64,000 nt of DNA, taken from the NCBI GenBank assembly GCA_951406725.2, contig OX597843.1, positions 1,240,001 to 1,304,000 on the forward strand, read 5' to 3'. Source of the stretch: Octopus vulgaris (taxonomy: Eukaryota). Each line of letters begins with the position of its first letter. The stretch's first letter is position 1. Shown here one piece after another: positions 1-64,000 of the stretch. Under the pieces are notes generated by a model that was given only the letters and a program-made list of their open reading frames with translations, had not been told where the DNA came from and ran no database searches. A program made the translations under genes and the position numbers.

Positions 1-446
1 AGAAAAAAGATGGAAGAAATCAAGACTCGTGGATTACTGCTGTAGGCTATTGAGAGCAATAAAGTAATAATGAGTTTATGGTATACAGTAGTCAAGTGCA
101 CTACACTTTGTCAGAAAATGATAAAATAGGGGACAAAGTGGTGCTAAGACAGTAATGATAGGTAAAGATTCATGCAGGTTCTTGGTAAAGGTACATCAGG
201 TTCATGTAGCTGGAATATATCTTGGTTTCCATGATGTATGAGTGACTGGGAGTATGGTATTCTCTATTGAGTAGAGCACTAGTCTGTTCAGCTACTCAGA
301 GTATTTGGTTAGTACTCATTTTCTGCTGAGTGGTCCGAGAGCAACATGAAAAATTTAAGAACAACTTGCCACTTAGTGGTTAGAGTGTTGGGTTCACGTT
401 CATAAAGTTGTGGTTTCAGTTTTCAGACTGTTGTGTGTCTTTACAT

Positions 447-665
447 CAGTGGTTTTCAACCAGAGTTCCGCGGGACCTTAGGGTTCCGCCAGTACAGTCC
501 AGGGGTTCTGCAAGAAGTTACAAAACTGCTAAAATCGGCAGTAATTTTTAATTTTCCTGTGCAGATATGTGTGCATAAGACTATTAAATTATTGTACAGG
601 AGTTCCCCGAGCCAGTGGAATGTTTCCTTGGGGTTCCGCTCCAGCAAAAAGTTTGAAAAGCACTG
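447..665. mobile_element. hAT-type MITE
   Basis: Termini CAGTGGTTTTCAA...TTGAAAAGCACTG are inverted repeats, flanked by a perfect 8-bp TSD CTTTACAT (439-446 and 666-673). Confidence 0.85.
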
Positions 666-1089
666 CTTTACATATATGCGAAGTAGACATGATGAAACAA
701 CAACAGTAAAAACAAAGAAGTGTATTTGTGGGGAGGGGCAGTAACAGAGGAAAAGAATCCATAGGTGCTTTCTTTAGAGTGCAGGAGTGGCATTACTTCA
801 CTAAAGACTCAGGGGCTAGTGGTGGTTTCAAATTGGGCAATTGGTGTACCACTCAAAATATCATCATTGCATTCCACTTCTTCAAACAGGGCTGTTAAAC
901 GTTTCTGGTCGCATGACCCACCAATCTAAATCTCTCGGTTGATACCAGATGCCCTGCAGTAATTTGTAGGTTTATCTTTCTAGAACTTTGTTGCTCATGT
1001 GATCTGCCGCTTGATGGTGAAGATGAATTACAGGCCCCCTCGGTTGTATTAGATGTGGGAATGGCAAAAGACCCAGTTGGGTTGGTGTC

Positions 1090-1480
1090 ATAGCCAAAAC
1101 ATTGATAAATTTGCAGGAAGTGGATTGCTGAGACATAGCAAAAGTTTACCTTCAACAAAGACTAGGTCTGCATTCCAAGCTGGAATATGTCATTCTGCAA
1201 CAATTATTCCACCATGGGCCTGAAATGAGGCTTTACAGACTTCAGTTGAGGTCCACTGTGATATATTGCTCATATCTGGAACAGCGCTGTAGTTGCATAC
1301 TTTGTGCATGTTGAAAAGGAGCCACTTCACTGCTCAGCAGTAAAGCCATTGACAGGCACACTCCAGCTTTTGGCCTACCAACATGCTACATCCTCACTTT
1401 TACATTTTTATCTCTAATAAAAGAGCCTTTGCTCTTCAGAGCATCCTGGGCTCCTGCCACTACCACTCATTTTTCATGAC
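1090..1480 (+). pseudogene. Highly degraded non-LTR retrotransposon RT remnant (tentative)
   Basis: Broken frames read YRLQLRSTVIYCSY, resembling the LYKAQVRPxxEYCS motif of CR1/Jockey-group RT C-termini; many stops. Confidence 0.3.
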
Positions 1481-1911
1481 CTACTTTTCACTCCTCCCAT
1501 AATGCTACCAGGTCAGGAATTGATCCCACAATCTTATAATCATGAACCTGACACCATAACCACTTGGCCACAAATGTAATATTTAAGTTAGCTTTATCAT
1601 CAATCCGGTGGTTCAGATATTGATTATAACTGGCACATCTAGGACTGATGCTTTCTCTCATAGAGTTTTGTTATGATAGATTTGTGAGGGAAATTTAAAA
1701 GGTGCTATGTGAAAGCCTGACAGGCTGAATGTGTGTGGGTTTGGATGTGTAAAATTGGTTGAGCATCATGTTAATTAGACAAGTGAATGAAGTATATATA
1801 ATCAAGTAAAACTGTTGTGGATGCTGGTTCAGCATTGTTGGAGTCCCATTGCTGAGATTTGTGAAAGTATGTGAAGAAAGAAATGTGTGTGTGATAATAC
1901 AGAAATATATA

Positions 1912-1942
<31 letters not shown>

Positions 1943-2617
1943 ATATGTATGGAAACAGATCTACACATAGTTAATATATATGAAAAAATATATGCATAGT
2001 GAACATTTATGATAATGTGTGTATATAAATATGTTTATAATGTAAATATCTATAGCTAATGTGTATATATAATATATCTTAACATATGTGTATTACTATA
2101 TATATATATATATATATTATTTGACTGTGTGGATTAAGTTTGCTTCCTGACCATGTAGTTTCAGGTTCAGTCTTTGTGACACCATGAGCAAATGTCTTCT
2201 ATTGTAGCCTTGGGCTGACCAAAATCTTTTGCACGAATATAGTAGACATAAACGGAAATAAGCTTGTGTTTTGTGTGTAAGTTTATTTCCTTGTTTACAG
2301 AGATTCATTCCCTAGTGTATAATGGCTTCACTAGCAATGCCATTGTGCTTTCATGATGGACACGTTTCTTGACTTGTCTTCACCAGTTTTTCAACCACTT
2401 CTTCCTGGGTTTTTTTTATGCAAATTTGTCAAGTTTATTTGTTGTTTGATAGACTTTGATTATTAGCTTGAAATTTAGTTGTTGTTTGGAAACAGAAGGG
2501 GATCCAGCAGCAGAAAACTTGCCACCAACATACTCTCATGATCCATGCATGCCTGGAAAGATAGACATTGGAGATTTATATATATATATACACACACACA
2601 CACACATATATATATAT

Positions 2618-2807
2618 TACGGAGATGTACTTGCATAGCGAGTGACTTGATCTGAGATTGTGTGCTGAAACGCAAACAATTGCAGCGTGGAAGGTGTTTA
2701 TAAGCCATTTAAGAAACTCACAAAACTGTTAGATTCACTTCAACATATAAATTTAATTTGTCAAAATATTTTCGTCGCTTTGAGACCACGACCTGTTCAC
2801 TGACAAA
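2618..2807 (-). repeat. Dispersed ~190-bp repeat carrying a minimal hammerhead-like motif (Penelope-LTR-like)
   Basis: A second copy lies in the opposite orientation at ~11368-11559; this copy is inserted next to a (TA)n tract. Confidence 0.65.
2757..2807 (-). ncRNA. Minimal type I hammerhead-like motif with G3-C8 core swap
   Basis: Minus strand reads TTTGTCA GTGAACA G GTCGT-GGTCTCAAA-GCGAC GAAA ATAT TT TGACAAA: stem I, variant core, stem II, palindromic loop III, UH. Confidence 0.5.
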
Positions 2808-2840
2808 GCTTCATAAATATAATATATGACAATTATTCGG

Positions 2841-2914
2841 TAGCCATGATAAAACTCTGAGTTTCGGATGTCGGGGCGGAAACCCACACCAGCATCTCTT
2901 CAGTTATTGGGCCA
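2841..2914 (-). ncRNA. Type I hammerhead-like motif
   Basis: Minus strand reads ATAA CTGAAGA GATG...CATCC GAAA CTCAGAG TT TTAT, with stem I extendable by TGGCC/GGCTA. Confidence 0.55.
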
Positions 2915-3144
2915 TCGGAAAAAATGCTATGAAATTGGAAAGCGGACGCGAAATGATGATGATGATGATGATGATGTGTGTGAGAGTGAGAGAAGGCTGT
3001 GTGTTGTGTTCTTGACCAAGACACTTTATTTCATGTTGCTCCAATTCACTCAACTGTAGAAATGAGTTGCAATGTCACTGGTGCCAAGCTGTATTTTCCT
3101 TTGCCTTTCCCATGGACAACATGAATGGCATCACCAAAGGGATT

Positions 3145-3390
3145 ATCATCATCATCATCATCATCATCGTTTAACGTCCGTTTTCCGCGCTAGCACGGGT
3201 TGGACGGTTTCGACCGGAGTCTGGGGAGCTCGGGACTGCCCCAGGCTCCAGTCTAGTCTGGCAGTGTTTCTACAGCTGGATGCCCTTCCTAACGCCAACC
3301 ACTCCGCGAGTGTAGTGGGTGTTTTTTACGTGCCACCTGCACAGGTGCCAGAGGGTCTGGCATCGGCCACGTTCGGATGGTGCTTTTATG
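3145..3390 (-). mobile_element. SINE-like family B copy ((GAT)n tail)
   Basis: Shares GGCGTTAGGAAGGGCATCCAGC...CCGTCCAACCC...GGACGTTAAACGATGATG with about 10 copies in the window. Confidence 0.8.
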
Positions 3391-3644
3391 GGGGGGCAGA
3401 AATATATAGGGGAGCACCAGTGGGGAGGGGTGGTTCAGAGAAATGATGACAGGTTCTAGGCAAGTAGAACGTAGGATATCAAGAGAGGGGTAATGCATGG
3501 TGAAATAGCGCATTGAAGAGGGGGTTCGAAGAGTAGACACCTATAATGGTGGTGGGAGAAGCGACATCCGGTATAGATGGAGCAAAAATATAGAGATATC
3601 CGGTATTGGTGGTGGGGGTGGGCAAGGGCGGGTGCACCGGGAAT

Positions 3645-3976
3645 ATACGAAGGTTGAACTGACGGGCTGGCTTAGAAATACGAAGGTTGAACTGACGGGC
3701 TGGCTTAGAAATACGAAGGTTGAACTGACGGGCTGGCTTAGAAATACGAAGGTTGAACTGACGGGCTGGCTTAGAAATACGAAGGTTGAACTGACGGGCT
3801 GGCTTAGAAATACGAAGGTTGAACTGACGGGCTGGCTTAGAAATACGAAGGTTGAACTGACGGGCTGGCTTAGAAATACGAAGGTTGAACTGACGGGCTG
3901 GCTTAGAAATACGAAGGTTGAACTGACGGGCTGGCTTAGAAATACGAAGGTTGAACTGACGGGCTGGCTTAGAAAT
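3645..3976. repeat. 33-bp minisatellite, about 10 identical units
   Basis: Unit ATACGAAGGTTGAACTGACGGGCTGGCTTAGAA repeated without visible variation. Confidence 0.95.
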
Positions 3977-4264
3977 GCTCTTAGCAATGGAAGGGGGGGA
4001 ATGGCAGACAACGTGAGAAAGGGAGAGAGAGAGATAGATAGAGAAGAACAGTAGAACCCCGCGAAAATGGGCCGCCATTGAAAAAAACCCTGTATGGAGA
4101 AATAATATGCAATACGAGGCGAAGCTGAAAATAGTAATAATAATAATTATAATAATAATAAGCGAACTGTCGACCAGGGGATCAAAGGGACAATACTAGT
4201 ACTAATAATAGTAATAATAATTAATAACTAATAAACAAACAATATATATATATATATGTGTGTA

Positions 4265-4507
4265 ATTGTAATAATGAAGTCAAACCAAATAGTGTTATTT
4301 TGAAATCATTTAATATGTATGTTTCTGGTTTGCATAATATATAATAGGAAATGCATTGATTACATAAACCTTTCTTTGTTATAGATGCTTTAACTGAGAA
4401 AGGTTTACACAATGGATACATTTCCTATTATATATTATGCAAGCCTGAAACATATATATTAAATGATTTCAAAATATCACTATTTGGTTTGACTGCATTC
4501 TTACAAC
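4265..4507. repeat. Foldback palindrome / MITE (~240 bp)
   Basis: TTGTAATAATGAAGTCAAACCAAATAGTG... pairs with ...CACTATTTGGTTTGACTGCATTCTTACAA; arms are about 110 bp. Confidence 0.8.
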
Positions 4508-5747
4508 TAATGACTTGATACCAGTACAAACTAACCAGTCCAAACTCCACTTACGCAGGTAGTTTAACAATGATTGTGTGTGTGTGTGTGTGTAATGTAA
4601 TAAATGTGAAAACTAATTTGTGTGTCAGTGAGTCACATTTTGCCCCCCCCCTCTCACTATTCAATGACACTTCTACTATTCCTCATGCTGGGGTGAGAGT
4701 AATAGTAGGCATAATGACAGTGAGTAGCAATAGTAATAGATCTAATTTTCAAATCTAACCTTGACTTAATGCCACATGATGTAGCAAGTCTGTGAGACTT
4801 AATGCTGTGTGCTACCCCCAATACATAACTGTGTTTATTCCAGCAAGAGAAATAGCTGCTGTTTCTGTTTTACAGTTAATCTGTGATTGGTGTGCAAGAA
4901 TGTGGTCATTCTTTGCTGTGTGTAAAGCTTGAGCTTTGTATCTCTGGTCATTACTACTGCTCTCAGGTGGCAGTAGGGCCTGTTAGTCAGTATTGTTGCA
5001 TTTATCTCTGAGCAAGGAAACCTACTATTAAAGATATTCAAACCATGACATCCTGGCTTTTTAGGAGCCTAGCATCATCATCTCCAATGTTGGGTGTTGT
5101 TATTTGAAGGAGCTTTTGCTACAGAGTTGAGGCCCATGCTTCCTCACTGGTTTCCACTAAATTACTCTGTTGTATCATTGTTGCTTAGCCTCAGGTAAGG
5201 CCTGATCTAACAGATAGGCCTATGACCAAAGGCATTTTAGCCATTACTATCTTCTCTTATTTTCAGACACTTCTATTAGTTAAGAACTATATTGTCCTCT
5301 GTGATCTCTCATTGGTCTTTAAAGTGGTAGTGTGTGGTTCAAGGGAGTTTAGGTTGGTATTTCTAACAAGCTGAGCAACCATATCGAGCTTCATTCTTTC
5401 CTGAATGTTTTTTGTTGTTTAGCCCCGGGTCATCTCCATCTAGTCAGACCTATAATCAAAGTCATTCCCGCCATCACCATCCTGTCTTTTCTCTATGTGC
5501 AGGAAACCCAGGATTTGATTAACCAATGTATCCTTTTCTAAGACAGTGTGGTGTGATTTGAGGATAATTCAGTCTGCTATTTCTTGCAAGCTAACTGTTC
5601 ATGTGGTGCTCCTTTTGTGGCTTATATTGAAAACAATATAAGCCATTAAAGGGGCACCACATGAACAGTTATACAAAAGTGTCACAGATCAACACTTTTT
5701 TTTTTCCAGACGTCCGGTCACATGTATATTGTATCATCATCATTGTT

Positions 5748-5972
5748 TTAACCCTTTAAGCATTCAGATTACTTTGTCAAATGTAATTCTTATTTATCCA
5801 CAATGTTTTGAATTAATCAAGCATCATCTCCTAGCTTTGAGATTTCAATGATGTGGTTGTTTACTTTTAGAACGAGGTTGTAAGGTTGGTCTGAGAGGCT
5901 GAATTCGGTCAGTTTGAACATAAAACAGATGATTTTGGCCAGATGTGGCTGGTTTCAATGTTAATGGGTTAA
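5748..5972. mobile_element. piggyBac-like MITE (TTAA-CCC...GGG-TTAA)
   Basis: TTAACCCTTTA...GGGTTAA termini; related copies at ~17080-17291, 20440-20654, 24415-24640 and 39360-39784. Confidence 0.7.
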
Positions 5973-6544
5973 TGTCTACTTTTCCATGCTGGCATGTGTC
6001 GTCAGATGGAATTTAAGGCAGGTTCTGTGTAGCCTGATGCCTTTCCTGTTTCCAAGTAGAGTAATGTTTCCTGTAGTCTGGAGATGTCTTCATGGAAGAT
6101 TGCAGACAAATGTCTCTGCTTGTATGGCAGTGATGTTTGACCAGGCAGAAGACCGCACCAGACTTGTGTGTCTGTTTTGGCACAGTTTTTGCAGCTGGAT
6201 GCCCTTCCAAGCACACCAACCAACCCATAGAGTGAATGCTTTTTACATGGCACCAGCACAGGCCAGTTCAGTTCCGGCATGGTTTCTACAACTGTATGCA
6301 CTTCCAAATGCTAACCATTCTACAGTGGAGTTTGTCTGGATGCTTTTTGCATGACATCAGCCCTTAGCAAGGTCACCAAGTAACTTGCAAGATAAAAAAA
6401 AAAAACCTTTGAGAGGAGAGGGGCATTTGAGGAGGTGTAAGTAAAATTTAAGCAAATCATGACACAAAAGACTACCCAAAAGCAATCAAGCACTCAGTGG
6501 TCTTACAAGAACATTAAATTTGAAAATGTTATTAGAAAAAGTTT

Positions 6545-7140
6545 GTGGCCTACGTGTGGTAAGTAGCTTGCTAACTAACCACATGGTTCCGGGTTCAGTC
6601 CCACTGCATGGCACCTTGGGCAAGTGTCTTCTGCTATAGCCTCGGGCCGACCAAAGCCTTGTGAGTGGATTTGGTAGACGGAAACTGAAAGAAGCCTGTT
6701 GTATATATGTATTTATATATATATATATATATATGTGCGGGTGGCACGTAAAAAGCACCCACTACTCACGGAGTGGTTGGCGTTAGGAATGGCATCCAGC
6801 CGTAGAAACACTGCCAGATCAGACTGGGCCTGATGCAGCCTTCTGGCTTCACAGACCCCAGTTGAACCGTCCAACCCATGCTAGCATGGAAAGCGGACGC
6901 TAAATGATGATGATGATGTATGTGTGTGTATATGTTTGTGTGTCTGTGTTTGTCCCCCCAACATCGCTTGACAACCGATGGTGGTGTGTTTACGTCCCCG
7001 TCACTTAGCGGTTCGGCAACAGAGACCGTTGGAATAAGTACTGAGCTTACAAAGAATAAGTCTCGGGGTCGATCTGCTCGACTTAAAGGCGGTACTCCAG
7101 CATGGCCGCAGTCAAATGACTGAAACAAGTAAAAGAGAGA
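6545..7140 (+). mobile_element. tRNA-derived SINE family A with a nested family B insertion (~6738-6918)
   Basis: B-box-like GGTTCAGTCCC, CORE-like ACCTTGGGCAAGT, central (TA/TG) microsatellite, and tail GGCGGTRCTCCAGCATGGCCGCAGTCAAATGACTGAAAC. Confidence 0.85.
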
Positions 7141-7618
7141 GTGACCCTGTTAGGGGTTGTGGCTGGTGATGGTGCATCAGCAGTGCTATGTCAGCACATA
7201 TTCTTAGCTTTCTTCCCAAATTCCTCATCTATCATTTTGCCTTATGATTGATTATAATATTGCTATTTCTCTTCAGTTTTTTTTTTTTTTTTTTTTTGTA
7301 TGTCTCTTATTTGAGTCATCTGTCTAATTAATTAGCGAGTCCTCCCTATGGGCCTGGCCCACGATGGAAGCACTCACATGTACTAGAACCGCTTCCAACT
7401 TCAATGTTCACCCGTCACCATCGCACTAATGTAAGTAGACTTGTTACAAATAAATCATTATTGTTTATTTATTGTCACCTTTCAGCTGATAGTTATAGTT
7501 TGTCTTGTAACAGCAGGGCAAGGACATCTGTTCTCTGTTTTTGATAAATGCTGCCTGACCGGAATTATGGATGTAGTTTAAGTGTTTATAGCTTTGAACA
7601 GCCTACTTTCGGTGTATA

Positions 7619-8022
7619 CTCTTTTACTCTTTTCAGTCATTTGACTGCGGCCATGCTGGAGCACCGCCTTTTTCAGTCGAGCAAATCGACCCCGGGACTT
7701 ATTCTTTGCAAGCCCAGTACTTATTCTATCAGTCTCTTTTGCCGAACCGCTAAGTGACGGAGACGTAAACACACCAGCATCGGTTGTCAAGCAATGCTAG
7801 GGAGACAAACACATAGACACACATACATACATATATATATATATATATACACACATATACGACAGGCTTCTTTCAGTTTCCATCTACCAAGTCCACTCAC
7901 AAGGCATTGGTCGGCCCGGGGCTATAGCAGAAGACACTTGCCCAAGATGCCACGCTGTGGGACTGAACCTGGAACCATGTGGTTGGTTAGCAAGCTACTT
8001 ACCACACAGCCACTCCTGCGCC
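7619..8022 (-). mobile_element. SINE family A
   Basis: Full head GGCGCAGGAGTGGCTGTGTGG through to the tail, on the minus strand. Confidence 0.9.
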
Positions 8023-8644
8023 TGTATGCATGTTATCTCAGTAATAGTTGTATTCTTGTTTAACCCAGGTCAACACTGATCCAGTAGACTTATAATCAAA
8101 ACTACTGTAGGTGCTACCTGCCTATTTTTTTGTATCCAGACTTGACACCCCTGGGGCTGGTGTCATGTAAATGGCACCCTGCTGGTGTTGTGTAAATGGC
8201 ATTTGTGAAATCATAGTTGTGCCTGTCGCAGGTGTCAGTGGCACATAAAAGCACCCATTACACTCTTGGAGTGGCTGGCATTAGGAAGGGCATCTAGCCG
8301 TAGAAACCATGCCAAATCAGGCTGGAGCCTAGCGTAGCTCTCTGGCTTACTAGATCCAGTCAAACCGTTTAGCCCACGCCAGCATGGAAAGTGGATATTA
8401 AAGGAGGATGCTGATGTGCCTTTCCTTGGTGATTTAAGAGGGAGATGTAGTTGCTATTCCTTGCAGGTTGTTACCTTATAGAGGCTCGCTTGTGGCTTGA
8501 AATGATAATGTTTGTTTAGGGCCAAAGTGGCTACTGTATTAAGTATGGTCAAATTAATGTCTGCTTAGTATGGTAGTAGGTTCTGTGGCATTAGAAGGCT
8601 TGACAGGTAGAATCTGTAGAATCTGGAAGTGAGACTTCTACATT

Positions 8645-9034
8645 ACTCTTTTACTTGTTTCAGTCATTTGACTGTGGCCATGCTGGAGTACCGCCTTTAG
8701 TCGAGCAGATCGACCCCGGGACTTATTCTTTGTAAGCCCAGTACTTATTCTATCGGTCTCTTTTGCTGAACCGCTAAGTGACGGGGACGTAAACACACCA
8801 GCATCGGTTGTCAAGCAATGCTAGAGGGACAAACACAAACACACACACACACACATATATATACATATATACGACAGGCTTCTTTCAGTTTCCGTCTACC
8901 AAATCCACTCACAAGGCTTTGGTCGGCCCGAGGCTATAACAGAAGACACTTGCCCAAGATGCCACGCAGTGGGACTGAACCCGGAACCATGTGGTTGGTT
9001 AGCAAGCTACTTACCACACAGCCACTCCTGCGCC
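8645..9034 (-). mobile_element. SINE family A
   Basis: Full-length copy with the same head and tail. Confidence 0.9.
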
Positions 9035-9856
9035 ATTGTTAATTATTAGAATCTAAAATAGTGTTGATGATAATTTCATAACCATATAGTCGTTGGTTCA
9101 ATTCCCCTGTGTGGGCGCTGTAGGTAAATGCTTTTTTACTGATGTATGTATCCTTGTCTTTTGACGGTTGTAAATAAGCTTCACCATCAGACAAGTGATG
9201 TATATTTTCAAAAATGACTACAAATGAGCTTCATGTCTGAAAGAACATGTTTGGACATGTGGAAACATTAGCTTGTTTGGAGATAGGCGAAAGGGTTGAT
9301 GACAGGAAGGTATAGAAAATCTACATCAGCAAATTGTTTGATCTATGTGAGCATGGTAGATATTAAAATGATGAAGAATAATCATAATTTTGTTACACAC
9401 AGTGGCTCAGATTTTAAGGGCAGAGAACTATTATATCAGTGTTAGTTGACCCAGAAAAGATGAATTAAGCCCCAGGGTTAATTGTCAAACATTTTACCCG
9501 ATTCCTCCACAAATTCTTAGAAAGTAATCCTAAGAACGACATCTGTATTTATTAGCCATTTTGTGATGATATTTCTAGGGAATTGACCAGACAGTTTAAT
9601 TAATCATAAAACGTGAGGGATTTGGTAAATAATCCTATTTCATAATTATTCTAAGACTAAGTAGAAATTATGATGGTACACTTTAAAATGAATTACTATG
9701 TATGTTAGAAATTAGTCATTCTTAAGATGGTATCAAAAAGATGGGGATGGAGAGACAGGGAAGCTAGCGAGTACTATGTGGAAACTGAATTCACATTCTG
9801 GTACCATTGGATCTTGTAACATCACCATATGTTTTGTGATTCACTTGAAATTCTAT

Positions 9857-10261
9857 ACTCTTTTACTCTTTTACATGTTTCAGTCGTTTGACTGCGGCCA
9901 TGCTGGAGCACTGCCTTTAGTCGAGCAAATCGACCCCGGGACTTATTCTTTGTAAGCCCAGTACTTATTCTATCGGTCTCTTTTGCCAAACCGCTAAGTG
10001 ACGGGTACGTAAACACACTAGCATCGGTTATCAAGCAATGCTAGGGGTACAAACACAGACACACAAACACATACTCATACATACATATATATACATATAT
10101 ACGACAGGTTTCTTTCAGTTTCTGTCTACCAAATCCACTCACAAGGCTTTGGTCGGCCCGAGGCTATAGCAGAAGACACTTGCCCAAGATGCCACGCAGT
10201 GGGACTGAACCCGGAACCATGTGGTTGGTTAGCAAGCTACTGACCACACAGCCACTCCTGC
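9857..10261 (-). mobile_element. SINE family A
   Basis: Near full-length copy. Confidence 0.9.
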
Positions 10262-10400
10262 AATGATTTTACAAAGATATAAAATAATTTTTATTTAGTC
10301 TCTCACCCAATATCATTCCTGCTGGTTTGCTTCTCAGTCAAATGGTTTGGAGTTTGATGCTAGAGAGCAGCAATTTGAGAACGTGCTGCTTTGTCATATC

Positions 10401-10629
10401 TGTTTCTTTATTGCCCACAAGGGGCCAAACATAGAGGGGACAAACAAGGACAGACAAATGGATTAAGTCGATTACATTGACCCCAGTGCGTAACTGGTAC
10501 TTAATTTATCGACCCCGAAAGGATGAAAGGCAAAGTCGACCTCGGCGGAATTTGAACTCAGAACGCAATGACCGCAATACCGCTAAGCATTTCGCCTGGT
10601 GTGCTAACGTTTCTGCCAGCTTTCCGCCT
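10401..10629 (-). mobile_element. SINE family C (Tx1-like 3' tail)
   Basis: Head GCTGGCAGAAACGTTAGC, B-box-like GAGTTCAAATTCC, tail GCCCCTTGTGGGCAATAAAGAAA; TSD TCATATCT. Confidence 0.85.
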
Positions 10630-10949
10630 TATCATATCTTTGTCATATCTTCAGGTTATTGTATACATGTGTGTTTGTGTGCATGTGGATGTCTGTTTAT
10701 GAGGCACAGAGATGACTGTGTGGTTAAAAAGTTTGCTTCCAAACCAAGTGTTTTCAGCTTCTTCCCATTGTGAGGCACCTTGGGCAAGTGTCTTCTGCTA
10801 CAGACATAGATCTACTAAAACCTTGTGAGTGGATGTGGTAGGCCAAAAGTGAAAAGAAGCCTAAATTGAAATGTGTTCAGTTGGTGGTGGTGGTGAGTAC
10901 TTTTCCTGTTAATAAATTCATACCTTTGAAGTAGTCTGGAATATGAGAT

Positions 10950-11137
10950 ACCTATTTCTTTATTACCCACAAGGGGCTAAACATAAAAGGGACAAACAAG
11001 GACAGACATAGGTATTAAGTCGATTACATCGACCCCAGTGCGTAACTGGTACTTAATTTATCGACCCCGAAGGGATGAAAGGCAAAGTCAACCTCGGCAG
11101 AATTTGAACTCACATTCCACCAAGGTCGACTTTGCCT
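10950..11137 (-). mobile_element. SINE family C, 5'-truncated with inverted 5' segment
   Basis: Tail near 10955, body to ~11112, then an inverted copy of ATTCCACCAAGGTCGACTTTGCC; TSD TATGAGAT. Confidence 0.8.
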
Positions 11138-11367
11138 TATGAGATGATACCTTGAGCAATAATATACTGTTGTTGACATTTCCTTGTTATTATGACCACT
11201 TTCTTCATGTTCAAACACTTGTGTGATATAAAAATGAAGAGTGTCTGGCCATTAAAACCAGTTCCCTTATGTGAGTTACTAACTACAAGACCAGACATGC
11301 ATAATACCTATATGAAATTATTTGCTTTCCAATGGGGAGATTTGTATAATCCGTGATGCAGCATGGA

Positions 11368-11559
11368 TTTTTGTCAATGAACAGGTTGCGGTCTCAAAGC
11401 GCTGAAAATATTTTGACAAATTAAACTTAAATGTTGAAGTGAATCAAACAGCTTTTGTGTGTTTCTTAAATGGCTTACAAACACCTTCCACGCTGCAATT
11501 GTTTTCGTTCCAGCACACAATCTCAGATCAAATCACTTGCTATGCAAGTACATCTCCGA
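11368..11559 (+). repeat. Second, more degenerate copy of the hammerhead-bearing ~190-bp repeat
   Basis: Reverse-complement match to 2618-2807; the motif reads TTTGTCA ATGAACA GGTTGCG...GCGCT GAAA ATAT TT TGACAAA. Confidence 0.65.
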
Positions 11560-11814
11560 GATTTGTATAATATTTTGAGAAAAAGTAGCAAAATCTTCCC
11601 CCAAATTTACCTTGCTCAAGGAAACTGATGTTAGAAGTGTGATGAAATGGAGTGTTTTAATTTCTTTTTGGTTTCTCTCTTGGAGATTGAAATGGTTCGA
11701 AAATGAGAATACACATCAAATGAAAGATGTAGAGGCAGGGAGGATGGAGAGTGATGGTGTGTCAACTCTGGCATCACATAAAACTCTCTTGATCTATTCT
11801 TTTTTTCTTTTATT

Positions 11815-12213
11815 CTTGTACTTGTTTCAGTCATTTGACTGCGGCCATGCTGGAGCACCGCCTTTTTTAGTCGAGCAAATCGACCCCAGGACTTATTCTT
11901 TGTAAGCCTAGTACTTATTCTATTGGTCTCTTTTGTCGAACTGCTAAGTAACGGGGACGTAAACATATCAGCATCGGTTGTTAAGCTATGTTGGGGGGAC
12001 AAACACAGACACACAAACATATACACACATACATATATATACATATATACGACGGGCTTCTTTCAGTTTCTGTCTACCAGATCCACTCACAAGGCTTTGG
12101 TCAGCCCAAGGCTATAGTAGAAGACACTTACCCAAGGTGCCGCGCAGTGGGACTGAACCCGGAACCATGTGGTTAGTAAGCAAGCTACTTACCACACAGC
12201 TACTCCTACGCCT
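11815..12213 (-). mobile_element. SINE family A
   Basis: Full-length copy. Confidence 0.9.
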
Positions 12214-25726: not shown

Positions 25727-26112
25727 GGCGCAGGAGTGGCTGTGTGGTAAGTAGCTTGCTAACCAACCACATGGTTCCGGGTTCAGTCCCACTGCGTGGC
25801 ATCTTGGGCAAGTGTCTTCTGCTATAGCCTCAGGCCGACTAAAGCATTGTGAATGGATTTGGTAGACGGAAACTGAAAGAAGCCCGTCGTATATATGTAT
25901 GTGTATGTGTGTCTGTGTTTGTCCCCCCCAACATCGTTTGACAACCGATGCTAGTGTGTTTACATCCCCATAACTTAGCGGTTCGGCAAAAAAGGCTGAT
26001 AGAATAAGTACTAGGCTTACAAAGAATAAGTCTTGGGGTTGATTTGCTCGACTAAAAGGTGGTGCTCCAGCATGGCCACAGTCAAATGACTGAAACAAGT
26101 AAGAGTAAAGAG
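25727..26112 (+). mobile_element. SINE family A
   Basis: Full-length copy. Confidence 0.9.
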
Positions 26113-26264
26113 TATATATATATACATAAAATATTTACATTTACGCTGTTTTCTTTTGACCTGCACTTGTAGCGAGGTATCGTATTCCTGAATGTATGTG
26201 TAGTAACAGACTGCATTTGAAAAACAAACTTTTGTTCCTATATTTTATATTACCGAGAGTAAAA

Positions 26265-26555
26265 GGGCACCATTCGAGCGTGATCGTTACCAACGTCGCT
26301 TCACTGGCACATGTAAAAAGATTCGAGTGAGGTCATTGCCAGTACCGCCTGACTGGCCCCCGTGCTGGGCTGGTGGCCCGTAAAAATCACCCACTACACT
26401 CTGGGAGTGATTGGCATTAGGAAGGGCATCCAGCTGTAGAAACTCTGCCAGATCAAGATTGGAGCCTGGTGCAGCCATCTGGTTCACCAGCCCTCAGTCA
26501 AAATCGTCCAACCCATGCTAGCATGGAAAGCGGACGTTCAACGATGATGATGATG
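26265..26555 (+). mobile_element. SINE-like family B variant
   Basis: Same GGCATTAGGAAGGGCATCCAGC core and (GAT)n tail with a different upstream module. Confidence 0.75.
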
Positions 26556-27154
26556 AGAGCAAATTTACTAATAATTTACTTCTCTGCTTATTTTAGAGAA
26601 GAGAAGTTGTAATATCATCTTTGCTCTGCTTGGTCCTACCCTACTTTTCTGAGAATTCTGTTTCTTTTATTGGCTTCCATTATTAGACTGTAGCTTTGCT
26701 GTGGTACCACCTTCAGTCATATTGACTCCAGTACTTTCATCAGTCCGGTACTCGTTAATCAAGCTCTATTTGTCAAACTGTTAAGTCACAGGAGATACAG
26801 AGAAGCAGTTTATCCAATGCTGATTTTCAGACCTGTGTAAATGTAAACATTGGTCTGTGTATACAGCTGAGGGGTTTAAGAAATTTGCTTTGTAACCATG
26901 AGGTCCTTGGTTTAATCTTAGAATGGCAGCTTGTGGTTCGACCCAAACCTTGTAAGTGTAATTCGGGTAGAAAAAAAATGTGTAGATCCCTTTTGGATGG
27001 ACAGTACCTGTAATTGAAAGGTCTAGTTTTGTCACAGGGTGTGTTATGCTGATTCTACATGTGAATTTTGTCATGGGTACATGTCTGTGAAATACTTGAC
27101 CATTTCGCATGCAGATCCAATGTGTTGTCCAGTTGATCAAAGAAGTTGCTCATA

Positions 27155-27558
27155 GGCATAGGAGTGGCTGTGTGGTAAGTAGCTTGTTAACCAACCACAT
27201 GGTTCCGGGTTCAGTCCCACTGCGTGGCATCTTGGGCAAGTGTCTTCTGCTATAGCCTCGGGCCGACCAAAGCCTTGTGAGTGGATTTGGTAAACGGAAA
27301 CTGAAAGAAGCCTGTCATATATATATGTATGTATGTGTGTGTGTGTGTGTGTTTGTCCCCCTAGCATTGCTTGACAACCGGTGCTGGTGTATTTACGTCC
27401 CTGTCACTTAGCGGTTTGGCAAAAGAGACCGATAGAATAAGTACTGGGCTTACAAAGAATAAGTCCCGGGGTCGATTTGCTCGACTAAAGGTGGTGCTCC
27501 AGCATGGCCGCAGTCAAATGACTGAAACAAGTAAAAGACTAAAAAAGAGAGTAAAGAG
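27155..27558 (+). mobile_element. SINE family A
   Basis: Full-length copy. Confidence 0.9.
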
Positions 27559-28375
27559 TATATGCAGAAAGTAGTCCAACATCGGCATGTATGCATGCAT
27601 GCACTGTGTCATGTGCATTCACATGATGGGCTTCTGCACAGTCTCCATCTACCAGATTGTCACTCACAAAGTATTAGTTAGCTTGACACTATAGAAATAC
27701 TTGTCCAGGGTACTGTGCAGTAGGACCAATCTGGGACCCAGGATCCACAGTTTGAAAGCAAACTTCTGAACTACACAGCTTTGCCTGCTCTAAATTTCTG
27801 AAACATTTTCTCATTCTCTCTCTCTCTCTCTGGATATTTTTAAAGCTGTAGGAACAGTCTCCATCTCTCCCTCTTTTGTACCCCACCCCTGTTTTGTCAG
27901 CTGGGATGCTTTAAGGGAGCAGAAAGTATGAATTAGCCATTATTGTTCTCTCTCTCTTTCTCTCCCTATTTTTCCAGCAACCATTTCAGAAAATATAACC
28001 ATCCAAACAAACTTGTAGGCAGTTCCGAAAAGATTTCTCAGTCAAGACAGTATGCGGATTACAACAAATACAATAAGTATATACACCAGTTATTATGTTT
28101 GTCTTTTTTTTTTCTTGTCTCCCTTTCTCTAATCCTCTCTCTCATATATTATTACTTTGACCAATTAATTTGTTTTCATTTCAGTACATAGTTCAAGTAA
28201 TTAACTCTTTCACGACCATGTTTCTTATGAAGGACTACCTTGTCAGTATTTTAGTTAATTTTGGAAAATAATGAAATTGGGAAGGATTGTGTAAAATAGT
28301 TGTTTCATTATTTAACCCTTTTGCTACCATATTTCTGTTGAGATGCTCTGTGTTTCTTTCAATTAATTTTAAATA

Positions 28376-28760
28376 GAGAGAAGCACTTCGTCGGTTACGA
28401 CGACGAGGGTTCCGGTTGATCCGAATCAACGGAACAGCCTGCTCGTGAAATTAACGTGTAAGTGGCTGAGCACTCCACAGACACGTGTACCCTTAACGTA
28501 GTTCTCGGGGATATTCAGCGTGACACAGAGAGTGACAAGGCCGGCCCTTTGAAATACAGGTACAACAGAAACAGGAAGTAAGAGTGAGAGAAAGTTGTGG
28601 TGAAAGAGTACAGCAGGGATCACCACCATCCCCTGCCGGAGCCTCGTGGAGCTTTGTGTTTTCGCTCAATAAACACTCACAACGCCCGGTCTGGGAATCG
28701 AAACCGCGATCCTATGACCGCGAGTCCGCTGCCCTAACCACTGGGCCATTGCGCCTCCAC
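28376..28760 (-). mobile_element. tRNA-derived SINE family D, inserted in a piggyBac-like MITE
   Basis: Head GGAGGCGCAATGGCCCAGTGGTTAGG...GTTTCGATTCC; 11-bp TSD AATTTTAAATA (28365-28375 and 28761-28771). Confidence 0.9.
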
Positions 28761-29008
28761 AATTTTAAATATAAGTAATAATTAAGCTAGTGTTAGGAAC
28801 ATAGACTGATGGTGGAAGATTTTAATTCAGAATTTTTGAAACTGTGACATTTGTACTACAGAGCCAGAGGCAGTTTCAGCCAGGTTTGTATCAAAAGGGT
28901 TAAATAGCATTTGATTGACTACTGTTTAAAAGAAGGAAATTGGACAAAAAAAATCTTTGGGGTTTAATTATTTGCTTTCATTCACAAGACGCATGCAGAA
29001 AAGAAACT

Positions 29009-29416
29009 GGATCTTTTCGCTTTGAACGGCAGTTTTTTCTAGCGGTGGCATATGAAATTGTCACCCATAATTATGACCCTAGTATTGCATTTCAATCTGT
29101 TTTAGGGTTAGGGTTAGGGGTGGAGGGTATCTTTTTTTTCTTCAGAAATGTAAATAAACCCAATCTGTTTCTTAAACGAGGCACATATTCATACAGCACA
29201 GAATGTTTTCACCTCAATAGACATCAGTGATTGGTTGAAATTGCAGAAATTGAAGAAGAAAAAACCCAACAAATATCTTACAAACTATAGAATTTTCTCA
29301 ATAAAGCCAAGAGAAAAAGATGTTTTATAAACACATTCTACCAGTATACGAAGTTTAAAAGTGTTTAGTTACGTAGAAATTATTTTTAAAAACTGCCATT
29401 CAAACCGAAAAGACCC
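29009..29416. mobile_element. MITE with GG..CC termini, 8-bp TSD and internal (TTAGGG)3
   Basis: TIR GGRTCTTTTCGSTTTGAAYGGCAGTTTT; TSD AAGAAACT (29001-29008 and 29417-29424). Confidence 0.85.
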
Positions 29417-29634
29417 AAGAAACTCATAATCTACAGTGTCATATTGCTTATGATATACTATGGTATTCTTCATATTTACTGGTTACTTAGAATTATTGTT
29501 TGATAATTTGAATGTAAAAACTGCTGAATATTTTTTTCTTTCCTTCCCTTTAGGAGCCTGACTATTTTCTTATTTGTGGGCAGCATCTTTAATAAGTCTT
29601 TCTTTTGCTTTTCTTTGCTTTTCTTTTCGTGAAG

Positions 29635-29889
29635 AAGCCCTGATCGCCGCAGCCGTCGTGAAAAGGCAGAACGTAAACGTAGCCGTAGCCGAGAAAAAAA
29701 GAGCGGCCGTGACAAAGAACGCAGGCGAAGTCGTACTCCGAGCCCTCCAAGTAGGAGCCGGGAAAGGTATGCAGGTACTGCCAAGCGAAGTAGAAGTCGC
29801 TCACCGTACAAGGGTCGAGGTGCACGTGGAGAGAAACCGTACCGGCGTAGCATGAGCAAGAGTCCGCTGCGGTCTTATGAATTTGTCAG
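29635..29889 (+). CDS. RBM39: RBM39 exon, RS domain
   Basis: Polypyrimidine tract plus GAAG|AAG acceptor; encodes SPDRRSRREKAERKRSRSREKK...SRSRSPYKGR...SKSPLRSYEFV; donor AG|GTAAGT. Confidence 0.9.
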
Positions 29890-30939
29890 GTAAGTAGTAA
29901 TGTTTAGAAGATAGCCCTATGATGGTCACCTCTAATGTTTACATTGAGTTGCACAATTGGCTGTGTTACAGTTACTACATTACATAGTATACAAAATACA
30001 GTTTCCCCATCCAAAAATGTCTCAAAAAGAAAAAAGAAAATAACACTCCAGGTTCTTTATGGGAAGTTGGGCCTCTATCCTTTATGCCTTACTCTAGGCT
30101 AATTTTAATCCATACAGTCAATGTCTTCTATTTCACCTGATTTCATAAGGATAACTTTTTATATGCAATGTTTTCTGTTATACCAAGCGTATTTTGTAAG
30201 GTACAGCTAGTTTACTTTAAATATTAATTAGTACACTCTGTGGAGTGGTTGGCATTAGGAAGGACATCTAGCCATAGAAACCATGCCAGAACAGACAACG
30301 GAGCCCAGGGTAGCCCTGGAATTACCAGCTCTGAGCAAACCCATGCTTTCATGGAAAATGGACTTTAAAACATTTTTTACTGAATATCCACTGCTGAAAT
30401 TGGGGTGCATCTTTTATGGCATCAGGTATGGTGATCCCTTGTCTTGGTTTAATACAGCCACCAGCCCCAACTAGCCCTTGGTTTGTCTTTAGCGGAGTCC
30501 CTATTTTAGCAAAGATTGAAGTCCTTATCTCTAGTATGAAGGTAGATAACTTGATGTGTTGCTGTCTAGCTGCAGGAACCATAGACGTTTTATCTTCCCT
30601 CTCTGCCATTTGCCATGAAAACCCAGTAAAAAGTGGAAGGACACTACTTTTTTTCTTCCTTGAGTTTTAGCCATAAAAACGAGTCTGCTAGAAATAGCAC
30701 CCAAGACTTGAACACTACTATCTTATAAATGCTGTATTGGATATTGTAGTCCAAGGTATGCAAAAAGCTGGGATGGTCACATGGCTAGAACACCTTTGAT
30801 TGATGGAACTAAACAATAATGAATTTTAAAAAATGGCATTGGAGGAGCGATGCCTACCCTGCATGCAAATAAAGTTTTGGTAAATTATTTTTGCAAAAAC
30901 GTATATTATTATCATCATTATTATTATTTTTGTTTCTAG

Positions 30940-31057
30940 GGAACCTGGTCCTGAATTATCTCCCGAAGAACGCGATGCCCGCACCATTTTCTGCATGCAG
31001 CTCTCTGCCAGAATTAGACCAAGAGACCTCGAAGAATTCTTTTCCTCAGTTGGGAAG
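30940..31057 (+). CDS. RBM39: RBM39 exon, start of RRM1
   Basis: Encodes EPGPELSPEERDARTIFCMQLSARIRPRDLEEFFSSVGK, matching RBM39 PEERDARTVFCMQLAARIRPRDLEEFFS; canonical AG/GT. Confidence 0.97.
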
Positions 31058-31149
31058 GTAATGGAAATGCTTTATTTTATTTTATTTAATTTCAAATTCC
31101 TCAATGGATTATAATGTTTCCAGAGCTACTTATCTGAGAGAGTGCCGTC

Positions 31150-31355
31150 ATTTGACGGTTGGATGCCCTTCCTAACGCCAACCACTCCGTGAGTGTAGTG
31201 GGTGCTTTTTACGTGCCACCTGCACTGGTGCCAGGCGAGGCTGGCATCGGCCACGGTCGGATTGGTGCATTTTACGTGCCACCTGCACCAAAGCCAGTCG
31301 AGGCGGCACTGGCTTCGGCCACGATTCGGATGGTGCTTTTTACGTGCCACCGACA
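31150..31355 (-). mobile_element. SINE-like family B internal fragment
   Basis: Three GGTGGCACGTAAAA modules plus the conserved core. Confidence 0.7.
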
Positions 31356-31432
31356 CATAATAATAATTGTATTACTTTTTCTTTTTCCTTTTGTTGTCTA
31401 AATTCATTTCTGTGTTGGCTGTCTCCCTATAG

Positions 31433-31723
31433 GTTCGTGATGTACGACTTATCACTGATAACAAAACAAGACGATCGAAAGGCATTGCTTATGTGGAATT
31501 TGTCGATGTGGAGTGTGTGAACAAGGCTTTGGCCTTGACTGGTCAGCGACTGTTGGGTGTCCCCATAATGGTACAGCCATCACAAGCTGAAAAGAACAGA
31601 GCAGCCAATGCAACAGCCACGCTACAGAAGGGCACCTCAGGACCCATGCGCCTCTACGTTGGTTCATTACACTTCAACATCACAGAAGAGATGTTACGAG
31701 GAATATTTGAGCCATTTGGCAAG
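31433..31723 (+). CDS. RBM39: RBM39 exon, RRM1 and start of RRM2
   Basis: Encodes VRDVRLITDNKTRRSKGIAYVEF...QAEKNRAA...GPMRLYVGSLHFNITEEMLRGIFEPFGK; canonical splice sites. Confidence 0.98.
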
Positions 31724-31758
31724 GTAAAGTGCCTTTTCCTCCTCCTTACTAATCATCC

Positions 31759-31793
<35 letters not shown>

Positions 31794-32390
31794 AATTATT
31801 GTATACAGTGCTCAGGTGCACCACAACTTGTCAGAAAGTGCATATAAAGCACATGCAGTAATGTAGAAATGTCTGGAAAGCGAACAGTGTATGAGTCAGA
31901 TACATGCTTGTGTGTGTATGGAGGGGAGAAAATCAAGTTTAGTGTTGGCGAATCTCAGGAAGCATGGAAGTTTTGAAGGATGCAGTGCTCCGACAACTAA
32001 CAACCGATGCCGGCAGTTTGTTCCATGCTTCAGCGTGTGTATGGAGGGGAAGAGAAGATCAGGTGTAGTGTTGGCGAATCTCAGGAAGCATGGAAGTTTT
32101 GAAGGATGTAGTGCTCCAACAACTAACAACTGATGCCGGCAGTTTGTTCCATGCTTCAGCAACTCTCAGCGTGAAAAAATGTTTCCTGAAGTCATGGAAG
32201 GGGCTGTGCTGTTTTCTGACTTTGTAAATATGTCCACGGGTGTTAGATGGGTGGAGTTTGAAAAGGTGCTCAGAGTTATTGTTTGTACGATGGTTGATAA
32301 TTTTATGGGTGTCTGCCAAGTCAGCTGCCAGACGTCGGAGTTTCAATGTGTCCATGCCCAGGGAAGTAAGGCGTTCAGGATATGGCCTAT
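31759..32390 (-). mobile_element. CR1-group LINE 3' fragment with (TTA)n tail and an internal ~125-bp tandem duplication
   Basis: Frame reads YPERLTSLG..TLKLRR...NTRGH...FFTLRVAEAWNKLPASVV...SFK, a typical CR1 ORF2 C-terminus. Confidence 0.8.
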
Positions 32391-32695
32391 TACTACTTAT
32401 CAAATGACTTGTGCTCACGTTTTGTGTCAATTTCCATTGAACCCTTTTTGATACCAACTCACCAGAGACAACTCTTGCTTCTATGATACTAATCTTCTTG
32501 TTTTAAAATGATCTGAAAAATTGCCATAAAAATTTCTTGTTAATTTTGTGTTCTAAACACCAGCCAAATAATGACAATTATTCCATATCATTATTGTCAT
32601 TTTGATTTCCGTTTTTTTCACATTTGCTACTGTTGTCCATCATTATCGTCATACGTGTGTGTGGTGTATCACCTGTTATTTGTTTCCTGTTTCAG

Positions 32696-32761
32696 ATTGA
32701 TGACATCAAATTAATCAAGGATCACGAGTCTGGCAGATTACAGGGCTATGGATTCATCACA
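32696..32761 (+). CDS. RBM39: RBM39 exon, RRM2
   Basis: ttcAG|IDDIKLIKDHESGRLQGYGFIT|GTAAGT; phase 0-0. Confidence 0.95.
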
Positions 32762-32886
32762 GTAAGTACTGATTGTATGCACGCAAACACACACACACTC
32801 ACTCTCTCTCACCTCCCTATCTCTCTTCCGCTCCCCTCCTCTGCTCTTTCCCTCCTCTCTCTTTTACTATATGATACATTGACACA

Positions 32887-33252
32887 GGAGGCGCAATGGC
32901 CCAGTGGTTAGGGCAGCGGACTCGCGGTTTCAATTCCCAGACCGGGCGTTGTGAGTGTTTATTGAGTGAAAACACCTAAAGCTCCACGAGGCTCCGGCAG
33001 GGGATGGTGGTGATCCCTGCTATACTCTTTCACCACAACTTTCTCTCACTCTTACTTCCTGTTTCTGTTGTACCTGTATTTCAAAGGGCCGGCCTTGTCA
33101 CTCTCTGTGTCACGCTGAATATCCCCGAGAACTACGTTAAGGGTACACGTGTCTGTGGAGTGCTCAGCCACTTACACGTTAATTTCACGAGCAGGCTGTT
33201 CCATTGATTAGATCAACCGGAACCCTCGTCGTCGTAACCGACGGAGTGCTTC
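32887..33252 (+). mobile_element. SINE family D
   Basis: Near-identical to 28376-28760; TSD ACATTGACACA. Confidence 0.9.
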
Positions 33253-33429
33253 TATCATCACATTGACACATAAAAGGATGTAATTTTGGATATACCTCAC
33301 TGGCTATCTCCAACTATTCTGCTATTTTTTCTTCAGCCGCCGGCCAGGATGCATCATAATTACCTAATGCAGCATTTCTCAACCATTTTTCATACCTAAA
33401 ATAATTAAATTATTTTGTGTAGAGGTGTA

Positions 33430-33968
<539 letters not shown>

Positions 33969-34237
33969 AAACAGAGAATATTATAAAAATTTAATCAATT
34001 TATTGGAGAAAAATTTTTAAGAACAAAATCGTATATGGTCCTTAGTTGAGAACCCAATTGACCTAATGCCAGTTAGGACCAGCTCTAATTGAGGAGGGGA
34101 GATAATTTCAAGTTTGAGCAATTTTTGCAAGCTAACTTGTCATTAACCCATTCATGCCAATTATCATGATAATAATACTAATTATATAGTCAATTGTATA
34201 CAATTAATTGCTTTATCATACACACACACAGACACAG

Positions 34238-34447
34238 ATCATCATCATCATCGTTTAACGTCCGTTCTCCATGCTAGCATGGGTTGGACGGTTCGACCGG
34301 GGATCTGGGAAGCCAGAAGGCTGCACCAGGCTCCAGTCTTATCTGGCAATGTTTCTACAGCTGGATGCCCTTCCTAACGCCAACCACTCCGTGAGTGTAG
34401 TGGGTGCTTTTTACGTGCCACCTGCACAGGTGCCAGGCGAGGCTGGC
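34238..34447 (-). mobile_element. SINE-like family B
   Basis: (CAT)n tail plus body. Confidence 0.8.
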
Positions 34448-35138
34448 AAAAAACTTGGAGAAGAGAAATAACGCGTGCGTTCGGTCATATAGTAATATAA
34501 TAAATAAATAAAATATATGCATATATACATACATATATGTACATACTTACATCTACATGTATATATACATGCATAGAGTACAGGACACCACAAATAAATG
34601 TGGAACACAACGAGAGACGGGAACATAAAATCAAACAAGGAAACGGACTTTTTTTAAACAACAAAAAACAGAGTACAGGACAAAAAATACAAGGAAAATT
34701 CCCCTTCATCAGCTGTCCCTGGTTCGACTCTGACCGGCTTCTTTCAGTTTCTATGTGCTAGGATTTGATTGGCCTAAGGCTATATAGTAGAAGACACTTG
34801 CCCAAGGTGCTGAACCATGTGGTTGGGAAGCAAGCTTGTTACCACAGAGCCATGCCTGGACCTCTGCCAACTCTGGAGAAATTTTGAATTTTGGAATTGT
34901 CTCTACTTCTCAAGTGGTGCTCAGACGAACACAGACACAAAGACTCCTGCACACACAAATGACATGCTTCCACAGTTTCTACCTGTCAAATTGACTTACA
35001 AAGCATTGGTCAGTCTAGGGCTATTGTAGAATACACTTTTCCAAACATGCTGCACAGTGGGGCAGAACCTGAAACCATGCGGTTTCAAAGTGACCTTCTT
35101 AACTGAACAGTTGTACCTGTATCTAGATATATCTATCA

Positions 35139-35728
35139 GGGCGGTGAGCTGGCTGAAACGTTAGTGCGCCAGGCGAAATGCTTAGCGGTATTTCGTCTGT
35201 CGCTACGTTCTGAGTTCAAACTCCGCCGAGGTCGTCTTTGCCTTTCATCCTTTCGGGGTCGATTAAATAAGTACCAGTTACGCACTGGGGTCGATGTAAT
35301 CGACTTAATTCGTTTGTTTGTCCTTGTTTGTCCCCTCTGTGTTTAGCCCCTTGTGGGTAGTAAAGAAATAGGTATTTCGTCTGCCGCTACGTTCTGAGTT
35401 CAAATTCCACCGAGGTCGACTTTGCCTTTCATCCATTCAGAGTCGATAAATTAAGTACCAGTTACGTATTGGGGTCGATATAATCGACTTAATTCGTTTG
35501 TTTGTCCTTGTTTGTCTTCTGTGTTTAGCCCCTTGTGGGTAGTAAAGAAATAGAAATAGGTATTTCGTCTGTCTTTACGTTCTGAGTTCAAATTCCGCTG
35601 AGGTCGACTTTGCCTTTCATCCTTTCGGGGTCGATTAAATAAGTACCAGTTATGCACTGGGGTCGATATAATCGACTTAATTCGTTTGTTTGTCCTCTGT
35701 GTTTAGCCCCTTGTGGGTAATAAAGAAA
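35139..35728 (+). mobile_element. SINE family C tandem/nested trimer
   Basis: One head followed by three body/tail units that restart at GGTATTTCGTCTG; outer TSD TAGATATATCTATC. Confidence 0.85.
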
Positions 35729-35863
35729 TAGATATATCTATCTTTCCCTCACTGCATTGATTTCCTTGAAAGGAACCTATTTCCATATCTCTGTTTCTCT
35801 CTCTTGTAGTCTTCCTAATGTCTGACTGATCCTTTTGTTTTCCCCTTCTTGCTCTCCTTACAG

Positions 35864-36068
35864 TTCCATGATGCTGAAGATGCAAAGAAAGCCCTGGAAC
35901 AACTGAATGGCTTTGAACTGGCTGGTAGACCAATGAAGGTTGGTCATGTAACAGAGCGAACCGCTGAAAATCAGGTGGCCTCTATACTGGACAGTGATGA
36001 CATGGATAGGGCTGGAATTGATCTTGGTGCTACACGCAGACTTCAGCTTATGGCCAAGTTGGCTGAAG
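35864..36068 (+). CDS. RBM39: RBM39 exon, end of RRM2 and linker
   Basis: Encodes FHDAEDAKKALEQLNGFELAGRPMKVGHVTER...GIDLGATRRLQLMAKLAE; donor G|GTACGT. Confidence 0.97.
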
Positions 36069-36134
36069 GTACGTCTTGCTTTTCTTTGTCTATTGTTGTG
36101 CTGTGGGTTTTATGTGTATAGTTGTATGTGTAGA

Positions 36135-36465
36135 CTGGCTTCCGTGCTGGTGGCACGTAAAATGCACCATCCAAATCGTGGCCGATGCCAGTGCCGCCTT
36201 GACTGGCTTCCGTGCAGGTGGCACGTAATATGCACCAATCTGATTGTGGCCATTGCCAGCCTCGTCTGGCACCTGTGCCGGTGGCACGTAAAAAGCACCC
36301 TCTACACTCATGGAGTGGTTGGCGTTAGGAAGGGCATCCAGCTGTAGAAACACTGCCAGATCAGACTGGAGCCTGGTGCAGCCTTCTGGCTTCCCAGATC
36401 CCCGGTCGAACCGTCCAACCCATGCTAGCATGAAGAACGGACGTTAAACGATGATGATGATGATG
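36135..36465 (+). mobile_element. SINE-like family B
   Basis: Three internal modules, core and (GAT)n tail. Confidence 0.8.
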
Positions 36466-36588
36466 TAGGTAGTTGACTGTTACAAAGTACGTCTGTGTGT
36501 GGGTGTAGATGACTGGATTTGTGTATGTATGTTTGGAATACTCAATGTCTGTGTTGCTAAATTTGATTGTTGAATTTGTGTATATAAT

Positions 36589-36880
36589 TCATCATCATCA
36601 TCGTTTAGCATCCGCTTTCCATGCTGGCATGGGTTGGACGGTGCAACAGGAGTCTGGGAAGCCAGAAGGCTGCACCAGGCCCAGTATGGTCTGGCAATGC
36701 TTCTACGGCTGGATGCCCTTCCTAACGCCAACCACTGAGTGTAGTGGGTGCTTTTTACGTGCTGCCGGCACAGGTGCCAGACGAGGCTGGCAAACGGCCA
36801 CGATCGAATGGTGCTTTTTATGTGCCACCGGCACTGGTATCATGGCTACAATTTCCATTGATGTTGATCGATTTTGATTT
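36589..36880 (-). mobile_element. SINE-like family B
   Basis: Inverted relative to 36135-36465. Confidence 0.8.
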
Positions 36881-37491
36881 TGACTAATAATTGACTATAT
36901 AATTATAATTATTATTATTATCATTCAGGCCACAACCTGGCAGAATCATTAGCATGCCAGGCGAAATGCTTAGCAGCGTTCTGTTTACCCCTATGTTCTG
37001 AGTTCAAATTCTGGCGAGGTGGACATCACTTTTCATCCTTTTGGGGGTCAATAAATTAAATACCAAGTGAAACACGGGGTGGTGGTGGCAGGGTTACGGC
37101 TCATTTTGGCCAGCTGAGAAAATGAGAAAGATCTCATAAAAGGGCATGAAAATCTGTTTATGAGTGTTAATCCGGTCTTAACAGTGGCATTTGTGGGTCT
37201 CACAGATCTGAAGGCCAAGTCCCCAGATAAACACTGATGTGCAGGCTATTGTTATCAAACTGTTTTACCTCTAGGAAGATCATTAGATAAATGGACAACC
37301 CAGAATTGGATAATGCAGTACGTAGGGTTCGGACTCTTCAAATAGGTTTGTCAACGTAAATTTGATTAGTCTTCATCAGCTGCATTTACCTAGGGAGTAT
37401 TTCAAATGTTGGTACATCAATGCCAGTATACTCGCCTGAACACTTAGCCGTTAACAGAACGGGAACAGTGAAAAAGTTTTCAATGAAGAAA

Positions 37492-37832
37492 TCGGAGACC
37501 CCCTTCGGTCACAACACAGACCATGGGATTGCACCTAGAAAGTTACCCTCCTAGACACAAGTCCGGGCAAGGTTGTTTATGGAAGACCAGCAGTCGCCCA
37601 TGCATACCAGCCTCCCCCATCCACGCCTCTAGTGTTATCCAAGGGAAAGACAAAGGTCGATACAGCTTGGCACCTGTGACGTCGCAACTCATTTCTACAG
37701 CTGAGTGAACTGGAGCAACGTGAAATAAAGTGCCTTGCTCAAGAACACAACACGCAGCCCGGTCCGGGATTCGAGCTCACAACCTCACGATCGTAAGCTC
37801 GACGCTCTAACCACTGAGCCATGCGCCTTCAC
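37492..37832 (-). mobile_element. tRNA-derived SINE family E
   Basis: Head GAAGGCGCATGGCTCAGTGGTTAGAGC...CTCGAATCC then GTTGTGTTCTTGAGCAAGGCACTTT; TSD ATGAAGAA; fragments at ~2995-3130 and ~39150-39270. Confidence 0.8.
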
Positions 37833-37912
37833 ATGAAGAATAAAATATATGAAAATGTTTATAATGTGTTGAGATAACTAATCAGTGTTTGTGTATGTTT
37901 TTTTATTTGTAG

Positions 37913-38348
37913 GTACTGGCTTCCAGATCCCACAATATGTGGCCAATGCCCTCAACATGAACTCATCCGGAGACACTGCTACACCACCACCAACTCCAGC
38001 TCCTAATCTATCTACCCAGTCACCAACGCCCATGCTACAAGCAAGCGCTGCTGCAGCGGCTGCTGCTGCTCTTGTCAATCTGACCAGTTCGGCACCGGTT
38101 GGTGTTACTGCTGGTGGTGCCGGCGGAAGTATTGCTGGTGGTGGAGGCGGTGGCGGCGGCAGTGGAGGCCTTGGTGGTGTCGGCGGTGTCGGTGCTGTTG
38201 GCACCGTTGGCAGTGTTGGTAGCGTTGGTGGTGGTGGCAGCAGTGGTACAGGCGGCAGTACTACCACAGGTCAGCCCACACAGGCTGCTAATGGACCACC
38301 AATCCCCACACAGTGTTTCATGTTGGCTAACATGTTTGACCCTTCTTC
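37913..38348 (+). CDS. RBM39: RBM39 exon, Ala/Gly-rich linker to start of UHM
   Basis: Encodes GTGFQIPQYVANALN...AAAAAAAA...GGGGGGG...PPIPTQCFMLANMFDPS; donor TC|GTGAGT. Confidence 0.93.
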
Positions 38349-38617
38349 GTGAGTACACATTTTTAACCTTTTTTGTTGTTTTATTTGCTAATTCATTCCT
38401 GATCTTGCTGACCCGTTAATCAGGTGACATACCAGATGGTGACCATCACCGACCTTATCATTGTTTTCTCATCTGCCCTTTCTATGCTGAATGGACATTA
38501 CATTAGGGTATGCCTGTCACAAACCCTAGATTTCATAAAGTCAAGCTTAGCCCACATAAGTGAAATTACAACATTGACCCTCTTAACAAGATGCCAGACT
38601 TTTGTCCCCAAAGTCCA

Positions 38618-38977
38618 TCCCCTCCTCACCGTGGTGGGGATGCTGGCAATGGTAGTGTCAGAGCTATGCCGTCGGGAACTTCAGTTCCTGGTAGGGCCAC
38701 CTAAGGCGGATTGGTCTGACACCAAGTGGTATTAGGGCCACAACCCGGCAGATGGGGCTCTGGTGAAAATCCTTGGAGTGTCTGCTTCGGCAACCGGTGG
38801 CTCCTTGGTTGTTCTGTCCCTGCGTCTGCGGACAATCTGTGGCAAACAGGATGTCTCCACATGCGGGATTGTTGGGGACCGCTTGTGAAATTCACATATT
38901 CCCACGAAACTTCTTCCATGAGTAGAAGAAGCCGACTCAACCCGCCCAGGGTGAATGTTGCCACAAGTACAAGTAAA
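38618..38977 (+). mobile_element. Bipartite non-autonomous RTE derivative (5'UTR-like segment fused to RTE 3' tail)
   Basis: 5' part GAGCTATGCCG...GTAGGGCCACCTAAGGCGGA..GGTC resembles RTE/BovB 5'UTRs; the 3' end GAAGCCGACTCAACCCGCCCAGGGTGAATG..CAAGTACAAGTA matches the RTE fragment at 42935-42990. Confidence 0.65.
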
Positions 38978-39359
38978 GACTATTGTGGCAGACGCCCGTA
39001 GGTGAGAAGTGGACTGACACGGTCAGTAGAGTCGGTCAGCAAAGGTACACCGTTCGGACCAGTCTGTAAGATGATGAAATACGCCGTCATCATGGGACAC
39101 ATCACAGACCATTGCAGGGTTAGCTTCACAGCTATTGCTGGTACTCCTTTACAGCTGAGTGGACTGGAGCAATGTGAAGTGAAGTATTTTACTCGAAAAC
39201 ACAATGTAGTGCCTTGTCCAGGAATTGAAACTATGATTTTTATGACCATGAGTGCAACAACTTAACCATGAAGCTATATATCATCACATTGTCGACATAG
39301 TATTTCCTCTCCTCAACCAGTTTCTCTGATCTTTTGCAATAACTGGGCATATTTTATTT

Positions 39360-39784
39360 TTAACCCTTTAGTGTTCAGATTATTTAATCAAACATAATGC
39401 TTATAGATTCCCATTGATTTGGATTAATCATGCATTATCTCATATCTTCAAGATCTTGATGGTGTAATTACTTAATGTAGAATAACATTGTAGGGTAGGT
39501 GTGAGAGCCTGGATCTGGTCAGTTTGAGCATAAAACAGGAAGACAATTTTGGCCTGATATGGCCGGTTTAAATACTAAAGGGTTAAACCGGCTGTATCCG
39601 GCCCAAATATTCTGCTCATTTTATGCTCAAACTGGCCAGAACTAGTATCTCACACTTACCCTGCAATGTCATTCTAAAAATAAACAATTACATCTTTCAA
39701 ATCTTGAAGCTACCAGATTAATTTTTTAAAATGTAAATGAATAAGGATTACTTTTGACCTTAATTTGAATGCTAAAGGGTTAAG
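39360..39784. mobile_element. Two piggyBac-like MITEs in opposite orientation
   Basis: TTAACCCTTTAG...CTAAAGGGTTAA followed immediately by an inverted copy ending CTAAAGGGTTAA. Confidence 0.75.
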
Positions 39785-40579
39785 CACACCAACAATGGCC
39801 AAGCACTGTAAAAGGTTGCGAGTGTTCTACTCATGACTATCTTGTCTGTTTAGTGGCTGTGTTATCCAGCGTATCATTCTTTTGTTCAAGACAGGAACCC
39901 ATTCAATTTTTAGCAAGATTTAAGGAATCCATTCAATTTTTAGCAAGATTTAGCTGCTAGTTCTAGCGAGTCAAAGGCATGTAGTCTTGCTTTTTGTGTT
40001 ATTGTTGATTGTCATAGTAGTGGTGTTGGTGGTGGTGGTGGCTGTTATTTCTTGCTAGTTGAGATACCATATACTGACTCCCTTGTCTTCGTGTTTGTAT
40101 ATTCTCTCCTCCTCTTCTATCTCTCTCTTTCCATCTCCCCTCCTTTTTATTCTCATCTTTATTCCCCCTCTCTCTCTCTTCATCTACCCCCTCTCTCTCG
40201 CTGCCCTCCCCTCTTTCTCTCTTTCTCTTTATCTCTCCCCATACTCTCTTTCCCTCTCCTTTTCTCAGTTTTTTATCTCACTTTCTCTCTTCATCTTCCC
40301 CTCTTTCTCTACCTTTCTGCCTCTCCCTTTCCCTCTCTCTCTCTTCATCTACCCCCCTCTCTCTCTCGCTGTCCTCCCCTCTTTCTCTTTATCTCTCCCC
40401 ATACTCATTTTCCCTCTCCTTTTCTCTGTTTTTATCTCACTTTCTCTGTCTTCATCTTCCCCTCTTTCTCTACCTTTCTGCCTCTCCCTTTCCCTTTATC
40501 TCTCCCTCTCTCTCTCTCTCTCTCTATGCCTCTGTCTCCCTGCTCTCTCTAACAATGACGTCTCTTCTTCCTTTTGTAG

Positions 40580-40764
40580 GGAATCCAAGGTGAACTGGGA
40601 TCAAGAGATCCGAGATGATGTCATTGAGGAGTGCAACAAACACGGTGGTGTAGTGCACATCTATGTGGACAAAGCTTCTGTACTGGGCAATGTCTATGTA
40701 AAGTGTCCCAATATTGCAGCAGCAGTCGCATCTGTCAATGCGCTGCATGGCAGATATTTTGCAG
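40580..40764 (+). CDS. RBM39: RBM39 exon, UHM/RRM3
   Basis: Encodes ESKVNWDQEIRDDVIEECNKHGGVVHIYVDKASVLGNVYVKCPNIAAAVASVNALHGRYFA (RxF UHM motif). Confidence 0.97.
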
Positions 40765-40854
40765 GTAAGCACTTTTGCTGTTGTTTAGGCCTTAGGCCAT
40801 TTGTGTGGTGGAAGCTGGTCCAGCTGTGAAAATATTAGATTTTATTCAGACACA

Positions 40855-41187
40855 GGCGCAGGAGTGGCTGTGTGGTAAGTAGCTTGCTTACCAACCACAT
40901 GGTTCCGGGTTCAGTCCCACTGCGTGGCACCTTGGGCAAGTGTCTTCTACTATAGCCTTGGGCCGACCAATGCCTTGTGAGTGGATTTGGTAGACGGAAA
41001 CTGAAAGAAGCCTGTCGTGTATATGTATATATATATGTGTGTGTCTGTGTTTGTCCCCCTAGCATTGCTTGACAACCGATGCTGGTGTGTTTACGTCTCC
41101 GTCACTTAGCGGTTCAGCAAAAGAGACCGATAGGATAAGTACTGGGCTTACAAAGTACTGGGCTTACCACACAGCCACTCCTGCGCC
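40855..41187 (+). mobile_element. SINE family A, 3'-truncated and capped by an inverted copy of its own head
   Basis: GGCGCAGGAGTGGCTGTGTGGTAAG at 40855 and its reverse complement at 41163-41187. Confidence 0.8.
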
Positions 41188-41323
41188 ATATGTTCGTCAA
41201 TTGCAAATAATGTACATAATTCCTCATCTCTTAAATATGGAATAGGATTATTATTGTTTTTATTTACTTATTTATTATTTATTCCTCAATAATAATATTA
41301 TTATTCTTATTATTATTTTTCAG

Positions 41324-41484
41324 GCAAGCTGATAACTGCTGCGTACGTGCCACTGCCCAACTATCACGCTTTGTTTCCAGAGGCAGTCCGCGCAAACCAA
41401 CTCCTATTGCCCTCCACTCAGGCTCTCCAGTACAGTTATGGGACGGCACTCTACCCTGGAATGCCTCCCAATATTTCACGGTGA
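41324..41484 (+). CDS. RBM39: RBM39 last coding exon
   Basis: Encodes GKLITAAYVPLPNYHALFPEAVRANQLLLPSTQALQYSYGTALYPGMPPNISR then TGA; the nine exons total 1810 nt with all phases consistent. Confidence 0.95.
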
Positions 41485-42023
41485 TCCACGCTCAACACCA
41501 CCACCACCACCACCACTTCCATCTCCACCTCTTCCTTCTCCTCCGACCGCCACCACCATAACTTATCTCCTCCTCCTTCGCCTTCACTTTCTCTTTTACT
41601 GTAATACTTTTCAATTTTTAACTCATCAACATCTCTTTTCCTCCTTGTACCTCCTCTATTTTCTTTTCATCTCCTGTAATCACCTTTCTGTCTGTCTGTC
41701 TGTCTCTCATCCCTGGGGACGGTCTCTTTCCTTTCTCCTCTTCCTCTCAATTCCTCACCAGCCTCTCATTCTCTCTCTCTCTCTCTCCCTCTCTAATTTT
41801 ATGTGAGATAAGTTGTTTGTTGGGGTGGAGGGGAGGAAGAAGAGGTGGGCCATTCATCACTCATAAATTTTCACTTCATCGAATGCCACTTATTTTGCTC
41901 CTCTCCTGTTCCTTTCCCCCTCTCCTGTCATGATCACCCACCCTTACTGCAGCCTGCCCCACTCCACCTCCAACATCATCCTTCAGTTCCTCCTCTTCCT
42001 ACTGCTACTCCCCCACTTCTCAA

Positions 42024-42029
42024 AATAAA
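42024..42029 (+). promoter_or_regulatory. Candidate RBM39 polyadenylation signal
   Basis: First AATAAA noticed downstream of the stop, followed by T/GT-rich sequence; it lies inside an A-run, so support is weak. Confidence 0.3.
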
Positions 42030-42351
42030 AAAAAAACAAACAAAAACTGTAAAGATATGTTTAGTAAAACCTTTTTTTTTTTTCTATGTGCTTCTCTTTA
42101 ATGATTCATTAACTAATAATTAAAACAACTTTGGAGACATCTTTTTGTTTGTTGTTTCTTTTCTTTTGTTAATTGTTGTTTTAACACCCCCACCCCCCTC
42201 TGGTCAGCTGATACTTGGGTACTCTTATTGTGTGTACACAGGTAAGTGGATTTATGACATCCAGGTAGGTAGCTAGGGATGACTTGTTTTACTGTAGGTT
42301 TTCTTTCCCATGTTAGTATGGGATAGAGGTAAATGTTGGTGGAATTCTGGT

Positions 42352-42797
42352 TTAACCCTTTTGATACCAACCCAGCTGAAACTGGCTCTGGCTCTGAGTA
42401 CAAATGGTCTTGTTTTCATAAGTTTGGGATTAAAATCTTCCACCAAACAATTTATGTTCCTAACACTAGTTTAATGATAACTAAGTTATTTTACTAAATT
42501 CTTTGTTATATTGAAAGTAATTGAAAGAAACACAGAGCATCTCAACAGAAATATGGTAACAAAAGGGTTCAAGTCACCATGATATTTTTAACCCTTTTGA
42601 TTCCAACCTGGCTCTGTAGTACAAATATCTTGTTTCCATAAGTTTTGAATTAAAATCTTCCACCAAACCTTAGTCACAATTTATGTCCCTAACACTAGCT
42701 GAATGATAACTAAGTTATTTTACTAAATTCTTTGCTATATTTAAAGTAATTGAAAGAAACAGAGCATCTCAAAATAAATGCAGTAACTAAAGGGTTA
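42352..42797. mobile_element. Two tandem piggyBac-like MITEs (second subfamily)
   Basis: TTAACCCTTTTGAT...AAAGGGTT(C/A)A occurs twice; related to the element at 28313-28903. Confidence 0.7.
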
Positions 42798-42931
42798 AGC
42801 ACCTCAAAATTGTTTTTTTTTTAAATTGTTTGGAATTTAAAAAAACATTTTGTGAATTTGTGTTCTACAAATGGGAATTCATATGGTTATGAAAAAAATT
42901 TATTTTCATCCCGTCTCCTCAAATTGTAAAA

Positions 42932-43385
42932 TTTACTTGTACTTGTTGCGACATTCACCCTGGGCGGGTTGAGTCGGCTTCTTCTACCACCCTTGAGGCA
43001 TCTCAAACCATGGCAGCCCATGCACGACGGTCCTGTGCCAGTTCACTGGAGATAGCGAGCCAGTCATGGTTCTATCGGCGCAGGCCGACCACCTGCGGTC
43101 CCGTGAGCACAGAGAGGTCCACCTTGATCGTTGTAGCCCAGGTCTTCAGCTGCCCACCCGTGCGTTTCCGCCAGTTGGGAAGTGGAGTTGGGAGAAGGAC
43201 ATCACGGCTCAGTTCACCCACCGGATGCCTACATGCATGGCCAAACCACCGCAAGCGCCGTTGCAGAAGGACTGATAGAAGGGGCCACAGAGATTGGCGG
43301 TGGGAACTCGATCCACCCGACGGCAGCGAAGAATACACTGGAGGCAGTCATTGTTAAAGACTTCCAGCCTTCGTTGATCGACCAC
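42932..43385 (-). mobile_element. RTE-clade LINE 3' fragment
   Basis: Frame reads QRRLRWFGHACR...WRKRTGGQLKTWATTIKVDL; tail CAAGTACAAGTA. Confidence 0.8.
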
Positions 43386-43900
43386 TAAATTATAAAATTT
43401 CCTTTCTTTTGAATTTTTTCAATCATTTTAAAACATGGACATTTGAATTTTTTACTTAAATCCCAACAATGAACCATCCTTGGGTGCATCGTCATTCCAG
43501 TAAATGTGCTTATGGGGAGAAAATATTGATAAACATTAATACATGTCAGCATGAAAAAAAAAACGAGGAAGGTGTTGGGTGGTCGTGGGATGTGCTATAG
43601 ACCAGTTAAATCGCCCTTAAATCTAGCAAAGCAATTTTTCTTGTTTTTCATAGTTGTATGAATTCCCGTGTATTGAACACAAACGTGCAAAAATTTTCTG
43701 AAAATTTTAAAAAAGTAAAGACATTATGATGGATGATATGGGGTGTTTAAACCAGAATTCCACTGAGGTATTTTTTCGCTGTTACGAAACCATGTGTCTT
43801 CGAAATAAAGGTCACCTTATTTAACCTATCCTGAAAGCAAGAAAACAATAAGTGGACAGTCAAAGTAGCTGAAACATCTTTTCAGCATTATTAATAACTA

Positions 43901-44287
43901 GGCGCAGGAGTGGCAGTGTGGTAAGTAGCTTGCTTACCAACCACATGGTTTCGGGTTCATTCCCACTGCGTGACACCTTGGGCAAGTGTCTTCTACTATA
44001 GCCTCGGGCCGACCAATGCCTTGTTAGTGGATTTGGTAGACGGAAACTGAAAGAAGCCTGTCGTATATATATATGTATGTGTGTTTGTGTTTCTTCCCCT
44101 AGCATTGCTTGACAACCGATGCTGGTGTGTTTGCGTCCCCGTTACTTAACGGTTCGGCAAAAGAGACCGATAGAATAAGTACTGGGCTTACAAACGAATA
44201 AGTCCCAGGGTCGAGTTGCTCGATTAAAGGCGGTGCTCCAGCATGGCCGCAGTCAAATGACTGAAACAAGTAAAAGAGTAAAGAGAG
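43901..44287 (+). mobile_element. SINE family A
   Basis: Full-length copy. Confidence 0.9.
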
Positions 44288-44515
44288 ATATCCATGTTGT
44301 CAAAAATGCTGGCAGTTTTATTAATGCTAGAAAATGGTGCATCAATACAATGGGAGAAAGTGTTGATAAAAGTCAGCAATCCAGTAAATATTTGTACATA
44401 CATACCGGAAGAATCAGAAATGTTGTTCTGTCTCATTTGAAAATATTGCCTCTGTGTGTGTGTGTGTTTGTGCTTGCACGCACAAGCACATACACGTGTA
44501 TGTTTAAGGAATTAG

Positions 44516-44881
44516 GAAGCACTCCGTCGGTTACGACGACGAGGGTTCCGGTTGATCCGATCAACGGAACAGCCTGCTCGTGAAATTAACGTGTAAGTGG
44601 CTGAGCACTCTACAGACACGTGCACCCTTAACGTAGTTCTCGGGGATATTCAGCGTGACACAGAGAGTGACAAGGCCGGCCCTTTGCAATACAGGTACAA
44701 CAGAAACAGCAAGTAAGAGTGAGAGAAAGTTGTGGTGAAAGAGTACAGCAGGGATCACCACCATCCCCTGCCGGAGCCTCGTGCAGCTTTTAGGTGTTTT
44801 CGCTCAATAAACATCACAACGCCCGGTCTGGGAATCGAAACCGCGAGTCCGCTGCCCTAACCACTCGGCCATTGCGACTCC
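44516..44881 (-). mobile_element. SINE family D
   Basis: Near-identical to the other D copies; imperfect TSD ACAYGTRTATGTTTAA. Confidence 0.9.
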
Positions 44882-44929
44882 ACATGTATATGTTTAACTG
44901 ATAAATAAATACAATTTACTAAAAAAATT

Positions 44930-45087
44930 CAGGAGTGGCTGTGTGGTAAGTAGCTTGCTATCCAGCGACGTGGTTCCGGGTTCAGTCCCACAGCGTGGCA
45001 CCTTGGGCAAGTGTCTTCTGCTATAGCCCTGGGCCGACCAATGCCTTGTGAGTGGATTTGGTAGACGGAAACTGAAAGAAGCCAGTC

Positions 45088-45126
<39 letters not shown>

Positions 45127-45496
45127 ATCCAAACAAGAAAACACAACAACGCGAGGACGTGGAACAAATATAGTATTATTGGACGCTCAAGAAATGAGGG
45201 TTTAATGTTTCGAGCGGAGCTCTTCGTCGGAAACATAGAAGGAAAGATCCAGAGAAGGGAAGACAGAGGAAAAAAAATCGCCAACGGTACACACGAGGTG
45301 TGTGTGTATGTTTGTGTGTCTGTGTTAGTCCCCCCAACATCGCTTGACAACCGATGCTGGTGTGTTTACGTCCCCGTAACTTAGCGGTTCGGCAAAAGAG
45401 ACCGATAGAATAAGTACTAGGGTGTCGATTTGCTCGACTATAAAGGCGGTGCTCCAGCATGGCCGCAGTCAAATGACTGAAAGAAGTAAAAGAGTA
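44930..45496 (+). mobile_element. SINE family A with a ~180-bp insert (45121-45300) in its (TA)n centre
   Basis: Head and tail of family A flank an unrelated segment that carries a hammerhead-like motif. Confidence 0.8.
45200..45234 (-). ncRNA. Minimal hammerhead-like motif (U4C variant)
   Basis: Minus strand reads GTTT CCGACGA A GAGC-TCC-GCTC GAAA CA TT AAAC. Confidence 0.4.
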
Positions 45497-46968
45497 ATAT
45501 AATTAAATAATGGTTATTTCAACTTAAGTTGCTTTTCGAACCAACCAACGTCCTAGGGTGAGGTACGATTGTGTGTATGTGTGGTGTCTCCCCTACTACC
45601 GCTTGACAACCGTGGATCGGCGAAAGATACCGATAAAATAAGTACGAGGCTAAGCAACAAAAAAAGAAGTACTGGGGGTCGATTCGGTTGACTAAAATTT
45701 CTTCTAAGACAATGCCCCAACATAGCCACAGTGCAATTAGTGAAATAAGTAAAAGATATTACGAATTAAGATTTGGAAGTTAAGGGAGGTAGCTCGAAGT
45801 ACTTTACCGTATAAAAGCGAGGAAGAAATGCGATGTGATAGTGATATATAATGAAAAGGCAAGGGGAGTAAGTAAGAAAGAGAAGATAGAGTGAGAGTAT
45901 ATATATATATATATACTTACTTGGAGAAAAGAAACGACGCGAGGGCGCTCAGTCATACAATAATTTAATAAATAAAATATATGCATACATATATGTACGT
46001 ACCTATATCTACATGTATATATACATAGCGGTTCGGCAAAAGAGACCGATAGAATAAGTCCCGGGGTCGATTTGCTGGACTAAAGGCGGTGCTCCAGCAT
46101 GGCCGCAGTCAAATGACTGAAACAAGTAAAAGATAAAAGATACATGCATATATATATATATATGAGTACAGGACATCACAAATAAACGTAGAACTCAACG
46201 AGAAACGAAGACATAAAAACAAATTAGGAAACGGACTTTTTAACAACGAAAAAACAGAGTACAAGACAAACAATACAAGGAATATATATGTATATGTAAA
46301 AAAATACAAACTGGGACAAGAACGCAAAACATTCAGAAGACGATACAAAAAACACGGACGGGACATTCGAAGCCTTCAATCTTCAGTCAAGAACCGGATC
46401 ATCCTCGCAATTTCGGCTGATTAATCTTGACTGATTGCTCCGACCTGGTCAGCCCCAAAGGAAAATCTAAGCCAAGCGCATTAGATTCCTTGGAAGAAAT
46501 ATATACATATATATAAGTGTGCACACGCGCGCGAATTTGCTTCTTTTTTGTTACCAATGCACTTAAATCCTGTGAACCAATCATTTTCAAACTTGGCATG
46601 GAAGGTCCTCGGATTCAGTTATAAGTTCTCCCCAAATTTGGACCATTATTATTTAAGGGACAGAAAATAATCCTGATTTAACGAAAACTTGTCGGACGTC
46701 AGCGACAGGTAGCAAAACACAAGTTGGAATTTTATTCGTTTTGACGGATTTTTCAGGGTCCTTTTTGTTCACGGTGCCCTTGGAAATAATGTGGAGAATC
46801 TTTTTAACACGAAAAAAAATTAAATGTCTCTCCCCCTCCACTCCCAATCTTTCCCCCTCCGAGCCTATTTTAGTCGATTTTGTGGGCACTATGCACAATG
46901 ATTTTTGGAAGCATTACGCATTTGAAAACTATAGGAAAAGCCTTTTCGGTAATATATATATATATATA

Positions 46969-47001
<33 letters not shown>

Positions 47002-47164
47002 CAGTTGTATAATGTCAACTTAACGTGACAGTCCCATAGAGAGAATCACACCACCGCTATTTAGCCCTAGGAAGCAACAACGCTTACTGTTGCCTTGACA
47101 CATTTCCTGTGTCCTTATGTCCTTACAAAGGGGAGACAAGCACCCCCACCCAGCTAAGCCTGCA

Positions 47165-47207
47165 TCCAGAAACATGTTTCGGAGTCTTTTCTCGTCATCA
47201 GTCTGGA
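47165..47207 (-). ncRNA. Minimal type I hammerhead-like motif
   Basis: Minus strand reads TCCAGA CTGATGA CGAG-AAAAGA-CTCC GAAA CATG TT TCTGGA, with a palindromic CATG loop. Confidence 0.55.
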
Positions 47208-47236
47208 ATAGCATGGCCTGCTAGCTGAAGATACCT

Positions 47237-47432
47237 ATTTCTTTACTACCCACAAGGGGCTAAACACAGAGAAGACAAACAAGGACAGACACACGGATTA
47301 AGTCGATTATATCGACTCCAGTGTGTAACTGGTACTTAATTTAATCTGAGTTTGAACTCAGAACGTAACGGCAGACGAAATACGGCTACGCATTTCGCCT
47401 GGCGTGCTAACGTTTCTGCCAGCTCGCCGCCT
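47237..47432 (-). mobile_element. SINE family C, internally deleted
   Basis: 15-bp TSD TAGCTGAAGATACCT. Confidence 0.85.
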
Positions 47433-47478
47433 TGTAGCTGAAGATACCTGTCTAGACTTTGTAAACATATATGGAATG

Positions 47479-47859
47479 GAAGCACTCCGTCGGTTACGAC
47501 GACGAGGGTTCGGGTTGATCCGAATCAACGGAACAGCCTGCTCGTGAAATTAACGTGTAAGTGGCTGAGCACTCCACAGACACGTGCACCCTTAACGTAG
47601 TTCTCGGGGATATTCAGCGTGACACAGAGAGTGACAAGACCGGCCCTTTGCAATACAGGTACAACAGAAACAGGAAGTAAGAGTGAGAGAAAGTTGTGGT
47701 GAAAGAGTACAGCAGGGATCACCACCATCCCCTGCCGGAGCCTCGTGGAGCTTTAGGTGTTTTCGCTCAATAAACACTCACAACGCCCGGTCTGTGAGTC
47801 GAAACCGCGATCCTATGACCGCGAGTCCGCTGCCCTAACCACTGGGCCATTGCGCCTCC
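47479..47859 (-). mobile_element. SINE family D
   Basis: Full-length copy. Confidence 0.9.
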
Positions 47860-47861
47860 AA

Positions 47862-48277
<416 letters not shown>

Positions 48278-48775
48278 AGTGAAGTTTATTCACTGATCAC
48301 CAAAATTAGAAATATTTAATTTCTAAATATCCTAGAGAGATATAAGCGGTGGTGGAACGATAGACCAGTTGTATATTGTCAACTTAACAACAGATGGACA
48401 TACACACTCGCGTTGGCCCAAGCGCATTTTCTCGAAATGACTACGGCGAAGCTTCGATTGGGAGGCACAATACACAGCATTAAAAATGTTTCCCTAAGTA
48501 ACACTTTTCAGATATCCTGCCGTGTCGTGACATCGAACAGTTCCCGATCGGATCAGACCGGAAAGAGAACGCACAAACCTCCTGTACCATCTGAGATTCC
48601 CACCTATTTGCCTGAACTTGGTGGACATACTGAATTTATGCCGTCTCTCCCGGCCGGATCGGCGGAAGATCGAATTTGGTAACGATTTCCTCATTCGTCT
48701 CGGCGAGGTTTATGACCCTCGCTATCGCTCGTACGAGTGCATAATAACATAACAGAAAAAAAACCCCTTAAAAGT

Positions 48776-49078
48776 TGTAAGCCCAGTACTTATTCTATCG
48801 GTCTCTTTTGCCGAACCGCAAAGTGACGGGGACATAAACACACCAGCATCGGTTGTCAAGCAATGCTAGGGGAACAAACACAGACACACACATATATACA
48901 TATATATACATATATACGACTGGCTTCTTTCAGTTTCGTCTACCAAATCCACTCACAAGGCTTTGGTCGGCCCGAGCCAATAGTAGAAGACACTTGCCCA
49001 AGATGCCACGCAGTGGGACTGAGCCTGGAGCCATGTGGTTGGTGATCAAGCTACTTACCACACAGCCACTCCGGCGCC
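48776..49078 (-). mobile_element. SINE family A, 3'-truncated
   Basis: Head and body without the tail. Confidence 0.8.
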
Positions 49079-49224
49079 TACTGTAAATTTCGGGCCTTGT
49101 GCCTAGAGTAGAAAATAATGTGTGTGTGATTGCGTGTGCGCATGTATCTGTACTGCATGGCTGTGTCAGTGTGTCCGTCCCGTTGATTTGATCAAAGCCT
49201 GCCTTTCTATGCTATGAGGATGAC

Positions 49225-51248
49225 ATCTCTGTGTATGTGTGTTCGTTCCGTAGACAAAGCATCAACCGTGCTCTGTGTTCGTGTGTTCGTTCCGTCTACA
49301 TAGCATCAACCTCGCTCTGTCTGTGTTCGTGTGTTCGTTCCGTCTACATTGCATCAACCTCGCTCTGCCTGTGTTCATGTGTTCGTTCCGTCTACATAGC
49401 ATCAACCGCGCTCTGTCTGTGTTCGTGTGTTCGTTCCGTAGACATAGCATCAACCGCGCTCTGTGTATGTGTGTTCGTTCCGTCTACATAGCATCAACCT
49501 CGCTCTGTCTGTGTTCGTGTGTTCGTTCCGTCTACATAGCATCAACCGCGCTCTGTGTATGTGTGTTCGTTCCGTCTACATAGCATCAACCTCGCTCTGT
49601 CTGTGTACGTGTGTTCGTTCCGTGTACATAGCACCAACCTCGCTCTGTCTGTGTTCGTGTGTTCGTTCCGTCTGCATAGCATCTACCTCGCTCTGTCTGT
49701 GTACGTGTGTTCGTTCCGTTTACATAGCATCAACCTCGCTCTGTGTACGTGTGTTCGTTCCGTTTACATAGCATCAACCTCGCTCTGTGTACGTGTGTTC
49801 GTTCCGTTTACATAGCATCAACCTCGCTCTGTGTACGTGTGTTCGTTCCGTTTACATAGCATCAACCTCGCTCTGTGTACGTGTGTTCGTTCCGTTTACA
49901 TAGCATCAACCTCGCTCTGTGTACGTGTGTTCGTTCCGTTTACATAGCATCAACCTCGATCTGTGTACGTGTGTTCGTTCCGTTTACATAGGATCAACCT
50001 CGCTCTGTGTACGTGTGTGCGTTCCGTTTACATAGCATCAACCTCGCTCTGTGTACGTGTGTTCGTTCCGTTTACATAGCATCAACCTCGCTCAGTGTAC
50101 GTGTGTTCGTTCCGTTTAAATAGGATCAACCTCGCTCTGTGTACGTGTGTTCGTTCCGTTTACATAGCATCAACCTCGCTCTGTGTACGTGTGTTCGTTC
50201 CGTTTACATAGCATCAACCTCGCTCTGTGTACGTGTGTTCGTTCCGTTTACATAGCATCAACCTCGCTCTGTGTACGTGTGTTCGTGCCGTTTACATAGC
50301 ATCAACCTCGCTCTGTGTACGTGTGTGCGTTCCGTAGACATAGCATCAACCTCGCTCTGTGTACGTGTGTTCGTTCCGTTTACATAGCATCAACCTCGCT
50401 CTGTGTACGTGTGTTCGTTCCGTAGACATAGCATCAACCTCGCTCTGTGTACGTGTGTTCGTTCCGTAGACATAGCATCAACCTCGCTCTGTGTACGTGT
50501 GTTCGTTCCGTTTACATAGCATCAACCTCGCTCTGTGTACGTGTGTTCGTTCCGTAGACATAGCATCAACCTCGCTCTGTGTACGTGTGTTCGTTCCGTC
50601 TACATAGCATCAACCTCGCTCTGTGTACGTGTGTTCGTTCCGTAGACATAGCATCAACCTCGCTCTGTGTACGTGTGTTCGTTCCGTAGACATAGCATCA
50701 ACCTCGCTCTGTGTACGTGTGTTCGTTCCGTAGACATAGCATCAACTTCGCTCTGTGTATGTGTGTTCGTTCTGTAGACATGGCATCTACCTTGCTCTGT
50801 GTACGTGTGTTCGTTCCGTAGACATAGCATCAACCTCGCTCTGTGTACGTGTGTTCGTTCCGTAGACATAGCATCAACCTCGCTCTGTGTACGTGTGTGC
50901 GTTCCGTAGACATAGCATCAACCTCGCTCTGTGTACGTGTGTTCGTTCCGTAGACATAGCATCAACCTCGCTCTGTGTACGTGTGTTCGTTCCGTAGACA
51001 TAGCATCAACCTCGCTCTGTGTACGTGTGTTCGTTCCGTAGACATAGCATCAACCTCGCTCTGTGTACGTGTGTTCGTTCTGTTTACATAGCATCAACCT
51101 CGCTCTGTGTACGTGTGTGCGTTCCGTTTACATAGCCTCAACCTCGCTCTGTGTAAGTGTGTGCGTTCCGTAGACATAGCATCAACCTCGCTCTGTGTAC
51201 GTGTGTTCGTTCTGTTTACATAGCATCAACCTCGCTCTGTGTACGTGT
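49225..51248. repeat. Satellite array, left part (44-bp monomer; 44/48 mix at the edge)
   Basis: Monomer CTCTGTGTACGTGTGTTCGTTCCGTAGACATAGCATCAACCTCG. Confidence 0.97.
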
Positions 51249-51494
51249 TGTTTTATTATTACCCACAAGGGGCGAACACAGATGGGACAATACATTCTGA
51301 TGATGGGGTCAGACAAACGAATGGGTTTTTACAATAAATCGGGTTTTAAAATTTTCATGAATAACAATAAATGGACAAAAATCGAGTGATAGGACAGACC
51401 GGAAGACATTACGGGTGGAGTGGGTGCGGGTTTAGCTCGGACCCCACGAGCCCCGCCTCCCCACTGATACTTTTGGTTGCACTTGGTATTACAT

Positions 51495-54400
51495 TTATGT
51501 TGTAACTTTCATTCGCAACTTCCGTGCTACATCCATCCATCGTTCTTCATACGCTCTCCTAGTCAGGCATATTCTCTCCAGCCCTATCTTCCTTTTCAGG
51601 TGAAAGATGAAATAATTCATCAAACCAGGGCCGGAGATGAACTTGCCTGACTGTAAACCTTTCATTCTCGTCTTCCATATCACCTCTTTCGCGATTGCTA
51701 CTACAACGAGAAAACGAAACTTACCTTCATTCACGAGGAAATCCGGTGGGTCAATTTTTGTAATCGACTCAGTCGACAGCTGTACTCTTCGTGTACCTGA
51801 CAACAGGTGTTCGGCATAAACCCACACCTCAGACACGTCCGGACAATGAACAATCGCGTGCGGGACGGTTTCCCTATCCCGCCCGCATCTTGGACATATC
51901 GGACTGTCTTGGCCACCGTGCCTTGCGAGTTTATCCCGAACAGGTAGAGCTCCTCTGTAGCATTGCCATGCCAGAGACTTCTGGAAGTTGTCCAGTGTCC
52001 TTGGCTCGAACGTACGTCGGAACAGACTGGCCAGCTGATTATCGTCGAGACCTAGGGTTTCCCCCAAGGTATCTTCACATTCCGCCTCTACCAACCCTCT
52101 ATAGAAGAAAGTGGTGGAACCCCCACCGCAGGCGTTGCCCGAGCGACGGAATAGCAGGAGAGCCTTGCGACACTCCGTGTACCAAGTACCAAGTTTCGAT
52201 CTACGACTCAGCCAGGTTTCCCATCCACCGAAACTAGTGAACTTGGGAAACATCAGTTTTGCTAGCGAAGACCACACCCGTTCACTATCCAGGTAGAGCC
52301 ACAGATGTCTTAACCTCAGCGCATGTCTGCGCATCATCAGCCAAGGCATCCCTAGCCCACCCTTTAACGGTTGTTGACAGCAAGTAGAGCGTTTCACAAG
52401 TGGTTTCCCGCCCTTCCACAAGAAGTAGAAGAGCTGTCTTTCCAACTTGATCAACCACGAATCAGGGCAAGGAACGACGGAAAGGCGGTAGGTGATAACC
52501 GATGCGATAAACACATTGGCCACCTCCGCCCTCCCTTTCAGGGATAGCCACCGCCAAGACCAGGTCTTGGCTACTGCAGCCACCTTGCTCGTTACCTCGC
52601 CCCAATTCTTCTCTATTTGGAGGTCTGGACCGAACCAGACCCCTAGCAGTTTAATCGGACCCTCCGTCCAACGTCCCACGACGCTGTCAGGAGGCATCGA
52701 CTTGCCTCTCCAGGTGCCGAGTTGCAAGCCGACTGACTTTTCGCGATTAACTTTTGCTCCTGTCACCGTCTCGTACACCTCTATGGCCTTGCCTACTTTA
52801 CATAGGTGGTCCATTTCGGTTACGATGATGGTGATGTCATCCGCGTACGCTGACACTGATTTTCCATTACCTGGCTGTCTCGGGATGCCGCTCAGTTTTC
52901 GCAGTAATGGCTCAAGAGCCATCACGTACAAAAGCGGGGAGAGCGGACACCCTTGACGAACCGAGCGTTTGATTTTGAACGGCTTCGACAAGAAGCCGTT
53001 CACCCGAACTACCGAGTCGATGTTATCATAAATTTCGATAATCCACCTGAGGAATCCAAGGCTCAGCCCGAACTGTGCCAGGGCAGATACCAGGTAACGA
53101 TGGTCGACCCTATCAAAAGCTTTAGATTGGTCTAAATGGACCAGTGCCCCACCCTTGCCAGAATCACTATTAAACCCCTCTATAGTGTACCGCATTAGAT
53201 GGAGATTATCCTGAATGGATCTGCCCGGAACGGCACATGTCTGTGCCCCTCCGATCAGACCATCCGCGACACGCGCCAATCTTTTCGATAACACTTTGGC
53301 CAAAATCTTCAACTCTGTGTTTAGCAGAGTGATGGGCCTGAAATTATCAATGCACTCCCCCTTGCTCGGGTCCTTTCTGACGAGAGTCACTACTCCCCGG
53401 CGCACAGATCTGGGTATAAGCCCGTTCTGCTGCCAGTTCGCGTAGACCTCCGCCAGTAGGTGCCCGAACAAGTCTGGCATACTCTTATATAACTCATAGG
53501 GTAGACCATCCAAACCCGGCGCCTTGCCCGCGCCGCAGTCCGCCATTGCCTCAACCACCTCCTCAGGCGTGATTGGCCCTTCACAGCCCTCCGCATCTCG
53601 CCCCGATAAGCGCGGCAGACCGTCGAGTAGGTCCGTAAAGGCCCTCCTCCTATCCAGTCCGCCGCACTCACCGAAAAGCTGAGCGAAGTGCTCCTGAAAG
53701 GCCTCACACATCTCCTCGGGTTCGTTTATCAACTCACCTTGTTGGTTCGTCAAAGATCGAATCGTGGCATCGTTACCATGCTGAGCTTCCACCACTCGGG
53801 CCCATCTCACGGCGTTGATTCCTTCACATCCCATATGACGGATTCTAGCCCTGACAATGCAGCCCATGTGTTTGGCCTCGAGGTGCTGGTTTAACACCAG
53901 TCTCTTGGCCGCCACCTGAGCCGCAGAGCCAGTTTTCATGGCTTCCTCTAATTCCTTAACTAGAGTAGTTTCCCTTCTAGCCTCTCTAGCCACTACTCCT
54001 ATGCTATATCTAATAGACTCAAACTTGATGGCTCGTTTGAGGGCGTACCACCATTTGTTATTAATGATGGTACCAGATAGTGCCCTCTGAATTATATTCC
54101 TAATCCGGTCTTTGTACTCCTTAATCGCCAAAAGGGACGTATTAAGTTTCCAGTAACCGGATCCTCTATTTTTAACCTTATCTATGTCAAGCTTACAAGT
54201 GACCATTTTATGATCACTGTAGCTGATCGGGTAAAACTGTGGACACTTAGCTATTTTACTGTCTACTTTTCTAATTAGTATTCTATCTAGATACGACCTG
54301 GAAGATCCGTCGCTGTTTGACCATGTCCACAATGGAGCGTTCGGAAATTCCAGCCTATAAGGATCTGCTAGCTCAAAGCGGCTTAGCAGTTCCATGAAGC

Positions 54401-54890
54401 CACTGTTGCCTTTTCTATCTGGACACGAGCCAACATAATCTACATCCGCTTTGCAAATTGTGTTAAAGTCTCCTAGCACCACTAATGAATGCGAAGTACC
54501 AAGAAAGTTTTCTAGTTCACGAAAATAATCACTTTGCCCTGTATGGTTGGGTGCGTAAATTGCAACCAGTCTGATAACTTTACCATTACTGAACGTCAAA
54601 TCCATGACGACCAGACTACCTTCTGGATCTGCAAAAATTAACTTTTTCTCAGAAACCCGGTTTCTTTTTAATAGGACCAACACCCCACTCCCGCCTGTAG
54701 GACTGCCAGGAGAGAAAAAACTCTCGTAGCCGTCAAACAGCGGGAGTAGACCTCTTGGCCCCTCTAGCCGGGTTTCTGTAGCAACAATAACATCTAAATT
54801 ACGCGACCTGATATCATGCAGGAAGCGACCTTGCTTCCAGCCTGCTCCCAGGCCGCGCACATTTAAACAACCAACATAAATGTAATCCAT
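51495..54890 (-). CDS. Tx1/L1 ORF2: APE endonuclease, reverse transcriptase and C-terminal CCHC (1131 aa, uninterrupted)
   Basis: Motifs LNVRGL, ETR, IYAPN, GDFN, LDRILI, SDH (APE); GYWKLNTSLL; KAPGLDG, FRPITLLN, DQSKAFDRV, RQGCPLSP, YADD (RT); CPRC-x8-H-x4-C. Confidence 0.97.
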   Translation of the reverse strand: MDYIYVGCLNVRGLGAGWKQGRFLHDIRSRNLDVIVATETRLEGPRGLLPLFDGYESFFSPGSPTGGSGVLVLLKRNRVSEKKLIFADPEGSLVVMDLTFSNGKVIRLVAIYAPNHTGQSDYFRELENFLGTSHSLVVLGDFNTICKADVDYVGSCPDRKGNSGFMELLSRFELADPYRLEFPNAPLWTWSNSDGSSRSYLDRILIRKVDSKIAKCPQFYPISYSDHKMVTCKLDIDKVKNRGSGYWKLNTSLLAIKEYKDRIRNIIQRALSGTIINNKWWYALKRAIKFESIRYSIGVVAREARRETTLVKELEEAMKTGSAAQVAAKRLVLNQHLEAKHMGCIVRARIRHMGCEGINAVRWARVVEAQHGNDATIRSLTNQQGELINEPEEMCEAFQEHFAQLFGECGGLDRRRAFTDLLDGLPRLSGRDAEGCEGPITPEEVVEAMADCGAGKAPGLDGLPYELYKSMPDLFGHLLAEVYANWQQNGLIPRSVRRGVVTLVRKDPSKGECIDNFRPITLLNTELKILAKVLSKRLARVADGLIGGAQTCAVPGRSIQDNLHLMRYTIEGFNSDSGKGGALVHLDQSKAFDRVDHRYLVSALAQFGLSLGFLRWIIEIYDNIDSVVRVNGFLSKPFKIKRSVRQGCPLSPLLYVMALEPLLRKLSGIPRQPGNGKSVSAYADDITIIVTEMDHLCKVGKAIEVYETVTGAKVNREKSVGLQLGTWRGKSMPPDSVVGRWTEGPIKLLGVWFGPDLQIEKNWGEVTSKVAAVAKTWSWRWLSLKGRAEVANVFIASVITYRLSVVPCPDSWLIKLERQLFYFLWKGGKPLVKRSTCCQQPLKGGLGMPWLMMRRHALRLRHLWLYLDSERVWSSLAKLMFPKFTSFGGWETWLSRRSKLGTWYTECRKALLLFRRSGNACGGGSTTFFYRGLVEAECEDTLGETLGLDDNQLASLFRRTFEPRTLDNFQKSLAWQCYRGALPVRDKLARHGGQDSPICPRCGRDRETVPHAIVHCPDVSEVWVYAEHLLSGTRRVQLSTESITKIDPPDFLVNEGKFRFLVVVAIAKEVIWKTRMKGLQSGKFISGPGLMNYFIFHLKRKIGLERICLTRRAYEERWMDVARKLRMKVTT

Positions 54891-54904
54891 TACTTACCTT
54901 TATA

Positions 54905-56279
54905 TCAGTGGTTCGGTTTTTTCTTCTTCTTCCTTCTCTTTTTCTGGGCCTCGTGGGGAGTCTGACGTAGGCCCTCGAATATATGTGGAGATGTTACATC
55001 CAACCTAAGTGGGCCTACGTCATGGAAGAAATCTGACTTTATCCGCCCGTAATCCTTCCGGTCTATTTTGTAAATTGCAAAGTCATTTTTTTTCTCTACT
55101 CTCTTCACATTGGCCATGGCTGCCAACACGTTTCCGAGTCTGCTATTTGATGCTTTTACAGCCATATATGAGTTTATTGACTCTTTTTTCTTTTTTAAAA
55201 TTACTCTGGGAGGGGTGGTTTCCGTTTTTCTTTTTTTTTTTCCGATAATTTTTGCCCACCCCTCCTCATTTATCTTTTCTTCGCTCTTTTTTTCCTCCGC
55301 CGCTGGTTCTGCTGTTACCATCACCTCCACACCTTCAGTCTTCCCATCTGGGCCGTCTGACGCTGCTTCTGATGACACATTGTCTTCTTTTTCCTTTTGG
55401 CTTAGGTGCTTCCTGCGGTTTGGGTTGGGGCTGGCATTCCGCCCTTACATGCCCCTTCTTACCGCAGCCGAAGCACCTCGGCTTTCTGCCCTCTACGAAG
55501 ACTGTGACTCTTTCATCTTCGCTTATCCTAAGAGTCTCTGGGATCTCTTCCAGGGTTTGTACTTCTGCTTGTATGGCTATTATTATCTTTTGCCCTTTCC
55601 AGAATTCTTCTTCTTCTACGGTGGCCTGGAGGATGTTTATTTTTTCCTCCAGGCCTACCATAACTGCTGCCACTAAGACTTCGGCATCCGCTTCTGGCGG
55701 GATGTTGTTCATAGTGATTTTGGAAGTTCTCTTGCCTTTATACAGGGGTAGGAGAACAATATCCTCTGCTTTTATGGGTTCCATGGATAGCTTCTTTGCT
55801 ACCTCCTCTGACGTGAATCTCACCTCCACTGTGCCGTATTTCTTCCCTCGATTGATATACGTAATTTTGTCCATTATTGGCTTTAAGCAGTTTTCAATCT
55901 TTTTCTCTTCTATTTTTTGGATTGCTCTGTTTGTTATACTGAATGTCTTATAGATTATTCTCCTATTCGAAATATCCTCTTGTATTTTGGCGTTTGAAGC
56001 CACGGTTACTTCTGTGCCCTCTTTTGACACACAGTCTGCATGTTTTCCCAGGTTGTCCACGTTAATTTTTTTAATTTTCTTCCCAGCCACTTCAGCGAAT
56101 TTTTTTGCTGGAGTTGATGCTGGTACTGGTTTTACCATTTTCTTGGGCGACGCCGCCTCTTTTTTCTTCGGCGACAGCGCCTCTTTTTTTCTTGGCGACA
56201 ACGCCTCTTTTTTACTTGGCGACAACGCCGGGTATTCCTCCTCGCTCGTCACGGGCGAATAAGTGATGGGGGACTCCAT
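54905..56279 (-). CDS. Tx1/L1 ORF1 (nucleic-acid binding, zinc knuckle) split by one frameshift near 55395
   Basis: ATG at 56279; SPKK-like repeats; CFGCGKKGHVRAEC knuckle; the reading continues in another frame (KEKEDNVSSEAAS...) to TGA at 54905. Confidence 0.8.
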
Positions 56280-56362
56280 TTTGAACAAATGGCTTTAACA
56301 AGCCTTTGGTAATCTAAATTGATTGTAGTTTTCCCCCACTGAGGGGGGAACACCAACACCAA

Positions 56363-59300
56363 CATCAACCTCGCTCTGTGTACGTGTGTTCGTTCTGTTT
56401 ACATAGCATCAACCTCGCTCTGTGTACGTGTGTGCGTTCCGTTTACATAGCATCAACCTCGCTCTGTGTACGTGTGTTCGTTCCGTAGACATAGCATCAA
56501 CCTCGCTCTGTGTACGTGTGTTCGTTCCGTTTACATAGCATCAACCTCGCTCTGTGTACGTGTGTTCGTTCCGTCTACATAGCATCAACCTCGCTCTGTG
56601 TACGTGTGTTCGTTCTGTTACATAGCATCAACCTCGCTCTGTGTACGTGTGTTCGTTCCGTAGACATAGCATCAACCTCGCTCTGTCTGTACGTGTGTTC
56701 GTTCCGTAGACATAGCATCAACCACGCTCTGTGTACGTGTGTTCGTTCTGTCTGCATAGCATAAACCTCGCTCTGTGTACGTGTGTTCGTTCCGTAGACA
56801 TAGCATCAACCTCGCTCTGTGTACGTGTGTTCATTCCGTAGACATAGCATCAACCTCGCTCTGTGTACGTGTGTTCGTTCCGTAGACATAGCATCAACCT
56901 CGCTCTGTGTATGTGTGTTCGTTCCGTAGACATGGCATCTACCTTGCTCTGTGTACGTGTGTTCGTTCCGTCTACATAGCATCAACCTCGCTCTGTGTAC
57001 GTGTGTTCGTTCTGTTTACATAGCATCAACCTCGCTCTGTGTACGTGTGTTCGTTCCGTAGACATAGCATCAACCTCGCTCTGTGTACGTGTGTTCGTTC
57101 CGTAGACATAGCATCAACCTCGCTCTGTGTACGTGTGTTCGTTCTGTTTACATAGCATCAACCTCGCTCTGTGTACGTGTGTGCGTTCCGTTTACATAGC
57201 ATCAACCTCGCTCTGTGTACGTGTGTTCGTTCTGTTTACATAGCATCAACCTCGCTCTGTGTACGTGTGTGCGTTCCGTTTACATAGCATCAACCTCGCT
57301 CTGTGTACGTGTGTTCGTTCCGTAGACATAGCATCAACCTCGCTCTGTGTACGTGTGTTCGTTCCGTAGACATAGCATCAACCTCGCTCTGTGTACGTGT
57401 GTGCGTTCCGTAGACATAGCATCAACCACGCTCTGTGTACGTGTGTTCGTTCCGTAGACATAGCATCAACCTCGCATAAACTCAATCTGTCTGTGTACGT
57501 GTGTTCGTTCCGTAGACATAGCATCAACCTCGCTCTGTGTACGTGTGTTCGTTCTGTTTACATAGCATCAACCTCGCTCTGTGTACGTGTGTGCGTTCCG
57601 TAGACATAGCATCAACCTCGCTCTGTGTACGTGTGTTCGTTCCGTAGACATAGCATCAACCTCGCTCTGTGTACGTGTGTTCGTTCCGTTTACATAGCAT
57701 CAACCTCGCTCTGTGTACGTGTGTTCGTTCCGTAGACATAGCATCAACCTCGCTCCGTGTATGTGTGTTCGTTCTGTCTGCATAGCATAAACACCAATCT
57801 GTCTGTGTACGTGTGTTCGTTCCGTAGACATAGCATCAACCACGCTCTGTGTACGTGTGTTCGTTCTGTCTGCATAGCATAAACATAAATCTGTCTGTGT
57901 ACGTGTGTTCGTTCCGTAGACATAGCATCAACCACGCTCTGTGTATGTGTGTTCGTTCTGTCTGCATAGCATAAACATCAATCTGTCTGTGTACGTGTGT
58001 TCGTTCCGTAGACATAGCATCAACCACGCTCTGTGTATGTGTGTTCGTTCTGTCTGCATAGCATAAACATCAATCTGTCTGTGTACGTGTGTTCGTTCCG
58101 TAGACATAGCATCAACCACGCTCTGTGTATGTGTGTTCGTTCTGTCTGCATAGCATAAACATCAATCTGTCTGTGTACGTGTGTTCGTTCCGTAGACATA
58201 GCATCAACCACGCTCTGTGTACGTGTGTTCGTTCTGTCTGCATAGCATAAACATCAATCTGTCTGTGTACGTGTGTTCGTTCCGTAGACATAGCATCAAC
58301 CACGCTCTGTGTACGTGTGTTCGTTCTGTCTGCATAGCATAAACATCAATCTGTCTGTGTACGTGTGTTCGTTCCGTAGACATAGCATCAACCACGCTCT
58401 GTGTATGTGTGTTCGTTCTGTCTGCATAGCATAAACATCAATCTGTCTGTGTACGTGTGTTCGTTCCGTAGACATAGCATCAACCACGCTCTGTGTACGT
58501 GTGTTCGTTCTGTCTGCATAGCATAAACATAAATCTGTCTGTGTACGTGTGTTCGTTCCGTAGACATAGCATCAACCACGCTCTGTGTACGTGTGTTCGT
58601 TCTGTTTGCATAGCATAAACATCAATCTGTCTGTGTACGTGTGTTCGTTCCGTAGACATAGCATCAACCACGCTCTGTGTATGTGTGTTCGTTCTGTCTG
58701 CATAGCATAAACACCAATCTGTCTGTGTACGTGTGTTCGTTCCGTAGACATAGCATCAACCACGCTCTGTGTATGTGTGTTCGTTCTGTCTGCATAGCAT
58801 AAACACCAATCTGTCTGTGTACGTGTGTTCGTTCCGTAGACATAGCATCAACCACGCTCTGTGTATGTGTGTTCGTTCTGTCTGCATAGCATAAACATCA
58901 ATCTGTCTGTGTACGTGTGTCGTTCCGTAGACATAGCATCAACCACGCTCTGTGTATGTGTGTTCGTTCTGTTTGCATAGCATAAACATCAATCTGTCTG
59001 TGTACGTGTGTTCGTTCCGTAGACATAGCATCAACCACGCTCTGTGTACGTGTGTTCGTTCTGTCTGCATAGCATAAACATCAATCTGTCTGTATAAGTG
59101 TGTTCGTTCCGTAGACATAGCATCAACCACGCTCTGTGTACGTGTGTTCGTTCTGTTTGCATAGCATAAACATCAATCTGTCTGTGTACGTGTGTTCGTT
59201 CCGTAGACATAGCATCAACCACGCTCTGTGTATGTGTGTTCGTTCTGTTTGCATAGCATAAACATCAATCTGTCTGTGTACGTGTGTTCGTTCCGTGGAC

Positions 59301-62300
59301 ATAGCATCAACCACGCTCTGTGTATGTGTGTTCGTTCTGTCTGCATAGCATAAACACCAATCTGTCTGTGTACGTGTGTTCGTTCCGTAGACATAGCATC
59401 AACCACGCTCTGTGTACGTGTGTTCGTTCTGTTTGCATAGCATAAACATCAATCTGTCTGTGTACGTGTGTTCGTTCCGTAGACATAGCATCAACCACGC
59501 TCTGTGTATGTGTGTTCGTTCTGTTTGCATAGCATAAACATCAATCTGTCTGTGTACGTGTGTTCGTTCCGTAGACATAGCATCAACCACGCTCTGTGTA
59601 TGCGTGTTCGTTCTGTCTGCATAGCATAAACATCAATCTGTCTGTGTACGTGTGTTCGTTCCGTAGACATAGCATCAACCACGCTCTGTGTACGTGTGTT
59701 CGTTCTGTCTGCATAGCATCAACATCAATCTGTCTGTGTACGTGTGTTCGTTCCGTAGACATAGCATCAACCACGCTCTGTGTATGTGTGTTCGTTCTGT
59801 CTGCATAGCATAAACATAAATCTGTCTGTGTACGTGTGTTCGTTCCGTAGACATAGCATCAACCTCGCTCTGTGTATGTGTGTTCGTTCTGTCTGCATAG
59901 CATAAACATCAATCTGTCTGTGTACGTGTGTTCGTTCCGTAGACATAGCATCAACCACGCTCTGTGTATGTGTGTTCGTTCTGTCTGCATAGCATAAACA
60001 TCAATTTGTCTGTGTACGTGTGTTCGTTCCGTAGACATAGCATCAACCTCGCTCTGTGTACGTGTGTTCGTTCCGTAGACATAGCATCAACCACGCTCTG
60101 TGTACGTGTGTTCGTTCTGTCTGCATAGCATAAACATAAATCTGTCTGTGTACGTGTGTTCGTTCCGTAGACATAGCATCAACCTCGCTCCGTGTATGTG
60201 TGTTCGTTCTGTTTAGCATAGCATAAACATCAATCTGTCTGTGTACGTGTGTTCGTTCCGTCTACATAGCATCAACCACGCTCTGTGTATGTGTGTTCGT
60301 TCTGTCTGCATAGCATAAACATCAATCTGTCTGTGTACGTGTGTTCGTTCCGTAGACATAGCATCAACCACGCTCTGTGTATGTGTGTTCGTTCTGTCTG
60401 CATAGCATAAACATCAATCTGTCTGTGTACGTGTGTTCGTTCCGTAGACATAGCATCAACCACGCTCTGTGTATGTGTGTTCGTTCTGTCTGCATAGCAT
60501 AAACATCAATCTGTCTGTGTACGTGTGTTCGTTCCGTAGACATAGCATCAACCACGCTCTGTGTATGTGTGTTCGTTCTGTCTGCATAGCATAAACATCA
60601 ATCTGTCTGTGTACGTGTGTTCGTTCCGTAGACATAGCATCAACCACGCTCTGTGTATGTGTGTTCGTTCTGTCTGCATAGCATAAACATCAATCGCTCT
60701 GTGTACGTGTGTTCGTTCTGTTTACATAGCATCAACCTCGCTCTGTGTACGTGTGTGCGTTCCGTGTCTGCATAGCATAAACACCAATCTGTCTGTGTAC
60801 GTGTGTTCGTTCCGTAGACATAGCATCAACCTCGCTCTGTGTACGTGTGTTCGTTCTGTTTACATAGCATCAACCTCGCTCTGTGTACGTGTGTTCGTTC
60901 CGTAGACATAGCATCAACCTCGCTCTGTGTACGTGTGTTCGTTCTGTCTGCATAGCATAAACATCAATCTGTCTGTGTACGTGTGTTCGTTCCGTAGACA
61001 TAGCATCAACCACGCTCTGTGGACGTGTGTTCGTTCTGTCTGCATAGCATAAACATCAATCTGTCTGTGTACGTGTGTTCGTTCCGTAGACATAGCATCA
61101 ACCACGCTCTGTGTATGTGTGTTCGTTCTGTCTGCATAGCATAAACATCAATCTGTCTGTGTACGTGTGTTCGTTCCGTAGACATAGCATCAACCACGCT
61201 CTGTGTATGTGTGTTCGTTCTGTCTACATAGCATCAACCTCGCTCTGTGTACGTGTGTTCGTTCCGTAGACATAGCATCAACCTCGCTCTGTGTACGTGT
61301 GTTCGTTCTGTCTGCATAGCATAAACATCAATCTGTCTGTGTACGTGTGTTCGTTCCGTAGACATAGCATCAACCACGCTCTGTGTATGTGTGTTCGTTC
61401 TGTCTGCATAGCATAAACATCAATCTGTCTGTGTACGTGTGTTCGTTCCGTAGACATAGCATCAACCACGCTCTGTGTACGTGTGTTCGTTCTGTCTACA
61501 TAGCATCAACCTCGCTCTGTGTACGTGTGTTCGTTCCGTAGACATAGCATCAACCTCGCTCTGTGTAAGTGTGTTCGTTCTGTCTACATAGCATCAAACA
61601 TAAATCTGTCTGTGTACGTGTGTTCGTTCCGTAGACATAGCATCAACCACGCTCTGTGTATGTGTGTTCGTTCTGTCTGCATAGCATAAACATCAATCTG
61701 TCTGTGTACGTGTGTTCGTTCCGTAGACATAGCATCAACCACGCTCTGTGTACGTGTGTTCGTTCCGTAGACATAGCATCAATCTCGCTCTGTGTACGTG
61801 TGTTCGTTCCGTAGACATAGCATCAACCACGCTCTGTGTATGTGTGTTCGTTCTGTCTGCATAGCATAAACATCAATCTGTCTGTGTACGTGTGTTCGTT
61901 CCGTAGACATAGCATCAACCACGCTCTGTGTATGTGTGTTCGTTCTGTCTGCATAGCATAAACAACCACGCTCTGTGTACGTGTGTTCGTTCCGTAGACA
62001 TAGCATCAACCACGCTCTGTGTATGTGTGTTCGTTCTGTCTGCATAGCATAAACATCAATCTGTCTGTGTACGTGTGTTCGTTCCGTCTACATAGCATCA
62101 ACCACGCTCTGTGTACGTGTGTTCGTTCTGTCTGCATAGCATAAACATCAATCTGTCTGTGTACGTGTGTTCGTTCCGTAGACATAGCATCAACCACGCT
62201 CTGTGTATGTGTGTTCGTTCTGTCTGCATAGCATAAACATCAATCTGTCTGTGTACGTGTGTTCGTTCCGTAGACATAGCATCTACCTCGCTCTGTGTAC

Positions 62301-64000
62301 GTGTGTTCGTTCTGTCTACATAGCATAAGAATCACTCTGTCTGTGTACGTGTGTTCGTTCCGTAGACATAGCATCAACCACGCTCTGTGTATGTGTGTTC
62401 GTTCTGTCTGCATAGCATAAACATCAATCTGTCTGTGTACGTGTGTTCGTTCCGTTTACATAGCATCAACCACGCTCTGTGTAAGTGTGTTCGTTCCGTC
62501 TGACATAGCATCAACCTCGCTCTGTGTACGTGTGTTCGTTCCGTTTACATAGCATCAACCTCGCTCTGTGTACGTGTGTTCGTTCCGTTTACATAGCATA
62601 AACATCATTCTCTCTGTGTACGTGTGTTCGTTCCGTAGACATAGCATCAACCTCGCTCTGTGTACGTGTGTTCGTTCCGTCTGCATAGCATAAACACCAA
62701 TCTGTCTGTGTACGTGTGTTCGTTCCGTAGACATAGCATCAACCTCGCTCTGTGTACGTGTGTTCGTTCTGTTTGCATAGCATAAACGTTAATCTGTCTG
62801 TGTACGTGTGTTCGTTCCGTAGGCATAGCATCAACCACGCTCTGTGTACGTGTGTTCGTTCTGTCTGCATAGCATAAACATCAATCTGTCTGTGTACGTG
62901 TGTTCGTTCCGTTTACATAGCATCAACCTCGCTCTGTGTACGTGTGTTCGTTCCGTCTACATAGCATAAACATCAATCTGTCTGTGTACGTGTGTTCGTT
63001 CCGTGGACATAGCATCAACCACGCTCTGTGTACGTGTGTTCGTTCTGTCTGCATAGCATAAACATCAATCTGTCTGTGTACGTGTGTTCGTTCCGTGGAC
63101 ATAGCATCAACCACGCTCTGTGTACGTGTGTTCGTTCTGTCTGCATAGCATAAACACCAATCTGTCTGTGTATGTGTGTTCGTTCCGTGGACATAGCATC
63201 AACCACGCTCTGTGTACGTGTGTTCGTTCTGTCTGCATAGCATAAACGTCAATCTGTCTGTGTACGTGTGTTCGTTCCGTAGACATAGCATCAACCACGC
63301 TCTGTGTACGTGTGTTCGTTCTGTCTGCATAGCATAAACATCAATCTGTCTGTGTACGTGTGTTCGTTCCGTAGACATAGCATCAACCTCGCTCTGTGTA
63401 CGTGTGTTCGTTCCGTTTACATAGCATCAACATCATTCTCTCTGTGTACGTGTGTTCGTTCCGTAGACATAGCATCAACCTCGCTCTGTGTACGTGTGTT
63501 CGTTCCGTTTACATAGCATAAACATCAATCTGTCTGTGTACGTGTGTTCGTTCCGTAGACATAGCATCAACCACGCTCTGTGTACGTGTGTTCGTTCTGT
63601 TTGCATAGCATAAACATCAATCTGTCTGTGTACGTGTGTTCGTTCCGTAGACATAGCATCAACCACGCTCTGTGTACGTGTGTTCGTTCTGTTTGCATAG
63701 CATAAACATCAATCTGTCTGTGTACGTGTGTTCGTTCCGTTTACATAGCATCAACCACGCTCTGTGTACGTGTGTTCGTTCTGTTTGCATAGCATAAACA
63801 TCAATCTGTCTGTGTACGTGTGTTCGTTCCGTAGACATAGCATCAACCACGCTCTGTGTATGTGTGTTCGTTCTGTCTGCATAGCATAAACATCAATCTG
63901 TCTGTGTACGTGTGTTCGTTCCGTAGACATAGCATCAACCACGCTCTGTGTACGTGTGTTCGTTCTGTTTGCATAGCATCCACATCAATCTGTCTGTGTA
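56363..64000. repeat. Satellite array, right part: 44-bp monomers, then a 92-bp (44+48) higher-order repeat from ~57740; runs off the window end
   Basis: Alternating ...ATCAACCACG and ...ATAAACATCAATCTGT monomers; spurious ORFs recur every 92 bp. Confidence 0.97.

Follow-up and report, generated by a model that had tools for sequence, protein, structure and literature searches.

Inspection of a 64-kb stretch of the Octopus vulgaris genome (hereafter the window) showed an array of a 44-bp satellite to be interrupted by a Tx1-type non-LTR retrotransposon of 5114 bp. The insertion is real and young. This LINE ends without poly(A), in a tail that it shares with a dispersed octopus SINE, and this is a more unusual point than the targeting of a satellite. 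The reading we favor, with a probability of about one half, is that the element is a young Octopus Tx1-type LINE of a lineage guided by its 3′ tail, that an older or sister member of that lineage mobilized the SINE, and that the satellite acts as a landing pad rather than as an exclusive niche.

The non-satellite insert runs from 51249 to 56362 on the minus strand and, as the preliminary description had stated, lies in the zone of 44-bp monomers. It has the layout of a LINE, with an 83-nt 5′-UTR (56280–56362, minus strand), ORF1 (54905–56279, minus strand), a 14-nt spacer, ORF2 (51495–54890, minus strand) and a 246-nt 3′-UTR. The uninterrupted ORF2 reported earlier was indeed stop-free from 54890 to 51495, and its 1131 residues include an APE endonuclease (residues 23–227), a reverse transcriptase (RT; 511–752, with YADD at 682) and a zf-RVT domain (971–1023). 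The 5′-UTR opens with two TTGGTG units followed by a C-run/G-run hairpin (56331–56350) similar to hairpins in the 5′-UTRs of relatives. On the plus strand these units read CACCAA-CACCAA (56351–56362) and continue into the CATCAA of the satellite, as first described. Since relatives carry TTGTT-rich sequence before the same kind of C-run hairpin, the two units probably belong to the 5′-UTR of the element, and an origin in the target was rejected. At its other end the element lacks poly(A) and terminates in AATAAAACA; the tail common to the SINE (51249–51291, minus strand) contains a CUUGU loop between GCCC and GGGU, and then AATAAA.

The 25-bp repeat CATCAACCTCGCTCTGTGTACGTGT, noted previously at both flanks, was present at 51224–51248 and 56363–56387. 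When flank duplications of 1–399 bp were tested, two lengths were exact, 25 and 69 bp; the longer one comprises 51180–51248 on the left, of which the final 25 bp are those noted previously, and 56363–56431 on the right (both plus strand). The earlier choice between a 25-bp duplication and a 19-bp deletion therefore stands for both of its terms but was incomplete, 69 bp being equally exact. As an identical copy of a rare monomer variant (m5) was found on either side of the insert, the choice lies among 25, 69 and −19 bp. The array contains eight copies of m5. Among the six that do not touch the element, the next monomer was m9 in three and m5 in none, and the order m5-m9-m5 occurred once. A 69-bp duplication would restore a common monomer order, a 25-bp duplication would imply an order not observed at all, and a deletion of 19 bp one observed a single time. 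Since these counts are small, all three possibilities were kept. Target duplications are fixed in Tx1L (23 bp) and Tx2L (29 bp), and long ones do occur, as indicated by a distant relative inserted in a U1 gene with an exact duplication of 157 bp.

The array occupies 49227–51248 and 56363–64000 (plus strand), parsed into 46 and 168 monomers, respectively. The left arm starts with a mixed 44/48-bp edge and continues as homogeneous 44-bp monomers; 48-bp monomers were also seen at this edge (49304–49727). The 44-bp zone that houses the insert extends from about 49728 to 57741, and from about 57742 the right arm consists of a 92-bp (44+48) dimer that leaves the window. Counts of the motif GTGTAYGTGTGT were 199 for the array and two for the rest of the 64 kb. 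The satellite contains no tRNA according to ARAGORN, the array had a single, chance-level match in Rfam (mir-282, E = 0.43) and no fold signal was detected; on these grounds an RNA gene or a known family was rejected. No satellite-related sequence was found elsewhere in the window, and the literature surveyed, which excluded subscription journals, Repbase and bioRxiv supplements, yielded no account of a 44-bp satellite of this kind.

The assignment to the Tx1 type is supported by both proteins. ORF2 combines an N-terminal APE endonuclease, an RT and a C-terminal zinc finger, has no RNase H, and keeps its catalytic motifs in place. ORF1 proteins of the Tx1 clade contain RRM-like domains and a CCHC knuckle, unlike the ORF1p of mammalian L1. 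The ORF1 found here has one CCHC knuckle (zf-CCHC match at E = 0.046, below the Pfam cut-off) and features resembling those of RRM plus CCHC proteins; its homologue P0303, a named Octopus sinensis protein, had its closest clusters, at 0.90–0.92, among CCHC, RRM and ZCCHC3-like proteins. The predicted structure of ORF1 was uninformative (pLDDT 35.6) and was set aside. ORF1 occupies two frames, with a break near 55390–55400 in A-rich sequence. Since P0303 spans both frames as a single 450-aa protein, the break is either a mutation or an assembly error. One ORF1 relative, from O. sinensis, showed 97.5% identity over 162 aa. Further relatives at 61–62% were found in O. sinensis and O. vulgaris, indicating that several sister families exist; the relatives at 98, 62 and 61% sit on Octopus scaffolds of four different lengths. 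Relatives of ORF2 include sequences from Argonauta and a cuttlefish.

The youth claimed for the element at the outset is supported by its intact catalytic motifs and by the near-identical ORF1 elsewhere. In a toy model whose rates were assumed, a single disruption over ∼4.8 kb of coding sequence is compatible with decay of less than about 1%, which makes ‘young’ a reasonable description. The accompanying statement that every other LINE in the window is a decayed fragment could not be confirmed, as no other LINE was detected. ORF2 and eight other RT proteins matched this element only, and RT or APE domains were found in none of 135 other ORFs (135 of the 258 ORFs of at least 60 aa; all 135 of at least 75 aa), tests that would miss highly decayed or non-coding LINE pieces.

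The relatives for which flanking DNA could be inspected comprised 42 loci from one scan of prokaryotic assemblies. Forty of them (L001–L037 and L040–L042) are eukaryote-like contigs of one binned bacterial assembly (CAXXMW01), a biased sample, because binning favors high-copy arrays. Their ORF2 proteins are 38–43% identical to that of the window element and their ORF1 is homologous to its ORF1 (E = 8e-16), although the second ORF1 frame gave no significant match to them. An RT tree was built with 37 of 38 chosen rows (P0186 was too short), 31 of the proteins having been picked from several hundred matches. The window element and the CAXXMW01 relatives fell in one clade with 100/100 support. 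In this tree, which did not include Tx1L, Keno, Kibi or Mutsu, a 95/93 group contained the element, the distant relative L039 and a fungal protein whose label, ‘Transposon TX1’, is the name given by its source; plant L1 stood apart.

In all 40 of these loci, on contigs of 13–94 kb, the elements form head-to-tail arrays of themselves on a single strand. For 47 of 52 3′ ends another ORF2 followed within 3.2 kb, and the other five ends were cut by the end of the locus. The junctions within the arrays are varied and some members are 5′-truncated. At L029, the only array edge seen, the neighboring sequence is ordinary repeat-rich DNA and not satellite. The assembly contains several Tx1-type families with near-identical ORF2 and differing 5′-UTR and ORF1, an arrangement that recalls the telomeric arrays of Drosophila. 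Like the window LINE, these relatives have a homologous ORF1, an ORF2 of 39% identity placed in the same RT clade, a CUHGU hairpin, no poly(A) and a C/G hairpin in the 5′-UTR. They differ from it in their self-arrays, in a second hairpin before AATAAA, and in a longer ORF1 and endonuclease loop. Of the two remaining loci, L038 was uninformative. L039 (28% identity; L039:3036–10170) is a Tx1-type element inserted in a U1 snRNA gene, carrying a short A-tail unlike the CAXXMW01 ends; its 157-bp duplication leaves an intact U1 upstream. Short stretches of the L039 5′-UTR seem to resemble the beginning of histone H4 and histone H3 genes.

The final ∼42 nt of the window LINE resemble the 3′ terminus of a dispersed tRNA-type SINE of ∼232 bp, with 83–89% identity over 28–43 nt and collinearity up to the last base. 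The match scored 50; across 1005 other windows of 45 nt taken from the LINE no score exceeded 22, and none of 10,000 shuffles reached 50. Inspection by eye of four other dispersed repeat families of the window showed no such tail in them. Eight SINE tails were found at six loci, plus one head-only piece. Copies with target duplications are located at 10401–10630 (minus strand, 13 bp), 14801–15032 (minus strand, 12 bp, with A- and B-box-like motifs), 15596–15826 (plus strand, 11 bp), 35140–35730 (plus strand, 14 bp; a SINE with two more 184-bp tandem units, hence three tails) and 47236–47431 (minus strand, 15 bp, with an internal deletion). A further copy (10953–11138, minus strand) is truncated at its 5′ end, where a short segment is inverted, a pattern that twin priming would produce. 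The short length, the clean 11–15-bp target duplications at five of the six loci, and the A-box-like (position 11–13) and B-box-like (position 74–75) motifs present in all five copies checked agree with a tRNA-derived SINE, although ARAGORN identified no intact tRNA in it. Its motif suggests that it may be of the Deu/Nin type.

All five SINE duplications begin with ARRTAT, at position 1 or 2, while the background frequency of this motif is 0.0019 per position. This suggests that the machinery used by the SINE is motif-biased but dispersed. Either a preference of the endonuclease or pairing with the end of the SINE RNA itself may account for the motif. ARRTAT is absent from the satellite array, and the LINE's own site agrees with it at only four of six positions, and only after a shift, a fit reached by chance in 40% of cases (P = 0.40); ARRTAT is thus unsupported as the target of the LINE itself. 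The insertion signatures of the two elements differ, since the SINE duplications of 11–15 bp match none of the values 25, 69 and −19 considered for the LINE copy. None of the SINE loci lies inside the array, although this absence (0 of 7) does not amount to avoidance (P = 0.29). Four SINE copies diverge from one another by 9.5–13% (six pairs), indicating that they are older than the LINE copy, and they may record the targeting of a sister family. Partner LINEs are usually recognized by the tail that they share with a SINE (PMC4494074, PMC3747384). Judged from the sequences compared here, an older or sister member of the lineage is more likely to have mobilized the SINE than this exact family.

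Hairpins of related form are present at the 3′ ends of the relatives. None of 49 relative ends contained poly(A), defined as a run of six A starting within 25 nt. The CAXXMW01 ends show an AGGC-CUHGU-GCCU hairpin followed by AATAAA, and the window LINE and the SINE have the same CUHGU loop inside GCCC/GGGU; between the two groups, G-C and C-G stem pairs are swapped round a near-invariant loop. Stem pairing was kept in 95.8% of cells with changes on both sides, a covariation that amounts to one change between two groups, in rows picked by a motif chosen by eye. In the window LINE alone, the pentaloop hairpin was not the best fold (closing-pair probability 0.31, z = −1.25). Taken as sequence comparison, these observations are suggestive of a conserved 3′ pentaloop hairpin common to the lineage. 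About 100 bp to the left of the array (49082–49120, plus strand) there is an orphan 3′ tail whose hairpin has the form seen in the relatives, GGC-CTTGT-GCC; it is the only exact match in the window.

The insertion can be described by a model that starts from what was directly observed, namely the anatomy, the intact ORF2, the junctions, the shared tail, the target bias of the SINE and the array habit of the relatives. The LINE would have inserted by target-primed reverse transcription. ORF2p would have nicked the plus strand near TACGTGT^GTTCG, and the 3′ end of the RNA (...AAUAAAACA[AC], with no poly(A)) would have been primed from the GTGT end through GTGT/ACAC microhomology. The 5′ end would then have been joined by microhomology between TTGGTG of the element and TTGATG of the satellite, in the same or the next monomer, generating the 25- or 69-bp duplication. 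Since every monomer offers both GTGT and TTGATG, the length of the duplication is fixed only modulo 44. The lineage would select its template by the 3′ tail, and an older or sister member would have mobilized the tRNA-type SINE bearing the same tail. Target choice would most likely depend on a short motif plus end-microhomology, in which case the satellite would be a dense and harmless landing pad rather than an exclusive niche. A bolder version, in which a poly(A)-less, hairpin-recognizing L1/Tx1 lineage of animals drives a major octopus SINE and repeatedly changes its target, from dispersed ARRTAT sites in the past, as recorded by the SINE, to self-arrays in relatives and the 44-bp satellite in the youngest octopus family, seems rather unlikely. 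If it were true, the ancestral target would be preserved in the SINE as a datable fossil, and a change to satellite specificity could be tested directly in one genome.

The preliminary description suggested instead that the family may use the satellite as its niche. In its strict form, this reading makes the family specific to the 44-bp satellite, with an endonuclease that recognizes the monomer and with copies placed at one position and in one orientation. A strong satellite preference of the family is plausible but less likely than not. It is judged from a single insertion, and the ∼214 monomers contained neither a second copy nor a 3′ fragment. Satellites make up just 3.12% of the O. vulgaris genome (PMC13282606, in the part cited), and the concentration of GTGTAYGTGTGT in the array would suit such a preference. 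Both informative groups of relatives are site-restricted, with self-arrays at 40 of 42 loci and the U1 insertion, but the array relatives carry the bias of their single binned assembly, and the one array edge seen adjoins no satellite. The dispersal of the tail-sharing SINE also speaks against it, with the reservation on avoidance given above. Satellite targeting is not a new idea for Tx1, in which known families target satellites, microsatellites, snRNA genes or transposons, and satellites appear in print as ‘Sat, satellites’ in the legend to Figure 3 of PMC4494074, where, in the portion cited, a family counts as site-specific when >20% of its copies are flanked by one target. Simple odds give 0.40–0.78 for specificity if 2–10% of young copies are in such families, these priors being assumed. 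With 13 young L1-Tx1 families and 421 copies given for O. vulgaris (PMC13282606, same part), about 13 young copies are expected to lie in satellites by chance.

This last figure also favors the absence of any real site preference, in which case the element would have reached the array at random and would persist there because such arrays are neutral to selection. This possibility seems improbable, since the SINE sites are clearly non-random. The endonuclease loop has the same length as that of the promiscuous human L1 and is two residues shorter than the Tx1L graft (PMC1950540, in the part cited), but the U1-targeting relative L039 has a loop of identical length; loop length was therefore rejected as a specificity marker. 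It is very improbable that the junctions are secondary, produced by unequal exchange, by conversion from another array or by an assembly artefact. In favor of this, a long-read error could explain the ORF1 frameshift in A-rich sequence, duplicated flanks carry little weight within tandem DNA, and 69 bp is long. However, both ends are clean and element-like, the tail is collinear with that of the SINE to the last base, and the monomer variants agree across the insert.

Members of the Tx1 clade (Tx1L, Keno, Kibi, Koshi, Tx1-Mar, Tx1-1_ACar) resemble the window LINE in having two ORFs, a CCHC ORF1, an APE-RT-zinc finger ORF2 and insertion in multicopy DNA. The window LINE differs in lacking poly(A) and in sharing its 3′ end with a SINE. 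Targets listed in the part of PMC4494074 cited are transposons, U2, U5, 5S, microsatellites and satellites, and a telomere-specific Tx1 is mentioned in a cited passage of PMC10088271. The crocodilian SINEU and Tx1-Mar are also a SINE tied to a Tx1 partner, but that link was inferred from shared targets, while the octopus pair shares a tail and not a target; in the same part of PMC4494074, no LINE similar to the 3′ half of SINEU-1 was found, and SINEU ends in poly(A). More similar 3′ ends, shared by an L1-clade LINE and a tRNA SINE, are those of maize ZmSINE2/3 with LINE1-1_ZM and Chlamydomonas SINEX-3_CR with L1-1_CR (PMC3747384, Table 1). These pairs have a conserved hairpin-forming 3′ end and stringent recognition (PMC3747384, in the part cited) but are hosted by plants and algae, and the 2013 table of 58 SINE-LINE pairs contains no Tx1 partner and no mollusc.

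For the same host group, octopus L1-Tx1 and tRNA-Deu repeats have been reported, the latter as a main SINE class (PMC13282606, PMC8967140); in the sections cited, these papers count families and give neither targets nor SINE-LINE pairing. SINEs represent ∼11.6% of the O. vulgaris genome, with their partner LINEs unnamed in that part of the account, and the mean length of young L1-Tx1 copies is 5436 bp (from data in PMC13282606, same part). No SINE sharing its tail with a Tx1 element was found in the literature surveyed, although Repbase, Dfam or SINEBase may already annotate the pair. Because its tail accompanies an intact Tx1-type ORF2, the octopus SINE now has a candidate engine, and the pairing would carry stringent 3′-end recognition in the L1 group beyond plants and algae, to animals. 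Should the family prove satellite-specific, a habit already known for Tx1 would gain one more case, and comparison with the older, dispersed SINE would show specificity arising. If both pairing and specificity fail, the element is an ordinary one among several hundred young Tx1-type copies.

The interval between the two ORFs of the LINE contains a perfect splice-donor motif (AAG/GTAAGT; 54892–54900, minus strand), as does that of four of six relatives checked; a donor-like motif directly follows the ORF2 stop in five of the six. Splicing or U1 binding possibly accounts for these motifs. Elsewhere in the window, the exons of an RBM39-like splicing-factor gene were observed at 31433–40829 (plus strand), about 8 kb from the array, and a U6 snRNA gene or pseudogene at 19283–19388 (plus strand, 108.8 bits). 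Between 2590 and 49080 there are at least four other dispersed families: one of ∼390 bp (e.g. 8644–9034), one of ∼235 bp with a CAT-repeat end (18313–18549), one of ∼380 bp (28380–28759) and a ∼226-bp MITE-like element with TTAA ends (24415–24640). A perfect 33-bp minisatellite is present at 3645–3976, with 10.1 copies at 100% identity.

What the first reader, a model, noticed from the sequence alone, without database searches (positions are those of the whole stretch)
51249..51325. Tx1 LINE and SINE family C share their 3' tail: a candidate LINE-SINE partnership captured in one window
Seen: the LINE 3' end (sense) reads ATTCGTTTGTCTGACC-(insert)-TTGTCCCATCTGTGTT-CGCCCCTTGTGGGTAATAAtaaaac. SINE C (for example ~35307-35370 and 14802-14860) ends ATTCGTTTGTTTGTCC-TTGTTTGTCCCCTCTGTGTTTAGCCCCTTGTGGGTA(A/G)TAAagaaat. 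Neither has a poly(A) tail. Established: SINEs that share a LINE 3' tail are mobilised by that LINE family, whereas mammalian L1 relies on poly(A). Inference: this Tx1 lineage, or a close relative, drives SINE C by recognising the tail. I cannot tell whether this pair has already been described.
Basis: partly seen in the sequence, partly recalled or inferred. Interest (0 to 1): 0.85.

Follow-up and report, generated by a model that had tools for sequence, protein, structure and literature searches.

The report
SINE borrows a Tx1-type LINE's tail
A very abundant short mobile element in this (likely octopus) genome ends in the same ~46-65 letters as a whole group of L1/Tx1-type jumping genes, so it likely borrows their copying enzyme through that tail, most likely from an older sister family rather than the young copy in this window, a pairing we did not find described for Tx1-type elements.

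Summary
The tail match is real: 39 of the SINE's last 46 letters match the LINE end, above all 300 shuffles. It is no one-off capture: 40 of 40 scored copies of this LINE family (A) carry it, and so do sister families only 55-72% alike in ORF2, so it passed from LINE to SINE. CR1-, RTE- and R4-like LINE ends sampled do not match. Family A itself is an unlikely driver: its copies are 99-100% alike (SINE copies median ~94%), it lands at ACATGG inside one Helitron-like repeat, and it lacks the SINE's last letters. An older sister subfamily (K2) fits better: 41-42/46 tail match with the same end, 93-98% copy identity, 13-18-bp duplications, and 8 of 14 copies at AGAA sites, the favourite site of the oldest SINE subtype. 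No LINE was found that shares the younger SINEs' GGTA site. Tail recognition is inferred, not assayed, and Tx1 membership lacks a named reference. Shared tails are well known, but a published table of 58 pairs has no Tx1 or animal L1-clade partner.

The parts
51249..56362 (-). LINE family A copy, about 145 nt short at its 5' end compared with full-length copies, inserted in a 44-bp tandem array
51249..51325 (-). 3' tail shared with the SINE: two TGTC/GACCC-type blocks, a 3-bp hairpin (GCCCC-TTGT-GGG) and an AATAA-rich end; the core match is 51249-51294
51495..54893 (-). Open ORF2 frame, 1132 codons: endonuclease (PF03372), reverse transcriptase (PF00078), zf-RVT (PF13966)
55335..56279 (-). ORF1, main part, with a CCHC zinc knuckle; in this copy ORF1 is spread over two frames
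54905..55444 (-). Second frame, likely the C-terminal part of ORF1
   Evidence: inference
49227..51248 (.). 44-bp tandem array on the LINE's 3' side; the target begins ACACG
56363..63980 (.). 44/92-bp tandem array on the LINE's 5' side; a 25-bp apparent duplication is ambiguous inside the array
35140..35730 (+). SINE array: full copy 35140-35370 plus two units starting at SINE position 48 (35371-35552, 35559-35730); 13-bp duplication around the whole array
14801..15032 (-). Full SINE copy, 12-bp target duplication
15596..15826 (+). Full SINE copy, 11-bp target duplication
10403..10628 (-). Full SINE copy of the older GGGCAATAAA subtype, 13-bp duplication
10953..11112 (-). 5'-truncated SINE copy with the tail
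47236..47431 (-). SINE copy with an internal deletion and the tail, 15-bp duplication

Best explanation
The 231-nt SINE ends in the 3' tail of an L1/Tx1-type LINE lineage of this genome and is likely copied in trans by that lineage's ORF2 protein, which is predicted to recognise the tail; the main driver was likely an older sister subfamily (K2) rather than the window's young family A. Shown: the tail is common to many families of one LINE clade. It joins the SINE exactly where sister SINEs with the same head and body switch to other tails. The SINE makes 8-23-bp target duplications and prefers short target words. Inferred: (1) the tail was acquired by a reverse-transcriptase template switch onto an existing SINE body; (2) the SINE RNA is made by polymerase III from A/B-box-like motifs; (3) ORF2p binds the small hairpin and the AAUAAAGAAAUA end and performs target-primed reverse transcription without poly(A); (4) the RNA end, or read-through into the flank, pairs with the cut DNA. 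Step 4 would explain why AGAA sites are used by K2 and old SINE copies, why younger SINEs home to GGTA at position 48 of their own body and build arrays, and why family A homes to ACATGG.
For: All 40 scored A copies span the tail and 30 of 30 loci read it. 17 of 20 LINE 3' regions match the SINE's 3' part above all 300 shuffles. The nine family sequences with a usable RT form one clade, support 1.00, and A+I+K have 0.99. The SINE body is shared with two older SINE groups that have other tails, switching at about position 166. CR1-like (20 loci), RTE-like and other (5 fragments) and R4/Dong-like (7 loci) ends score 12-24, shuffle level. K2: 41-42/46 match including the terminal AAAGAAATA; 9 copies are 92.8-98.1% like their majority; duplications of 13-18 bp in 6 of 14 copies; AGAA after the tail in 8 of 14 (background 0.7%); 2 copies are followed by SINE sequence from position 14-15, one of them with SINE letters 1-15 on its 5' side (L314). 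The oldest SINE subtype (median 88.5%) has AGA after 6 of 15 tails, and SINE-in-SINE joints at position 15 occur (L063, L364). The hairpin has 4 compensatory cells, 2 of 500 shuffles.
Against: No ORF2-bearing copy is followed by GGTA, the site of most SINE copies: 0 of 153 3' ends, many of them redundant. A genome-wide pattern for a LINE-type tail plus GGTA gave 1 match, in a SINE array. K2 appears to have only tens of copies (a lower bound) against roughly 2x10^5 SINE loci. The tails fold no better than shuffles (z from -1.2 to +1.1); the hairpin is only 3 bp, and related sequences inflate the covariation test. Families D and T fail the shuffle test and S is confounded. Rfam and ARAGORN find no tRNA in the SINE head. 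No function was assayed.
Confidence: 0.72

Rival explanations
1. The window's own family A is the direct and main mobiliser of the SINE, with the target chosen by the RNA's flank rather than by the endonuclease.
For: A is intact, young and has roughly 200 copies (26 of the first 100 rows of 805 matches). Its tail matches 39/46, and its upstream block (ATTCGTTTGTCTG) is very close to the SINE's. It already shares its target with ORF1-only elements carrying the tail.
Against: Full copies are 99.0-99.6% like the window copy, while tail-bearing SINE units in a random sample are 85-96% like their majority. 28 of 29 other A copies are followed by ACAT or ACAC; no ACA flank appears among 123 SINE tails. 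A lacks the SINE's terminal letters.
Confidence: 0.1
2. The tail is a relic of the SINE's birth; copying now depends on relaxed recognition, for example poly(A) added at the AAUAAA signal, by this or another LINE.
For: The tail holds a polyadenylation-like hexamer. The hairpin is weak. No LINE shares the GGTA site.
Against: No poly(A) in the copies read. The tail is kept to the last letter and followed directly by the duplication. The oldest subtype shares the AGAA site with K2.
Confidence: 0.12
3. The direction is reversed: the LINE picked up a SINE fragment.
For: LINEs of this lineage do insert into SINE copies (L314).
Against: The tail sits at the 3' end of families 55-72% alike in ORF2 and varies along the lineage, while the SINE's sister families lack it.
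Confidence: 0.03
4. Chance likeness of T/C-rich and A-rich ends.
For: The match is short and ends in an AATAAA-like motif.
Against: Scores of 50-60 against shuffle maxima of 28-37. The match is at the 3' terminus of both elements. Other LINE clades do not match.
Confidence: 0.02

Closest known systems
Stringent-type SINE/LINE pairs with a common 3' tail (e.g. UnaSINE1/UnaL2; table of 58 pairs in Ohshima 2013, PMC3747384, Table 1 and passages read)
   Same: Small-RNA-like head, body, and about 50 nt of LINE 3' end with a hairpin; module swapping of tails on one body.
   Different: No partner in that table is Tx1. Here there is no poly(A) and no terminal microsatellite of its own, and the SINE has a target-word preference.
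L1-clade stringent pairs: maize ZmSINE2/3 with LINE1-1_ZM, Chlamydomonas SINEX-3_CR with L1-1_CR (Ohshima 2012, PMC3472496, first third of the text read)
   Same: L1-clade partner; about 45-50 conserved terminal letters with a hairpin across diverged LINEs.
   Different: [quoted passage not shown] This would be an animal case.
SINEU and Tx1-Mar of crocodilians (Kojima 2015, PMC4494074, passages and section 16 read)
   Same: A Tx1 group proposed to move a SINE; both land inside other transposons; different Tx1 families proposed for different SINE subgroups.
   Different: That link rests on shared targets, ages and 5' heads, not on a 3' tail, and the heads are snRNA-derived. Here the tail is shared, and targets match only for the oldest subtype.
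Target-specific Tx1 elements: Tx1 in Tx1D, Kibi and Koshi in microsatellites (as summarised in PMC4494074)
   Same: Family A homes to one site of another transposon; sister families home to (ATT)n, (TATC)n and (TC)n.
   Different: A's host looks like a non-autonomous Helitron (features recalled). One search for Tx1 with Helitron targets listed six papers; none had this in title or abstract (listing only).
HAL1-type ORF1-only elements (named in Kojima 2018, PMC5786205, passage read)
   Same: Elements B and C of about 1.7 kb encode an ORF1-like protein only.
   Different: They carry this shared tail and sit at family A's target.

Membership tests
SINE/LINE pair with common tail | Homology confined to the 3' termini of both elements | tested here: met
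SINE/LINE pair with common tail | The tail is a family feature of the LINE, inside its 3' UTR | tested here: met
   40 of 40 and 30 of 30 copies; 17 of 20 lineage 3' regions
SINE/LINE pair with common tail | Conserved stem-loop in the tail | tested here: inconclusive
   3-bp hairpin, 81.8% paired, 4 compensatory cells; folding energy not above shuffles
SINE/LINE pair with common tail | Overlapping time of activity and insertion signature, for family A | tested here: not met
   A is 99-100% alike and lands at ACATGG; the SINE is 85-96% and lands at GGTA, TATA or AGAA
SINE/LINE pair with common tail | Overlapping time of activity and insertion signature, for subfamily K2 | tested here: inconclusive
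   Age and duplication length overlap and the AGAA site is shared with the oldest subtype; GGTA is not shared; n = 14
SINE/LINE pair with common tail | Tail-dependent trans-mobilisation | not testable with these tools
   needs a cell assay
L1 clade (L1 plus Tx1) | ORF1 plus ORF2 with apurinic-type endonuclease and RT closest to L1 | tested here: met
   Pfam; best solved relative human L1 ORF2p, E 8e-65, against R2 5e-26
Tx1 clade | RT groups with named Tx1 elements in a tree | not testable with these tools
   No hit carried a Tx1 name; the tree has no named Tx1 or animal L1
Tx1 clade | Target-sequence preference (many families, PMC4494074) | tested here: met
   21 of 29 copies beside the same repeat; LINE pairs 99.7% alike, flanks 93.7%
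Tx1 clade | ORF1 with a CCHC zinc knuckle rather than the mammalian L1 type (recalled) | tested here: met
   zf-CCHC in 7 of 7 ORF1s at E<=1, best 1.8e-5; link to fish ZCCHC3-like ORF1 is weak
tRNA-derived SINE | Short, high-copy, non-coding, flanked by target duplications | tested here: met
   231 nt; duplication of 8 bp or more in 29 of 66 full copies, median 14; 14 loci in 200 kb
tRNA-derived SINE | Head homologous to a tRNA, with A and B boxes | tested here: inconclusive
   Box-like motifs by eye (consensus recalled); no Rfam or ARAGORN match
Deu/Nin or Meta SINE superfamily | Conserved central domain | not tested
   No Deu/Nin reference could be aligned; Meta-SINE sequences in a supplement (part 1 of 4) look unlike it by eye; a Nin/Inv likeness is recalled only

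The most novel reading that the evidence does not exclude
This is the first animal L1-clade (Tx1) lineage with stringent, poly(A)-independent tail recognition and a tail-sharing SINE, one that reached about 10^5 copies. The same ORF2 machinery is steered to different targets by the RNA's own 3' end and read-through, so that each cargo (LINE, ORF1-only element, SINE subfamily) writes its own target preference and the SINE evolved self-homing into its own body.
Probability: 0.3. Interest if true: 0.75.

Novelty: new variant of a known kind. Interest (0 to 1): 0.55.

Why it matters
Ohshima proposed that the L1 clade was ancestrally stringent and relaxed to poly(A) recognition in mammals and plants; the examples were only plant and algal. 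A tail conserved across a Tx1-type lineage and copied into a major SINE would add an animal case. It also makes the question testable, since family A has open ORF2 frames. The set of families with one tail but different targets is a natural system for asking whether the endonuclease or RNA-DNA pairing picks the site. It would also name the likely engine of one of the commonest repeats in this genome.

Tried and rejected
Capture of a SINE fragment by one copy: rejected. Hitch-hiking of family A on its host repeat: rejected, since LINE copies are 99.7% alike and their flanks 93.7%, and contigs join across the empty site. Search for a LINE with the GGTA target: three degenerate ORF2 patterns (3202, 805 and 163 matches, 100 rows listed each), a tail-plus-target pattern and DNA searches found none; only listed rows could be followed, so rare families can be missed. 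Partners for the two sister-SINE tails: no match in the CR1-, RTE- or R4-like ends sampled. Named Tx1 reference: none. Expression: no RNA holder on record; contigs of four runs guessed to be RNA cover 29 of 30 bins, which is no evidence either way. A maximum-likelihood tree run was killed and replaced by FastTree. Row L038 was dropped from the family A duplication count (indexing error). Literature searches listed no paper whose title or abstract reports this pair. Albertin 2015 was not held; Ohshima and Okada 1994, Repbase, Dfam, the SINEBase supplements and the Zenodo library of PMC13282606 could not be read and may already hold the SINE or the pair. Earlier scan notes: nothing by sequence or place.

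Full report
Setting. The window lies on contig C30 of a 2.8-Gb genome. From its size and repeats I take it to be an octopus; this is inference. Family letters (A, K2 and so on) are my own labels.

The observation. On the minus strand, 51249-56362 is a LINE with an open 1132-codon ORF2 (endonuclease, RT, zf-RVT) and a CCHC-knuckle ORF1, inserted in a 44-bp tandem array. Its last letters match the 3' end of a 231-nt SINE that has eight tail-bearing units in the window. 39 of the SINE's last 46 letters match; the score of 51 exceeds all 300 shuffles (maximum 28). No poly(A) is present. The 16-nt 'insert' is ordinary LINE sequence present in most A/K-lineage tails.

Is the tail the LINE's own? Yes. 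All 40 scored copies of family A span it at 99-100%, and 30 of 30 loci read it. Searches with a relative's protein and with degenerate ORF2 patterns revealed many sister families, 55-72% alike to A in ORF2 for the complete ones. The nine genome RTs put in the tree form one clade (support 1.00; A, I and K 0.99; 45 sequences, FastTree). Of 20 3' regions tested, 17 match the SINE's 3' part above all 300 shuffles, D and T do not, and S is confounded by a neighbouring SINE; the two G copies match only the upstream part. So the tail is ancestral in this LINE clade. On the SINE side, the same head and body occur with two other tails in older families (23 and 11 of 179 distinct ends; body identity 87% and 83%), and the switch lies at about position 166, where the LINE likeness begins. 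The direction is LINE to SINE, by a tail swap.

Controls. A young CR1-like family (20 loci), five RTE-like or other fragments and an R4/Dong-like family (7 loci) score 12-24 against the tail, the level of shuffles. These clade names come from recalled motifs, and the sample is small beside the hundreds of LINE families an octopus annotation lists (633, of which 80 L1-Tx1; PMC13282606 supplement).

Which clade? The closest solved protein is human L1 ORF2p (E 8e-65; R2 5e-26). No database hit carried a Tx1 name, so membership in Tx1 is not shown by phylogeny. It works like Tx1: a zinc-knuckle ORF1 and family-specific targets, which are (ATT)n for D, (TATC)n for E and F, and (TC)n for H.

Is family A the driver? 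Probably not. Fifteen near-full copies are 99.0-99.6% like the window copy. 21 of 29 copies sit before the same repeat, whose copies are 93.7% alike against 99.7% for the LINE, so they inserted independently. The target begins ACATGG, with 12-19-bp duplications in 10 of 14 copies. The host is about 1 kb, with ends like a non-autonomous Helitron (features recalled), and empty sites exist. ORF1-only elements with the same tail share this host. The SINE is older: tail-bearing units in 20 evenly chosen 10-kb regions are 85-96% like the majority. It numbers 14 loci and 41 units in 200 kb, 26 units in one region, which scales roughly to 2x10^5 loci. Duplications of 8-23 bp (median 14) were found in 29 of 66 full copies; 17 arrays could not be resolved. 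Of 121 distinct tails, 60 are followed by SINE sequence from position 48; in 14 of 19 cases where the next unit lacks this tail it carries a sister tail, which shows insertion into older SINEs rather than local duplication. Among 51 solitary tails, 16 are followed by GGTA (background 0.3%). This set is biased towards copies like the window's.

A better candidate. Subfamily K2 (ORF2 71% like A and 87% like K) matches 41-42 of 46 letters and ends in the SINE's AAAGAAATA. Nine copies are 92.8-98.1% like their majority. Six of 14 copies show 13-18-bp duplications, and 8 of 14 are followed by AGAA. Two are followed by SINE sequence from position 14-15; in L314 SINE letters 1-15 lie on the LINE's 5' side and the SINE's own 16-bp duplication encloses all. 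The SINE's oldest subtype (GGGCAATAAA, median 88.5%) is followed by AGA in 6 of 15 and GGT in 2; the youngest (median 95.2%) by GGT in 56 of 74. So K2 and the old SINEs share a site. Against this, no LINE copy followed by GGTA was found (0 of 153; one pattern match, in a SINE array), K2 seems rare, and the numbers are small.

Mechanism. Established: stringent LINEs recognise a 3' tail that partner SINEs copy (PMC3747384, passages read). Inferred here: ORF2p of the A/I/K lineage binds the tail and primes reverse transcription at a cut in DNA. The hairpin is small: 82% of cells pair and 4 change on both sides, but whole tails fold no better than shuffles. The overlap between RNA end and target (AAGAAA with AGAA sites) and the self-homing of both SINE and family A suggest that pairing of the RNA end or read-through with the target helps pick the site. 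That would let one enzyme group serve cargos with different targets; it is untested.

Prior knowledge. Ohshima's table of 58 pairs has no Tx1 partner; its L1-clade pairs are from maize, sorghum and Chlamydomonas. Kojima 2015 links SINEU to Tx1-Mar by targets, ages and heads. Bivalve surveys report CR1, CR1-Zenon, L2 and Nimb partners (PMC11481361, passages; PMC4824008, passages). PMC13282606 (two of three text parts and the supplement read) lists 13 recently active L1-Tx1 families and names no pair in what was read. PMC4758252, PMC3531059, PMC5786205, PMC5804259, PMC9004415 and PMC10351740 were seen as passages only. Ten searches listed no report of this pair, but Repbase, Dfam and older octopus SINE papers were out of reach.

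Verdict. A real, lineage-wide shared tail and a likely new variant of SINE-LINE partnership, with the partner assignment moved from the window's family to a sister. Odds: tail from this LINE clade 0.95; mobilised by the clade through the tail, with a sister family as main driver, 0.72; family A as main driver 0.1. Interest 0.55.

Noticed in passing
L037, L124 (G000:C16:45326800-45336799 and upstream); L122: A ~1-kb repeat with Helitron-like ends and a decayed ORF1-like piece is the landing site of LINE family A and of several ORF1-only elements; L122 holds five tail-bearing units about 1.7 kb apart.
   Followed up: partly
L032:517-5836, L130, L123: ORF1-only 'half' elements (B, C; about 1.7 kb) with the shared tail, often in head-to-tail runs; HAL1-like.
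   Followed up: partly
L039, L050, L111-L112: Full-length LINEs form head-to-tail arrays (A at about 5.26 kb spacing, D at about 5.87 kb); A's 5' junction carries target-like letters that sometimes differ from the 3' flank.
   Followed up: partly
L273 (G000:C28:25000001-25010000): 26 SINE units within 10 kb, including arrays of 184-nt and 151-nt units; a SINE turning into a local satellite.
   Followed up: no
L056, L061, L260, L261; window 36937-37065: Two older SINE groups share head and body but have other tails, often ending in ATT repeats; their partner LINEs were not found.
   Followed up: partly
window 19283-19388 (+): Full-length U6 snRNA match (108.8 bits) followed by about 45 other letters and a short TAGA run; possibly a U6-retroposon chimera.
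   Followed up: no
window 49227-51248 and 56363-63980: A 44/48-bp tandem array of more than 9 kb with 92- and 184-bp higher-order units, split by the LINE.
   Followed up: no
window 40700-40830 (+): Frame reading like an RRM of an RBM39-type splicing factor (label recalled), so the SINE copies nearby may lie in introns of a host gene.
   Followed up: no
L274-L293; L301-L306: A very young CR1-like family ending in (TAAC)n and an R4/Dong-like family at (TAA)n, both with long open frames.
   Followed up: partly
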